Position numbers and translations under genes: made by a program. Positions 1 to 64,000 of a stretch of DNA of 64,000 bases are shown in pieces. Numbering within the stretch: position 1 is the first letter of the stretch; each line of letters opens with the position of its first letter. Source of the DNA: an uncultured delta proteobacterium. GTDB taxonomy: Bacteria; Desulfobacterota; WTBG01; CAIYCZ01. Location of the stretch: contig CAWDOY010000003.1 of NCBI GenBank assembly GCA_963803975.1, forward strand, positions 32,001 through 96,000. Direction: 5' to 3'. The notes beneath the pieces were generated by a model that worked only from the letters and a program-made list of their open reading frames with translations, had not been told where the DNA came from and did no database searches.

Positions 1-66
1 CGTACCTGTTTTGGACATAATATCAAGAAATTTGTTTATTCAAGGGTTTCGTGATAAAGGAGATAG

Positions 67-147
67 CAACGATATACCAGGGAATTTACAGAACAGAGTC
101 TTAATGAGATTAAAAGGATATTCTCATGGTTGAAAAAGAAATTTTAG
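67..147 (+). pseudogene. C-terminal remnant of a HEPN-domain protein
   Basis: Frame 1 reads QRYTREFTEQSLNEIKRIFSWLKKKF*, overlapping the MNT start as HEPN genes usually do. In-frame stops at 52-57 and 64-66 precede it, so there is no intact 5' part. Confidence 0.5.
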
Positions 148-446
148 AAAAGTTAAGGGCCTTTCAGACAGCACTTGAAAATGAAGGGATCCGGGTAGAA
201 AAAATTATTTTATACGGCTCCCATGCTGCCGGAGCATGCCATGAGGATAGTGACATTGACGTTGCGGTGGTATCCCCTGATTTCGGAAGTGATCGTTTTG
301 AAGAAGGGGTGAGGCTGTTTCAAATTGCTTCAAAAATTGATCCGCATCTTGAGCCGGTTCCCATTTCAGCGGAGGCATACGAACATGATACATGGGTGCC
401 GTTAGTATATGAAATACGGGAGAAAGGCATAACAGTGCATCTTTAA
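126..446 (+). CDS. Minimal nucleotidyltransferase (MNT) domain protein
   Basis: 106 aa with ILYGSHAAG...SDIDVAVVS (GS...DxD) motif; ends EIREKGI. Confidence 0.9.
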   Translation: MVEKEILEKLRAFQTALENEGIRVEKIILYGSHAAGACHEDSDIDVAVVSPDFGSDRFEEGVRLFQIASKIDPHLEPVPISAEAYEHDTWVPLVYEIREKGITVHL

Positions 447-450
447 ATAA

Positions 451-518
451 CTACAACATCCTCCAGAACCACTCTGCTGCAAGCGGCGCGGTAATATTTA
501 TGTGCTCCAGTGGCAGCA
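451..518 (-). pseudogene. Duplicated 3' end of the alpha/beta hydrolase gene
   Basis: 68 nt match 1319-1386 with 11 mismatches by hand alignment. Encodes LPLEHINITAPLAAEWFWRML* versus LPQEHINITVPLVAEWFWRTL*. Confidence 0.85.
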
Positions 519-611
519 TTTAAGATAATTTTCGCTCATGGTCGTAAGATTTACAGCATTTTAAACGATTAGACAAAGATATTTACAGTTCTACGAAGGC
601 ATTATTTATAT

Positions 612-1013
612 TTATGCAATCCAGTGGATGGAGATTTCGTTAGAAAGCTTTCTGAATTCAGGGTCGCCTGTAACCAGCGTAGCTTTTAACTGGGAGCAAA
701 GCGCGGCGGCAAAACAGTCCGCGTAAGCAATTTTGTATTGTGCCTTTAATTTTGCCGCCCGGTAGGTTAATTCCTTGTCGGCATCGATTAGCTTAATGGG
801 ATATTTTGTCATCTGTTTTATTACACGTTCAGCATCAGCAACCCCTTGTTCTCGCATAGTGCTGTAATAAATTTCCCCCCAATTAATTATCGACATAAAA
901 CCCTCAGCCTTTTTCGAGGTTATATCCTTGAGAATTCTTTCGGTGATATCAGCGCCGGCCTCATCTTCATAAAAAGCAATCATTGCAAAACTGTCAAGCA
1001 CATATCTTTTCAT
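612..1013 (-). CDS. vapC: PIN-domain VapC-type toxin
   Basis: YVLDSFA, INWGEIYY and AYADCFAAA...LVTGD motifs; 133 aa; overlaps the upstream antitoxin by 4 nt. Confidence 0.9.
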   Translation of the reverse strand: MKRYVLDSFAMIAFYEDEAGADITERILKDITSKKAEGFMSIINWGEIYYSTMREQGVADAERVIKQMTKYPIKLIDADKELTYRAAKLKAQYKIAYADCFAAALCSQLKATLVTGDPEFRKLSNEISIHWIA

Positions 1014-1240
1014 CGCTTAGCTTCCCTTTTACGCTCCTCCACCAAACGTTTCAGGACGCGGCCCTTTGTTTTTAATATCCCTCGACCTTCGGCAACAGGG
1101 TCCTGGTGAACAGGTTCCAAAATGATTTTCTTGTTATGCTCATAGATGTTAACCCTGGAACCTTGCTTAAGACCGAATTTTTTTCTGATGGTTGCAGGTA
1201 TCACTATCTGCCCCTTGATGGTAGTTGTTACAATTGACAT
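1010..1240 (-). CDS. AbrB/MazE/SpoVT-family antitoxin
   Basis: KGQIVIPATIRKKFGLKQG motif; 76 aa; AGGAGG RBS. Confidence 0.9.
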   Translation of the reverse strand: MSIVTTTIKGQIVIPATIRKKFGLKQGSRVNIYEHNKKIILEPVHQDPVAEGRGILKTKGRVLKRLVEERKREAKR

Positions 1241-1255
1241 AATACATACCTCCTT

Positions 1256-1304
1256 GTATTACTTATTTTGATAATAACGTAATACGCTTAAGGTTAGCTG
1301 TCAA
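1256..1304 (-). promoter_or_regulatory. Sigma70-like promoter with overlapping palindromic operator of the TA operon
   Basis: TTGACA (1304-1299), 17 nt, TACGTT. Inverted repeat GTATTACTTATT...AATAACGTAATAC (1256-1285) overlaps the -10. Confidence 0.6.
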
Positions 1305-1318
1305 TGAAAAATATGTTG

Positions 1319-2122
1319 CTATAACGTCCTCCAGAACCACTCTGCTACCAGCGGCACGGTTATGTTTATATGCTCTTGCGGCAGCAAATGGCGCGCTCCG
1401 GGAACAATCACCAGGTCTTTAGTGCATCTGAGCCGCTCATAGAAAGTCCGGGTATAGGCCGGGGTGAAAAGCTTATCTTTTTCACCCACGAGAATGCGTA
1501 CCGGAGTCTGCTGTTCTTCTATGGCTGGTTTATCGGATGGATCAAGAAAAACAGATATCCATGAGCTGCAGCGATATGACCAGGTGCAAAGCGGGTCTTT
1601 AATTATGTATTGAACATTTTCAATCTTATCAAAAACATGCCGGGGTTCCAAGTACGATATTGTGGGGAGAGATAACCGGGGAATAAGACGGCATAATGGC
1701 CGAATGATTCCGGACATGCGTTGAAACCAAAAATGCCGCTTTAAATAGAAAATGGAAGATGCATTGCGCAGGTCTAAAACGCAATGGCACACAGCTGATT
1801 TAATGCGTTTATCAGTGAGTGCTGCATAAAAAGATAGAATTCCTCCCATGCTGGTGCCGGTCATCCCGATTCTGTCAGTGTAATGCTCAAGAGCATAGTC
1901 AACAGCACGCGTTATGTTTCCCATTAGTTCTTTGTAGGTGAATAGCCCGCGGGTGCCGCCGCTGCGGCCATGGCCCTGCAGGTCAAGCCCTATAACATTG
2001 AAGCCCTGCTCAGAAAGGGCTTTCAGAAAATTGGCGTTTGGAATAGTGTCGATGTAGCTGCCCGCATGCATGGACATGCCGTGGATAAAGATGAGGGCAG
2101 GGGCATCCTGACCAGGTCTCAT
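1319..2122 (-). CDS. Alpha/beta fold hydrolase (lysophospholipase-like)
   Basis: FIHG, DLQGHGRS, nucleophile GTSMGG, GEKD and C-terminal His (GARH). Start uncertain. Confidence 0.85.
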   Translation of the reverse strand: MRPGQDAPALIFIHGMSMHAGSYIDTIPNANFLKALSEQGFNVIGLDLQGHGRSGGTRGLFTYKELMGNITRAVDYALEHYTDRIGMTGTSMGGILSFYAALTDKRIKSAVCHCVLDLRNASSIFYLKRHFWFQRMSGIIRPLCRLIPRLSLPTISYLEPRHVFDKIENVQYIIKDPLCTWSYRCSSWISVFLDPSDKPAIEEQQTPVRILVGEKDKLFTPAYTRTFYERLRCTKDLVIVPGARHLLPQEHINITVPLVAEWFWRTL

Positions 2123-2292
2123 ATATGGTCAGATGCAGCGGCGTTCCCTGGTAGTCGACAGAGGCGTGTTTCAGCATTTATGCATAGTATGATTATCGGG
2201 CAGCAACTGCAAGAAATTCTTTATCAAAACTAACAATAAGACTGCCAGAATGATCAGGGGAAGCTGCGAAGGATGAGCAGTAAACTATTTCA

Positions 2293-4048
2293 TTATGAAT
2301 AGAAAAAAAACAAAAGGCAGAAGAAGGAAAAAATACCCAGGAAATACATAACCCCTATCCCGATTGCCTGGCGGTAGGCATCGGGATTGTACTGATCGGC
2401 CGGTGGGGTGTTATTAAAAAGAATCGCGCTGAAAAGGCGTGCCGGATTTCTGCATATTGCTACGAGCCTGTCTGTCAACCGGGATGCAACCACCTGCAGG
2501 GTTGTGCGGACTTTGTCAAAACCAAAGCACCCCTGCATAAAAACCTGAGCACCTCTCCGGTAAAACCAGTCGGTATCAAGGCTTATGGTGCGCTCACCAT
2601 ACAGCCTGTTCATAAAAAGCGAATAACCCAGCCCGGAAAATATGAGAATCTGCAGCATGGCAGAAACTGCAGACAACCTGAACGGAGAGTATGTCGCCTT
2701 GAAGGGAAGAATATCGTACAGCACCCGGGGATACACCCCGGTAACAATACAGAGGAGCGCGGCCATGCCCATGGCAATGAGCATGTTCAGGGGCGGCTCC
2801 TTTATCTCTGCAAGCTCTATTGCTCTGGTCAACCGGTGCTCTCCCGAACCACATGCCGTACGGGAGCTTGAGGGTTAACGACAGGAAGGTGCCGACTGAT
2901 GCCAGCTCAAGGAGCAGATAAATTATTGGCCGGTGAATTTCCCCGGCAGCGAATACGATCATATTTTTGCTGATGAACCCGTTGAAGAGCGGCACAGCAG
3001 AAATTGAAAAAGCACCGACCATATACATGGCAAAGCAGATGGGCATCCGGGTGAACAGCCTCCGCCCCTGGAGCTCGGTTATTTTTTCCCTGCCGGTCAC
3101 CTGGATAACTGCGCCGACCGCCATAAACAGCAGCGCTTTATACAGAATGTGGCAGAAGGCGTGCGCAGCAGAACCGTTCATGGACAGCTCCGTACCCATC
3201 CCCACCCCGCACACCATGAACCCGACCTGGCTCACAATATGATAGGCAAGGAATCTGCGGATATTATTTTCCAGCAGGGCGTATACAATGCCGTACAGGG
3301 CCATGATTGCTCCCATCCAGGTGAGCAGCTCCCAGCCGGGGAATCCCCTCAGGAGCACGTACACGGCGCTCTTGGTGGTAAATATGGAAAGAAAAACACT
3401 GCCGGTAACGGTTGCCTCAGGATAAGAGTCGGAAAGCCAGGCATTAAATGGCGGTACCGCTGCATTGATGAGAAAACCGAGAAGGATGAGATAACAGCCA
3501 GTACTTCCAGAAGACACGGGATTAAATGCTATGGAGCCGGTACGGGAGACTTCCATCACAATGCCGGCAAGAAGAGCGGCGCCTCCTGAGAGGTGCACCA
3601 TAAGGTATCTGAATCCGGCGCTGAGTGCCTGGTCGCTTTTCCGGTACCAGATGATAATAGCGGAAGTAATGGCCATAAGCTCCCAGAATGCAAAGAGGGT
3701 GAAATAGTCTCCTGCAAAAGTTACCCCCAGTGCTCCCCCCGCATAAATAAAGGCAGCAGCATGCTGCCCGTCTTCCTTCACCTGGAGAGCGTAGACCATC
3801 CCGAGAAAAGCGGCAATGACAAACACATAGGCAAAGCAGAGGCTGAGGGTGTCAACCCTGCCCAGAACCAGCTCATAGCCCAAGAACGGGTATTTCCAGT
3901 AGCTGCCCTGGGGCATGAGCAGCAGGTCAATAAAGGCAAGGGAAGGGATGGCAAGCAGCGCGAACTGCTTCAGCAGCCGCCCCTGCAGCAGCGGCAGAAG
4001 CAGGGCTCCGCAGAAGAATATCAATGCCGGATGGACCGCATTATTCAT
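2293..4048 (-). CDS. mrpD: Mrp Na+/H+ antiporter MrpD/NuoL-like subunit (frameshift near 2825)
   Basis: FWELM, NAAVPPFNAWLSDSYPEATVTGSVFLSIFTTK and PLFNGFISK motifs. C-terminus continues in ORF 2293..2832 (KEPPLNMLIAM...ISLDTDWFYRR). ATG at 4048. Confidence 0.85.
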
Positions 4049-4262
4049 AGTAATTCTCATCCCGCTTGATAAAGAATTTGCCGAGGGCTTTTGAGACAAT
4101 GATCAGTACGATGCACCCGGCAAAACCGAACAGCGCGTAAAAGACCGGCAGCTTCTCCCAGAAGAAGTGCGCCCCGCTGGTCGGCGTAAAAAAACTTAAA
4201 ACCAGAATAACAATCGCGCTGACGAGCATTTTTCTGTTTTTCCAGAACATCAGATACCCCAC
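4041..4262 (-). CDS. Small membrane protein of the Mrp operon
   Basis: 73 aa, two TM segments, HFFWEKLPVFYALFGFAGC...KRDENYYE; overlaps both neighbours. Confidence 0.7.
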   Translation of the reverse strand: MGYLMFWKNRKMLVSAIVILVLSFFTPTSGAHFFWEKLPVFYALFGFAGCIVLIIVSKALGKFFIKRDENYYE

Positions 4263-5740
4263 GACAGGGAGGACACGACACGTCCTGCCAGGTTATAAAA
4301 ATTAAAAATCAGATCGGGAGAGAAGCAAAACAGGATAGAGAACAGCGCAGTAAGAGCAAGCGGAATTACTATGAGCAGCGGCGCCTCGCTGACCTGCGGC
4401 TGCTCTGAATCTGTTTTTTTAAAAAACGCGCTATAGACAATGGGGAACAGGTATGCCGCATCAAGCAGGGAGCTGATGAGAAAGACAACCAGGAACCATG
4501 TTTCATGAGACTGATAGGCACCAATGCAGAGATACCATTTGCTGATGAATCCGCACACCGGCGGTATGCCCACCAGCCCGGCAGCAGCTATGCTGAAGGC
4601 CGCCATGGTCAGGGGCATCTGCCTGCCGATACCATCCAGCTCACTGACCAGCTTTTTCCCGGTTTTTAAAAAGATAGCGCCTGAACACATGAACAGCGTG
4701 ATCTTCATGAACCCGTGAAACGGGATATACAGAATCGCGCCCCGCGCGCTGTCGGCATTGAGCAGGCAGGCACCGAGGATAATCATCGCCAGGCTGCTGA
4801 TGGTGGAAAACGCCAGCCTGCGCTTCAGGTTGTCCTGGGTGAGGGCAATGATGTTTGCAGCAATAACGGTAAAAGAAACGATATAAGCAAGGGCCGCCCA
4901 GACATTCAGCTGTTTGAGCAATGCCGGGCCAAAGACATACAGAATGACCCGCAGGACACAGAAGACCCCGGCCTTGACCACCGCTACCGCATGAAGCAGG
5001 GCGCTCACCGGCGTAAGGGCCACCATTGCCGAAGGCAGCCATTCGTGGAACGGCATGAGCGCGGCCTTGGAGCCGAAGCCGATCATAAAGCACACCAGTA
5101 TCACCTTGAGAATCTGTGGCGAACCTTTTCCCTGCAGAAAGCCGCCTGCCGCAAAATCCATGGTTCCGGATATATAATAGACACAGCCCATGGAAAACAG
5201 TATAAACACGGCGCCGGTCATCAGGTAAATGAGATATTTTTGGCCGGCCTTCATTGCTTCCGGTGTTTCCTTGTGCACCACCAGGGGAAACGTGGAGATC
5301 GTCAGTATTTCGTAAAACATGAACAGGGTGAGCAGGTTACCAGCAAGCGCTACACCGACAGCGCCCATGAGCGCCAGAGCGAAGCAGCAAAAGTACCGGG
5401 TCTGCGCGTGCTCTTGCAGGCTGCGCATGTACCCAATGGAATAGATGGAAACAATGACCCAGAGAAATGATGACAGGAGGGCAAAAACCATCCCGAAAGC
5501 ATCTACCCTGAACATAAACGCCGTATCCCGGTAGATCGTAACCAGCGAATACTCAATAACGCTGCCCCGCAGCACCGGGGAGAGCATTGCATAGACAAAG
5601 GTGCACTGGGCCAGTGCTGCAAGCAGTGTCCAGGCTTCGCGCAGGTTCGGTCTTTTATTCCCTGTTACCAGTATGAGCACAGCTCCGCCGAGAGGCGCCA
5701 GCACAGCGTAGAGCGGTAAGGGAGAATAGACCGTTGCCAT
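4250..5740 (-). CDS. mrpD: Mrp antiporter subunit D family
   Basis: FYEILT, KAALMPFHEWLPSAM, PVSALLHAVAVVKAG and GIPPVCGFISKW motifs. Confidence 0.9.
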   Translation of the reverse strand: MATVYSPLPLYAVLAPLGGAVLILVTGNKRPNLREAWTLLAALAQCTFVYAMLSPVLRGSVIEYSLVTIYRDTAFMFRVDAFGMVFALLSSFLWVIVSIYSIGYMRSLQEHAQTRYFCCFALALMGAVGVALAGNLLTLFMFYEILTISTFPLVVHKETPEAMKAGQKYLIYLMTGAVFILFSMGCVYYISGTMDFAAGGFLQGKGSPQILKVILVCFMIGFGSKAALMPFHEWLPSAMVALTPVSALLHAVAVVKAGVFCVLRVILYVFGPALLKQLNVWAALAYIVSFTVIAANIIALTQDNLKRRLAFSTISSLAMIILGACLLNADSARGAILYIPFHGFMKITLFMCSGAIFLKTGKKLVSELDGIGRQMPLTMAAFSIAAAGLVGIPPVCGFISKWYLCIGAYQSHETWFLVVFLISSLLDAAYLFPIVYSAFFKKTDSEQPQVSEAPLLIVIPLALTALFSILFCFSPDLIFNFYNLAGRVVSSLSWGI

Positions 5741-5752
5741 ATCTAAAGAAGC

Positions 5753-7258
5753 CTAAAATGTGCCGGGAATAGCCCGGCTTATAAAACGGGTGATGAGCAT
5801 GTTGCTGAAAAATCCCAGCAGGATTAAAAAACAGGCCAGACATGCTGCCGGTATCAGTTCCCCCATCGGCACCGGATCGAGCCGAAACGGAGTATCATGG
5901 TGTGCGTGCCCGGCCGGGATAGCTTCGCGGGGCGGGAAGTATACCTGCTCGATGATACGGAAAAAGAGAACGGTGTTTAAAAGCGAGCTCATGAGAATCA
6001 CGAACACAAAAAACCACTGCTGAGCCTGAATCGCCCCGAGGACGAGATACCACTTGCTGAAAAAACCGCACAGCGGCGGGACGCCGATTACCGCCAGCGC
6101 GCCGATGACAAACACCGCCATGGTCAGCGGAAGCGTCCGGTGCAGGTTGCGCAGCTCATAAATATTTCTGGTGCGGGCATGAGCGTAAATAATCCCCGTG
6201 ACTGCAAACAGGCATGCCATCATGAACATGTCATTTACCAGATGCAGCAGCGCGCCGGTCAGACCAAGCCGGTTTGATGAGGAAATACCAATGACGATAT
6301 AGCCTATTTCGCAGACGATAAGATAACAGAGCATGCGCTTCAAATCAGACTGGGCAATCGCCAGAAACGCGGCAAACAGCACCCCTGCCGCTGCGATCCA
6401 GCCGAGCACCGGGGCTGCCGGATAGAGGGAGGTGTAAAAGGGCGCATTGAAAACAGACAGTAATATTCTGATAAGTACATATGCACCCACTTTTGTGGAA
6501 AGCGGCGCTAACAGGACGCTCACGCTGGACGGCGCGAGGGTATATGAGTCGGGCAGCCAGGTATGTACCGGGAAAAGCGCCATCTTTATCGCAATGCCGA
6601 CTATTAACAGGGAAAAGCCGGCAAGCAGGGCCTTTGACTGGTACAGTGCGGGAAGCAGCTGGTTAAGGTCCGCCATGTTAAGCGAGCCGGTAAGAATGTA
6701 CAGATAGCCGACCCCGAGCAGATAGGCGCAGGCACCAATGGTCCCGAAAATCATGTAGCGGAAAGCGGCAAACGCGGCACCCCGCTCACCCATGGCGATC
6801 ATTGCGTATGCGGAGAAAGAAGCGATTTCCAGCAGCACGTACAGGTTGAATACATCCCCGGTGATGGTGATGCCGAAAAGCCCGGTCACCTGGAGCAGAT
6901 ACAGGGTGTAGAGCTGGGGAAGCTTTGCCTGCGGAAATTCGCGGGCAGCCATTGATCGGGAATAGACAGCACTGAGGAGCGCTATGACAGCGATGGCAAG
7001 CAGGATGAGCGCATTAAGGTGGTCGACGACATATTCAATGCCCCAGGGAGGCGGCCATGCACCCAGATGGTAGTGCAGCGGATTGCCAGTGCTTAAAACG
7101 GCAGCCGCAAGGCCCGCGGCAAAAATAAGGCATGCAGTGAGGGCAATGATGACTAACGGGAAGCAGTATCTGCGGTCAAACCAGCCGACCGCAAATACTA
7201 TGAACGACGCTATCAGAGGCGTCACCACGATGAGGGCGGGGAAATGAACCGTCGTCAC
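5753..7258 (-). CDS. mrpD: Mrp antiporter subunit D
   Basis: GAWPPPWGIEYVVD, GDVFNLYVLLEI, KMALFPVHTWLPD and GVPPLCGFFSKW motifs. Confidence 0.92.
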   Translation of the reverse strand: MTTVHFPALIVVTPLIASFIVFAVGWFDRRYCFPLVIIALTACLIFAAGLAAAVLSTGNPLHYHLGAWPPPWGIEYVVDHLNALILLAIAVIALLSAVYSRSMAAREFPQAKLPQLYTLYLLQVTGLFGITITGDVFNLYVLLEIASFSAYAMIAMGERGAAFAAFRYMIFGTIGACAYLLGVGYLYILTGSLNMADLNQLLPALYQSKALLAGFSLLIVGIAIKMALFPVHTWLPDSYTLAPSSVSVLLAPLSTKVGAYVLIRILLSVFNAPFYTSLYPAAPVLGWIAAAGVLFAAFLAIAQSDLKRMLCYLIVCEIGYIVIGISSSNRLGLTGALLHLVNDMFMMACLFAVTGIIYAHARTRNIYELRNLHRTLPLTMAVFVIGALAVIGVPPLCGFFSKWYLVLGAIQAQQWFFVFVILMSSLLNTVLFFRIIEQVYFPPREAIPAGHAHHDTPFRLDPVPMGELIPAACLACFLILLGFFSNMLITRFISRAIPGTF

Positions 7259-7635
7259 TTTTTAAGCGCCTCTATAATCTCATCTTCCTCGAGCGTACCG
7301 TACTTCTGGTAAATGATGATCAGCAGAGCAAGGGCAATGCCGGTTGTAGCCACCCCCACGACAATCGCCGTGAGCATGAGAACATGGGGCAGGGGATTGA
7401 TATAGTCTGCTGCCTTGACCGCCTGATTGAGGACGCCGTGCGTCTCAATGTCGGGGATCGTCGCTCCCCTTTTAGCCCCGATGGAAATAAAAAACAGGAT
7501 AATTGACCACTGGAATATATTCATGCCGATAAGCTTCTTCATCAGGTTGTTCTTTACCATCATGCCGTAGAAGCCCATCATGATAAGGATTATATAAAAC
7601 CAGTAGCTGTGTTTGGTCACAAGGTATTCAATCAT
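7255..7635 (-). CDS. mrpC: Mrp antiporter subunit C
   Basis: NLMKKLIG, NPLPHVLMLTAIVVG and YGTLEEDEI motifs; ATG at 7635 coupled to the mrpB stop. Confidence 0.92.
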   Translation of the reverse strand: MIEYLVTKHSYWFYIILIMMGFYGMMVKNNLMKKLIGMNIFQWSIILFFISIGAKRGATIPDIETHGVLNQAVKAADYINPLPHVLMLTAIVVGVATTGIALALLIIIYQKYGTLEEDEIIEALKK

Positions 7636-8110
7636 CTTCCCAGTCCAGAACTTCCCCGTGGTCACCCTTGGTAACCAGATCCATAAAAATCGAAATCATT
7701 ACTGCCATGACGGTAATCTGTACGCCCAGTTCTATCAGTGCCATGCCATAATAGCGCGCCATGACCGGCGTTGTGGGTAAAATATGCGTCCATTTGCTGT
7801 AATCAAGGAAATTGCCGGAAAAAAAGATCGCCACCGCCCCGGTACCTGCATAGATAAAAGCTCCCAGACTGCAGAATATAACAATATATTTTTCTTTAAA
7901 GCGGCGCTTTGCCTCCCTGATACTGAAAGCCACCGCCAGAAGAATGAAGCTTGCTGCCATGATGCAGCCTCCCTGAAATCCGCCGCCGGGGCTGGTATGG
8001 CCGTGGATCAGCACATACAGGCTAAAGAGCTGGATAAAGGGCAGCATAATCCGGGAACAGGTCCGGATAATTATATCATCAAGAATAATATCATCGAGGA
8101 TTCTTACCAT
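7628..8110 (-). CDS. mrpB: Mrp antiporter subunit B (MnhB domain)
   Basis: HGHTSPGGGFQGG motif. Confidence 0.92.
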   Translation of the reverse strand: MVRILDDIILDDIIIRTCSRIMLPFIQLFSLYVLIHGHTSPGGGFQGGCIMAASFILLAVAFSIREAKRRFKEKYIVIFCSLGAFIYAGTGAVAIFFSGNFLDYSKWTHILPTTPVMARYYGMALIELGVQITVMAVMISIFMDLVTKGDHGEVLDWEDD

Positions 8111-8381
8111 GTCTCATACCCCTGAGCAGCATCATCACTGCAACCCCTGCGCAAAAAATGACGCTGGTCTCAAACATCGTGTCATATCCCCGGTAATCAG
8201 CGAGCACTGAAGTTACCGCATTCGGCACCCCGGTTTCCTCCACCGTCTTTTCAATATAGCGCGGCGATACGTGGATGCTTGCCGGCTGCTGCGGGTCACC
8301 CCATTGGGGGAACTCCTCCGCGCTGTATACCAGCAATGCACCGGCAATCATGGTAATGAACAGTGCCAGCATCTTATTCAA
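8091..8381 (-). CDS. MbhE-like / MrpB N-terminal small subunit
   Basis: TGVPNAVTSVLADYRGYDTMFET motif. Confidence 0.85.
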   Translation of the reverse strand: MNKMLALFITMIAGALLVYSAEEFPQWGDPQQPASIHVSPRYIEKTVEETGVPNAVTSVLADYRGYDTMFETSVIFCAGVAVMMLLRGMRHGKNPR

Positions 8382-8623
8382 TCTTTGCTCCTCCTGCTCG
8401 TGTTGTACAGGGCTGCGATGAAAAACGCGGTGCTCACTCCGGCCCCGACAGCGGCTTCGGTGAAGGCCACGTCAACAGCGCCCATTTCAGTCCACAGCAG
8501 ACACATAAAAAAGCTGAAGGCGCTCAGGAGCACGATGGCGCTCAATAAATCTTTCACCGTAAGCGCCGCAGCCGCAACGATAACCGCAAATAGACACAGT
8601 ATGAAATTCAACGAGGGGATCAT
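8378..8623 (-). CDS. MbhD/DUF4040-like small Mrp subunit
   Basis: KDLLSAIV and GAVDVAFTEAAVGAG motifs. Confidence 0.85.
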   Translation of the reverse strand: MIPSLNFILCLFAVIVAAAALTVKDLLSAIVLLSAFSFFMCLLWTEMGAVDVAFTEAAVGAGVSTAFFIAALYNTSRRSKD

Positions 8624-8991
8624 GTACGCACCTCTGTCTCTGTTTTATCTATGATCACCGTACCGTCTTTTGTCCATGGGGTCACCCCGGACTCAAATGC
8701 GGAGCGCAGTAATGCGTGGGTTGCGGTCGGGCTCGCGAGAAACCAGAATACGGCAATGGACATGAGTTTTGCGCTCTGCACAAAACCATACCAGCAGAAA
8801 TTATCGAACAGGTTGTAAAGGGCAAGACCGGTGACGCACAGAAGCAGCGCCAGGGTATCGCCTTTGCCGACCGCGTGCATCCGCGTATAGACATCAGGAA
8901 AGCGCAAAAATCCCACGGTTGCCGAGAAGAAAAAAAACAGCCCGACTGATAGCAGTGTCACGGTTACGGTAATTACAAGCACGGACATCAT
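8620..8991 (-). CDS. mrpG: Mrp antiporter subunit G
   Basis: GFLRFPDVYTRMHA and SPTATHAL motifs. Confidence 0.92.
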   Translation of the reverse strand: MMSVLVITVTVTLLSVGLFFFFSATVGFLRFPDVYTRMHAVGKGDTLALLLCVTGLALYNLFDNFCWYGFVQSAKLMSIAVFWFLASPTATHALLRSAFESGVTPWTKDGTVIIDKTETEVRT

Positions 8992-9263
8992 GGATGGACA
9001 TGCACTCCTTTTTTAATGAAATAGCGTGATACGATAAGCGTGCTGATAAAATTTAATATGGAGTAGACCAGCGCCAGGTCTACAAACATATCTATCCTTC
9101 TGTAAAGAAATCCAATCAGCAGCAGCAGAATAGCTGTCTTGGTTCCCACGAAACCGGCGCCAATGACTCTGTCAAAAACGGTGGGCCCCCATACCGCCCG
9201 GTACAGGCACAACAGAATGAAAAAACACAAGGCAAGGGCAACCCCTAAAAAGAAATTCTGCAT
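8988..9263 (-). CDS. mrpF: Mrp antiporter subunit F
   Basis: RAVWGPTVFDRV and DLALVY motifs. Confidence 0.92.
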   Translation of the reverse strand: MQNFFLGVALALCFFILLCLYRAVWGPTVFDRVIGAGFVGTKTAILLLLIGFLYRRIDMFVDLALVYSILNFISTLIVSRYFIKKGVHVHP

Positions 9264-9743
9264 TCAGTCCTCTCCAAAAATATGTCCGACCCGTGTTTCC
9301 ATATCTCCCGGCAGGGATTCTGCCACCGGCTTGTCAATTGCATGGACATAAAAGTAATCGTTTTCGACAAGCACGGTTATGGTTCCGGGGGTGAGGGTGA
9401 TTGAATTGGCAAAGGTGAAAACAGATACGTCTTTTTTGAGCCTGGTTCTGAATTTTACAATATGCGGGTAGAGGCGGTCAGACATCCGGGGAGAAAGGGC
9501 TAATTTAACAACGTATATGTTGGCCAGATAGATTTGATAGAGAAGCCACGGCAGGTATTTAATCAGGCGGATAACTTCTCTCCCTTTACCCGATACCTGC
9601 TTATCCGTGAATAACAGGTCATTGGACATGTACGCAACCAGGGCGCATGAAATGATGCCAAGCCCGAAATGCCACAGGTCAAAAAGCCCGGACATAAATA
9701 TCCAGAAGAGAAGCAGAAGGATGAACGTAACAGCAAACGACAT
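9264..9743 (-). CDS. mrpE: Mrp antiporter subunit E
   Basis: ANSITLTPGTITV and YVHAID motifs; ATG at 9743. Confidence 0.92.
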   Translation of the reverse strand: MSFAVTFILLLLFWIFMSGLFDLWHFGLGIISCALVAYMSNDLLFTDKQVSGKGREVIRLIKYLPWLLYQIYLANIYVVKLALSPRMSDRLYPHIVKFRTRLKKDVSVFTFANSITLTPGTITVLVENDYFYVHAIDKPVAESLPGDMETRVGHIFGED

Positions 9744-9882
9744 AGACAAAATACAGATCAAATATTGGTTGTTTCGTGATCACCAATTGAACTATAGCAA
9801 TCCTCTCGCTGCGATGTTCTGTATCCGTTTCCTGAAGTGTTTAAGGTGCGCCGCTGTATGGAGGAGAAAAATGACTGCGGTC

Positions 9883-9911
9883 ATATTACAAAGTACACGT
9901 ACTGTTGTCAA
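9883..9911 (-). promoter_or_regulatory. Sigma70 promoter of the mrp operon
   Basis: TTGACA, 17 nt, TAATAT on the minus strand, about 140 nt upstream of mrpE. Confidence 0.6.
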
Positions 9912-10061
9912 GACGATTTCATTATCACGCTGAAAAAATATGACCAATGTTTAGCATAACGGTAAAAAAATACAATGCCATTCATCAGAAATAGACCCTT
10001 GGGTTTTCCTGATTCCTTGAGCAGTGCGATCTGGTCCGTTCTGGTCAGGCAGTACTTTGTA

Positions 10062-12161
10062 TTAACAGGCATAACGTCGCCAGAGAATGACCCAAAAACC
10101 GATACAAAAAATCAGCAACGGCTCCATGACGACACACGACCAGAACACCAGACGGCCTTCTGCCTCTGTTAAAGAATGCAGCGGGGCACGTTGATAACCT
10201 TGAGGAACAGGTCGGGCACTAATAACTGCTTTTTCTTCAGCAAGCCAGTTAGTGATGCTCAGAATAAAATCTTTATTCCCAAGAATATTCACGTATTCAT
10301 TTGCGGCAAAACGCGAGTTGCCTAATACCACCATGCGCCCTTCCTGAGTCGTATTTTTTTTGTCTGGAACCTTCTTTACCATGACCCCAACCTGAACCGG
10401 ACCGCGCAGATCTATTCCGTCCTGGTACTGTGCGGTTTTATTATAAGCACTCGCAAAATCCCGTTCTGCCCAAGAACCCCTGCCTGACTGCCCCAGAATT
10501 TCCCAGGAAAACCCGGCTGCAGGATGCGTTCCCACCTGTACAGAACAAGCGTGAGGAAATAATACGGCAGCGCGGAGATCACTTGAGATAGGATGCTCGC
10601 GGTTGATATGAATTATCGGCGTGAGTTCGTCCATATCCGGGAGCCGGTTGTCCGTATCAACGACAATATCATAGCCGATTTCCACATTATAGCGCTCCAG
10701 AAATGCCTTCAGATGAGGCAAGGGAACAGGATCAATAAGCAATAGAACCCGCCCGCCCTGTTCAAAATAGTTCCCTAAAGCAGCCAGCGCTGCAGCAGAA
10801 AAATCATGCTCTGGCCCCGCTATTATTATGATGCGGGTGCTTGCAGAAATCCCCTGTATTCCATCAAACACTCCCTGCGTAACGGTGAAATTATCAGACT
10901 GAAGTGCCGACGCAACATCTGAAAATCCATCTTTCCCTGTGCTCGCAAGGTCTTTCTCACCATGCCCCGTGGTAAACCAGGCACCCTTATCCTGTCCCCG
11001 GGTAAGAAAGTAAATTGTTTTCAGCAACTCTTCCTCGCTGAGCGATGCAACATACTCTCGATGCCCCTGATATTCAACCATGCCCGCCTTTTCATTGGTT
11101 CCCTTCAATGCCGCTGCTTTAGCAGAATTTTTATCCACATCTATGTAGGTATGGGAAAGATGGGGGCAGTTGGCCCTCATGCGTTCCAGGAGGTCTTCTA
11201 TCGCCCTGCGCTGTTCCTTCTTGCCGAATACTGAAATGTTCACGGGATCCCGGACAGACGCCAGTACTTCAAGGGCTTGCTCAGACAGGGTGAACCGTTT
11301 ATCCGGGGTAAGGTCAAACTGCTTATGGTACGCATTGCCCTGCACATTAATCGTAATAAGGGCAGCAATAATAATGACGATACTTCCTAAACGACCCAGT
11401 GTCTTCAGCCCGGCATTCTTTAACGATACCCCCTGCCACATCCGGGATTGCAGGGATATGAGGGTCAGAAGCAGGCAGGCACAGCTTACGGTAATAAAAT
11501 ACATAAGGTTCCTGGTATCAATAACTCCCACGGTAAAGTTGAAAAAATGCCTGAACAGGGATATATTCTGCAGTATCCGGGTACCATATTCACCCGCACT
11601 ACCTTCATTGTGATCAATAAACCAGAACACTATCAACAGCCCTACCGTTGCTATTGCCGCAACAATTTGATTTTCTGTTAATGACGAGATTAAAATGCCA
11701 CAGGCAAGAAAGCATGCGCCCAGCAGGAACAGGCCTGCGTAGCCGGTAAGTAGTATGGGTACATCCAGGAAGTGTATGCGTGCAAACAGCAGCGGGTACA
11801 GAGCGGTGAGAAGCAACATCAGGGCCAGCACCAGGAGACTTGCCAGGTACTTGCCGAACAGAATATCAGCATCCCTGAGCGGACAGGTAAAGAGGAGTTC
11901 TATGGTGCCCAGCTTTTTTTCTTCAGCAAAGAGCCGCATGGTAACCAGGGGGAGCAGGAGCAGCAGCATATAGCTGATGTCATTGAACATATATTCCCAG
12001 AGGTCAATGCTCACCCCGCTACCGGCAAACAGAACGTACATGACGAGGTTAGTGTAGAAAAAGTAGCCGGAAATAATCAGGAATACCGCTAATACGACAT
12101 AAATAATAAAAGAGGTGAAATAGCTATTCAGCTCTCGCTTAACTATGGACAGTACCGTCAT
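10062..12161 (-). CDS. Fused ABC-2 permease (GldF-like) and GldG/ABC_transp_aux domain protein
   Basis: N-terminal KRELNSYF, TMRLFAEEKKLGTIELL and GKYLA. C-terminal DLTPDKRFTLS, FTTGHGEK, GRMVVLGNS and GNKDF, then a final TM helix. One continuous 699-aa ORF. Confidence 0.85.
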   Translation of the reverse strand: MTVLSIVKRELNSYFTSFIIYVVLAVFLIISGYFFYTNLVMYVLFAGSGVSIDLWEYMFNDISYMLLLLLPLVTMRLFAEEKKLGTIELLFTCPLRDADILFGKYLASLLVLALMLLLTALYPLLFARIHFLDVPILLTGYAGLFLLGACFLACGILISSLTENQIVAAIATVGLLIVFWFIDHNEGSAGEYGTRILQNISLFRHFFNFTVGVIDTRNLMYFITVSCACLLLTLISLQSRMWQGVSLKNAGLKTLGRLGSIVIIIAALITINVQGNAYHKQFDLTPDKRFTLSEQALEVLASVRDPVNISVFGKKEQRRAIEDLLERMRANCPHLSHTYIDVDKNSAKAAALKGTNEKAGMVEYQGHREYVASLSEEELLKTIYFLTRGQDKGAWFTTGHGEKDLASTGKDGFSDVASALQSDNFTVTQGVFDGIQGISASTRIIIIAGPEHDFSAAALAALGNYFEQGGRVLLLIDPVPLPHLKAFLERYNVEIGYDIVVDTDNRLPDMDELTPIIHINREHPISSDLRAAVLFPHACSVQVGTHPAAGFSWEILGQSGRGSWAERDFASAYNKTAQYQDGIDLRGPVQVGVMVKKVPDKKNTTQEGRMVVLGNSRFAANEYVNILGNKDFILSITNWLAEEKAVISARPVPQGYQRAPLHSLTEAEGRLVFWSCVVMEPLLIFCIGFWVILWRRYAC

Positions 12162-12249
12162 TCGCTCAAGCCTGCTTCCCTATGCCGGTCATTCTTGAAT
12201 AGTGTTATCGCTTTACAATAATTATTCCCTTGAATTCAGCTGCCGGCGA
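12125..12249. repeat. Direct repeat of about 125 bp, copy 1 (copy 2 at 31978-32103)
   Basis: About 10 differences by hand alignment. Spans the cupredoxin-like gene 3' end, the spacer and the GldF-like 5' end. Confidence 0.92.
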
Positions 12250-12313
12250 CAGTCCTGATGGACCGGCGCCGACCACTACCACAGCATATTGTTCTTGCCT
12301 GAATTTTTTGCAT
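12205..12313 (-). pseudogene. Chimeric remnant: flavoprotein N-terminus fused to cupredoxin-like C-terminus
   Basis: Reads (MQK)...QEQYAVVVVGAGPSGLS-PAAEFKGIIIVKR*. A Rossmann GAGPSG motif is joined to a tail matching SPEAEFKGKIIVEQ* of 32059..32521. Confidence 0.65.
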
Positions 12314-12485
12314 TTCGGCTTTTGATTCCCTCTATAACATTGCATTCTCAAGGCAGCTATTGTATGTTAATTTTTATAATTATGGCAAGAAATTTCATAA
12401 CCGAGCCACAGAATCCACAGAGCACTTCTCTGTGATTTGAAAATAAATTTCGTTCTGCGGTTTAATCTTAGTCATGGAGGGGACC

Positions 12486-13862
12486 ATGCACAGCACCCTG
12501 GGAACCTATCTTAAAGAAATCAATAAAACTATAGTGCGAATTAAAAAACAGGTGGACCCCATAACACAGGTGGGTGACTTGTGCTCTCAGAGCGAAAAGA
12601 CTATCCTGTTTGAAAACATCAAGGGGTTCCCGGGATGGAAAATTTGCGACCTTCTGGTAAAGGACAGGAAAAGGCAAGCAATTGCTCTGAAAACAACTCC
12701 GGAACATGTGGTGCAGAACCTGGCAGCAAAAATTAATAAAGGACCGGGGAAGACAGCAGTTGTTGCTAAAGGTCCGGTAAAAGAAAAAATTCTAACCGGA
12801 AAACAGGCTCGTTTCAACAAAATACCATTTTGCGTGCACAGCCCCGGGGATGGAGGTCCTTATATCGGCTCAGGAATGTGTACCGTGCGCGACCCCGATA
12901 CCGGCCTGCAGAATGTTGCTATCCATAGAATCCAAATAAAAGGTCCTGATTGTGCCGCTGTGTCGCTTTTTTCTCCACACAGCAAGGCAATTTTACAAAA
13001 ATATGCCGAAAGGAAAAAGCCCGCGGCCATGGCAGTTGTTATCGGCCATCATCCCTGCTTTGAAATTGCCACTAACTATTTCGGCCCCCATGATACCTGG
13101 AGCGAGTTTGAGCTTGCGGCACGATTACTGGAAGAGGAAGTCGAAATGGTTCGCTGCGAAAATTCTGACATCCTCGTGCCGGCACATGCAGAGATCGTTC
13201 TGGAGTGTGAGATTAAACCGGGTGTGACAGAGATAGAGGGGCCGTTTGCCGAGTTCCATAATTATTATGCGTCAGAACCTGCACCCAAGCCGCGCCTTGA
13301 CTTGAAAACTATAACTATGAGAAAAGATGCCATCTACCGGCATCTGAACGCAACACCGTACACTGATCATCAGCCCCTGGCAGTGCTTCCCAGCGAGGCA
13401 CGGCTCTTTGATCAGCTTACGCGCAGGGGATTTAATATCCATGATGTGTTTATACCACCCTGGGGCGGACTTTTTATTGTCATTATCCAGATGACCGGGG
13501 CTATTGAAGAACAGGTCCGGGAGGCACTCCTCATGGCGCTGTTTAGCCCGGTATTGCTGTTCAGCAAGATTGCCATCGCTGTCGACGATGACATTGATAT
13601 ATATGATGCACAGGATATTATGTATGCGCTGGCAACCAGGGTAAATCCTGATAAAGACATCATACAGATACACGGTACCCAGGGCATACCCTACGATCTG
13701 TCGCTTCCTGAAATACCTGAAGCGCTGCCACTGCGCAGAGGAGGAAAACTTGCCATTGATGCAACCAAGCCGCCGACGGCAAAGAAAAAAATGCGGGACA
13801 AATTCAAGCGAGTGAGCCCCAGGGGGTGGGGGAACGTTTTGTTGAAGGATTTTATAGAATAG
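12486..13862 (+). CDS. UbiD-family prFMN-dependent (de)carboxylase
   Basis: DGGPYI, NVAIHRIQ, PAHAEIVLE, EGPFAEF, VDDDIDI and KLAIDAT motifs; GGAGGGG RBS before ATG 12486. Confidence 0.92.
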   Translation: MHSTLGTYLKEINKTIVRIKKQVDPITQVGDLCSQSEKTILFENIKGFPGWKICDLLVKDRKRQAIALKTTPEHVVQNLAAKINKGPGKTAVVAKGPVKEKILTGKQARFNKIPFCVHSPGDGGPYIGSGMCTVRDPDTGLQNVAIHRIQIKGPDCAAVSLFSPHSKAILQKYAERKKPAAMAVVIGHHPCFEIATNYFGPHDTWSEFELAARLLEEEVEMVRCENSDILVPAHAEIVLECEIKPGVTEIEGPFAEFHNYYASEPAPKPRLDLKTITMRKDAIYRHLNATPYTDHQPLAVLPSEARLFDQLTRRGFNIHDVFIPPWGGLFIVIIQMTGAIEEQVREALLMALFSPVLLFSKIAIAVDDDIDIYDAQDIMYALATRVNPDKDIIQIHGTQGIPYDLSLPEIPEALPLRRGGKLAIDATKPPTAKKKMRDKFKRVSPRGWGNVLLKDFIE

Positions 13863-13906
13863 AATACAGAAGTCTGAATTCAGAATAAAATCTTCTGACT
13901 ACTGCC

Positions 13907-15751
13907 TCAGACACTAGCTGCTAAATCCAATTCCTCAAGTTTTGCCTTTGTGGGGACACCCGTTTTTATGTCCCACCCCCGTGCCTGGTAATAATCATCT
14001 AACAGCCGGTCCATCTCAAATATCTGGCCCTTGCTCGCCCCATCCGGCACCGGCTCTTTTATAAACCGTTCAGGCAGATAATCATCCTTTCGCTGCAACC
14101 CTTCACGCATATTAAATAACCGCTCAAGATTATAAATGCGCTCCCCGGCTTTTATGAGATACGTAACATCGCCAAATTCCTCAATGCCGGTAGCTGCCAC
14201 CAGCAGTTGCGCGTAGATTTCAGGGCTTATCCAGCCGAAGCAGGCGGGGAATCCGCACACAATAAGAGAATCATAGGTTGCCGTCTTGTCCTGGTTCTGC
14301 CTGGTGAGAGCACCTTTTCCCTCCACGACGAAACGATCGACCTGCTCGGGAATCCCGAACAATTCCTGCATGCCATACCCTGTCATGTGGCTGGCGCCGA
14401 TAGTTGACGTGGCAATATTTAAGCCATGTGCCTTTGCCCCTCGTGGCTCATAGGCAGGTATTTCCAGGCCTTTAACATGCATTGCGTACTTCTCCGCCCC
14501 GCGGCCGATCTTTTCCGCAGCCCTTCTTGTGCCCAGTGCCAGCACGTCGCCGATCCCTTCCCGTTTCACTATTTTCTTAAGCAGCTGATAAGCTGCCTGG
14601 TGATTCCCCCAGGTGAGTTCTATCCCATCAAGATCATTTTGGGAAAGTATTTTCTTCTCATACAGCTCCATGGCAAATGATAGCGTAACACCCGCAGCTA
14701 TAGTATCGATACCATAGTCATCACAGAGCTTGTTCGCAGCAACGACGAAACCAAGGTCCGTGCTCCCGATATTGGCGCCGAAACACCACATGGTCTCGTA
14801 TTCCGGTCCTTCAACAGCATCTCCTTTGTACTTGCCTTCTTTTACCTGCAAAATACTGCCGCAGTGTATGAAACAGCGGGCACATGCCATATCTTTTATA
14901 AATATCTGATCCATCTTGTCGGTCGTGAGCCCGGTAAAATCATCCAGATGCCCTGATTGAAAGTTCCTGACCGGATGCATGCCGATTTCATGCATCAGCG
15001 CAGTTATGCCTGATGAACCATGATGGCTGAATCCTCCGTATACCGGATGCTGCCTGGCCGCTGCAACCATGTCCCGGGTAACGGTATTAAGCCGCTGCCT
15101 GTCTGCAACGGCAACTTCGCTTGTTCCCCGCACGGCGATCGCCTTGATGTTCTTGGAACCCATGACCGTGCCCACGCCGCCTCTGCTCGCGCTCCTGCGC
15201 AGGTTCATGATTGCCGCGAACAGCGTGCCGTTCTCTCCTGCGGGCCCGATACACGCCACCTGGATTTTTTCATCCCCTAATTCTTTGATGATCATATCCT
15301 GAACTGTTCCGGTATCAATCCCCGTTCCCCAGAGGTGAGATGCATCTTTAAATTCAACGGTATCATTATTAATAAAAATAGTTGTTGGCCTCGGGGCTTT
15401 CCCTTCAATAATGACAAGATCAAAGCCGGTGTTTTTAAGCTCCTGCCCGAAAGCGCCGCCTCCTGTTGAGCGTATAAAAGCGCCGCTGAGCGGTGATTTG
15501 GTCACAACCATCCAGCGCGAGCTTGACTGGGCCCCTGTCGCGGTTAACGGGCCGGTTACAAAGTAAAGCTTATTATCGGGCCCGAGAGGGTCAGTGCCCG
15601 GCTTAAGTTCATCAAACAGATACTTTGCCCCCAGGCCTCTGCCGCCAAGAAACAGCTTTGCATCTTTATCGCTCAGCACCTCTTTCGATATCCGGCTGGT
15701 TGTTACATTTATCCTGAGCACATTACCTGCATAACCATATTTCAATGCCAT
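13907..15751 (-). CDS. aor: Aldehyde:ferredoxin oxidoreductase (W/Mo-pterin AOR family)
   Basis: GGRGLG, KSPLSG, RGGVGTVMGSKNIKAI, CARCFIHC, GPEYET and DDYGIDTI motifs; ATG 15751 with GAGG RBS. Confidence 0.93.
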   Translation of the reverse strand: MALKYGYAGNVLRINVTTSRISKEVLSDKDAKLFLGGRGLGAKYLFDELKPGTDPLGPDNKLYFVTGPLTATGAQSSSRWMVVTKSPLSGAFIRSTGGGAFGQELKNTGFDLVIIEGKAPRPTTIFINNDTVEFKDASHLWGTGIDTGTVQDMIIKELGDEKIQVACIGPAGENGTLFAAIMNLRRSASRGGVGTVMGSKNIKAIAVRGTSEVAVADRQRLNTVTRDMVAAARQHPVYGGFSHHGSSGITALMHEIGMHPVRNFQSGHLDDFTGLTTDKMDQIFIKDMACARCFIHCGSILQVKEGKYKGDAVEGPEYETMWCFGANIGSTDLGFVVAANKLCDDYGIDTIAAGVTLSFAMELYEKKILSQNDLDGIELTWGNHQAAYQLLKKIVKREGIGDVLALGTRRAAEKIGRGAEKYAMHVKGLEIPAYEPRGAKAHGLNIATSTIGASHMTGYGMQELFGIPEQVDRFVVEGKGALTRQNQDKTATYDSLIVCGFPACFGWISPEIYAQLLVAATGIEEFGDVTYLIKAGERIYNLERLFNMREGLQRKDDYLPERFIKEPVPDGASKGQIFEMDRLLDDYYQARGWDIKTGVPTKAKLEELDLAASV

Positions 15752-15776
15752 TATAACCTCTCCCAAGTTTCTGTTA

Positions 15777-17403
15777 TTACAAAATTCCCTTCTCTTTTGC
15801 CCGGGCAACACACTCAGGATCTTTCCACCATTTATTAATTCCCAGATCCTGGGCAATGGTATTAGCTGCAAGATACCCCGGGCCCCAGATCACGCAACCA
15901 CCAGGGTATACTGAAGAACCACCGACGTAGAGCTTTTTTACCGGAGTCTTATTGCGCGAGCAATCTTCGTTTGGCCTGAGGAAGCCCATCTGGAAGGGGA
16001 TGTAGGCTCCCTGTTTATATGAGCCCTCACGCATATCAGGAAATTTATTCTGCATATCAAGCGGGGTGCTGATATAGCTTTGGAGGACTTTATCCGCGGT
16101 GATATTTGGAGCATACTGCCTTAACACTGCAATAGCACTGTTCAGCAAGCTCCTGCTTGAATTTGAGGTTATACCACTTCTCCGGGCCCTCTTTGAGGTT
16201 ATACGGAGCCATCATGGAAAGCTGGCTTGAACACCTTCCCGGTGGCGCAAGCAGTGGATCGTGGACACTGGGGAAACAGGCATTAAAGCCAATGGTATCA
16301 CCCATCTCTGCGTTATACAGGGCATCAAAGTGCTTCACCAGCTCTTCCATGGTCTCATAGCCAAGCACATACACACAGGCCTTATTGATGTCGGGATTTT
16401 TTTCTGCCGCTTTAAAATTCGGCGGCTCGGATAATGCGCTGTGGACACCAAACAAGCTGTAGCTTTCCCACTTCCATTTCTGAATTTTACTGGCAAATGC
16501 TTCAGTTATGCCGCCCTTGTCCATCAGGTCAATAAATGTTTGAATGGGGTCAATGGTGCTCAGAACTGCCTGTGAGGCCTCATAAAAAATCCCGTTTTCC
16601 ATCTCCACGCCCTTTGCCTCACCATTTTGCACAACAATTTTCTTAATCATCTGGTTGTTTTTAACCAGGCCATGATTTTCATGGATTACTTTGTTGAGCG
16701 CCTGTGCAACCATATGGGAGCCGCCTCTGACCAGTTGATAATTATGGGCGCGATTCAGGTACAGCAGCACTAAATAACCGAGGTTAACCAAGTCGTACTT
16801 TACCCCCCAGTGGCAGGCAATATAAAGGAGAAGGGCGCGAATATGTTCATTTTCAAACGCATCTTTTATAATATCAATTGGCTTGCGCTCACTGTAAGAC
16901 ATCATCGTTTTGCCTATCTCAATCTTCTGCATGTGCACAATGGCGTCCAATGCTCCTACGGGAGGGATATAGGTGGCCGGGCCAATATAGTCATCAACAC
17001 AGCGCTTGGCCGTGTGATAAAATTCACGGTACGCATCCGCATCCTTTTGGGAAAATTGCGCAAATGATTTGCATGTTCGGTCTATGTCCTTATAGATGCA
17101 TACGCAGCGTCCATCTGAGAGCGGCATGGCAAATTGAAGATCGGGATACAGGTGGTGCACCTTGTAGTCTTCCTCAAGCCGGAAATCAGGATACACCGGA
17201 GCAAAATCCACCATCATCATATACACGGCATGAGTGCTGTGCAAAAAACCTGGAAGGGTTGACTCTTCTGTCCAGAGTCCTCCGCCGCATTCGTATCTGC
17301 GCTCAAGAACCAGAACCTTCAGCCCCGCCTTGCTGAGATATGCTCCCGCCTCAAGACCGTTGGGCCCAGCCCCAATTATGATAATATCATACTTGGTATC
17401 CAT
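15777..17403 (-). CDS. COG1233 phytoene-dehydrogenase-like FAD oxidoreductase, copy B (frameshift near 16140)
   Basis: IIIGAGPNGL, ERRYECGGG and PGFLH motifs. C-terminus TPVKKLYVGGSSVYPGG...GPGYLAA lies in ORF 15777..16148. Confidence 0.88.
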
Positions 17404-17486
17404 GGTATCTCCTTCTTACGCAGTTTATGGCCGCGACCATTACGTCGTGACATAAGCCCCTGCTATGCTCTGGTATCATTCAATGT

Positions 17487-19128
17487 TTAAAAGGGGTAGC
17501 CGTTCTTTTCCCAATGCTTTTCCAGATTATGCTCCTCGGCGATAACCTTAAAGCAGTTGTATGCCTGGGCATCCATTGCTCCTGCGCTGAAACCCCACGC
17601 AACACCGGTACAATAAAGGTTCTTTATGGGCGTTTTATACCGGGCCAGTTCCGGAACCGGTCGAAATTTTCCCGTTTGGCCAGGAATAACATCAATCACA
17701 CCCCAGTTCCCCTGGGGGCCCATATTTTTCAGACGCAGGCAGTCATACGGGGTGAGCGGGTCATAGCCGATGATGTTATCCCAATTCATATTAGGTGCAT
17801 ACTCCTGCCAGTATTTTAAAACATCTTCAGCGTTTTTCTTCTTATAATCCAGCCATTCCCGCTCCGACATCTGGTTGGCAGCAAGGACAAACTGCTCAGA
17901 CCCGGCAATATGCTTTCCCTTCGGCGCCTGGGTTGGATCGTCCTGGCTGAGGCACCATACCAGCAGTGCCGAATCAGAGGTATTTGCGGGCGGCATCTTG
18001 CCCAAAACCCGCCAGGCATTTTCCCGGACGAGTACTTCAGGGTCTTTTATACTCAGACGCCAGAAGACCGGTCCGGTGAATATCCTGTTGAAATGCCTCG
18101 GCAAGGTAGCGGGGCCGCTCATGGATGGCCCAATGGTACCAGGTAATACAAATTAATTTGCGGGAAAGGTGTTTCACCCTGCGGATTGTCCTCGGTTCAA
18201 AATATTCTTCTCCGGTTAATTGCAAACAGAGCTGTTCGGGCGACAGCGTGCTCACTACCAGCTTTTTAGCCTCAATTTCAGTGCCATCAACCAGACGAAT
18301 CCCCTTGGCAACGCCATTTTCTATGAGCACTTTATCAACCTCATGCTTGGTAAAACTTTTCCCCCCGTTTTCCAGATACACCTTGTGACAGGCGTGTGCG
18401 TAGCTGTGGGTTCCACCGACGACACCGCCAAATTGTATCAGAAGGGGCAGGAGCAGAAGCTGCGAGATGCCGGTGCCTGGCATCAGGGGTGAATAGGGCA
18501 TGCCGGCATGCGAGGGCCGGAGCACTGAGGTTACCACCTCATCAGATTCAAACAGGTCTCTCAGTACCTCAAGGGCTGATTTTACTCCCCAGATGGGATC
18601 AATGCCGAGAGCAGGGTCCATCAGGGTCTTTTCCATGGTATCCGGCTCGTAATGGGGAGGAGGCGGGTTATATATCCATTTGCAGAAAGCAGGCTCTATT
18701 TTCTCCTGCCATTTTTTCCATAGCTCCAGCCAGGTATCTGCATCCTTTTGTGAGAAGCGGGCTATTGAGGCAGCGGTCTTTTCCTGACTGGGATCACAGG
18801 CCGGGTTATACCAGGCAATACATGATTGATCCTCTTTGAAAATAGTTGCCATTGCAGGATTAAACGGAAACCACTGCCCTCCCTTTTCAATAAATTCAGG
18901 GAAGTCCCGCTCAAGCACTATTTTCCAGTACTTGTCTATATTCACCGCATGGGTATTGGTGATAAATCCCGGTGCAGCGCTCTCCTCGCAGGACCATCCG
19001 CCCCCCAGCTCGTGCCGGCAATCAAAAATACCAACACTCATGCCGGCATATTTAGTCAGATACATGCCGGTAATAAGTCCTTTATTGCCTCCCCCGATAA
19101 TAATTGCGTCAAAAGATTTATCAGCCAT
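17487..19128 (-). CDS. COG1233 phytoene-dehydrogenase-like FAD oxidoreductase, copy A (frameshift near 18060)
   Basis: IIIGGGNKGL, ELGGG and APGFITNTHA motifs. C-terminus YKTPIKNLYCTG...AYNC lies in ORF 17487..18122. Confidence 0.88.
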
Positions 19129-19169
19129 ACGTGTGTTCCTTCCGTATTGATTGCTTATATGCTCTCTAT

Positions 19170-19418
19170 TTAAAAGTCATTTGTATTTCTTGGATTCCTC
19201 CAATTCTTCAAACCAAAAAGAAGAAACTTAAAAACCGGTCCCTTTAAAATCAGCTTGACCATGGTCAACAGGTCGCCATAATCCATGGCAGCCCTGACGT
19301 GCCATTGAACGGGATCAATGGTCTGGACGTGGAGGATCAAGTAATCCTGAACCATGGTAATCTTGTCCAGCTTACTCACCAGTACTGTTTCACCTAACCC
19401 TGTTGACCGCAGTTTCAT
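19170..19418 (-). CDS. Small hypothetical protein (82 aa, RSTGLG N-terminal motif)
   Basis: Clean ORF with GGGGG RBS, in operon position between the SDR and the COG1233 pair. Confidence 0.75.
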   Translation of the reverse strand: MKLRSTGLGETVLVSKLDKITMVQDYLILHVQTIDPVQWHVRAAMDYGDLLTMVKLILKGPVFKFLLFGLKNWRNPRNTNDF

Positions 19419-19520
19419 GTTTTTTACCCCCAGTCTTATTTATAGTCTATTATCGCTGTCATGCACTTCTGCGAGATAAATCAAAACTATCCAGAAGCAG
19501 TTCCCCATGGATGCTCATCC

Positions 19521-20285
19521 TTAATAGAAACAAATTCCTCCATCTACCGGCAGCGCCTGGCCGGTCATCATGTCGCTTTCATCAGACGCTAAAAAAACGA
19601 GACCACCCACCAGGTCCTCCGGCATGAGCTTGCGATGCCTGAGCTGCATCTGGTTGATCAGAGCCTCATCAGCGCCCGGGCCAAGATGACTGACGAATTT
19701 CTCCGTAGCCTCATCCCAGGTGCCGCCCGGCATAAAAACATTGGCTCTGATATTGTCAGCCGCGAGCTGCGCTGCCATCTGCCGCATCATGCCCATTTCA
19801 CCAGCCTTGGTAACGGCATAATGCATACAGGGGAGTCTCCCCACCACCCAGAAAACCGATGAAACGATAATAATATTGCCCTTTTTCTGCTCGCGCATAT
19901 ACGGTAAAACGCCCCGGGCACTGAGGAAGGGGCCCTTCAAGTTAACCGACATCACCCAGTCCCATTCTTTCAGGTCAATATTCTCGAATGGCTGTGGTTT
20001 AAGCTGTCCGTATATACCGGCATTGGCAACCAGCACATCAATTCTGCCAAAGGCTTCGCTGGTCTTTGCTGCCATCTGTTTCGTGCTCTCTTCATCTCTG
20101 ACATCAACTTTAATTCCTATCGCCTGTCCACCCTTGGCTTTAATCTCATTAACAACAGGGCCGGGATCAGTTGCATGGGAACAGACAGCTACCTTTGCAC
20201 CTTCATGTGCCAGCCCGAGGCTGAAGGTCCTGCCGAGACCCGAGGCTCCGCCAGTAACGATGCATACCTTGTCTTTTAGTCTCAT
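19521..20285 (-). CDS. Short-chain dehydrogenase/reductase (SDR)
   Basis: TGGASGLG, ANAG, YAVTK catalytic motif and VDGG; AAGGAG RBS. Confidence 0.93.
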   Translation of the reverse strand: MRLKDKVCIVTGGASGLGRTFSLGLAHEGAKVAVCSHATDPGPVVNEIKAKGGQAIGIKVDVRDEESTKQMAAKTSEAFGRIDVLVANAGIYGQLKPQPFENIDLKEWDWVMSVNLKGPFLSARGVLPYMREQKKGNIIIVSSVFWVVGRLPCMHYAVTKAGEMGMMRQMAAQLAADNIRANVFMPGGTWDEATEKFVSHLGPGADEALINQMQLRHRKLMPEDLVGGLVFLASDESDMMTGQALPVDGGICFY

Positions 20286-20351
20286 TGCTGACTCCTTTTG
20301 AAATGGGTTGATACTAAATGTGACGTCTATCTCGGGCGTTTGCCGTTACTT

Positions 20352-20855
20352 TCACTTCCTTTTATCTACAAAGGGAATACTTTCTGCGAATTTGGTCTGA
20401 AGATCAATTACAAATGTTGCCATCCGCGGATCATTTTCACAGCCTATCTTAAACGCATAACTGCCTCCCGGCGGGAAATTCTCAGTATATGCATCCGACG
20501 TAACTGTCCTCAGGAACTGTCCCGATGCATCATTCCATCTAAGATTTACATAAACATATTCAATTTTCTTGCTGGTAATATTTTTAATCGTGCCCTCAAG
20601 ATAGCGCTTTTCCCCTTCAACAAAATCTCTGGTATATTCAAGAGCCAGTTGGGGTTCTATGCCAATTTTTACTATTTCCTTTGGGGCAATTTCCTTAAAA
20701 AATTCCTCCTTCTCTTTTACGCTCCCCTTATAGGCCACATAGAGCACAGCAAAAAAGATTATAAAACCGACCATGACGGCTGAAAAGGAGAACAAATCCT
20801 TTAGCCATTTTTTCTTTTCTTTTTTATCTGGTTCCTCACTATATCTGGTATCCAT
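20352..20855 (-). CDS. Membrane-anchored hypothetical protein, FxLYD-like domain
   Basis: One N-terminal TM helix followed by LEGTIKN...YVYVNLRWNDASGQFL...FPPGGSYAF. Confidence 0.6.
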   Translation of the reverse strand: MDTRYSEEPDKKEKKKWLKDLFSFSAVMVGFIIFFAVLYVAYKGSVKEKEEFFKEIAPKEIVKIGIEPQLALEYTRDFVEGEKRYLEGTIKNITSKKIEYVYVNLRWNDASGQFLRTVTSDAYTENFPPGGSYAFKIGCENDPRMATFVIDLQTKFAESIPFVDKRK

Positions 20856-20894
20856 TTGCCTTTCGCACAGTTATTGTTATCCGGGGGTACATAA

Positions 20895-22157
20895 TTAATG
20901 TCCTAATCTGATTAAATAATCGGTACTGAAATTATCCTTCGGTATTTCTTCACCTATAAACTGAGGATAACCTATTGCAGGAGTAGCATGGACTCTCTGG
21001 ACATCTACGGTATTAGAACTGAATACCGTAGTCACCATACCACCCTTGGAATTAACAGGAGCTGCAGTAAATTCAGTGGTTTTCCACAGCCGTCCCTGCT
21101 GGTCATATTGATCTTCATAAGGCATGCGCCACGTCTCAGGGTCGATCCAGCAGATTCTCTTGCTGTAAATATAATCGGTATCCTTGCTGATAAATTCGAC
21201 CACATAACAATTTATTCTCTCCCGTTGCGTACCGCTATGGTCGATGTTGCCTTTGGTCGGCGGAAGCGGTTTATCTGAATGCCTTCCCATAAGCACTTCC
21301 TGGGTCTTTAAGAGCCGGTATTTGTTCCTTCGGATGTGTCCATCCCATCCCCAGGTATCATCCCAGGTATTGTCTCCGCCGCCAACCGAATCGCCCCGCT
21401 GCGCGGTTGACATGCGCCGCACCCTCCTCATGGCCGGAACAAATGCCCAGGAATCATCTTCCTTGGTGGCATCCTTATAGCGAATACTGAGATTGCGGAT
21501 TCCACGCATATCTTGTGGTTCAATAAAGCAATAGATCAACCCTCTCCGGTATCCCTTGTTATTGTCCGGGAATTCCGGAATTGGCGGCACATCAGTCCTG
21601 CCGCTGAAATACATGCGCCATATTTTTACCCTTCCCAAAAATCGTTCGTTTTTCCGTTTGCCATCAATGAGCCACGCCCGGTTAGTTATTAATTCAGTAT
21701 CCCCGTGGGTGATGGCATCAAAATTCCAGGCGATTTCAGCACCTGTTTTGGGTTCAGGAAATGGTATGCCATTGACCCAGTTATGCAGTACTTCGTCATT
21801 ATCGACTGATGCTTTACCCGCTGCATCATTGGTAGCCTTTATTAATCCATCGGTTGGCTTGATATACTGATAGGGAATGATTGTGAACGAAACAGTTCCC
21901 CATTTTTCAGGATGCTTTATCCGGTCATAATAGGTTTCAGGCAGAAAGTCCTTAACGCCATCTACATTTGATGCATCAACGGTTTTCCCAGCCCACTGCT
22001 TTTCCCAGGCTCTCACCTCTTCAAGCTTCTGCCCCTCATAACTGGAATTGGGCCATTTCAATTCGGCACTCTGCACACCGGTCAGCATAAGAAATAATGT
22101 GCATGAAAACATGGTGGTAATTCCCATAACCCATTTTGATTTCATTCTTGCTTTCAT
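20895..22157 (-). CDS. DUF1329 (LolA-like) periplasmic protein, paralog 1
   Basis: Signal peptide; GIPFPEPKTGAEIAWN, VPAMRRVRR, YIYSKR, WIDPET and YDQQGRLWK motifs. Confidence 0.88.
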   Translation of the reverse strand: MKARMKSKWVMGITTMFSCTLFLMLTGVQSAELKWPNSSYEGQKLEEVRAWEKQWAGKTVDASNVDGVKDFLPETYYDRIKHPEKWGTVSFTIIPYQYIKPTDGLIKATNDAAGKASVDNDEVLHNWVNGIPFPEPKTGAEIAWNFDAITHGDTELITNRAWLIDGKRKNERFLGRVKIWRMYFSGRTDVPPIPEFPDNNKGYRRGLIYCFIEPQDMRGIRNLSIRYKDATKEDDSWAFVPAMRRVRRMSTAQRGDSVGGGDNTWDDTWGWDGHIRRNKYRLLKTQEVLMGRHSDKPLPPTKGNIDHSGTQRERINCYVVEFISKDTDYIYSKRICWIDPETWRMPYEDQYDQQGRLWKTTEFTAAPVNSKGGMVTTVFSSNTVDVQRVHATPAIGYPQFIGEEIPKDNFSTDYLIRLGH

Positions 22158-22181
22158 ATTCTCCCTCCTTTAAGTCCTCAT

Positions 22182-23623
22182 TTAAAACTCGTAGCGTATC
22201 TTAAAAGTAACTTCATCATTGTTTCTAAAAATACCCATACCTTCAGTTTTGTTATGTCCCCAATATACTCCGCCCCCCAGAATGAATCTCAAGTGACTTC
22301 CGATTTTATATTTAACAGAAGGCAGAAAGAATCCCCAGCCGGTTGTTGAATAGGCAACTAACATTGATGGAACAATGGAATCATTGCGAAAACCGGTCTC
22401 AAGAATTAATGTAAAGGCGGTAAAAGTGGTATCATTTGCACCCATATCCGCCGGTCTGACCCACCCGGGCGGGGGGTGCATAATATATCTCTGGAACATC
22501 TGCATGCTGATGAAGACGCTGCGGTAGTTATTCCATTCTGAGAGGTAGGGCACCATGGTGGGTCGGTCAAAGCCGATCATATAGGAAAACACATCTGATG
22601 ACCTGATTCCAAACGGGGGTGCTCCCGTTAGAGTGGTGTTAAACTTCTGTCCCATATTCAATCCCCACTCTCCGCGCAGCACCGCCTTGCTCCATTCATT
22701 ATAGCCGGTTACTGTTCCTCCCAGTACATTATAGCGCCTGTATTTAAATAATTTCTCTCCCCCAAATAAAACTCCTTTGATAAGCTTGTTCGCATTATCA
22801 GTAAAAATGGGATCATCGCTTCGTGTATAAAAATCATGAAGATTGATATCCCATCCTTTGATTTTTGCACTGATACGGAACCCTATCTCACCATTATTAA
22901 TGTCATTGTCCGGCCTTGATTGCTTGAAATTGAGCCAGAACTGCCGGGTAATAGCGGGGACTCCCCAGTTCATTCCGTTAGCTGCCAGTTGGGTAGGTTC
23001 AAAATCATAAGGTATATAGACCGTCTCAAAAGAGATATCCCCAGGAAGCTCAGTTTTATACCATGCTCTCATCATCCAGACGGGGATGACCAGGTCCTCC
23101 CAGGCTTCGAATGTCCAGTGCCATGACTGGTCCAGCGGGTTGATGATATCTGCAATGCGAAAGCCATCAGCCTCCCCCCAGGTAGCAACCTGTTTGCCAA
23201 TGCGAATCTGGAACGGTCCACTGGCAATATCTGTATAAATTTCCCTGAGCCGATTGTTGCCATTTTCATGTCTTAATCGGCTATGATCGCTTCTATTTGA
23301 AGCTCTGCTGTAATCCTGGTCAATGTCAAAAGCACTCTCATAGAAATCACGCAGGGTACCATAAAAGCTGACATTGTAATTAGGACACTCGATGAGTTTA
23401 TAACCCATTTCAAGATAAAAGGTATTCCGGCTATTGGAAAAATAGCCGCGATCCTCCTGCTTGGACTTCTGGGGACGCCAGGCGGTAAAATTTTCAAAGT
23501 ATCCTGATATGTCAAGCTTGCCGTCCAGATATTCCTTGGCATATCGCATCAGGCCCAGCTAACGAGAACAGCTGCAATCAGGACAGGAAAGAACAATGTA
23601 AATTGTTTGACTATTGTTTTCAT
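22182..23623 (-). CDS. DUF1302-like outer-membrane beta-barrel, paralog 1 (frameshift near 23555 separates the signal peptide)
   Basis: LREIY, RIGKQVATWGEADG..IADIINPLD and C-terminal IRYEF. Signal peptide MKTIVKQFTLFFPVLIAAVLV from ATG 23623 (GGAGGGG RBS) is out of frame. Confidence 0.82.
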
Positions 23624-23648
23624 AACCCCTCCATTGCTAAAAAGTTTT

Positions 23649-24098
23649 TTACCTGACAATGATCTTACCTTTGAACTCTTCTGTGCGAGAATAGGGGGTT
23701 GGTGATGGCCTCCTCACCGTATAATCGAATGTCCCCTTCTCGATAAAACAGAGGCTTGCCACCGCTCCCAAAGGAATTTTGTCAGAGATAAAGGAGCCCT
23801 GTGCATCCACCACGAAATGAACCGGCTTGTCGCAGGCAATGGTAACTTCCTTACCCGTAAACTGTATTTCCGCCATCTCCCGGGAGTAGTTCAGCCAGAT
23901 AACAGTGGTGCCGGAGTCAACGGTGACTGTCGGCGGGTTTATACCGGATATTGCTTGAAGAGAAATGACCTGATGGCCCTGAAGCTTTTTTTCAGGTATG
24001 ATCTTCCCCTCCTGGCTCCATGCAGTCGTCACCGTAACCAGGAAACTGCAAAAAATTCCTGTAACAAGTATGATCCTTAGATATGCTCGTTTTTTCAT
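23649..24098 (-). CDS. Secreted cupredoxin-fold protein lacking type-1 Cu ligands, paralog 1
   Basis: Signal peptide; PPTVTVDSGTTVIWLN and FIEKGTFDY...FKGKIIV; no C-x-x-H-x(n)-M loop. Confidence 0.7.
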   Translation of the reverse strand: MKKRAYLRIILVTGIFCSFLVTVTTAWSQEGKIIPEKKLQGHQVISLQAISGINPPTVTVDSGTTVIWLNYSREMAEIQFTGKEVTIACDKPVHFVVDAQGSFISDKIPLGAVASLCFIEKGTFDYTVRRPSPTPYSRTEEFKGKIIVR

Positions 24099-24141
24099 AA
24101 GCTACCCTCCTTCTTTTGTTATCTAGGTGCTTCTCAAAGGC

Positions 24142-26511
24142 TTACTTTGGCTCTCTGAGAAACTTTGGCTTAAATATCGCTATGAAACTGGGAACAAGAA
24201 GCAGAGCCCCGAGCGCATTAAAGAACAAAAGAATTGCGAGCAGGATTCCCATCTCTGCCTGGAACCGTAATGAAGAAAAGTACCATGAAATAAGCCCAAG
24301 CAGCAGCGTAGAGGCAATAATCAAGACCGCCTTTCCGTTGCTTTTCAAAGCTTCAGCGACCGCTGCATTCAGGTCATCAGTTTTTTCTCGTTCTTCCAGT
24401 ATCCGGCTCAACAGGTACAGCCCGTAATCAATTCCCAACCCGATTCCAACCGATGAAACCGGGTACGTGCCCACCGTAAGCCCGATCTGAAAAATCCCCA
24501 TATAGGCAAAGGCAAACAGGTTGGATATGGCCAGAGGCACCACCAGGATGATCCCCGCTACTATTGAGCGGTACGTGAGGGCACAGAATACAAACACACC
24601 AAACAGGGCAAGCGTGAGGTTCCATATCTCTGACCTCTCAATGACCTCGTTCGTGGCTGCTTCGACACCTACCACACCACCACCTAATTTATAGCGACCT
24701 TCCTTTAACTGAGAATGTTTTTCTATAAAGGTCTTTGCCTCCTGTATGACGTGCCTGACGGTATCGCCTTTCCGGTCTTTGGCATAACAGATCAGATTTC
24801 CTTCCTGATTATTGTGGGTAATGTATTTATCAAAGTCGCCGGCATCTGAACTGGTAAGAAGTTGATAAAAGAAGTTACCTATGTCACTTGCCGTGTCAGG
24901 GATGATTTCCCATTTGGGATAGTATTCACGTAATTGCATATTAATCTTTTTAATCAAATCAACCATGGAAAGGGTGCTGATCACCAGGGGAGATTTTGCC
25001 ATGTAGCGCTGAAATGCCTCTATATCCCGGTGTACGCCTGGTTGTTTCATTGCTTCCGGTTCATTTCCCTCCATGACAATATACAGCGGTGTCTGCAGCC
25101 CGGGAAATTTATTATCAATTCGTTGCACATCGAGATTGTATCGTGAGTCCGGCCACAGCAGGGATGATCCCGGGTAAACATCTCCGGTCGTCATCTTGTT
25201 TGCATAACCGAAGCTTATGACAACTAATACGATGGTACCGGCAAGGATAACCCAGCAGCCCTTGCCCATAATCCAATAGCCCATCCTGGGCATCAATCTA
25301 TCAATGATATCCTGTTTCAGCGTTCCGTCCTGCAATTCCTGTGCTTTCTTTTTCATGCCCCTGGCTTCCGGCATGTAGGAAAGCACGACCGGTGTAAAGA
25401 CAAGAGCAAAGATAATGGTGGCAATAGACCAGAAAGCACAGGTAATAGAGATTTTCTGCAAAATGGGAATAGGCGCCAATGCCACTAACCCGATGCCGAA
25501 AGCATCCGTGACGATTCCTGTCACACCGGCCATAAACATTGCCTCAACCACGTTGCCGGCGGCAGTGCGTGAATTCCCAACCAGTACATATTCCTCCATG
25601 TAGCGATTCACCTTCTGCATGGCATGACGAGCAGTCATGAGAGCTATAAGAAAGGGAAGTACCAGCACCAGAGGATCCAGGTTGAAACCCATTAACGCCA
25701 TGAACCCTAATCCCCAGATCCCGCTTAACACTGCTGCAAGGATTGGGACAAACATCGCCCTTTTGGATTGATAGGTAAAATACATGTAAATTAGTACCAC
25801 CACGGTAGAGAGTACCAGAATGAGCACAACTTCGCCCACCAGATCGCGCACGATACCCAGGAGCACAGGGTTACCAACAATAGAAACAGTGGTATTCTTA
25901 TCCTCGTACTTGTTTCTAATCTCATGTAACGTATTAAACAGGTATTGATAGTCAACATCTTCTTCAAAAAAATCGGATAGGATAAGGGCTGCCTTGCTAT
26001 CCATGGAAACAAGGCTGCCATAAATGAGATCATTTGAATAAATTGCCCGTTTCAGTTTTTTCATCTCATCGTCATTTTGAGGCACATAGGGAAACATGAT
26101 CGAGGTTGTTTCAATGCCCCAGTCAGTCACTTTCAGATCCTTTACTTTTCTCTGGGCAATAGAGAGAATCTTGTAGCGGTCAACGCCGGGAATCTTTACC
26201 AATTCCTCTGAGATATTTTTAATTGTACTCAGCGTTTTTTTATTGAAGATGGTCCCCTCTTTTACTTCTACAGAAATCAACAGCAGGTTGGCACCGCCAA
26301 ATATCTCGCGGAATTTATTATGTATCTTTACATAGGGATGGCTCTGCGGCAGCAGGTCGCCAAAATCAGTAAACACGCGCAGTTTGGTTATCTGGTAGGC
26401 AAAAAACAGGGTAATTGCAATAACTGCCATAAGGATCGAAAATCGCCAGCCGATAACAAAATTTGCTATGCGCTGCCCGCCGGTTTTTTTCTGTTGTTCC
26501 ATGTTCTCCAT
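24142..26511 (-). CDS. MMPL/RND-family transporter, paralog 1
   Basis: Two-repeat topology; LLPQSHPY, FGGAN and GIGLGIDYGLY motifs. Confidence 0.92.
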   Translation of the reverse strand: MENMEQQKKTGGQRIANFVIGWRFSILMAVIAITLFFAYQITKLRVFTDFGDLLPQSHPYVKIHNKFREIFGGANLLLISVEVKEGTIFNKKTLSTIKNISEELVKIPGVDRYKILSIAQRKVKDLKVTDWGIETTSIMFPYVPQNDDEMKKLKRAIYSNDLIYGSLVSMDSKAALILSDFFEEDVDYQYLFNTLHEIRNKYEDKNTTVSIVGNPVLLGIVRDLVGEVVLILVLSTVVVLIYMYFTYQSKRAMFVPILAAVLSGIWGLGFMALMGFNLDPLVLVLPFLIALMTARHAMQKVNRYMEEYVLVGNSRTAAGNVVEAMFMAGVTGIVTDAFGIGLVALAPIPILQKISITCAFWSIATIIFALVFTPVVLSYMPEARGMKKKAQELQDGTLKQDIIDRLMPRMGYWIMGKGCWVILAGTIVLVVISFGYANKMTTGDVYPGSSLLWPDSRYNLDVQRIDNKFPGLQTPLYIVMEGNEPEAMKQPGVHRDIEAFQRYMAKSPLVISTLSMVDLIKKINMQLREYYPKWEIIPDTASDIGNFFYQLLTSSDAGDFDKYITHNNQEGNLICYAKDRKGDTVRHVIQEAKTFIEKHSQLKEGRYKLGGGVVGVEAATNEVIERSEIWNLTLALFGVFVFCALTYRSIVAGIILVVPLAISNLFAFAYMGIFQIGLTVGTYPVSSVGIGLGIDYGLYLLSRILEEREKTDDLNAAVAEALKSNGKAVLIIASTLLLGLISWYFSSLRFQAEMGILLAILLFFNALGALLLVPSFIAIFKPKFLREPK

Positions 26512-26559
26512 CAACGCCCTAACCCCTCTGATATGTCCTCTAAGAAGTCTCTGAAACTG

Positions 26560-27600
26560 CTACTCTTCTGTTATGGATGTCCCGGAGATGATCTCCCAGG
26601 AACTCCCCTGATTTGATGTGCGGACAACAGTTCCATGAGCTCCTACTATCCAGCCCTCCTGTGAGTCATCTGCAAAAGCAATGTCCATAAGCCAGGATTT
26701 CGAATTAATGGCTTTTTCCATCTCTTTCCAGGTAGCACCACTGTCGTTTGAAACAATAAATGCACCCCGAGTGCCGACTGCAAACCCCTTGTCCCCGATA
26801 AACTTCATGCTGTAGAGATGTTTACTGGTGCCGCTGTCTTTTTTCTTCCAGTTCCGGCCCCCATCTTCAGTGGCTATCATAATCCCGTCCATCCCGATAG
26901 CCCATCCCCGTTGCTGATCCTTAAAAAATACTCCATACAGCGAGACAGTGCCAACCCCGCTCTCCTGTTTTACCCAGGTTTTGCCCCCATCTGCCGTATG
27001 ATAGATGGTCCCGTATTCCCCGACAACCCAGCCGTTAAGATTATCTGCAAAATAAAGGCTGTTATATAACCGGTCTTCATCCTCTTTTTGAATGCTCCAT
27101 GATGCACCGCCGTCAGCGGTGTGAATAATTATTCCATTCATGCCATAGCCCGTCGCCCAGCCATTCTTTTCATCAACAAACATTACTTCATAGAGAGTGG
27201 CCTTGGTGGGGCTGGTTTGGGCGACCCACGTTGCACCGCCATCAGCCGTGTGGAGGATCGTGCCGTGCCTGCCGACTACCCACCCTTTTTTCTGATTCAC
27301 GAACGCAACGCCGTACAACTCATCAATGGTGTTGCTTTTCTGCTGAATCCAGTCTTTGCCACCGTTGCTGCTGTGGTAGATCTTTCCATAATAGCCTGCA
27401 CACCACACTGATGAGCCGCCCTTGGAATCTATGCTGTAGAGGTTATCGATATAGGTAATAGGGGAGGGTGTGAGGGACCTGTTTTGCGCAGAGGAATTTG
27501 CAGTATCTTGCTCTGCACAGCCGCTCAGGGCAGATGTGACAAGAAGGCAAGTAATGGTTAAAACAAACGCTGAGCCCGATATTTTTTTTGCGAAAGACAT
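26560..27600 (-). CDS. YCF48-like BNR-repeat beta-propeller lipoprotein, paralog 1
   Basis: Lipobox LSGC; repeated GWxVGxxGTIxHTxDGGxTW. Confidence 0.9.
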   Translation of the reverse strand: MSFAKKISGSAFVLTITCLLVTSALSGCAEQDTANSSAQNRSLTPSPITYIDNLYSIDSKGGSSVWCAGYYGKIYHSSNGGKDWIQQKSNTIDELYGVAFVNQKKGWVVGRHGTILHTADGGATWVAQTSPTKATLYEVMFVDEKNGWATGYGMNGIIIHTADGGASWSIQKEDEDRLYNSLYFADNLNGWVVGEYGTIYHTADGGKTWVKQESGVGTVSLYGVFFKDQQRGWAIGMDGIMIATEDGGRNWKKKDSGTSKHLYSMKFIGDKGFAVGTRGAFIVSNDSGATWKEMEKAINSKSWLMDIAFADDSQEGWIVGAHGTVVRTSNQGSSWEIISGTSITEE

Positions 27601-27708
27601 GTCTTTTAGCCCCTCTTCTATCCATGAGGATAGAATACTGTGTACGGACAAAAAAACTCTTTCCCCTTATTCAGTATGCGTATCGCGGCTTAACTATATA
27701 TGCTGCTC

Positions 27709-27726
27709 TGATGATAGACTTCATCA
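27709..27726. promoter_or_regulatory. Candidate operator palindrome upstream of module 1
   Basis: TGATGA-tagact-TCATCA in the TetR/YCF48 spacer, near a minus-strand TTGACA (27747-27742). Confidence 0.3.
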
Positions 27727-27827
27727 AACAGGTAGCGTTAGTGTCAAAATAGCTCCGGTATATTTTAGGTTTAAAGAGTTTCAATGGTATAATTTCCAGA
27801 CTGCCGAAATCTGTAAGTGCGCTGCAT

Positions 27828-28442
27828 TTAGCCTGAAGATTTCTCGTCCCTGGTCAGTCCGTCTGCAATCAGATTAATGAGAATATTTTTAAACTCATCA
27901 AAATTGTCAACTCCCAGATTCTGCTTATGATAACACACAAAACAAAACGCACGGATAATCCCGACAAGAATTTCGATTTTCTGTTTTTTAATTTGTTTTT
28001 TTTCCAGCAGCTTTTTAAAAAATAAATGCAATATTCTGACGTCATCATTTACTAATTCCTCATATTTGCCCCGGGGCAATTTTATTTTCAGTATATCCTT
28101 GGCATCGTAGATATAAAATTCAATTATATGTCTTTTAGTTTCTATATAATCAGCAGCGAATGTCATAAGAGCTTTAAAATATTCTTGTGCTGATAAATCT
28201 GATTCGAGCAGGTCATCCATGAATTTCCTGCGTATATTCACCTCATGCTTTAATACCTCTACAAAAAGATCCTCCTTGGAATTAAAGAAGTTATAAAAGG
28301 TGCCCTTTCCTATGCCGACTAATTTTGTTATGTCTTCGATACCCGTTTTTCTAAGCCCGTAGCGGGAGAAACAGTGACTCCCCTTTTCTAAAAGCTGTTT
28401 TCGAATGACTTCCTTTTCAGTTTCGGTAAATGTTCGCGGCAT
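27828..28442 (-). CDS. TetR/AcrR-family transcriptional regulator
   Basis: FSRYGLRKTGIEDITKLVGIGKGTFYNFFNSKEDLF HTH motif. Confidence 0.93.
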   Translation of the reverse strand: MPRTFTETEKEVIRKQLLEKGSHCFSRYGLRKTGIEDITKLVGIGKGTFYNFFNSKEDLFVEVLKHEVNIRRKFMDDLLESDLSAQEYFKALMTFAADYIETKRHIIEFYIYDAKDILKIKLPRGKYEELVNDDVRILHLFFKKLLEKKQIKKQKIEILVGIIRAFCFVCYHKQNLGVDNFDEFKNILINLIADGLTRDEKSSG

Positions 28443-28591
28443 ACAAGGCTTTCATTGAATATATGACTTATGTTGTCATTATAGTCACTGCTACCGTACT
28501 GTAAATAGCATGTCAAGAGTTTTTATGTAAAATGTTAAAAAAAAGAGAACGGTAAAAATAGTCACAAAATAATAAAATATTATCTCGGGCG

Positions 28592-30316
28592 CTACTTCAT
28601 ACCGAATTTTATCGGCTCCATGCCGTTCATCTGCCGCAGTCCGTTAATAGCATCTGCCAACGGCTGGGGAACGTTTGCCAGCTCTTCTTCAGTGAACACA
28701 TAGCGGCCGGGAGCGCAGACATTATTCGGGTCCAGCACCTTCCTGAACTTTCTCAGAAGAAGATGCACATTGGGCCCCATCTCCGGGAAAAACGAGGTGA
28801 GCGGTTCAAGACTTGCTCCAAAACCGGTTACCCCTGGGCCGATCTTATCAGCCATTGACTTTCCGATGCCGAACATCATAAGCTGCTGGGCCTTCATCAG
28901 TGCCTGGGGATCCATGCCGTTGGGATAGACATCAGCTTCGGTCAAAAAACTCCTTCCGCACGGGTCGGCGGCATACATGAACGGGGTGTTATCTACTCCG
29001 CCGCGGTCAGTAATATACGTCTCGCCAATGGTATTAATTGCTTTTGTCCATAAATCCTGCGCTTCCCTGCCGATGTCAGGGTCACCGCAGCAGAACCAGG
29101 TGTCCAGATAATAAAACCGCGACATGCGGTAGCCGCACACGTGCCTGATGCAATCAAGGTTCCAGGGACTCAGGGCGGCAAGAACCTCAGGCTTGTATTC
29201 TGCCGATAGAAACGTACCTCCCAGTCGCTCTATGATTTTTCTCAGGACCTTTTCCTCGTAGTCAAGCTGCTTGTCCGCTACGTATGCGCCGCTGATGACA
29301 TAAATATTATAGGGAGGGAAAAAGTTTTCCTGTACCCGTTTAAGCGTCAGCTCCTGGGTCGCAGAACAGTAATATGCGTTATAAATGCCCGTGGCATTCA
29401 ATCCGATGCCGATTCCTGCGTGCGCCACATCCCGCAGCGCCTGTATCTCCGTTTCCATGTCGGGAAGCTCGATCCAGTGCAGGCGATAGTTCTGCGGCGG
29501 GTTGACCGTATCGTGCCGGTCGTCATAATAGGTTCTGATGCAGGGTCTTCCTGCTGCCGGCTCCGGCAGGATTTCTCCACCCGGCCATGGGTGCAGTTTT
29601 ACGGTTACCTCGGCTACAATTCCCGATGCCCCCGAACTCCCTCTGAACATGCTGTAGAGATCAGGGCCCGGAGCGTATTCATAAAAGTCGTCCACTCCTT
29701 CCACCGCCTGCGAGCCGGTTTTAAGAAGCTCACCATCGGGCAGCACCAGGGTAAACCCGACGATATTTTTACAGATGGTGCCGTACTTTTTGCTTGTTTG
29801 CCAGAGTCCGGCCAGAACCGCCTGTGATGATATCTTGCACAGAGATGTCGCCAGGGGCGTGCCGCCGTTCCAGAGCCCGCGCTTCATGGCCTCTGCCTGC
29901 ACCTGTCCGTAATCCACATAGGGCTGGACGCGCATGGTCATTGCGTCTTCATCTATTTCGATAATCTGATTCATTCTGCTGTAGTGGATACAAACAGTCG
30001 GGGCAGGCGTTGTGGGCATACAGGCAATGCCGAGCTGGCCGTTGGTCATTGAGATAAAAGGAACTTTATATTTGTTGGCAATCCGGACAACAGCCTGTAT
30101 CTCTTCTGTCGTTCCGGGCAAAATAATACAGGCAGGGATGTTGGAAGGATCTTTTGCGTGTTTTTTCAGGTATCCAATTATATCGATCCCGAACCTGCTG
30201 TAGGTTTCTATAACCGCACGGTCCTGGCTGATATAGTCTTTCCCTACAACAGCTTCAAGTTCTGCGTAGATTGCCGGAGGCAGACGGTTTGCCCTGACTG
30301 CTTTCTTTTCTTCCAT
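28592..30316 (-). CDS. FAD-binding oxidoreductase (VAO/PCMH/D-LDH superfamily), copy B
   Basis: PACIILPGTTEEIQAVVRIAN, RMNQIIEID, VLPDGELLKTG and LDPNNVCAPG motifs. Confidence 0.88.
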   Translation of the reverse strand: MEEKKAVRANRLPPAIYAELEAVVGKDYISQDRAVIETYSRFGIDIIGYLKKHAKDPSNIPACIILPGTTEEIQAVVRIANKYKVPFISMTNGQLGIACMPTTPAPTVCIHYSRMNQIIEIDEDAMTMRVQPYVDYGQVQAEAMKRGLWNGGTPLATSLCKISSQAVLAGLWQTSKKYGTICKNIVGFTLVLPDGELLKTGSQAVEGVDDFYEYAPGPDLYSMFRGSSGASGIVAEVTVKLHPWPGGEILPEPAAGRPCIRTYYDDRHDTVNPPQNYRLHWIELPDMETEIQALRDVAHAGIGIGLNATGIYNAYYCSATQELTLKRVQENFFPPYNIYVISGAYVADKQLDYEEKVLRKIIERLGGTFLSAEYKPEVLAALSPWNLDCIRHVCGYRMSRFYYLDTWFCCGDPDIGREAQDLWTKAINTIGETYITDRGGVDNTPFMYAADPCGRSFLTEADVYPNGMDPQALMKAQQLMMFGIGKSMADKIGPGVTGFGASLEPLTSFFPEMGPNVHLLLRKFRKVLDPNNVCAPGRYVFTEEELANVPQPLADAINGLRQMNGMEPIKFGMK

Positions 30317-30412
30317 AGTGCAACACCTTTGTCTTAAAATCCAGTTGTCAGCCGTCAGGAGTCAGAATCATTTCATTCTGATTTTCGGATTCTGTCTTCT
30401 GAATTCTGTAGT

Positions 30413-31879
30413 TTAAAACCCAAGCTTCCCCGGATTCAGTATCCCCTGTGGATCCATCTCCTTTTTGAGCTGCTTAAGCTTTGAGAAGTAGTGCGGCGCC
30501 TTGGCGTAAACCATTTCGGCCCAGTAGCCGTAGGGCCGGTCAAAAAGAGCCCCCTTATCCTGAAGCATCGAACTTGCTGATTGCCACAGTTTATAAACCT
30601 TGTCCCGCTCGCCGTCATCCGCGCCGCAGTGAAGATCGAGCTCACAGTGTATTGACCTGCCCCGTTCAATTATCGTAAAATAACCGCCAACGTCTTCCGG
30701 GGCATAGCCGGCTGCCCTGGCAGCAGCGGAAACTGCTGCTGCAAGCTCCGGCAGCTTTTTCAAAGGCGCCTTGAACGAAAGATCATGGACTGAACCCTTA
30801 TAATTGAATTTTCTTAAAACTCCCCATGGCCTGAGACTTTCCCTGAGAAAAACTTTTTCTATCTCAGGGAATGCGGGTAGTTCGGTAACTACACGCAAGC
30901 CCAGTTTTTGCCCCATAGCGTACAGCGACTCCTCCTGAATCTGCACCCATTCTTCCGGGAAGTGGGGGAACCCTGCCAGACCGATAACTATTGTCCAGGA
31001 CGGCAACAGCTGTTGTAACTGCTTAAACCTCTCAGATGGCGTGGCAGGAGCGGGGAACCCTCCGGGGATCTGCCACTCCTCATTAAGAAGGGCCGCCAGG
31101 TTAAAGCGATTGAGCGCAAAACACTCAAGCCCTATTTCCTTTCTCTGAATCTGCTTTAATGCCTCGGGGATGTCCTGTAAATTATCAAATGCTATAAAGA
31201 AGAACTTTCGCACAGAGGACAGGTGCTGCGCGCTTATAACCATTTTCGTAACAATGCCCAGCGTGCCCTGAGCTCCTGTCCAGAGCCGGTAGATTGTATT
31301 CAGGCCGGGACCGTAGAGGCCTCCCGGCCTGCCCCCGAGATTCCAGCAGCCGGTACGGAACAGCTCCCCATCGGGCAGTACCATCTCCGTGTCATGGGTG
31401 AGATAATTGCCAAGCTCCAGATGAGCTGCGGCCATCACCACATCCCGCTCCAGATAACTGGTCAAAACAGATCTTCCCGGGGGAATACCAAACGGCATCA
31501 TTACCCGCAGCCCCTTTTTCTCTAATGCGTCCTGCAGCTTTGCATAGGTCACCCCGGGCTCAATGATTACATACAGGTCTTTGTCATTTATCTCTATAAT
31601 GCTGTCCATGCCGGACATATCCAGCACTATTCCTCCATATGCAGGAATTGCGGCACCGTGCAGATTAAGGCCGGAGCTGAAAGGAGTAAGCGGGGTTTTG
31701 GTCCGGTTGGCAAGCCGCACAATCTCCTGTATTGCTGCTACACTCTGCGGCCGGACAATAACATCCGGGCGGCTGGCCTTTACAAAGCTCTGGTCAGCTG
31801 CATAGCGCTCTTTCAGGGCAGGGTCATCAAACACATTGCCAGAACCCGCAATCTGCTCAAGCTGTTTTATCAGGCTCAT
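30413..31879 (-). CDS. FAD-binding oxidoreductase (VAO/PCMH/D-LDH superfamily), copy A
   Basis: PDVIVRPQS, IEPGVTY, GAQGTLGIVT and MDPQGILNPGKL motifs. Confidence 0.88.
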   Translation of the reverse strand: MSLIKQLEQIAGSGNVFDDPALKERYAADQSFVKASRPDVIVRPQSVAAIQEIVRLANRTKTPLTPFSSGLNLHGAAIPAYGGIVLDMSGMDSIIEINDKDLYVIIEPGVTYAKLQDALEKKGLRVMMPFGIPPGRSVLTSYLERDVVMAAAHLELGNYLTHDTEMVLPDGELFRTGCWNLGGRPGGLYGPGLNTIYRLWTGAQGTLGIVTKMVISAQHLSSVRKFFFIAFDNLQDIPEALKQIQRKEIGLECFALNRFNLAALLNEEWQIPGGFPAPATPSERFKQLQQLLPSWTIVIGLAGFPHFPEEWVQIQEESLYAMGQKLGLRVVTELPAFPEIEKVFLRESLRPWGVLRKFNYKGSVHDLSFKAPLKKLPELAAAVSAAARAAGYAPEDVGGYFTIIERGRSIHCELDLHCGADDGERDKVYKLWQSASSMLQDKGALFDRPYGYWAEMVYAKAPHYFSKLKQLKKEMDPQGILNPGKLGF

Positions 31880-31977
31880 AGAAACTCGGGAAAAAAGATT
31901 TTAAGTCTGCTCCCTGGTACGTGTTGAACAGGTACAAGGTGGAGGGAAGCGTCTCCGGTTATCAGCTTGAAGAGATA

Positions 31978-32103
31978 TATTCAGCTCTCGCTTCACTATG
32001 GACAGTACACGTCATTCGCTCAGGCCTGCTTCCCTATGCCGGTCATTCTTGAATAGTATTATTGCTCTACAATAATTTTTCCTTTGAATTCAGCTTCTGG
32101 CGA
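31978..32103. repeat. Direct repeat of about 125 bp, copy 2; contains a dead 5' stub of the GldF-like gene
   Basis: Matches 12125-12249. The stub reads MT/VLSIVKRELN with a 1-nt insertion, then diverges. Confidence 0.92.
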
Positions 32104-32521
32104 ACTTTTTCCGGGAGACAGCCTTTTTACGATATAATCAAATGCTCCTTTTTCGATAAAACAGATGCTTGCCACTGCCCCCAGGCCAATCTTATTAGAG
32201 ACAAATGACCCGTCCACATCAACCATAAAATTGACCGGACTCTGGCAGGACACGGTAATCTTCTTGTGCGGGAATAGAATCTCTATGAGGCTTTTTGATT
32301 CATTTACCCAGATCACCGTAGCCCCCGGCTTAACTGAGAGGCTGGGTGGTATGATCCCCCGGTCAGACTGAATCCGTATAACATGAGCTCCCGCAAGGTG
32401 CTTTTCCGGCATAACTTTTTCGTCCTGAGCCAAACTGCAGTCAATGGTAAAAGCAACAATTGAGATCAGCACTGCTGCAATGAACCAGATTTACTTTCAT
32501 CCCATAATGTTCATAATGCAT
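32059..32521 (-). CDS. Secreted cupredoxin-fold protein lacking Cu ligands, paralog 2 (frameshift near 32490)
   Basis: Clearly homologous to 23649..24098 (C..PV.F.VD..GSF.S.KI.LGAVAS.CFIEKG.FDY). AGGAGG RBS and ATG 32521 are out of frame with the body. Confidence 0.7.
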
Positions 32522-32634
32522 ATCCTCCTGTCTTTTTAAAATATTCATTCTGCCTGCTGATTCAGACAATAGTTGCTCAATCCACTTTCTCGAGTTTTGC
32601 TTTTGCGGAAACACCTGTTTCCCCGTGCTGTATA

Positions 32635-32707
32635 ATAAGTTAAGGGTCATGACTAGTAACAGCACGACTACAATGTGCTGAAACGCCAGTCATGACCCTA
32701 AGCTTAT
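32635..32707. terminator. Long intergenic hairpin (terminator or mRNA-stabilising stem)
   Basis: ATAAGTTAAGGGTCATGACT...AGTCATGACCCTAAGCTTAT (18 of 20 paired) with an inner CAGCAC/GTGCTG stem, downstream of DUF1329 paralog 2. Confidence 0.6.
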
Positions 32708-32764
32708 GTATCTTTTAGAAACAATTTATTGCCTTTATGCCCTCTGCAGATTGAGTTCAAACCA

Positions 32765-34166
32765 TTAATGAGCCTTGCTTGACAAGTACCTCAGGTTGAA
32801 GAGGTTTTCGCTCAAATTGGGCATATTGAGGGTAATGGTATGTGTTGCAATGGTTGCATGCTTGTTGATAACATCAATGATACAGGGGTTCCAGTAATCG
32901 AGCTCCCCGTTGTCCGGACTCCAGCGCCATGCCCAGTCCCAGTACCTTCCAGAGCCGGCCTTTCTGGTCATGCCAGAACATCTGCTGCATGGCAAAGGTT
33001 TCCTTGTCCACATACCAGGTGCGCATCTTGTAAATGTAGGATGGCTCATCATAGGTTATTTTTACCACCCAGACGGGACGGCGCTCCCACCAGTAACGCT
33101 GACTTCTTCCCCCATACTTTTCTTCATATTTAATGGGCCTGGGGTTAAAGGACGGGCAGAGCACCACCGCTTCTCCAAGCAGTTCATACTTTGCCGGGTG
33201 AATAGATACCTTGCTCCAGTATCCTTTCCAGTCCTCCCAGCTGATATCTGAGCCCACCAGCGGGTCCTGGGTGTTGCTTCCGGAGAGGCGCCGGATTCTG
33301 CGCATGGATGGTATATAGGTGACAAATGAGTCTTCTGCTTTGTCATCTTTATAGCGGGTCCGCACTGCTGCAAATCCGCGCAGGTCATACGGATAAAGAG
33401 CCACGATGGAACCTTTTTCATAGATGTCTTCAAAGCCGGGAATTACCGGAAACGGCGGGACCTTGATCCGGCCGACATAATTCTGCCAGTGGAGTTCAAT
33501 CTTTTCCTCCCGCTCCTGTTTCCCATTTCTTCCATAATAGCCGAATCCGAGCGGCATGGAATTCAGGTTATCACCCATGATGGTCAGCCGGTCATAGTTA
33601 TGAACTATCTCTATCGCTGTTTTAGGCTTGGGAAATGGTATGCCGGCAACCCAGCCCCGGAGAATATTTTTATCATCGACTGAGCTGGTGCCGGCATATT
33701 TTTTTGAAGCCTCCATGTATCCCCGGTCATTCCAGGCGTGGGTCGTGGGGACGATTACCATTTCCAGGGGGAAATAATTATAGCCTGCAAATAAACCGGT
33801 GCCCATCATACGGTCTACTTCCCAGTCAAATCCGTAGGGCAATAGTTCGCGCAGCTCTTTTTCATACTGCTTGACATTCTCGGGAGTTATGACCAGCCCC
33901 GGTTTGATGCTCGGCGCCTTGGTATCTTTGGCAACCATGTCAACCGCATTATATCCCAAAAATTCCTCCCACTCTTTGCCGAGCTTTATAGCTTCGGGAG
34001 TGCAGAGCCGTTCAGCCCATTCCTTGTATACCGGGTCGCCCTGCGTTGCAGCAAAGTCTTTCCATGGTTTGACCCATGATGGCAGCTCCTCAGCTCCTGC
34101 TGGAATAAACATCCCCAAAACAAGCAGGAGAGCTATAAAATGTAATTTCGTATGTTGCTTTGCCAT
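32765..34166 (-). CDS. DUF1329 periplasmic protein, paralog 2 (frameshift near 32945)
   Basis: GIPFPKPKTA, YIPSMRRIRR and DQKGRLWK motifs. C-terminus WDWAWRWSP...LRYLSSKAH is in another frame and matches paralog 3. Confidence 0.88.
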
Positions 34167-34181
34167 GACAGTCTCCTTTCC

Positions 34182-35854
34182 TTAAAATTGGTATTTCAAG
34201 CGCAGGTACACCTGAGCGTTTTTCTGAAACAGGCCGAACGATTTCCCGGTATCATGATCACCGTGAATATACATAACACCGAGTTCGGGTCTGAAGTGTG
34301 TACCATAGGCAAGGTCAATCTTGGTTTTTATGGCATAGCCATGCTCTTCGAAATCATACAGAAACAGGAGCTGCGGGACTATGCGTTTGTTGTCATACTG
34401 GGTATTGACCAGGAAGCTGAAATACTTCTGCGTCTTGTGGATGCGCCAGGGGTCAATCCGGTCACTATTGTACGATCCGGGAAGCGGCGGAAGCCGCGTC
34501 TTTGCTCACCTTCTCATTAAAATAGAACGGTGCGTTCACTAACTGGCCATCAAGCCCGAAAATATAGTACATGAAAAACTGGGCGCTGCAGAAGAACGAT
34601 TCACGTGAATTCAGGAACCTGAGATACACCGGCCAGTCAAGCCCAACCATGTACCGGAGCTGATCCTTGTCTTTTTTATAACCGGTTAAACCATATTTGG
34701 GATTGAGTCCGGTCCAGGCCATGTCGCCGATCCTTTTCCCTTCGTTCTGGAACGGCTTTTTGAATTCATACAGCGCCTCTACCCGCAGCACCGGAGCAGT
34801 TTGACCGCCCAGCTTAATCTGTGAAATTTCACGATTAACGGTAAACCCGACAATTCTTCGCGAGCCATAATACCTGTTAAAATTGAGGGTAAGAGCTGCC
34901 CGGTCCCACGGCGGAATGGTCAGGCTCGGGGATTTTGGTTTCAGGACAACATCCGGCTGGGTCCCATAGTAAAAATTTAAACGTAAACAGCCACTCATTC
35001 CAGTTGCCCATGATGCGCATGGCATACTCATTATTCCGTGCGCGTATCCCCTGGGGATGGGTATTATTCACATTAACGCGGGCAAGGTAGGGCAGGTTCG
35101 GCTCATTGGTTGCCCACACGCCACCATCAGCCTCATACAACTCAAGACGGTTCTGCTTTGGTTTGCCAGGGTTGAGAATGAACTCAATCTGCAAATCTCT
35201 AATGCAAAACGGTTCAATCCCCGGGAAATAGGTTGCCTTTAACAGCCACAGGGGGATGCGGGTGTATTCATACCCTTCATCAGAGTCTCTCAGCACCCAC
35301 TCCCGGCGCAGGTCCTGGGGATTGATGAAGTCCATGAGCCGCAGCCCGTCGCTTTCGCCCCAGACCACCTGTTGCCTGCCGATGCGGAAATTGACATGCT
35401 TGCTCTCGATATCAAAATAGAGCTCGCGGAAAAATTCCGCTCCCTGGTCGTTCTTCGTCCATTCCCAGGCGAGGTTGTTTCTGGCACGGGATTTCTGCGC
35501 GGGAGTGTTGTTTGCTTCTTGCCACCAGCGTTTACCACTTTGAATCTGGTAGGCAAGGTCGCCGAACAGTCTGTTTATTCCGTATAATGAAACGCCCTCT
35601 GAAATCTGATAGGTCCACTCAAGTTGCATGGTGCTGTAATCACTGACATTTTTACCGCCAAACTTGGGATCAAAGCCGATTGCAGCTTCCTGCATAAGGA
35701 AACCGTTAATACTGAACGGGCGGCAGAAAATCTGATAGGTATTAGTGCCGCTTGCCGGACCCGCACCGGTATCTGCCTTTTCCTTTGCTGCAGCAAACTG
35801 TAGGGGGAAAGCTATTACTATAAGAGCTACAACAGTAAACTTTAGTTTTTTCAT
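34182..35854 (-). CDS. DUF1302-like outer-membrane beta-barrel, paralog 2 (frameshifts near 34980 and 34495)
   Basis: Signal peptide; FRELY, RIGRQQVVWGESDGLRLMDFINPQD and C-terminal YLRLKYQF*. Confidence 0.82.
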
Positions 35855-35960
35855 GTTCCCTCCTTTTGCTTCGTAGTCTTAACTGCCCTTGAAAGCTACT
35901 CTTTGAAACAACGTGTTTGCTTCAATCACCTCCTTTGCTGGATAAATTTTCCGGGCTTTG

Positions 35961-38360
35961 TTAACTCGCTGTTTGAGATTCCTGGTTCAGTTCATCCAGA
36001 TGAGCATGCCTCCGGATGAATTTTGGTTTTAACCAGTTGATTGCAGCAGGGATAAAGAACAGCGCGCCCAACATATCGAAAAACATAAGAAATGCTATGA
36101 GAAGACCCATCTCTGCATTAAATCGCAGATCAGATATAGCCGGCCACAGAAGAAGCGGGATAATAATAGTGATTGCAGTGATAATCACTCCTTTCCCTGC
36201 AGAATTTAAAGAGGTATGAGTCATCATCCGCCAATCTCCGCGGGTGTTTTTAAACTCTTCTTCCATGCGGCTCAGCAAATAAATTCCATAGTCAACACCA
36301 ACGCCAAGACCGACCGCAGAAACCGGCAGCGTGTTGATGTCCAGCCCGATGTTTTTCAGTACCATATAGGCAAAGGCAACCATGTTGGCAACCAGCAGCG
36401 GCAGGCACAGGATGAGTGCCGCCACCATTGAGCGGTAGGCAATGCCGCAGAATACTACCACGGTAATAAACGCCAGGAGCAGCGTTCCTGTCTGCGACCA
36501 GACAATTTCTTCATTGGTTGCAGCCAGTACGCCACCGTACCCTCCGGCAAACCTGAATTGCACGCCCTCGATCTTCGGCTGGGTCTTGAAGAATTCCCTG
36601 GTTGAATTGATTACCTGCGTGAGGGTATCTCCCAGATGGTTTTTCAAAAAGACGCTGACAATGGTATGCTTGTAGTGCGGATCAACAATGGTCGTGTAGT
36701 CTCCCGGGTCACCGGCCATGCGATAGAAGAACATAAGCTGGCCGATGAGCTTCACGTCATCAGGAACAGCGAGGTAGCGGGCATCCCCCTCATGGAACTC
36801 TTTGTTCATCACCTTCACAATCTTGGTCAGGGACTGGGTGCCGCCGACGATATCCGGGTGCTTGTGGGTGATATAGCGCTCGTAGAGGTCAATCCGCTTC
36901 ATAACTTCAGGCTTCTCAACAGCTCCCTCCTCTCCCTCAACTATGACACTTATCATGTCGGTGCCGGCAGAATCAAACACCTTGTTGATCATCTCGCAGT
37001 CCTTGTTGTACTGGGAGTCAGGCCATAGAATAGGCGAGCCGGGATGGGTGTCGCCGATTTTAATCCCGGTTGAGATGTAGGTTGCACCCAGGCCGATAAT
37101 GATAACCACCAGCAGTATAATCCAGTTTAATCGGCCATAGGTCATTTCACCAATTTCATCAAGCCAGGTCCGTTTGGTTGCAACCGGTGCGTCTTTTTCC
37201 CAGGAAAATGCATACCGGTGCAGGTCTTTGGGCGTCGGCATGTAGGAACACAGTATCGGTCCCAGCACGCCGACAATGAGCAGGATGGAAAGAACCCAGA
37301 AGGAGCAGAGAAATGATATCTTCTGGATCATGGGGATGCGTGCCAGGATCAAAACTGAAAAACCTGCTGCGTCAGTAACAATGGCGGCAAGGCTGGCAAG
37401 AAATATTCCGTCTATTGTCGCTATGGCTGCTTTTGCTTTGTCACCGCAGACATTGAGCTCTTCCAGGTAGCGCCGGGTCACCTGCACCGAGTGGCTCAGC
37501 CCGCGGGCTCCCACCAGCACCGGCAAGACGATCATAAGGGGGTTGAAGTTCACGCCCAGAATTCCTATGAAGCCGAATCCCCAGATGGTGCACAATATGC
37601 CGGCAAACAGGGGAATGATCACACCCACAATGTTTCTGAAAATATAGATAACTGCTGCGATGATAAATAAAAATGTGACGCCGAATATGAGGTAGGTTTT
37701 CGGCATAAACTGGTAAATCCACCCGAGCAGCATGGGGCGGCCGGCAATGTGCAGCGTAGTATTATCATCCTCTTCCTTCTGCTTGAGGCCCTGTATGAAG
37801 TCAAAGAATTTGGTGTAATCGATATCCGGCCAGCAGTCAGCAATCATTAAGGTTGCCTTGCCATCCCGGGACACCATGAAACCGTTATATGCTTCATTGG
37901 TAAAAATGTTGTATTTCAAGCGCTCGATGCCCTCGGGCGTCTTATCAATCTCCGGCCACATCAACGCTGACACGTCAACCGTACCGCCCACGTGACCTTT
38001 CGCCACTTTGCTCTTGCGCTGGGCAATAGAGTACACAAAAGCGCGCCGGACATCCTTGTAAAACAGGATTTCATCGCTGACCCGCTTGATTTTTTCCAGG
38101 GTCTGGACATTAAAGATGTCACCATTTTTTACTTTCAACGCCACCATGACCGTGTTGCTGCCCCCGTATTGCTCCACATACTGCTTATAGAGCTTGATAA
38201 ACGGGTGCTGCGGAGGAATCATTTCTTCAAGGATTACCTCGACGCTCAAGCGTTTGGTAACCCCGTAAATGAAGACCACTGAACATATGCACATGATAAT
38301 CAGGATTATTTTATGATACCGGTAAAAAATTTCACCCAGCGTAGCCCGTTGTTTTGCCAT
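35961..38360 (-). CDS. MMPL/RND-family transporter, paralog 2
   Basis: PPQHPFI, YGGSN, PGSPILWPDSQYN and GLGVGVDYGIY motifs; AGGAGGAG RBS before ATG 38360. Confidence 0.92.
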   Translation of the reverse strand: MAKQRATLGEIFYRYHKIILIIMCICSVVFIYGVTKRLSVEVILEEMIPPQHPFIKLYKQYVEQYGGSNTVMVALKVKNGDIFNVQTLEKIKRVSDEILFYKDVRRAFVYSIAQRKSKVAKGHVGGTVDVSALMWPEIDKTPEGIERLKYNIFTNEAYNGFMVSRDGKATLMIADCWPDIDYTKFFDFIQGLKQKEEDDNTTLHIAGRPMLLGWIYQFMPKTYLIFGVTFLFIIAAVIYIFRNIVGVIIPLFAGILCTIWGFGFIGILGVNFNPLMIVLPVLVGARGLSHSVQVTRRYLEELNVCGDKAKAAIATIDGIFLASLAAIVTDAAGFSVLILARIPMIQKISFLCSFWVLSILLIVGVLGPILCSYMPTPKDLHRYAFSWEKDAPVATKRTWLDEIGEMTYGRLNWIILLVVIIIGLGATYISTGIKIGDTHPGSPILWPDSQYNKDCEMINKVFDSAGTDMISVIVEGEEGAVEKPEVMKRIDLYERYITHKHPDIVGGTQSLTKIVKVMNKEFHEGDARYLAVPDDVKLIGQLMFFYRMAGDPGDYTTIVDPHYKHTIVSVFLKNHLGDTLTQVINSTREFFKTQPKIEGVQFRFAGGYGGVLAATNEEIVWSQTGTLLLAFITVVVFCGIAYRSMVAALILCLPLLVANMVAFAYMVLKNIGLDINTLPVSAVGLGVGVDYGIYLLSRMEEEFKNTRGDWRMMTHTSLNSAGKGVIITAITIIIPLLLWPAISDLRFNAEMGLLIAFLMFFDMLGALFFIPAAINWLKPKFIRRHAHLDELNQESQTAS

Positions 38361-38390
38361 AGCTCCTCCTGTTCTGCCTGTCACGTAGCG

Positions 38391-39527
38391 TTAATTATTT
38401 GCCAGCACCATGTCGAACGGTTTTTCCGGATATTCCATCAGCTCCCATGAATACCCTCCGGTAGCAGCGCGCAGGACCATACCGTTTTCACCCACCGTGA
38501 TTGCTTCCTCTCCTGTTCTGGCAATGAATTTGACTTTATAAAGCCATTTATAATCAATATTTAATTTCATCTCGGTTGGCGACATCCAGTTCTGCAGATA
38601 CGGCTTTTTAAGAAAGGCATAATAGGCGATAATTCCCTGACCCACGGCAAAAGCGTCCTTGCGGATAATATCAGGGCCGCCCCGCCGGAACGTCACGCCA
38701 TAGTAGTGGGTTTTCTTATTGGGGGATTCTGCGATCCAGGTTTTACCGCCGTCAACAGTTTTCAGTATGGTAGCATCAAGCCCGGCAGCAAACCCGAAAT
38801 TCTGGTCATAAAATTCCACATCAAGCAGGGTATTCCCGGTGCCGCTTTTCAGCTTTTCCCAGGTCTTGCCCCCGTCGGCGGTTTTGATCACCGTGCCGTA
38901 CTCACCGACAGCCCAGCCCATCTGGGGATTCAGAAAATAGACGCTGTTGAGGGTGTAGACTTCTTCCTCAGCGCCAAAATTCTCCTTTACGACCTCACCT
39001 TCCTTGAGCTGGGAGATGTCCAGCTCCATGGGTTCGCCGCCGTGGACTTTCTCCCAGTTGCTCCCGCCATCCGTGCTGTGCAGAATGGTCTCATACTGGC
39101 CGACAATCCACCCTTCCTGGGGGGAAACAAATTTTACATCATTATATAAATAGCGCATGCCGGTTGACACCTTTTTCCAGCTTTTGCCGCCATCAGCGGT
39201 CCGCACTACTACCCCGCCATAGCCAACTGCCCAGGCAACGTCAGGGGAAACCGCGCATACCCCTACCAGGTCACTCCCAACGCCGCTGTTCTGGTAGTTC
39301 CATTTCTTGCCTCCGTCAGTTGAAGCAATGATTGTTCCGTACTGCCCAACTGCCCAGCCGCTGCTGTCATTGCAAAAAGATACTGCCAGGAGATGGTCAC
39401 GCAGGCGCCAGGTCTTCACTTCCTCCTCTTCCACGAGACCGGTTGTAATTTTCATATACCAGTAGCTCACCCCGACCACAGCAGCCATAAATATACAGAT
39501 TAGAATCACGCGCGTCCTGAAACTCAT
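38391..39527 (-). CDS. YCF48-like BNR-repeat protein, paralog 2 (N-terminal TM anchor)
   Basis: Repeated GWAVGxYGTxxxTxDGGxxW. Confidence 0.9.
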   Translation of the reverse strand: MSFRTRVILICIFMAAVVGVSYWYMKITTGLVEEEEVKTWRLRDHLLAVSFCNDSSGWAVGQYGTIIASTDGGKKWNYQNSGVGSDLVGVCAVSPDVAWAVGYGGVVVRTADGGKSWKKVSTGMRYLYNDVKFVSPQEGWIVGQYETILHSTDGGSNWEKVHGGEPMELDISQLKEGEVVKENFGAEEEVYTLNSVYFLNPQMGWAVGEYGTVIKTADGGKTWEKLKSGTGNTLLDVEFYDQNFGFAAGLDATILKTVDGGKTWIAESPNKKTHYYGVTFRRGGPDIIRKDAFAVGQGIIAYYAFLKKPYLQNWMSPTEMKLNIDYKWLYKVKFIARTGEEAITVGENGMVLRAATGGYSWELMEYPEKPFDMVLANN

Positions 39528-40192
39528 GCTGGTTCCTCCTTCCCGGTGGTTTACTGCAGATGAAAATGTAATATGGTGTAACGCTCAGTGTTTTGTGATT
39601 ACTGCTCAATACGGCGTATGTACTCCACTCATACTTCGGCATTGAGAAATCCGGATAATATTCGCGCACGATAATTCGCTGCGGCACAATTTTGATGAAA
39701 TAAAAAGCAGCAAGCGCCTGCTCCACTTTTTCCGTGAATTGCTTGGCTGTTAATCCCTTTCGTTCAATTTTTGCCAGCTTCTCAGTGCAGACATAGAGGT
39801 TCCATTTTTTAGCCTTGGTCTTGAACACGCGCGGATTGTTTTTCATGTTTATTAATTCAGCTTTGCCAAAAATCTGGAGACTTTTTTGCAGTTTATAATG
39901 GTCTAAGGGTTGTTGATAGATTGCTGCAGAAACGATAGGATTTCGCTTAATGTTTGCTATTTTAGTGCTTGGTTCGGCGAAGATATAAATGGTCAGACCC
40001 TCGTTGAAAAACTCCAGGGTAGTTGCGCGTGGTACATTGTTATGGCAGGTGGCAAGCACCAGGCAGTTTCTGTGGTGTGGTGCCGCAGGGGTATTTGTCT
40101 AAATTATTACTGGGCAGGCCGCAGGTTGATTTTAAAAATTCTAGTATCTCTTTTTTAACCCGCAGCTTTGATTTTTTCTTCGGTAGTAGCAT
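39397..40192 (-). CDS. Pyridoxamine 5'-phosphate oxidase-like FMN-binding split-barrel protein (frameshift near 40075; 3' end uncertain)
   Basis: VLATCHNNVPRATTLEFF, KIANIKRNPIVS and SLQIFGKAELI motifs. N-terminus MLLPKKK...KEILEFLK from ATG 40192 is in another frame. The tail overlapping YCF48 is probably spurious. Confidence 0.7.
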
Positions 40193-40347
40193 TGCTCACT
40201 TCCCCCTCTCGCCGGGATAAAAAGATTATCTGCAATAAAACAACGTTCATGTTGCGCATGGTTACATAAACTTATAGAGGCCCGTGCAACTGAAACCGGA
40301 GAGATGTCCCTGTGCCTTTTTCCTTTACTATAGGGATTTGAAATGTT

Positions 40348-40391
40348 AAATACGGCAAATGCCGTATTTGTAACATAAGGATACCGTATTT
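40348..40391. promoter_or_regulatory. Candidate NarL-family 7-2-7 binding site plus extra half-site in a divergent promoter
   Basis: Perfect AAATACGGCA-AA-TGCCGTATTT (40348-40369); second half-site TACCGTATTT (40382-40391). Confidence 0.65.
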
Positions 40392-40439
40392 ATAAAAATA
40401 AACTTCAGGGGCAAAAACTACTGCTCAGAAGGGGGATAT

Positions 40440-41099
40440 ATGGCAGATAAAAAGCGCATCCTTATTGTGGAAGACCGTACTATCGTGAGGGAGGGTCTGC
40501 GCCTCCTGGTGACATCAGATGAACAGTACAGTATAGCAGGGGAAGCTGAGGACGGACATGCTGCAATAAAGGTCGCCAGGGAGTTGCAGCCGGACCTTAT
40601 TCTGATGGACCTGAGCATGCCCAGGATGAACGGGATGGATGCAATCAGGGAAATTAAAAAAGTCTGTCCTGCTATAAAAATTCTGGTGCTTACCGTACAT
40701 GATACAGACGAATTTATTATTGCCTCTCTTGAGGCAGGCGCTGACGGGTACATTCTGAAGGATGCCAATAAATCTGAGTTGATGCTGGCTATAAAGAGTG
40801 TCCTGGAAGGTAAACCGTTTTTAAGTCCCGGGATTTCAGAAAAAATAATCAGTGGCTACCTTTCCAGGCAGCGGCCGCAAAAACCAAAAACATCGCTGCA
40901 GGGGCTCACGCACCGCGAGCGCGAAATCCTTAAATTAATTGCCGAAGGCTATAAGAACAAAGCAATCGCTGAACTTCTTTGTATCAGTGCCAACACCGTG
41001 GAAAAACACCGGGAAAACATAATGCATAAGCTGGAGCTGCACAATGCGTCCGGTTTGACGTTATTTGCTATGGAGAATGGAATCATCATGAAAGTCTAA
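40440..41099 (+). CDS. NarL/LuxR-family response regulator
   Basis: REC domain (ILIVED, LMDLSMP, YILKD) and LuxR HTH (LTHREREILKLIAEG). Confidence 0.95.
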   Translation: MADKKRILIVEDRTIVREGLRLLVTSDEQYSIAGEAEDGHAAIKVARELQPDLILMDLSMPRMNGMDAIREIKKVCPAIKILVLTVHDTDEFIIASLEAGADGYILKDANKSELMLAIKSVLEGKPFLSPGISEKIISGYLSRQRPQKPKTSLQGLTHREREILKLIAEGYKNKAIAELLCISANTVEKHRENIMHKLELHNASGLTLFAMENGIIMKV

Positions 41100-42475
41100 A
41101 GCTTCCAGGTCGCACTGATGGTCGTTCCTTCTCCCTCGCCTGAATAGATTTCCAATCCCCCCCCGGACAATTCAACCCGCTCCCTCATGCTGATAAGCCC
41201 GAAGCCATTCTGTATGGTTGGATCAACACTCATGCCGGGCACATCAAACCCCCTGCCGTTATCTTCAACAGAAAGATTGATCCTGCTGTTATGCTGAGCC
41301 AAAGAAATAGTGATGTGATTAGCATTACTGTGTTTGGCTATATTGGTGAGCGACTCCTGCAATACCCGATAAATAACTATCTTTAAGTGATTGGGCACCA
41401 ATTCTTCACGTATGTTTATTTGTTGCTCTATTGCTATCCCGACATAGGTCTTCTGGTATTCTCGACAGAACCAGGAAATGGTTGCGATGATGCCCAGCTG
41501 GTCAATGCTGGCAGGACGCAGCGAAACTGATATTTTCCGCGCTTCCGACAGGGTGTTCTGGATGAGATGAACAACGCGGTTCAACGAAGCAAGGCTGTCG
41601 CTGGAATTGCCTTTTTCAATGAGATCCTGTGCATTCTCAACGCTGAACTTAATGGCAGTCAACCCCTGACCCACCTCATCGTGCAGCTCACGGGATATGC
41701 GCTGTCTCTCTTTTTCTCCTGCCTGCATTAATTGTGTCGAGAGAAACCGGAGACGTGCTGTTGATGCATTCAATGCCCGCTGGGTGAATATGATAAAGAA
41801 AATGGTAACAGCAAAGATGAGGCTTGCTGATACCCGGGCAACCATTATTATCTGCCTTGATTTGCGTTTGACAATGCTATCCAGTATCTGGATTGTATCA
41901 GTCAGCTCGGCAATAAAATAGCGGTTCAGAGAAGAGACCATGTATTCAATGTCAAAGGTCAAATCAAACAGCAGAATGTACTCCATGCTCTGGCCACGCC
42001 GCTCCATCTGATACATCAGCTCATGGAGCAGGCTTCGCTTCTCGGTCTGCGCTTTCTGATCTGCCTGGGTCAGGTATTCATCAAAACTGAACGTCACCGA
42101 CTCGATACGCGGCTTGATGATATACCAGAGATTCCCCGTGCCCTCGACTTTATTTTTCAGGTCTGCATTTATCTGCGTCAGATTTTTAACAATATCAGAC
42201 TGCATGAAGTCCTTAAGATCATGGTCAAATGTTGAGATTGAGCTTATCCAGCGCTGGCGGGCAAAAGAGAGATCATTGGCAATCAGCAAATCTTTAGTAG
42301 AGCTGACCAGATCATTCCAGGCTTTGAGCAGTTCATGTGCCTGGGTATTTTTTTGCGACAGCCGCTTTGTTTCAAAGTCATAGTACTCGAAAAGGCTGAT
42401 AATACTGCCAAAGCTCAGCAACAGCACAATAATGACTGATGAAGGCTTGGAAATAATGTGTGGCAGTCGTCTCAT
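41096..42475 (-). CDS. Sensor histidine kinase, HisKA_3 type, with periplasmic helical domain
   Basis: Two TM helices; ERQRISRELHDEVGQ, QESLTNIAKHS, EDNGRGF and GLISMRER motifs. Confidence 0.93.
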   Translation of the reverse strand: MRRLPHIISKPSSVIIVLLLSFGSIISLFEYYDFETKRLSQKNTQAHELLKAWNDLVSSTKDLLIANDLSFARQRWISSISTFDHDLKDFMQSDIVKNLTQINADLKNKVEGTGNLWYIIKPRIESVTFSFDEYLTQADQKAQTEKRSLLHELMYQMERRGQSMEYILLFDLTFDIEYMVSSLNRYFIAELTDTIQILDSIVKRKSRQIIMVARVSASLIFAVTIFFIIFTQRALNASTARLRFLSTQLMQAGEKERQRISRELHDEVGQGLTAIKFSVENAQDLIEKGNSSDSLASLNRVVHLIQNTLSEARKISVSLRPASIDQLGIIATISWFCREYQKTYVGIAIEQQINIREELVPNHLKIVIYRVLQESLTNIAKHSNANHITISLAQHNSRINLSVEDNGRGFDVPGMSVDPTIQNGFGLISMRERVELSGGGLEIYSGEGEGTTISATWKL

Positions 42476-42509
42476 AGTGCGGGGTATCTACAGTTCAGAA
42501 TCTTCTGTT

Positions 42510-43922
42510 TCAATGGCCCTTTTCCATCAGATAGCGTATGGTAAACAGGTCTTCGCTCAGGTTCGGCATATTAAGCATGATATGATGGTCAAAGATGCTG
42601 GTATGTTTATTAATGATATCCAGTATGAAGGGATTCCAGTAGTTCAGTTCTCCATTTGCCGGATTCCATCGCCAGCACCAGTCCCATAATTTCCACAGCC
42701 GCCCGTTCTGGTCATAAAACATCTCCTGCTGCAGCGCGAAGGTTTCCCTGTCAACATACCAGATACGGGTACCATACAAATACGATGACTCTTTGTAGGT
42801 AATTTTCACTACCCAGACCGGACGGCGCTCCCACCAGTATTGCTGGCACCAGCCACCATATTTTGCCTGGTACTTAATGGGCCGGGGATTGAAAGAAGGG
42901 CACAGCACTATTGCCTTCCCCAGCAGCTGATACTCTGCCGGGTGCGCTGATAGTTTACTCCAGTAGCCTTTCCAGTCCTCCCAGGAGGCATCAGAGCTCA
43001 CCAGCGGATCCTGGGTATTGCTTCCGGAAAGTCTCCGAATCCTGCGCATGGATGGAATATAGGAGATGAAAGAGTCTTCTGCCCCGGAATCTTTAAACCG
43101 GGTCCGCACCGCAGCATATCCTTTTAAATCATAGGGGTAGAGCGCGAGTATGGATCCTTTCTCATAGATTCCCTCAAATCCCGGTATGGTCGGAAAAGGA
43201 TCCAGTTTGATGCGCCCCGCATAGTTCTGCCAGTGAAGTTCGATTTTTTCGACGCGCTCGCGTTTTCCATCCCTGCCGTACAGGCCGATGGACATGGGCA
43301 TGGAATTAAGATTATCTCCCATGACCGTGAGTCTATCATAATTATGAACAATATCGATTGCAGTGGCAGGAAACGGAAACGGAATCCCTGCCACCCATCC
43401 TTCCAGTTCACCCTTTTGATTGGTTCTGCAGGAGGCTGAGTATCTCTTCGTTGCTTCCAGAAAGCCACGGTCATTCCAGGCATGGGTGGTGGGAACTATT
43501 ATCATCTCCAGCGGGCTGAAATTATAATTCGTAAAAGTTCCGGTGCCGGTCAGCCGGTCCACTTCCCAGTCAAAGCCGAAAGGGAAAAGCTCCCGCAGCT
43601 CTTTTTCATATTTCGCAATATTTGCCGGGGTAATGACCAGTCCCGGCTTGATGTGCGGGGCTTTTGTATCTTTTGCCACAAGATCAACGGCATTATATCC
43701 CAGAAAGTCCTCCCACTCTTTACCCAGCCTTATTGCTTCAGGGGTACTGAGTGTCTCAGCCCACTCGATGAAGACCGGGTCTTTTGACGCATTCGCCCAC
43801 GTGCGCCACTGCTGTACCCAGTGCGGATATTGATTTTCAGAATCCTGAGCATCGAGCGGTGCAATAAAACAGAGTGTAATAATGCAGGCAGCTATACAAT
43901 GGTTAAAATATTTATTGATCAC
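42510..43922 (-). CDS. DUF1329 periplasmic protein, paralog 3
   Basis: Signal peptide; collinear with and very similar to paralog 2; 34-nt gap to the kinase gene. Confidence 0.88.
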   Translation of the reverse strand: MINKYFNHCIAACIITLCFIAPLDAQDSENQYPHWVQQWRTWANASKDPVFIEWAETLSTPEAIRLGKEWEDFLGYNAVDLVAKDTKAPHIKPGLVITPANIAKYEKELRELFPFGFDWEVDRLTGTGTFTNYNFSPLEMIIVPTTHAWNDRGFLEATKRYSASCRTNQKGELEGWVAGIPFPFPATAIDIVHNYDRLTVMGDNLNSMPMSIGLYGRDGKRERVEKIELHWQNYAGRIKLDPFPTIPGFEGIYEKGSILALYPYDLKGYAAVRTRFKDSGAEDSFISYIPSMRRIRRLSGSNTQDPLVSSDASWEDWKGYWSKLSAHPAEYQLLGKAIVLCPSFNPRPIKYQAKYGGWCQQYWWERRPVWVVKITYKESSYLYGTRIWYVDRETFALQQEMFYDQNGRLWKLWDWCWRWNPANGELNYWNPFILDIINKHTSIFDHHIMLNMPNLSEDLFTIRYLMEKGH

Positions 43923-44470
43923 CGTTAATCCCCCTGACTGTATGGTACTGTGAGAGCACCATTTACACAGGTCAAAAGATATTTTAGCTACGAGCTGTGG
44001 ACCCCGTCTTTATGTTTATTGTATGTGGGACTGGCCAAACAGGGCAATATATTTATCAAGAGGGGAAGAGTCATCCGGGCGAGACCTGGTGCGCTATGGA
44101 GTAAGAAAAGCTTCCCTCTCTCATTATCTCCCGCAGTCCAAATATATTGGACTGTACTGAACAAGTCAAGTCAAGTTACGGAAAACACCCGCTCCGTTTC
44201 TGCTGTAAAAAAAATTATCAATTATCCTTGTTTCGCCATTAATAAAAAAGAAAATTCGCTGGTCCCTGCAAACAGGAAAGATATAATGTATATTGATAAA
44301 AATACCTATCACCAACGAAATGAAACAATAGAAGTATCCGGGAAAAGCAAATTAATTTTGCTGCTCGTAAGTAATGAGTGACGTTTTTTCCATTGGACAG
44401 GGATTAGCAATCATGTTAAAGATTTTGCAGAAAAAACGAATCCCTAACGTTGATTCACTCCTCTCTGCCC

Positions 44471-45325
44471 ATGAAGACTATCGGTATTATTGCTAAAAAA
44501 GGCCGCTCTGAAGCCAGGGAACTGACAAAACAGATATGTTCCTGGTGCGCGGAACGGGGCCTGTCCGTCTATATTGAGAAAGACTTAAACATTATAACAA
44601 ACCAGGCGCAGCGGGTAGATCCTCTCGACCTCATTCTATCTGTAGAAGCAGTTGTGGTGCTGGGGGGTGACGGGACACTGCTGAGCGTTGCGCGCATCCC
44701 GGGGAGCGAAAAAGTTCTCATCGTCCCCGTCAACCTTGGCGGACTCGGGTTTTTAACTGAAATCCGGGCGGATGAGATATTTAACCTGCTGGAACTGATT
44801 ATTTCCGGCAGGTATACCATTGACAGCAGGATGCTTTTAGAGGTGGTGCTGATCAGAAACGGGACGCCGCATGAAACGTACCGGATCTTAAATGATGTGG
44901 TGATAAACAAGGGCGCGATGGCCCGCATTATTGATCTCGAGACCACTGTTAACGCGCAATATCTTAACACCTTCAAAGCAGATGGGCTGATAATCTGCAC
45001 CCCGACCGGATCAACCGCCTATTCACTGTCAGCAGGGGGCCCGATCATTTATCCGTCGTTGCGCTGTATTTCCATTACACCCATCTGTCCGCATACGCTG
45101 ACCAACCGGCCGATCATACTGCCTGACGACAGTGTTATTCAGATCCGTTTGCAGTCAGAGCATGAAGATGTGTTTCTCACCATGGACGGCCAGATCGGCA
45201 TCCGGCTGCAGAAGGATGACTGTGTGGAAGTGCGCAAATCAGGCAGCGCGATGGCTCTGGTTAAATCGCCGTTCTGCGATTATTTTGAAGTGCTCAAAGA
45301 AAAACTGCGCTGGGGGGAGCGATAA
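44471..45325 (+). CDS. nadK: NAD kinase
   Basis: GGDGTLL, LNDVV and DGLIICTPTGSTAYSLSAGGP motifs. Confidence 0.95.
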   Translation: MKTIGIIAKKGRSEARELTKQICSWCAERGLSVYIEKDLNIITNQAQRVDPLDLILSVEAVVVLGGDGTLLSVARIPGSEKVLIVPVNLGGLGFLTEIRADEIFNLLELIISGRYTIDSRMLLEVVLIRNGTPHETYRILNDVVINKGAMARIIDLETTVNAQYLNTFKADGLIICTPTGSTAYSLSAGGPIIYPSLRCISITPICPHTLTNRPIILPDDSVIQIRLQSEHEDVFLTMDGQIGIRLQKDDCVEVRKSGSAMALVKSPFCDYFEVLKEKLRWGER

Positions 45326-45334
45326 GAAACCAAC

Positions 45335-47110
45335 ATGTTGCGGGACCTGTTCATAAAGGACTTTGCAATCATTGATTCTCTCCATCTTTCTTTCCCGGAA
45401 GGGCTTAACGTCCTCTCAGGAGAAACAGGGGCGGGCAAATCAATAATCGTCGGCGCGCTGAACCTGCTGCTCGGAGGCCGGGCATCAGCTGACCTCATCC
45501 GCACGGCACAAGACGAAGCGGTGGTCGAAGCTGTGTTTGATCTTGAAGCATGTCCTGAGACCCGGCAGTGTCTTGAGTCGTGGGGCATTGACAGCGTTCA
45601 GGACCAGCTCGTCATCCGGCGCATTATCTCACGCTCAGGAAAAAATAAAATACTCATCGGCGACCGCCTCGCTACCATGCAGATGCTCTCACAGCTCGGC
45701 GGATCGCTGATTGATATATCGGGGCAATACTCCCAGCAGCTCCTCCTGCAGACTGAAAACCATCTGGACATTCTTGATACCTACGGCAGCCTGCTGCCGC
45801 TGCGCAGCACCTACCAGGAACGTTTTAACCTTTTTAATGATACGCACCGGGAACTGACCGGGCTCAAAGAGCTGGAGAAGAATAAAGCGCAGCGCCGCGA
45901 GCTGCTCTTGTTTCAATATGACGAGCTTGACAAAGCACAGCTGCTGCCGGGGGAGGAAGAAGAATTACTGAAAGAGCGGCAGATCCTTGCCCACGCAGAA
46001 AAACTGTATGAAAAGACCTATGGTGTCTATGCAGCGCTGTATGAGGCGGATGTTTCTCTGCTGGGTCATCTTAAAAAAGCTTTAGGCTCAGTTGAAGAAG
46101 CTGCGGCTATTGATGCTGCACTGAGCCCGCAAAAGGAAAACCTCAACTCTTTGATCATCAATCTGGAGGATGTAGCGCTTTCTCTTCGCAGCTATGCGGA
46201 AAAGATACCTCTGGACAGCGGCAGGCGTGAATGGGTTGAGAACCGGCTGAGTGACCTGCAGCGGCTAAAAAAGAAATACGGGAAGCCCGCGGCTGAACTG
46301 ATATCCTATCAGCAGGAAATTCAGCAGGAACTGAATGCGCTCCAGGGAAGCTCGCAACGGATAGACACTATAACAGAAGAGCTGAAAAGAGAAGCTCAGC
46401 TACTGTGGAAGCTGGCTGAAGAGATTTCACTCAAGCGGCAGCAGGCTGCTCAGAAGCTGAAGAAGTTCATCGAGCAGGAGCTTGCAACCATCGGCATGAA
46501 AAAGACCGGGTTTTTTACCATGGTGCAGAAGGTTGAACGCCCTGCATCTGAAGATGCTTCCTGCGGCCTCGGGGGACTTCATGCCCGGGGCATGGATACG
46601 GCAGAGTTCTATATTGCTCCCAATGTGGGAGAAGAGCCGCGGCCGCTGTCGAAAATTGCCTCCGGGGGGGAACTCTCGCGCATCGTGCTGGCCATAAAAA
46701 AAATACTGGCCGGGCATTACCGGGTAGGCACGCTCCTTTTTGATGAAGTTGATGCAGGGATAGGCGGCGCTGTAGCTGAGTCTGTCGGGGAAAAGCTGAA
46801 AGAAATTTCCCGCACCCATCAGGTGCTCTGTATTACCCATCTGCCCCAGATCGCCTGCTTCGGTATGGCCCACTTCAGTGTGCGTAAATGCATACAGGAC
46901 GGCAGGACCGTGACCTCGGTGCAACTGCTTGATGACGATGAGCGTCTTGATGAGATCACCAGGATGCTTGGCGGGAAAAATATCACCGAGAAGACCAGGG
47001 CGCATGCACAGGAAATGCTGAAGGGAGCGGCAGGTAGAAAGGCAATAGGCACAAAGGCACCCGCCTTCGCTGGCGCTTCTGCGCGGCACAGAGGCACAAA
47101 GAAAAGTTAA
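45335..47110 (+). CDS. recN: DNA repair protein RecN
   Basis: GETGAGKS, ASGGELSR, FDEVDAG and ITHLPQ motifs; follows nadK. Confidence 0.96.
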   Translation: MLRDLFIKDFAIIDSLHLSFPEGLNVLSGETGAGKSIIVGALNLLLGGRASADLIRTAQDEAVVEAVFDLEACPETRQCLESWGIDSVQDQLVIRRIISRSGKNKILIGDRLATMQMLSQLGGSLIDISGQYSQQLLLQTENHLDILDTYGSLLPLRSTYQERFNLFNDTHRELTGLKELEKNKAQRRELLLFQYDELDKAQLLPGEEEELLKERQILAHAEKLYEKTYGVYAALYEADVSLLGHLKKALGSVEEAAAIDAALSPQKENLNSLIINLEDVALSLRSYAEKIPLDSGRREWVENRLSDLQRLKKKYGKPAAELISYQQEIQQELNALQGSSQRIDTITEELKREAQLLWKLAEEISLKRQQAAQKLKKFIEQELATIGMKKTGFFTMVQKVERPASEDASCGLGGLHARGMDTAEFYIAPNVGEEPRPLSKIASGGELSRIVLAIKKILAGHYRVGTLLFDEVDAGIGGAVAESVGEKLKEISRTHQVLCITHLPQIACFGMAHFSVRKCIQDGRTVTSVQLLDDDERLDEITRMLGGKNITEKTRAHAQEMLKGAAGRKAIGTKAPAFAGASARHRGTKKS

Positions 47111-47330
47111 AGGTGAAGAGGTGAAGTGAGGTGAATGGGTGAAGAGGCCCCTCGACCGTTCGGCAGGCTCACGGCAGGCAGGCTCGGGGCAGGTAAAGAG
47201 GTAAAAAGGTGAAAAGGTCAAAGGGTTAAAAAATGAAGAGGTAAAGAGGATTAACCTATTGGCCTTTTAACCTATTATACTATTCACTATCCACTGTTCA
47301 CTATTCACTGATTTAGAGTGAATGAGGAAA
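47040..47330. repeat. Low-complexity 7/8-mer tandem repeats with embedded REP-like palindromes
   Basis: GGCACAA/GAG, (AGGTGAAG)n and (TATTCAC)n arrays; CCCGCCTTCGC...GCTTC and CCCCTCGAC...GCTCGGGG stems. Confidence 0.65.
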
Positions 47331-47338
47331 TAGATTAA

Positions 47339-47854
47339 ATGAAAAACGTGAAACGTGAAAAGAGAAAATCAGGCGGGCTGACCATACGGAAGGCGCGCAT
47401 TGGCGATATAAAAAATATACATACAATACTTTCAGCCTACGCAACAGAGGGAACGGTGCTGCCGCGGTCCTTGAGCGAGCTGTACGACCAGCTGCGGGAT
47501 TTATTTGTTTCCATAGACCCTGCAGACGGAGCTATTGCCGGTACCTGTGCCATGCATATCTGCTGGGACCGGATCGCCGAGATTCGCTCGCTTGCGGTAG
47601 TGGCTGACTGCCAGCGCGTTGGAATCGGCACCGAACTGGTGAATGCCTGCATTCAGGAAGCCCGGCAGCTGGAGGTGGAGCAGATATTTGTGCTGACCTA
47701 TGCTGCGAAATTTTTTAAGAAATTCGGGTTCAAGAAGGTTGATAAGGCGGTGCTTCCGCATAAAGTGTGGTCTGATTGCATGAAGTGCGTTAAATTTCCG
47801 GACTGTGACGAAGAAGCATTGCTTCTGGATCTCACCAGGAATAAACAGACGTAA
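47339..47854 (+). CDS. argA: Short GNAT amino-acid N-acetyltransferase (ArgA-like)
   Basis: LPRSLSELY, AEIRSLAV, LTYAAKFF and LPHKVWSDCMKCVKFPDCDE motifs. Confidence 0.8.
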   Translation: MKNVKREKRKSGGLTIRKARIGDIKNIHTILSAYATEGTVLPRSLSELYDQLRDLFVSIDPADGAIAGTCAMHICWDRIAEIRSLAVVADCQRVGIGTELVNACIQEARQLEVEQIFVLTYAAKFFKKFGFKKVDKAVLPHKVWSDCMKCVKFPDCDEEALLLDLTRNKQT

Positions 47855-47875
47855 AAAAAGTAACCAGCCTCCTGG

Positions 47876-49255
47876 TTACTTCCCGATACAGAAGCTCGCG
47901 AAAATTCTCTCCAGGATATCATCTGCCGTTGTCTCGCCGGTTATCTCTCCCAGCGCCTGCAGGGCTGCATGCAAATCAATTGCAATAAGCTCGGGTGCGA
48001 TGCTTTCGTGGACTGCCTGCTGCGCAGACGTTACAGCAGCTGTGGTTCTCACCAGGGCATCCTGCTGCCGGGCATTGGTAATGATACTGTCAGCTGCACT
48101 GCTGTGGGGAAACGAAAGCACCGTCTGATAAATAATATCCTGCAATTGGTCAATACCGCTGCCGCAGCGGGCTGATATTGACACCGCGGTACAGGGTAGA
48201 AGCTTTTGAACATGCTCCGTACTGACTGCCGGAGCAAGATCTTCCTTATTGAGTACTGCGATGACCTGCCGGTTGCTTAGTTCGTTTATGATTGCCTGGT
48301 CACGCTCATCAAGCTGCCGGCTAGCGTCAATAATAAACAGGACCAGTTCAGCCTCTGAGAGCCGGGCCCGGGTCAGTGCCATGCCCAGCTTTTCGATTTC
48401 ATCATTTCCTGCATGCAGACCTGCGGTATCCTGAAGGACGAGCGGAATGCCCCGGACGCTGATGGTTTCCTGGATAAAGTCGCGGGTAGTGCCCGGGACC
48501 GGGGTTACCAGCGCGCGGACCTCTCCCAGGAGTGCGTTGAGGAGGCTTGATTTTCCCACGTTCGGTTTTCCAACAATGATGGTCTTCACGCCCAGGCGAT
48601 ACAGCTTTCCTTCGTTATAGGTTGCGCTGAGCGAATTCAGCTCCTCCCGTATGCCGGCAAGCTTGTGTTCAGTCTCCCGGGCACCATGAAGGTCAATATC
48701 CTCCTCGGGGAAATCGATCGATGCTTCCAGATGTGAGGTAATATCTATCAATGCATCCCGCAGCGCGTGGAGTTTAGCTGAAAGACCGCCCTGAAGCTGC
48801 GATGAAGCAATTTTAAGGCTTGCCTCGGTTTTTGCTTCAATAATGTCGATGACAGCTTCTGCCTGGGCCAGATCTATGCGGCCGTTTAAGAATGCCCGCT
48901 TGGTAAATTCCCCCGGCTCAGCAGGGCGCGCGCCACTCTGTATGACCAGCTCGAGAATCTTGCGCAGCACCGTCAAGCCGCTGTGGCAGTTTATCTCGAC
49001 AACATCTTCGCGGGTATAGGAACGGGGTGCCAGCATGCAGGTTAAGAGCACCTCATCGATCGAGGTGCCGTCCTGCGGGTCAACAATGGTGCCGTAATAA
49101 AGGCGGTGTGATTGAGGGGCACGGGGATCAAACGCAGCAGAACGGAACAGGGCGGAAGCGACCTTTACGGCATCAGGGCCGCTGATCCTGATGATGCCAA
49201 TGCCACCCGCACCGATTGGGGTGGCTATGGCAGCGATGGTGTCTTCAAGGTACAT
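47876..49255 (-). CDS. mnmE: tRNA modification GTPase MnmE
   Basis: DTIAAIAT, GKPNVGKSS, DTAG and FCIGK motifs. Confidence 0.97.
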   Translation of the reverse strand: MYLEDTIAAIATPIGAGGIGIIRISGPDAVKVASALFRSAAFDPRAPQSHRLYYGTIVDPQDGTSIDEVLLTCMLAPRSYTREDVVEINCHSGLTVLRKILELVIQSGARPAEPGEFTKRAFLNGRIDLAQAEAVIDIIEAKTEASLKIASSQLQGGLSAKLHALRDALIDITSHLEASIDFPEEDIDLHGARETEHKLAGIREELNSLSATYNEGKLYRLGVKTIIVGKPNVGKSSLLNALLGEVRALVTPVPGTTRDFIQETISVRGIPLVLQDTAGLHAGNDEIEKLGMALTRARLSEAELVLFIIDASRQLDERDQAIINELSNRQVIAVLNKEDLAPAVSTEHVQKLLPCTAVSISARCGSGIDQLQDIIYQTVLSFPHSSAADSIITNARQQDALVRTTAAVTSAQQAVHESIAPELIAIDLHAALQALGEITGETTADDILERIFASFCIGK

Positions 49256-49402
49256 AAATATGGTTTATGTTTTACAAGAATGAATAGAGCACACAACACG
49301 GGTGAAGCCAATGGCGTAAAGGGTTCAATAGGTTAAAAGGGGTCAAGGGTTCAAGTAAATCTGATTAACCTTTGTGCCTGTTGCCTCTTGCCTATTGCCT
49401 TT

Positions 49403-50101
49403 TTACATTTTCACCGATTTCGCTTCCTGCCGCGGGGCAATGATGACTTTTTTCAGCAAACCCTCACCCTTGCTCCAGGTGGTAAGCTCTGTATCTTTTT
49501 GGAGGGTGAGGTGGATGATGCGACGCTCGGCAGGGTTCAGCAGGTTGGTGGTCACCGGGCCGCCTCTTTTTTTTGCCTTATCGCCGAGCTTCACGGCCAG
49601 GTTGGCCAGAGACTCATCGTGCCGTGCGCGGTATGCTTCAGAATCAACCGTAACCGGGACAGCATCAGCGCCATAGCGCACCTTGATTTTATTAATCAGG
49701 TACTGCAGGGCATCCAGCGTCTGTCCCTGGCGGCCGATAAAGATGCCGCTGCCATCCCCGATGATGTTCAATACGATCCCCTCATCACCATCGTGCGCAG
49801 CAACGGAAGCGTCGGGGTTTATATATCTGACAATTGTTTCCAGTACTTCCTGCAGCTTGCCTTCAGCATCAGCATTGCTTGCACTTGCACCGGCAGCGGA
49901 TGGTACTGATCTTGCTGCCGGCTTTGCCGGTATACGCGTAGCACGTATGCGTGCTTTTCTGCCTGACATGAAGGCAAAGATTTTATTCGGTGCTTCCTGC
50001 AGTACTTCAATGGTAAGATTTTCGTGCTTGGTTTTCAGCTCTTCGCAGGCAATGGTTATTGCTTCTGCAATGCTTTTGGCTTCGATTTCGATTGAGTCCA
50101 T
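49403..50101 (-). CDS. jag: Jag/EloR (KhpB) KH-R3H RNA-binding protein
   Basis: IGRQGQTLDALQYL and ERRIIH motifs; operon position. Confidence 0.93.
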   Translation of the reverse strand: MDSIEIEAKSIAEAITIACEELKTKHENLTIEVLQEAPNKIFAFMSGRKARIRATRIPAKPAARSVPSAAGASASNADAEGKLQEVLETIVRYINPDASVAAHDGDEGIVLNIIGDGSGIFIGRQGQTLDALQYLINKIKVRYGADAVPVTVDSEAYRARHDESLANLAVKLGDKAKKRGGPVTTNLLNPAERRIIHLTLQKDTELTTWSKGEGLLKKVIIAPRQEAKSVKM

Positions 50102-51874
50102 TCGCCACCTCCTGAGTCGTGGGATTTTTTGTTTATATAGAGTTGCTGGGCAATAGACAGCACATTGTTGACGAGCCAGTACAGGACAAGTCCTGAGGGG
50201 AAGGAGAGAAACATAAAGGTGAAAATGACCGGCATCATGAGCATCATTTTTGCCTGGGCCGGGTCAGCGCTCGACGGCGTCATCTTCTGCTGGTAAAACA
50301 TGGATGCTCCCATGAGAATCGGTGAGATATAGGTCGGGTCAAGGGCTGAGAGGTCGTTGATCCAGAAGGAAATGAAGTTGGCATGCCGGAGCTCTATCGA
50401 GTTCTGCAGCACGTTGTAGAGCGCGATAAAAACAGGAATCTGCAGCAGGATCGGCAGGCACCCGCCGAGGGGATTGACATTGTATTTTTTATACAGCCCC
50501 ATTACCTCCCGGTTGAGCTCCTCCTTTTTGTCTTTATACTTTTCCTTGAGCTTTGCCATCTCCGGCTGCAGCTTCTGCATATCCTTCATCGACTGGTAGC
50601 TCTTATGGGTGAGCGGCCAGAAGAGGATTTTAATAATAACAGTGATGAGGATGATGGCAATTCCGTAGTTTCCGCAGAAGCGGTAGAAAAAGTCCAGGGC
50701 AATGAGCAGCGGCTTGGCAACAATGTCGAACCAGCCGAAATCAATGCACTTCTCAAGCTTCGAGCCCTGTTTGCTCAGGATACTGATTTCCTTTGGCCCC
50801 AGATACAGGGCGCAGGTGTAGGTCTTTGACTCACCCGGCTTCAGGGAGATGTTGGAAAACAGGAGCTGGTAGGCGAGGGCGTTCTCACTGGGCCTGCCCA
50901 CGTGCACCTGGTGCGGCAGCTCCTTCTGCGGCAGGATGGCGGAGATAAAATATTTATCTTCAAAGGAGGTCCAGAGGATTTCTCCCTCCAGGGTTTTGTC
51001 TGCCGTGATGTCCTTGAATTCTGTCTTCTCCACCTTGCCGTTGATGAAATAGGTGAACTTGGCAGGCGTGTCAGCTTCAGACGGCTGGCCGCTGAAAAAT
51101 CCGCCGCTGCTTTTACCGGCATGCGCGAGATAGGAATGGGTCCATTCAACAATGGCATTGCCGCTGATCAAGGCGCCGGTGGTGTTGGTGATTTTGATAT
51201 CAGCATCGATCCGGTAGTCATCCTCGCGGAACGCAAATGTTTTCTGAAACGAAAGACCGGAGCCGGGCCCAATGCTCTTGCCGGATAATGTTATTGTTCC
51301 CTGCGCCTTAGGAGTCTCAAGCGTGAGCGCTTCACGGTCAGATGTATACATAACCGCTTCAGCCTTTTCCCCTGAGGACCCGAGAAACGCGACGCGCAGC
51401 GGCAGGCGCTGACTTTCTGCCTGCGGAAGAAGCTCCATCCCCTGGGGTTTGCTCTCTGCAGCCGCAGGGGCCCCGTGACGAGATAAATTTTTTGACCCAT
51501 TTCATCACCGCAGGGGTTTCCACCCGGTTAAGATAGCGGTGGAGCCTGAAGCTTTTAAGCCCGGCCTCAAAATCTGAAAAAACCGCGGTAAACAGCGCGG
51601 TGGTCACGCTGATTTCTTTGGCAGTTTCCGCCCGGGGAGCGGGCTGCTGCGGCTGCTTTTCGCTGAGCGCCGCAAGGCTGGCGGGTTTCTGTGATTCTGC
51701 AGGGGAGGTTGTTGTCAATGCGGCCTGTCTGTTTTCCTCCTTGAGCTGTTCCTGCTTAACCGCCGGTCCTTTAGCTTTCACTTTAGACGGTGGCGGTGCA
51801 AAGAGATATTGATAGCTGATAAGTACAATAAAACTGAGCACCAGGGCCAGAATGAGTCGTTTTTCATTGTCCAT
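50056..51874 (-). CDS. yidC: Membrane protein insertase YidC (frameshift near 51475)
   Basis: MDNEKRLILA N-terminus; IDFGWF, GNYGIAII, GGCLPILLQIP and GLVLYWLVNN motifs. Confidence 0.95.
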
Positions 51875-51923
51875 TAAATTATTCTCCAAAGAGACGATAT
51901 GTTCTTTACCAGTAATTAGCTTT

Positions 51924-52081
51924 TAGCAGGCTGTTGAAAAACACCCATCTGCTTCGTTGCGCTCATCCTTCGTCATTGCGACGTACGGTACAGTACGCCT
52001 CATTCTTCTTGATTTCGCGCGCCTTCCATCTGGATGTTTTTAACCAGCCTGGGGAAAAACCACTTTTTAAACAACCTGTTA
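51924..52081. mobile_element. Non-autonomous MITE-like element with terminal inverted repeats
   Basis: TAGCAGGCTGTTGAAAAA...TTTTTAAACAACCTGTTA (15 of 18 paired), an internal copy TTTTTAACCAGCCTG and nested stems; no transposase ORF. Confidence 0.75.
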
Positions 52082-52312
52082 GATGGGGTCATAGCCCCCG
52101 GGATGAAACGGGTGGCACTTCAGCACCCTGCAACCAACCAGCCGGGTTGCTTTCAACAAACCATATTTTTCAAAGGCTTGGATTGCATAGGCGGAACACG
52201 AAGGCGTAAAGCGGCAGTGTGATCCGAGGACGGGCGATATCAGACGCTTATATAATCTCAGGATAGAGATTATAACCGTTTTTATAATATCATTAAAGCC
52301 GTAAAAACTCAA
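52079..52312 (-). CDS. yidD: Membrane protein insertion efficiency factor YidD
   Basis: [10 protein letters not shown] and [11 protein letters not shown] motifs. Confidence 0.93.
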
Positions 52313-52359
52313 TTCAGCACCATGGTGAAGCTGTCACGGATTGCGGGTGAAGAAGGCAT

Positions 52360-52696
52360 TCAGGGTTCAAAGATACTATTCAGCTCCGCGCACAGGGTGT
52401 GGTACTTCAGCTCAGGGGATCCGGGTTTTGCAATAATGAGGATATCTGAAGACGCAGGAAGTGTTGGTTTATGGAGCCTGAAGTACTCGCGTAAAAGACG
52501 CTTCACATAGTTTCGTGCAACCGCATTGCCTATTGCTTTGCTTACCGTTACGCCCAGACGTTTCCATCCCAAATTATTTGGGCAGGTGAAAACAAGGAAA
52601 TGCTCGAGTGTCTGTTTTCTCCCCTCTCTGATAAATTGTTTTAAATTCAGAATGCTTGAGGATGCGCTCTTTTTTTGTAAAGGAGCAATCAGTCAT
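52360..52696 (-). CDS. rnpA: RNase P protein component (frameshift in GGGG near 52622)
   Basis: MTDCSFTKKERILKHSEFKTIYQRG joins RLGVTVSKAIGNAVARNYVKRLLRE once one G is removed. Confidence 0.93.
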
Positions 52697-52737
52697 GAAT
52701 ATGCGTAAGGGGTTTTATGGAGACGCAGCCGCTATTC

Positions 52738-52872
52738 TTACGCAGACAGCTTCTTCCGCCCCTTGTTTCTCCTCCGCTTCAAGACATTCTGTCCGGCTTT
52801 GGTACTCATGCGCTCAAGGAAGCCGTGAGTTCTTTTCCTTTTTAAGTTGCTTGGCTGGAATGTCCGTTTCAA
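52738..52872 (-). CDS. rpmH: 50S ribosomal protein L34
   Basis: TTG start; [44 protein letters not shown]; not in the ORF track. Confidence 0.97.
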
Positions 52873-52986
52873 TGCACTATCTCCATTTCAATATTTAAAG
52901 GTTAATATAATTCTAAACCAGTATTACCGGTCTTTGTGAATGTAATCATATTAAAAACCATATTTAACTGTTTTTGTCAATGTTTT

Positions 52987-54157
52987 TCAGGATGTTTTAA
53001 TTTCCCGGGGTGCCCGGCTATTTTTAGCTTCCATAATAGTAATGAAAACAAAAATCAGGGAGGCGGCGGTCATGGGATAAAAAAGATAGTTCATACCGCA
53101 GAGCCGCGCCACCCATCCGGTGCAGACCGGCCCGGCAACCGACCCCACGCCGTAGAGAAAGCTGAAGGTGGAATTAGCGGTGCCCATCTGCTGCGGCGGA
53201 ATGAGATCCCCGATTAATGCAAGCGCTATGGGATAGAGCCCGCCGGCAACAACACCAACGCTGAAACAGAGAAAAAGAATAATAAAATAGTTTGCGGTAA
53301 TGGTAAAGGAGAAGGTGGTTGCTGCAAGAATTGCCCCCAGCACATAGAGGGAGGGAAGCTTGCCGAATCGGTCTGCGGCTTTACCGGCAGGAAACGGGGA
53401 GACAATGCCGCCGACGGCAAAGACCGTGAAGGCCATGCCTAAAGAAGCGCCCTTAAAACCCAGGTTGTCAAGGTAGAGAGAAAGGAAGCTGCCGATTGAT
53501 GCCTCCACCACAGCATAGCAGAGCCCGGCAAGGAGCGGGACCCGCAATATATTTAAGAATTCACGCAGCCTGATGTCAGTAGTCTTGATGGGTATGGGCA
53601 CATCGATATAGTACCTGAGCATAACGAGCAGACCGGCCAGGCTGAAGGCAGTGCCGAAAATAAACGGGACTGCGTGGTTATAGGCAAAAAGGTAGGTGCC
53701 GACACCAGGACCCAGGGCAAAGCCCACGGCAAACACCACGCCATAGAGCCCCATGTTCGAAGACCTGCGCTCAGGCGTTGAAAGCACATTGATGGCCGAT
53801 TCAGTGGGCGCGAAGAGGCACGCGGTGCCCACTCCCTGGAATATCCTGATAAGGTAAAAATACCAGGCACTGTTGGCGAATATCATGGCAAAGACACACA
53901 GGGCATAGATGAGAAGCCCGGAGAGGATGATTTTCTTTGAGCCCAGCCTTATCGACCATCTTTCCCATGAGCGGGGTGAACAGGGTAAAGGAGAGAAAGT
54001 AGACCGAGGCAATCTGGCCGATGGTTGCGGCAGAGGCGCCGGTATCGCGGATGATGAGGGGAATGAGGGGCGCGACAAAGCTCATGCCGAAGGCAAGGAG
54101 AAGCACGGTAAAGAGGATGGGCAGAAGGCCGGTATCAAGGTCGTCTATAAATTTCAA
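52987..54157 (-). CDS. MFS transporter (frameshift near 53955)
   Basis: GKMVDK/LGSKK motif A, RIFQGVG and GKAADRFG; 12-TM pattern over two frames. Confidence 0.85.
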
Positions 54158-54222
54158 TAGTTCACCGCAAAAGAAAGAATGATTCACCGCAGAGATTTAA
54201 TAAAATAACCAAAAGCAGATTA

Positions 54223-54300
54223 AGCCACAGAACTTCACAGAAATCACTGAAGTTTATAAACGATGAAAGTTTCTGTGCTATTCAGTGGATTCTGTGGCTA
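54223..54300. terminator. Hairpin/REP-like palindrome between the AGCS and MFS genes
   Basis: AGCCACAGAA...TTCTGTGGCT arms; a related AGCCACAGAATCCACAGAG occurs near 12404. Confidence 0.5.
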
Positions 54301-54315
54301 AACTAAAATAAGCTA

Positions 54316-55645
54316 TTACAATTTATTATCCCATAAATATTTCCGCGTCTCAGAGACAATCACGCTGTTCAGTGCAAGCAGCGATATCAGATTCGGTACT
54401 GCCATCAGGCCGTTGGCAATGTCTGCAAAGCACCAGACGCAGGGAAGGGACGCAACCGAGCCGACCATGACAAACACCACCCACAGCACGCGGTAGGGAA
54501 AAATCGATCTCTTCCCCAGCAAATATTCACAGGCCTTCTCGCCGTAGTATGACCAGCCAAGAATGGTTGAAAAGACAAAGGTCAGAAGCCCGACCGTCAG
54601 CACCATTGGCCCGACACACGGGAAGGTCGGCAAAAGCAGCTTTGGTGAGAGACGCGCCGTTCAGCCCTTTGGTCCACGCTCCGGAATTGACCACCACCAG
54701 CCCGGTCATGGCACACACCACCACCGTGTCCCAGAAGGTGCCGGTGGAGGAGACCAGGGCCTGGCGCACCGGGTTGGTGGTCTGCGCGGCAGCAGCCACA
54801 ATGGGCGCGCTTCCGAGGCCTGATTCATTGGAGAAGAGGCCGCGGGCAACGCCGTAGCGCATCGCTTCCCTCATGCCCGCGCCGATGAATCCGCCGACTG
54901 CCGCAGTGCCGGTAAACGCAGTATTAAAAATCAGCATGCATGTTTCGGGAATGGTGCCTGCCCGCATAAACAGTATGATGGCGCAGCCGAGCACATAAAA
55001 CACCGCCATGAACGGGACCAGCTTTTCGCACACATTGGCAATGGATTTAATGCCGCCGAGGATGACAACAGCGGTCAGCACGGTCATGACGGCGCCGGAA
55101 ATCCATGGCGAGATATGCATTGTTTCATTGACGAGGGATGAAATGGAATTTGCCTGCACCATGTTGCCGATGCCGAACGCGGCAACGGCCGTAAGCGCGG
55201 CAAAGACCATACCCAGCCATTTCCAGTGCAGGCCGTGTTCCAGCACATACATGGGCCCGCCGGCCATGGTGCCGTCCTGCGTGGTCACCCGGTACTTTAC
55301 CGAGAGCAAAGCTTCGGCGTACTTGGTGGCGATGCCGAAAACGCCGGTGAGCCACATCCAGAGCACTGCCCCCGGCCCGCCCGCGGCCACCGCGGTGGCC
55401 ACGCCGACAATGTTTCCCGTGCCGATGGTAGCCGCCAGCGCAGTGGTAAGAGCGCCGAAGTGGCTGACATCGCCTGCGCCTTCACTGGTGCGCTTGAATG
55501 ACAGCTTGATCGCCGTCCAGAGGTAGCGCTGGATCAGCTTCAGCCTGAAGGTAAGGAAAATATGGGTGCCGCAAAGAAGGATGAGCAGCGGGGCGCCCCA
55601 CACATAGGAGCTGACCAGGTCAAGGAATTTTTCAAGGGCCGGCAT
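54316..55645 (-). CDS. Alanine/glycine:cation symporter (AGCS family; frameshift near 54630)
   Basis: ATIGTGNIVGVA, GGPGAVLWMW, RGLFSNESGLGS and STILGWSYYGEK motifs. Confidence 0.92.
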
Positions 55646-55661
55646 GTGTACCTGTTATAAA

Positions 55662-56265
55662 TCAAGTTGTTTGATGATGTATCGTGCTGAATTGAGCGGA
55701 GCTGCTGAAAAATGAGTGCACATGCACATCAGCACAATGGGGATATTCAAAAGGGTAGGTTATACCCGGCTGCGGAAATTTCTCTTTTTTGAACGGGTTT
55801 AAAAAATCCCGTATCGCCCGCAGATAGAGAAATGAGCCGCGCTCATGCTTTACGCCGCTTAATGAGCGCCAGGTGTCCCTGCAGATGGACACGAGAAGCG
55901 GGCAGGTGACGTGAATTATTTTAAGATGGGGAACTGTTTCCTTGAGCATGGTGCGTATGGCTTCCAAACTCAGGCCGCTGTCTATCACCAGCGTGAAACC
56001 CTCTCCGAGCAGGTGCTTAAATTCGTGTCGCCGCATTTTCATAGATGATACTTTTTATCTTCTTATCTTTTGCAAACGGGTCTGCGCCTGCCGGGGCAAG
56101 AGTTTTTCGCAGTTCATCAAAACGTATCAGCCTCGTATTAAAGCCGCGCTCGATGAGCAGCTGCGTGAGTACTGAAGCGAGGCTGCTTTTTCCGGTGCCG
56201 CCTTTGCCCAGAATCAATATGGCAATCGGGCTTTTCTGCTGCGTGTCTTTAAACAGTTCTGCCAT
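55662..56265 (-). CDS. P-loop kinase, adenylyl-sulfate-kinase-like (frameshift near 56020)
   Basis: GKGGTGKS, DELRK, HVTCPL and PGITYPFEYP motifs. Confidence 0.65.
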
Positions 56266-56274
56266 GGCTGTTAC

Positions 56275-56783
56275 TTATTCGCCGCTTTCCAGGCGCTGAT
56301 AAACCGGTCCGACATCATCCTTCACAAATGCCCGCAGCTCTCGCAATTTCATTGCACCCACGGTGCCGCCGCTGCTTATTTTCCATGTTGCCGCTGACTG
56401 CTTTACGCCGGGTTTACGGATGAGCGCAACCATCTGCTTAAGCTCAAGAGTTATGTGATAGGCATACAGTTCAGCCTCCTTGAAGGTAAATATATTCACG
56501 TAGAGATAGGGTATGCCCGGCGCTTTTACCAGCTCCTCTTCAGCAGCACTGTGATGCCGCCAGCGCGCAGTTTCTGTTCCACATCAGCCTGAATCAGCTG
56601 CGTGCTGAATCCTTCCTGCACTGCATCCGGCGCCAGGTCCTCCACTATGACACCAACTCCCTTGATAGCAACAGTGATGCGCGTGACTGCTTATCACTTT
56701 CTTTGGCCACGCCGGATGAAAGAGAGGCAAACGATGCACACAATCACCGCGACATGCTACTGCTGCACATTTGATTTATTCAT
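56275..56783 (-). CDS. Hypothetical secreted protein, multiply frameshifted
   Basis: AGGAG RBS and ATG 56783. Segments KGVGVIVEDLAPDA...DVEQKLR, EEELVKAPGIPYLYVN and ATW fall in different frames. Confidence 0.5.
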
Positions 56784-57024
56784 GACACGATCTCCTTTCC
56801 GTAAGCAATAAGTTTTAAAATCTATAGAATCTGCGCCGTATAGTCAAAGCTATTTTTAATGGCCGGCACATTTAACGGCACTTTTATCATGTGTCGTAAC
56901 AAGTTGCTAAAAAATAGTGTACATAGTATACTTAAAAAGATATATTGCAACCGCTTTAAATTAACCGGAATTACCACGTTACATGAAGCTCTTCCTTAAT
57001 GTTTCTCACGAAGGGATTAGGAGC

Positions 57025-58249
57025 GTGAATAAGAAAATTATATATTGGCGCGGCGCTGCTGGTAATCATCGTGATTGCGATAGCATACAGTTTCAGGAAA
57101 GAATCCACAGCAGGATAAATACGAGACAGCAATTATTGACCGCGGTGACATTATCGAAAAAATTACTGCCACGGGCACTATAAACCCGGTGAACAGCGTC
57201 AAGGTCGGGAGCCAGGTTTCAGGAAGAATTATTAAAATAATGGCCGACTTTAACGCGCAGGTGAAGAAGGGGCAGGTCGTTGCCCAGCTGGAGACCGATA
57301 TTTATCAGTCAAAGGTCGAGCAGGCTGATGCAAATTACAAGATGTCCCAGGCACAGGCCAGGGAGGCAAAAGCAGCGATGCTTGATGCCGAGAGCAACCT
57401 GCGGCGGGCTAAAAAGCTGCGGCAGGACAAGGTGCTGTCAGAGCGGGACTTGGAGATAGCGGAAACAAAATATGATTCGGCCAAAGCATCCTATGGCGCC
57501 GCACTTGCCCGGGAAGAGCAGTCCAATGCGCTTATGAACACGGCGCAGCTTGACCTGCAGCATACGACGATTTACTCGCCGGTGGACGGCATTGTGATAT
57601 CGCGCAACTGCGATGTGGGCCAGACCGTGGTCGCAACATTTCAGACACCGGATCTTTTTTTGATAGCAGAAGACCTCACCAAGATGCGTGTTGACGCGTA
57701 TGTGGATGAGGCGGATATCGGCAAGGCCAAAGTAGGGCAGGAGGTGGAGTTTACCGTTGATGCCTATCCGGACAAGATATTCAAGGGTACCATTTCCCAG
57801 GTGCGGTTTGCGCCCAAGGAACTGCAGAATGTGGTTTCCTATGCTACGCTGATAGAGGTGCCGAATCCCGACCTGATGCTCAGGCCGGGAATGACCGCGT
57901 CAATTTCCATTATTGCCGAGCACAAGAAGAATGTTCTGCGGGTCGCCAATGCCGCGCTCAGGTTCAAGCCTGACCCTGAAGACAAGGAGCTGGCAAAAAA
58001 CGAAAACCGCAGCCGGCATTGAAGCAGCTGAAGACGAAGAGCAATGAAAGGCACTGCACCGGGTGTGGGTGCTTGATACAGACGGCAGGGTGCGCACGGA
58101 GAAGATAAAAACCGGCATTTATGATACGCGCTATGCGGAAATAACCGAGGGCGATATCGAAGAGGGGCAGACAGGTGATTATCGGATATCAGCCCCAGTG
58201 GCGGCAGCAGGACTCATCCAAATCCATGTTCAAGTTCGGGCCACGATAA
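57025..58249 (+). CDS. MacA-like periplasmic adaptor (several frameshifts)
   Basis: ATGTINPVNSVKVGSQVSG, IYSPVDG, VDEADIG and LRPGMTA motifs; AGGAG RBS and GTG 57025. Confidence 0.85.
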
Positions 58250-58264
58250 AAGAGACAGCCTGCC

Positions 58265-58949
58265 GTGAACAATTTTATTCGCGCTGAAGAGCTTCATAAA
58301 ATATACAGTCTGGATGGACAGGCTGAGGTCTATGCCCTGCGGGGGGTATCGCTGCAGGTGTCTCAGGGAGAATTTGTCGCCATCATGGGGCCCTCCGGGT
58401 CAGGGAAATCAACCTTTATGAACCTGCTGGGCTGCCTTGATACGCCGACCAGGGGAACGCTCTCTATTGAGGGCATAGAAGTATCATCGCTCACGCCCAA
58501 CCAGCTCGCGGAAATCCGCAACAAAAAAATCGGCTTTGTGTTTCCAGAATTTCAACCTGCTGCCGCGCACCAGCGCCCTGGAAAATGTGGAGCTGCCCCT
58601 TATATACAACCGGGTCCCCGCTGCGCAGCGCCGCCAGCGCTCCGCTCAAGCGCTGGAGCGGGTGGGCCTGAAAGAGCGGATGAAGAACCTGTCCAACCAG
58701 CTCTCCGGCGGGGAGCAGCAGCGGGTTGCCATCGCCCGCGCCATGGTCAACAACCCGTCGCTGATACTGGCGGATGAGCCCACCGGCAACCTTGACACCA
58801 CAACCAGTATTGAGATTATGAATATCGTGAAGGAGCTGAACGAGGCAAGCGGCATGACCATAATACTGGTTACCCATGAGCAGGACATCGCACACTATGC
58901 AAAACGCCAGGTGCATTTTCGCGACGGTAAAATTATACGTGACGAATGA
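58265..58949 (+). CDS. ABC ATP-binding protein, MacB/LolD type (frameshift near 58545)
   Basis: [22 protein letters not shown] and [10 protein letters not shown] motifs. Confidence 0.92.
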
Positions 58950-58955
58950 GGTGCT

Positions 58956-60174
58956 ATGGAACTGTTTTTCCACCATCCGGGTAGCGCTCCGGGCAATCAT
59001 GAGAAACAAGCTCCGCTCTCTGCTGACCGTGCTGGGGGTGGTGATCGGCGTGTGCGCGGTTATCACCATGGTCAATATCGGCAGCGGCGCGCAGATATCC
59101 ATTGAAAAGGCGATCAGCGGCCTCGGCACCAACATGCTCATTGTCATCCCCGGCAGCATGACCAAGGGCGGAATGCGCACCGGGTTCGGGACCGTGACCA
59201 CGCTGATTGATGAAGATGCCCAGGCAATCCGCGATGAGTGCCCCACCGTGCAGCTCGTGAGCCCGGTGGTGAGCACAGCGGCCCAGGTGGTGTTTCAGAA
59301 CCAGAACTGGGGCACCTCGATTATGGGCACTGACCCGGAATTCCAGCGCATCAAAAACTGGCCGCTGGCGCGGGGTGAGTTTTTCACCATGCAGGATGTC
59401 AAGGCATCTACCAAGGTGTGCGTGCTGGGCAAATCGGTGGCGGAAAAACTGTTCGGCACGCAGAACCCGGTGGGCCAGATTGTCAGGGTGAAGCGCATCC
59501 CGTTCCGGGTGATCGGCCTGCTTACGGAAAAAGGACAGACCACGTTCGGCCAGGACCAGGACGACACGGTGGTCATTCCCTACACCACCGCGCAGAAGCG
59601 GCTGATGGGCATTACCTACCTGTCCATGATTATGGCCTCAGCGGTCTCCAATGAGCGCATCCCCGACGCCCAGGACCAGATTACCACGCTGCTGCGGCAG
59701 CGGCACCATATACCCAAAGGCGAGGATGACGACTTCACGGTGCGAAATCTTGCCGACCTTACCGCCACGTTTACCATTATTACCGGGATACTGACGCTGC
59801 TGCTCGGCAGCATTGCATCAATTTCGCTCGTGGTCGGCGGCATCGGTATTATGAATATCATGCTGGTGTCAGTTACCGAGCGCACCAGAGAAATTGGCAT
59901 CCGCATGTCAGTGGGCGCAAAGCCGGGCGACATCCTGCTGCAGTTTCTGCTGGAGGCAGTTCTGCTGAGCCTCATCGGCGGCGGCGTGGGCATAGTGCTG
60001 GGAATCGGGCTGACCGCAATTATTGCCTATTTTGCCGACTGGCCGACGCCGATATCATTTGTTGCAATCCTGGTGTCATCACTTTTTGCTGCCGGCGTGG
60101 GAATTTTTTTCGGCCTCTATCCGGCGCGCAAGGCTTCGCGCATGAACCCGATTGAGGCGCTGAGGTATGAATAA
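58956..60174 (+). CDS. MacB-type ABC permease (frameshift in T run near 58965)
   Basis: NKLRSLLTVLG, GGIGIMNIMLVSVTERTREIG and PIEALRYE motifs. Confidence 0.92.
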
Positions 60175-60295
60175 ATAGGTGAATCGGTGAATGGGTGAAG
60201 AGGTCAAGGGTGAAGTCGAGCTTTAACCCCTCACCACTATTCACTGAACTCCCTAACCCACGAATCCCTAATCCCGAGTTATTGGAGGTAAAGAT

Positions 60296-61753
60296 ATGCT
60301 GAAAGTACTGTTTGCTTCATCTGAGGTTGTGCCGTTTGCAAAGACCGGCGGTCTTGCCGATGTTGCCGGCTCGCTGCCGATAGCCCTGAAAGCACTGGGG
60401 TGTGATGTGCGGGTAATCATGCCGTTTTATAAAATGGTTGAGCAGGCGGCAAAAGAGAGAAAGCTCATAGCGGAAAATATCGAGATCCCGGTAGGTGATA
60501 AAATCTACGCGGGAGACATCTGGGAGACGTCGCTGGGCGCGTCAATCCCCGTGTACCTGGTCAAGTGCGATGAGTTTTTTGACCGCAGCAGCCTCTACGG
60601 CACGGCCAAAGGTGATTACCGGGATAATGCCGAGCGCTTTATTTTCTTTTCCCGCTGCGCGCTTGAATTCTGCATCCATGCTGACTTTGCCCCTGATGTA
60701 ATTCACTGCCATGACTGGCAGGCCGGGCTCATACCGGCATACCTGAAAACCCTGTACAGCATGGAGGGCCAGTTTCTGCGTACCGGCACGGTGTTCACCA
60801 TTCATAACATAGCTTATCAGGGGCTGTTTCAAGCGGAGGTATTCAGGCTCACCGGCCTGCCTGAGAGACTCTTCACCATTGACGGACTTGAGTACTGGGG
60901 ACAGATGAGTATCATGAAGTCAGCGCTCATGTTCTCTGACATCATAAACACCGTTAGCAAAAAATACAGCCAGGAAATTCAGACTCCGGAATACGGTTAC
61001 GGGATGGAAGGCATACTCACAAAGCGCACCAGCGACCTCTACGGCATTTTAAACGGCGTTGATTACACAGAGTGGAGCCCGGAGGCAGACACCTATACAG
61101 CAGCTCCTTACAGCGCACAGGATTTGTCGGGAAAACAGGCCTGCAAGAAAGACCTCCTGAAAGAATACGGGCTTCCGGACAGCCTGGGCACAAAGCCGCT
61201 TTTGGGCGTAATATCACGGCTTGCAGACCAGAAGGGTTTTGATCTTCTATCTGACATCATGGATGAGCTCATGGCCATGGACCTTGGCTTTGTGCTGCTG
61301 GGCAATGGCGAGCAGAAATATCATGACCTGTTTGAACGCATCGCCCGGCAGTATCCAAAAAAAGCCGGCATCAAGATTGCCTATAATAACAGCCTGGCAC
61401 ATAAAATTGAGGCAGGCTGTGATATGTTTCTCATGCCGTCGCGCTATGAGCCGTGCGGCCTGAATCAGATCTACAGCCTGAAATATGCAACGGTTCCCAT
61501 TGTCAGGGCAACCGGAGGGCTCGATGATACCATCAGTGATTATAGTGAAGCTGCCGTCACGGGTAACGGATTTAAATTCAGTGACTACAACTCGCGTGAG
61601 TTCCTGCGCACCATAAAGCGGGCGCTCAAAGTGTTTGAAAACAAAAAGGCCTGGCACAAGCTTATGCAGAACTGCATGTCATATGACTTCTCGTGGAAGC
61701 AGTCGGCAGAGCAGTATGTGGAGCTGTATAAGAAAGCGATAGCGAAAAGGTAA
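60296..61753 (+). CDS. glgA: Glycogen synthase
   Basis: KTGGLADV, HCHDWQ, ISRLADQKG and PSRYEPCGL motifs. Confidence 0.96.
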   Translation: MLKVLFASSEVVPFAKTGGLADVAGSLPIALKALGCDVRVIMPFYKMVEQAAKERKLIAENIEIPVGDKIYAGDIWETSLGASIPVYLVKCDEFFDRSSLYGTAKGDYRDNAERFIFFSRCALEFCIHADFAPDVIHCHDWQAGLIPAYLKTLYSMEGQFLRTGTVFTIHNIAYQGLFQAEVFRLTGLPERLFTIDGLEYWGQMSIMKSALMFSDIINTVSKKYSQEIQTPEYGYGMEGILTKRTSDLYGILNGVDYTEWSPEADTYTAAPYSAQDLSGKQACKKDLLKEYGLPDSLGTKPLLGVISRLADQKGFDLLSDIMDELMAMDLGFVLLGNGEQKYHDLFERIARQYPKKAGIKIAYNNSLAHKIEAGCDMFLMPSRYEPCGLNQIYSLKYATVPIVRATGGLDDTISDYSEAAVTGNGFKFSDYNSREFLRTIKRALKVFENKKAWHKLMQNCMSYDFSWKQSAEQYVELYKKAIAKR

Positions 61754-61919
61754 AAAAGGTGAAGAGGTTAAGAGGTGAAGAGGCGCAAAGAAAAGTGCTG
61801 AGTAACGAGTGCTGAGTGATGAGTGATGAATTCAAGTCACGGGTCACTGGCCACGAGTCACGCGATAAGATTTGATGAGCATGTATATAGCATACTAATC
61901 TGGATAATGAGATAAAGCA

Positions 61920-64000
61920 GTGAATAATAAATTTCTGTGCATTCACGGCCACTTCTACCAGCCGCCGCGGGAAAATCCCTGGATTGAAGAAATAGAGAAG
62001 CAGGAGAACGCTGCTCCCTGCCATGACTGGAATGAACGGATTCTCAGGGAATGCTATGAGCCAAACTGCTATGCCCGGATTGTGGACGGGGGCAGCAGGA
62101 TCATAGATATGGTAAACAATTATGAGCTGATGAGCTTTAATTTCGGGCCCACGCTGTTAAGCTGGCTGGAAAAAAAAGCCCCCGCCATCTATCTGCAAAT
62201 TCTTGATGCTGATAAGAAAAGCGTCAAGCGTCTGAAGCACGGCAATGCCATAGCCCAGGCCTATAATCATATGATACTGCCCCTGGCAAATGAACGGGAC
62301 CGGGAGACGCAGATTGTATGGGGGATTGAAGATTTCAGGCACCGGTTCAACCGCGACCCGGAAGGCATGTGGCTGCCGGAGACCGCGGTCAACGTAGCAA
62401 CCATTGCAGCGCTCATTGAGCAGGGGCTGAAATTTATTATTCTTTCTCCTCTCCAGGCACAGCGGGTGCGGCCTTTGCAGGGCGGGCAGTGGAAAGATGC
62501 CGCAGGCAACGCCATGGACACGACATGTGCCTATCGCTGTTTTCTCAAACAATCTGATGGAACCAGTATTGATACTAAGCATATTGATGTTTTCTTCTAC
62601 GATGGGGCAATTTCAGGAGAGATAAGCTTCGGTAATTTACTGGCTGACGGAAGACGCTTTGCAGATCGTCTGAACCTGGCGTGCAGCCCGGATAGGGGCG
62701 GGGCGCAGCTTATCAACGTGGCGACCGACGGCGAAACCTACGGCCACCATAAGAAGTTCGGTGAGATGGCGCTGGCGTATGCGCTGCGCACAGCAATAAC
62801 AGAGTACGGATTTCAGCTCACAAATTACGGGGCCTTTCTTGAGCAGTTCCCTCCGGAATACGAAGTTGAGCTGAACACCGGCGCAGGTGATGAAGGCACG
62901 TCCTGGAGCTGTGCGCATGGTGTCGGGCGCTGGCAGGAGAACTGCGGCTGCAGGATCGACTGGCAGGGCACCTGGAACCAGAAATGGAGAAAAACGCTGC
63001 GCGAGGCTATGAACGTTTTGCGCGACCGGCTGGCAGAAATATTTGAACGGGAAGGTGCGCATTATTTCAGCAGCCCCTGGGCAGCGCGGAATGAATACAT
63101 AAGCATGATCGTGGATCGGAGCTTTGAAAGCAGGGAGCGCTTCTTCATGCTCAATGCTGCTCGAGACCTCAAGGCTGAAGAGCAGGTCAGGGCTTTGAAA
63201 CTGCTGGAGATGCAGCGCAATGCCCAGCTCATGTTTACCAGCTGCGGCTGGTTCTTTGATGATATATCGGGGCTTGAAGCCACACAGATTCTTAAATATG
63301 CTGACCGGGCGCTGCAGCTTGCGGAAACATTTACCGGGCATGATATCGCGACACCTTTTCTGGAAAAGCTGTCGCAGGCACAAAGCAATGTCCCTGGTAT
63401 TGGCACCGGCAGGGACATGTATGTGCGGGATATTAAACCGGGCCGGATCAGTATGGAAAAATTGCTGAACCAGTTTGCTCTGATGTCAGCCTTTGATGCG
63501 GCCTCCGAGAGGAAACAGCACATTTATAATTATTCAGTAAAAGTGATGGAATATGAAAAGCAGGAGCGTGCGCAATCATTCCTCATAACGGGGCGTGTCA
63601 GAATGACTTCCGGGGTTACCATAGAGACACAGGAATTCTTCTATGCGCTGGCATATCTGGGGAGCTACTATTTCAGATGTGTCATCGGGCAGATAATTAC
63701 CGGCGTGGACTACAAGCCGGCAAAAGATGAACTGCTGTCTTGTTTTGTTGAGGATCCTGAAGCAATAGTGCAGAAAATGACCGAAATGTTTGGAGAGCAC
63801 TATTATACGCTGCGGGATATGATGCAGGAAGACCGGCAGCAGATACTGCAGATGCTCATTAGTAACAGGCTCGAAGCATATGAACACACTATCGCCCGGG
63901 TGTATGATGAGAACCGGGAGACGATAGAGGGAGCGATTAAAGAGGGATTACGTATTCCTCTTGAGTTTCAGGCTGCAGCCGAGCATACGCTGGGCAGGAG
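61920..64000 (+). CDS. GH57 / DUF3536 glycoside hydrolase (partial, runs off the window)
   Basis: GTG start; HGHFYQPPRENPW, GMWLPETA, ATDGETYGHH, SWSCAHGVGRW and MFTSCGWFFD motifs; same frame at both ends. Confidence 0.92.
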   Translation, partial: MNNKFLCIHGHFYQPPRENPWIEEIEKQENAAPCHDWNERILRECYEPNCYARIVDGGSRIIDMVNNYELMSFNFGPTLLSWLEKKAPAIYLQILDADKKSVKRLKHGNAIAQAYNHMILPLANERDRETQIVWGIEDFRHRFNRDPEGMWLPETAVNVATIAALIEQGLKFIILSPLQAQRVRPLQGGQWKDAAGNAMDTTCAYRCFLKQSDGTSIDTKHIDVFFYDGAISGEISFGNLLADGRRFADRLNLACSPDRGGAQLINVATDGETYGHHKKFGEMALAYALRTAITEYGFQLTNYGAFLEQFPPEYEVELNTGAGDEGTSWSCAHGVGRWQENCGCRIDWQGTWNQKWRKTLREAMNVLRDRLAEIFEREGAHYFSSPWAARNEYISMIVDRSFESRERFFMLNAARDLKAEEQVRALKLLEMQRNAQLMFTSCGWFFDDISGLEATQILKYADRALQLAETFTGHDIATPFLEKLSQAQSNVPGIGTGRDMYVRDIKPGRISMEKLLNQFALMSAFDAASERKQHIYNYSVKVMEYEKQERAQSFLITGRVRMTSGVTIETQEFFYALAYLGSYYFRCVIGQIITGVDYKPAKDELLSCFVEDPEAIVQKMTEMFGEHYYTLRDMMQEDRQQILQMLISNRLEAYEHTIARVYDENRETIEGAIKEGLRIPLEFQAAAEHTLGR

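Follow-up and report, generated by a model that had tools for sequence, protein, structure and literature searches.

Why should a bacterium keep an extra copy of a transporter's carrier directly beside a histidine kinase gene? In the window, a stretch of 64,000 nucleotides from an uncultured delta proteobacterium, DUF1329 paralog 3 (42510..43922, minus strand, 470 aa) lies outside the transport operon and 34 nt upstream of a kinase gene on the same strand (41096..42475, 459 aa), as the initial annotation had stated. Paralog 3 begins with a signal-peptide-like segment and has a LolA-like C-terminal half. Pfam recognised only DUF1329 (PF07044, 109.9 bits against a curated cut-off of 23.1) and LolA_like (PF17131, 53.6 against 30) in it, and its profile matches in the PDB (9tp6, 3bk5 and 4z48) are LolA-superfamily proteins. 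The kinase is composed of TM1, a four-helix periplasmic domain (about residues 33-208), TM2, HisKA_3 with His265 and HATPase_c, with no match to HAMP. On the plus strand, the third gene (40440..41099) encodes a response regulator with a REC domain carrying Asp57 and Lys107 and a GerE helix-turn-helix. It converges on the kinase gene, overlapping its stop by 4 nt, and is divergent from transporter module 2, also as annotated. Pfam gave HisKA_3 and HATPase_c for the kinase and REC and GerE for the regulator, and together with the conserved residues this places the two proteins among the HisKA_3 kinases and the NarL/FixJ-type regulators. The pair scored below the cut-offs of every named NCBIfam equivalog, and the enzymes neighbouring the locus gave no pointer to a ligand. 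RNA contigs from one study span portions of paralog 3, the kinase and module 2 and are uninformative on level, strand and co-transcription.

Our reading, to which we give a probability of about 0.57, is that paralog 3 is the ligand receptor of the kinase and that cargo binding leads through the regulator and a palindromic operator to the induction of module 2. Paralog 3 and the kinase would be made constitutively, and paralog 3 is predicted to dock on the periplasmic four-helix bundle of the kinase. Its cargo-loaded form would trigger the kinase and hence the NarL-type regulator, which would bind the conserved palindrome and turn the module-2 transporter on rather than repress it. The cargo is probably greasy and may be the same hydrophobic cargo that is carried by paralog 2.

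Module 2 is an AmeABCD-type cassette, with DUF1302, DUF1329, BNR and RND proteins encoded together on the minus strand. Its first gene is PNPOx-like (39615..40192; 191 aa in a near-identical strain, frameshifted in the source assembly), and it is followed by a BNR/YCF48 beta-propeller assigned by Pfam (38391..39527), an MMPL/HAE3-like RND transporter (35961..38384), a DUF1302 outer-membrane barrel (34183..35854; two 1-nt insertions, 556 aa intact in locus L077) and the carrier, DUF1329 paralog 2 (32765..34166; a 1-nt insertion at 32943, 466 aa intact in L077). The 3' ends of the last two are approximate. The 1-nt insertions in the carrier, DUF1302 and PNPOx-like genes are missing in a 98%-identical strain and in contigs of other runs. 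Lineage-wide decay of the module was rejected.

Paralog 3 is 71.4% identical to this carrier over 405 aa and 26% identical to paralog 1 over 342 aa, which bears out the earlier estimate by eye of roughly 70% and a far greater distance from paralog 1. Against the intact carrier of the near-identical strain the identity was 74%. A recent duplication of the genome's own paralog 2, with paralogs 2 and 3 as sisters, was rejected (p-AU 3.7e-6). In the tree, 14 sensor-linked copies lay on one side of a branch and 11 others on the opposite side (SH-aLRT 90 without outgroups, 70 with them); a clade of the sensor-linked copies lacked strong support (83/92, one copy falling outside it). The dN/dS of paralog 3 to a close strain was 0.13, and a pseudogene was rejected. 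The sensor-linked copies are a lineage of their own under purifying selection. The DUF1329 subfamily of paralog 3 was found in 11/11 genomes that have the sensor.

The adjacency of carrier and kinase is conserved. We found the four-helix sensor at 12 loci in 11 of the 21 genomes of the source organism's order, and a DUF1329 gene lies directly upstream at 11 of these loci, three of which carry the sensor on a hybrid kinase. Metagenomes added 15 sensor loci, and all 13 with upstream DNA carry an adjacent DUF1329 gene. The pair persists when the transmitter is PAS-HisKA-REC (three genome loci and L091). In the source genome, a crude BLAST screen placed a kinase-like ORF no more than 5 kb from only 1 of 14 DUF1329 loci, whereas 11/12 sensor loci of related genomes have DUF1329 directly upstream, so the adjacency is more than chance. 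Since all loci come from one order, they probably reflect a single origin and not independent events. One genome (G005) has the module without the sensor, the extra copy, the regulator or the operator. In another (G012, 96% complete) the kinase, its docking motif intact, is accompanied by the regulator and the operator, and the extra DUF1329 is absent both upstream and elsewhere; a remnant DUF1329 before this kinase was also searched for and rejected (best E 0.46).

The periplasmic helical domain ascribed to the kinase was reproduced by modelling, which gave an all-helical domain (pLDDT 84) flanked by hydrophobic segments starting at residues 11 and 212. Sequence comparison found no relative of the sensor among solved structures, and Foldseek returned nothing at E 0.001. 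VIA matches had Z scores of 9-13, inside the range of generic bundles. The PilJ profile matches 5/21 members of the sensor family (best E 6e-5), and the Atlas lead was CHASE3 (0.94, 143 shared features).

We then co-folded paralog 3 with the sensor domain and obtained an ipSAE of 0.70 (0.78, 0.70 and 0.62), with 0.00 for the best of three controls. The ipSAE mark is reached by 116/157 solved pairs and 2/215 mismatched pairs, a calibration that is only approximate here because our own alignments were used, and close cousins also pass it (10/12 colicin pairs). The runs share at least 86% of contacts. Paralog 3 modelled as a single chain from 13 rows had a pLDDT of 39.6, whereas it reached at least 89 in the complex. 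The predicted docking face of paralog 3 comprises residues 208-211, 220-228, 261-262, 347-353 and 445-454, and the site on the kinase lies on helices 3 and 4 (112-133 and 162-190). One face of the LolA-like sheet (209/211, 224/226/228, 445/447/449) is predicted to dock side-on, and the opposite pocket face, read from residue alternation and not from coordinates, is predicted to stay free.

Conservation agrees with this interface in several respects. D445 and S211 were the top two class-separating columns, ranked before the fold was seen, and both lie in the interface; in a second column ranking the enrichment was weak (2 of the top 5, p 0.024; 3 of the top 20, p 0.08). In the sensor, conservation is higher at interface columns (0.74) than at the others (0.59; permutation p 0.007). 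Of the 10 conserved interface columns, five are retained by at most 8% of 12 distant relatives. The model supports binding of paralog 3 to the kinase sensor, which we consider very probable, and the interface looked for between the two is predicted. That the kinase senses a ligand through paralog 3 we consider likely.

The control of module 2 is indicated by a candidate operator at 40348..40369, a perfect palindrome with the 7-2-7 core TACGGCA-nn-TGCCGTA. It is unique in the source genome, scoring 32.6 bits as the genome's best site with the next at 18.9. Such a NarL-style palindrome precedes module 2 in 11/11 intergenic regions and was found in 0-2 of 300 shuffles of each. An extra half-site (40384..40391, minus strand) lies 22 nt from it on the regulator side, with the same spacing in 10/11 loci. 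Towards module 2, 15 nt downstream of the palindrome, we read from the sequence a -10-like hexamer (40327..40332, minus strand), which the consensus promoter scan did not pick up and which may belong to an activated promoter. At five hybrid or relocated loci the operator is missing, the best sites having 2-3 mismatches. The regulator very probably acts on the operator to control module 2. A sigma-70-like promoter (44141..44169, minus strand, 10/12) precedes paralog 3 by about 220 nt, with no operator nearby, and comes from a scan that found 13 sites vs 7.1 in shuffles; this is weak evidence that the paralog 3-kinase pair may be expressed constitutively. The three-component circuit acting on its own importer, as originally proposed, is partly supported: its adjacency is conserved, its interface is predicted and its control of module 2 is supported by the operator, while its ligand-driven step is one that we infer.

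Such a circuit would resemble CuaD-CuaSR or XylFII-LytS, except that its accessory protein is LolA-like and its target an RND module. In Ruminiclostridium cellulolyticum, a second binding protein, CuaD, is described as binding the sensor CuaS and, with CuaR, inducing the adjacent transporter operon; the genes of CuaD and the kinase form a separate constitutive operon and the target operon has its own binding protein (PMC10384115). Our locus likewise pairs the kinase gene with an additional gene for a periplasmic binding protein, separate from the transporter's own (11/12 genome loci). However, CuaD serves an ABC importer and is one of the classical solute-binding proteins for sugars, while paralog 3, from a two-membrane bacterium, is DUF1329/LolA-like by Pfam and PDB relatives, and its presumed target is a DUF1302-DUF1329-BNR-RND module. 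In Clostridium beijerinckii, LytS is a single four-helix bundle bound sideways by XylFII and induces the xylFGH transporter (PMC8050422), and our model has the same sideways docking on a single bundle. TorT-TorS, LuxP-LuxQ and ChvE-VirA likewise have an accessory protein that binds the sensor domain of a kinase; the co-sensor partners in that review's account have solute-binding-protein folds, with LolA unmentioned there (PMC8050422). RseB/MucB, a periplasmic protein with a LolA-like half-barrel, senses a lipid and controls a signalling protein of the membrane, but as described that target is an anti-sigma factor freed for proteolysis under envelope stress, and RseB/MucB does not duplicate any transporter subunit (PMC7400510); here the linked and modelled partner is a histidine kinase and paralog 3 is an extra copy of a transporter carrier.

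Module 2 shares the four-part make-up (DUF1302, DUF1329, BNR, HAE3-like RND) of AmeABCD in Castellaniella defragrans and PP_0765/0766/2018/2019 in Pseudomonas putida. These are tied to hydrophobic substrates, and their direction is disputed: export for Ame, whereas the P. putida module is needed for growth on fatty esters (PMC6394551, bioRxiv 2020.07.04.188060, PMC10866462, bioRxiv 072470). Those accounts describe one-component regulation by the LuxR-type PP_0767 and no extra DUF1329 with a kinase, unlike the two-component pair of our locus. A kinase co-sensor role for DUF1329 or LolA-like proteins was not found in searches of the open-access literature. We hold it slightly better than even that the LolA-like proteins of the DUF1329 family make up a new class of receptors through which histidine kinases perceive hydrophobic ligands; a duplicated transporter carrier and an unnamed four-helix docking domain would then form a portable unit that joins varied transmitters and switches on its own trans-envelope transporter. 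If so, kinase co-sensing would extend beyond classical solute-binding proteins to LolA-like carriers, and two-membrane bacteria would gain a means of sensing poorly soluble compounds in the periplasm. The role of DUF1329 is disputed between hydrolase, export chaperone and carrier; the circuit would offer the cleanest handle on it yet, and a receptor role for the family would in turn speak for cargo binding. The four parts (paralog 3, kinase, regulator and 22-bp operator) could be moved to a laboratory strain as a ligand-screening reporter.

Paralog 3 might instead bind the kinase and inform it about the condition of the transport machine or the envelope rather than about cargo, being titrated between the sensor and the DUF1302 barrel or the RND pump or acting as a constitutive brake on the kinase. 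The co-fold and the operator fit this equally well, binding of DUF1329 to DUF1302 and to the RND has been predicted (PMC13499233, PMC10866462), and mutants of a DUF1329-type module are described as pleiotropic in some bacteria (bioRxiv 072470). However, paralog 3 matches the carrier at 75% outside the interface (311/415) and its inferred pocket face (210, 212, 259) has conservative changes only, as expected if ligand binding was kept. The pair is also found away from any module (G018, G008:C49 and L086, the last with no regulator match in 10 kb behind the pair), and we regard a machine-state sensor as unlikely.

A dedicated receptor would be dispensable if any subfamily copy could dock, paralog 3 being a constitutive pool and the transporter's own carrier sufficing. 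G012, with a single copy and the full circuit, would suit this, as would module copies of family f2, which retain most interface residues including R221, V224, K226 and H447, and the loci L082/L083, which suggest sequence exchange between paralogs. Yet the source genome's own carrier differs at 7/13 closest-contact positions, including V224 to Glu, and transporter copies show relaxation in the interface (0.63, against 0.80 at other positions) in contrast to sensor-linked copies (0.72 vs 0.75; p 0.006), making this improbable in our view. It may hold for G012 and still fail in the source genome. Quite improbable, too, is that paralog 3 serves as a spare or priming carrier merely co-transcribed with a kinase whose bundle binds the ligand itself, the docking model being a false pass. 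Direct binding of small ligands is known from four-helix sensors, this fold is as close to ligand-binding (McpS, NarQ, McpN) as to partner-binding sensors (LytS, QseE, TorS), a single origin could account for all synteny, and the co-fold calibration holds only roughly. Against this, false passes are rare among mismatched pairs, the pair is retained when the transmitter is exchanged or the genes lie elsewhere, and the conserved surface residues of the sensor coincide with the modelled interface.

Finally, we looked at how far the sensor extends. It was not found outside the order among 400 sampled genomes of the phylum, where a wider sensor profile gave one weak match (E 5e-6) with no DUF1329 adjoining; scanning the species collection with one protein yielded two loci only. 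The wider sensor family has 80 representatives. No sensor match was found at eight loci of the sister DUF1329 subfamily, and 30 other DUF1329-family loci had no sensor-profile or kinase match within 1.5 kb on their short flanks. By eye, one downstream gene at these loci starts like a Ser/Thr kinase.

The genome that holds the window (4.25 Mb, 98% complete; the window lies within contig C3) carries 14 DUF1329 loci, nearly all inside DUF1302/BNR/RND modules. The window contains three of them: module 1 includes paralog 1, module 2 includes paralog 2, and paralog 3 (42510-43922, minus strand) stands alone before a sensor kinase (41096-42475, minus strand). The initial annotation placed paralog 3 34 nt upstream of a HisKA_3 kinase with a periplasmic helical domain. 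The coordinates confirmed this spacing; in the kinase, two membrane segments flank the helical periplasmic domain, and HisKA_3-HATPase_c follows. The estimated 70% identity to the module-2 carrier was also borne out (71.4%, against 26% to paralog 1). The NarL-type regulator (40440-41099, plus strand) converges on the kinase and is directed away from module 2, in agreement with the divergent arrangement described. In this assembly 1-nt insertions disrupt paralog 2, DUF1302 and the PNPOx-like gene. Since all three are intact in a 98%-identical strain and 4/5 of the insertions are absent from contigs of other runs, these are probably assembly errors. Two desaturase-like FAD oxidoreductase genes (16090-19128) look similarly frameshifted, and the assembly has many such breaks.

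The adjacency of DUF1329 and the sensor, the periplasmic four-helix domain of the kinase, is not peculiar to this genome. Full-length kinase orthologues (43-70%) occur in 8 of 40 relatives, 7 of them with DUF1329 directly upstream. A sensor-only profile detected 12 loci in 11 of the 21 genomes of the order. Three of these are PAS-HisKA-REC hybrids, each directly after a DUF1329 gene; with hybrids counted, DUF1329 is directly upstream at 11/12 loci. The same holds for all 13 metagenome loci with upstream DNA, out of 15, several of which are near-copies of the genomes already counted. In 8 of 9 genomes the HisKA_3 kinase faces a convergent regulator, and in 7 module 2 is divergent from that regulator; in the remaining one and two, respectively, the contig ends. 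This DUF1329 subfamily, module copies counted, is present in 12/21 genomes, among them every one of the 11 that have the sensor. We saw no sensor within 1.5 kb of 30 other DUF1329-family loci and did not find the system outside the order among 400 sampled genomes. The sensor loci are kin and probably go back to one origin. A crude BLAST screen of this genome's 14 loci showed no kinase within 5 kb of any but paralog 3. In two other DUF1329 modules of this genome (C24:5909-7203 and C36:28634-29901), a NarL-type regulator and a kinase lie immediately upstream, without the paralog-3-linked sensor domain. About 80 clusters (P0044-P0119) contain the unnamed four-helix sensor, carried on HisKA, HisKA_3, Hpt-containing and PAS-STAS proteins, and no Pfam entry covers it well.

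The sensor-linked DUF1329 copies form a lineage of their own. One branch (SH-aLRT 90) split 14 of them, hybrids included, from 11 others. With outgroups its support was 70, and the module copies became paraphyletic. An earlier tree grouped 11 of 12 sensor-linked copies at 83/92; synteny was the only basis for the label of one. Sisterhood of this genome's paralogs 2 and 3 was rejected (p-AU 3.7e-6), which rules out a recent duplication of paralog 2; the duplication is therefore older than the two families. For paralog 3, dN/dS was 0.13 against a close strain and <0.05 at saturated distances. Elsewhere, a DUF1329 gene at L082:1931-3331 is carrier-like over 400 nt and paralog-3-like thereafter, joining the module end to the kinase; L083 as a whole carries the same chimaera and a 121-nt terminal repeat. 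Either recombination of the two direct paralogs (an excised circle or tandem repeat) or gene conversion giving an assembly loop would produce this. In G003:C60 (L068/L016) the module-2 carrier is present twice in tandem, and in G024 a single subfamily accounts for at least 23 DUF1329 copies.

We co-folded sensor residues 31-212 with mature paralog 3, from their own alignments, as a single pairing with three controls. An interface, as the proposed co-sensing demands, was predicted at ipSAE 0.70 (0.78, 0.70, 0.62; best control 0.00); runs shared at least 86% of contacts and partner pLDDT was at least 89. It is improbable that the model had memorised a similar complex, because a sequence search found no solved relative of the sensor and DUF1329 matched only lone LolA-superfamily proteins among solved structures. 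The modelled interface uses sensor helices 3-4, whose contact columns are conserved above the remainder (0.74 vs 0.59, p 0.007, kinship ignored). Across 12 distant sensor relatives the conserved interface columns tend to be lost: they are kept at 0.29, the other conserved columns at 0.51. DUF1329 contacts alternate along three strands in the model and would lie on a single face of the sheet. In a ranking made before the fold was collected, D445 and S211 separated the classes best, and both belong to the 23 interface positions among 438 (chance about 0.003, a hand estimate). Enrichment was weaker with a second ranking (p 0.024 to 0.15). Like the sensor comparison, these tests ignore kinship, and the model drew on the same columns. 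The hybrid kinase at L042:2859-6928 (G008:C49) departs from the docking motif at several positions that are invariant in the others, and its DUF1329 partner has changes at 211, 449 and 450, through either co-variation or decay.

Between regulator and module, AATACG-N8-CGTATT occurs in all 11 loci (a perfect match in 9, a single mismatch in 2; 0-2/300 shuffles per intergenic region), with an extra half-site 22 nt away in 10. It is the sole match in the window and, by a matrix built from these same sites, the genome's best by far (32.6 bits, next 18.9). This candidate operator shares the 7-2-7 layout given as typical of NarL sites in the excerpted PMC9314961. G005 has no palindrome before its regulator-less module. 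A -10-like hexamer 15 nt downstream, oriented toward module 2, suggests activation of the module; self-regulation of the regulator is possible. Upstream of paralog 3 and the kinase is a plain promoter-like site, where our window-wide search found no operator, which hints that the sensor pair may be constitutively expressed.

We favour, at a probability of roughly 0.57, paralog 3 as a cargo receptor on the sensor that induces module 2 through kinase and regulator. Constitutively made paralog 3 would sit on the sensor, and cargo entering the periplasm would occupy its pocket and shift the four-helix bundle. Phosphate would then pass from kinase His265 to regulator Asp57, and the phosphorylated regulator would induce module 2. 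The same predicted binding and operator would serve if paralog 3 signalled the state of the transporter or envelope, but the pair is also found away from the module (G018, G008:C49 and L086, the last with no regulator match nearby), and we consider this unlikely.

That any subfamily copy can serve the sensor is suggested by G012, where kinase, regulator and operator are present and the sole subfamily DUF1329 is the module copy, and by family-f2 module copies, which retain most contacts. Yet this genome's paralog 2 departs from paralog 3 at 7/13 closest contacts, and in module copies the interface shows lower conservation (0.63 vs 0.80 elsewhere; sensor-linked copies 0.72 vs 0.75; p 0.006, in tests that ignore kinship, on a model that drew on the same alignment columns), making this quite improbable. 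The G012 locus (L021, contig C129), a full circuit without the extra copy, is a natural test of whether a module carrier doubles as co-sensor. Least probable is that paralog 3 and sensor do not truly bind: common origin could account for their adjacency, but only 2/215 mismatched pairs reach the ipSAE mark (116/157 solved pairs do), counts only roughly valid for own alignments.

CuaD-CuaSR (PMC10384115) and XylFII-LytS (PMC8050422) have the same wiring as the proposed cargo-receptor circuit, which falls outside their class because the partner's fold and transporter type differ. RseB/MucB offers a precedent for a LolA-like lipid sensor, there acting on an anti-sigma factor (PMC7400510, in part). 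The initial annotation knew no such role for DUF1329, and searches of open-access papers yielded no DUF1329 or LolA-like partner of a kinase.

Pair, predicted binding and operator partly support the proposed three-component circuit. Module 2, which the initial annotation took for an importer, may instead export; the literature is split on direction. AmeABCD is interpreted as an exporter (PMC6394551) and cell-wall export is proposed for the same kind of genes (bioRxiv 072470), whereas the P. putida module genes are required on fatty esters (bioRxiv 2020.07.04.188060) and modelled as a transport system (PMC10866462). Neighbouring genes encode FAD oxidoreductases, desaturase-like proteins, SDR, AOR and UbiD. 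The best clue to the substrate is a FAD_binding_4 oxidoreductase gene pair that accompanies the module (window 28592-31879; L090:13126-17614, with an Fe-S subunit gene between the two; L091:17031-20288). Small secreted-looking proteins without a Pfam/NCBIfam match (window 23649-24098 and 32059-32472) recur in or beside many modules and are a possible fifth component.
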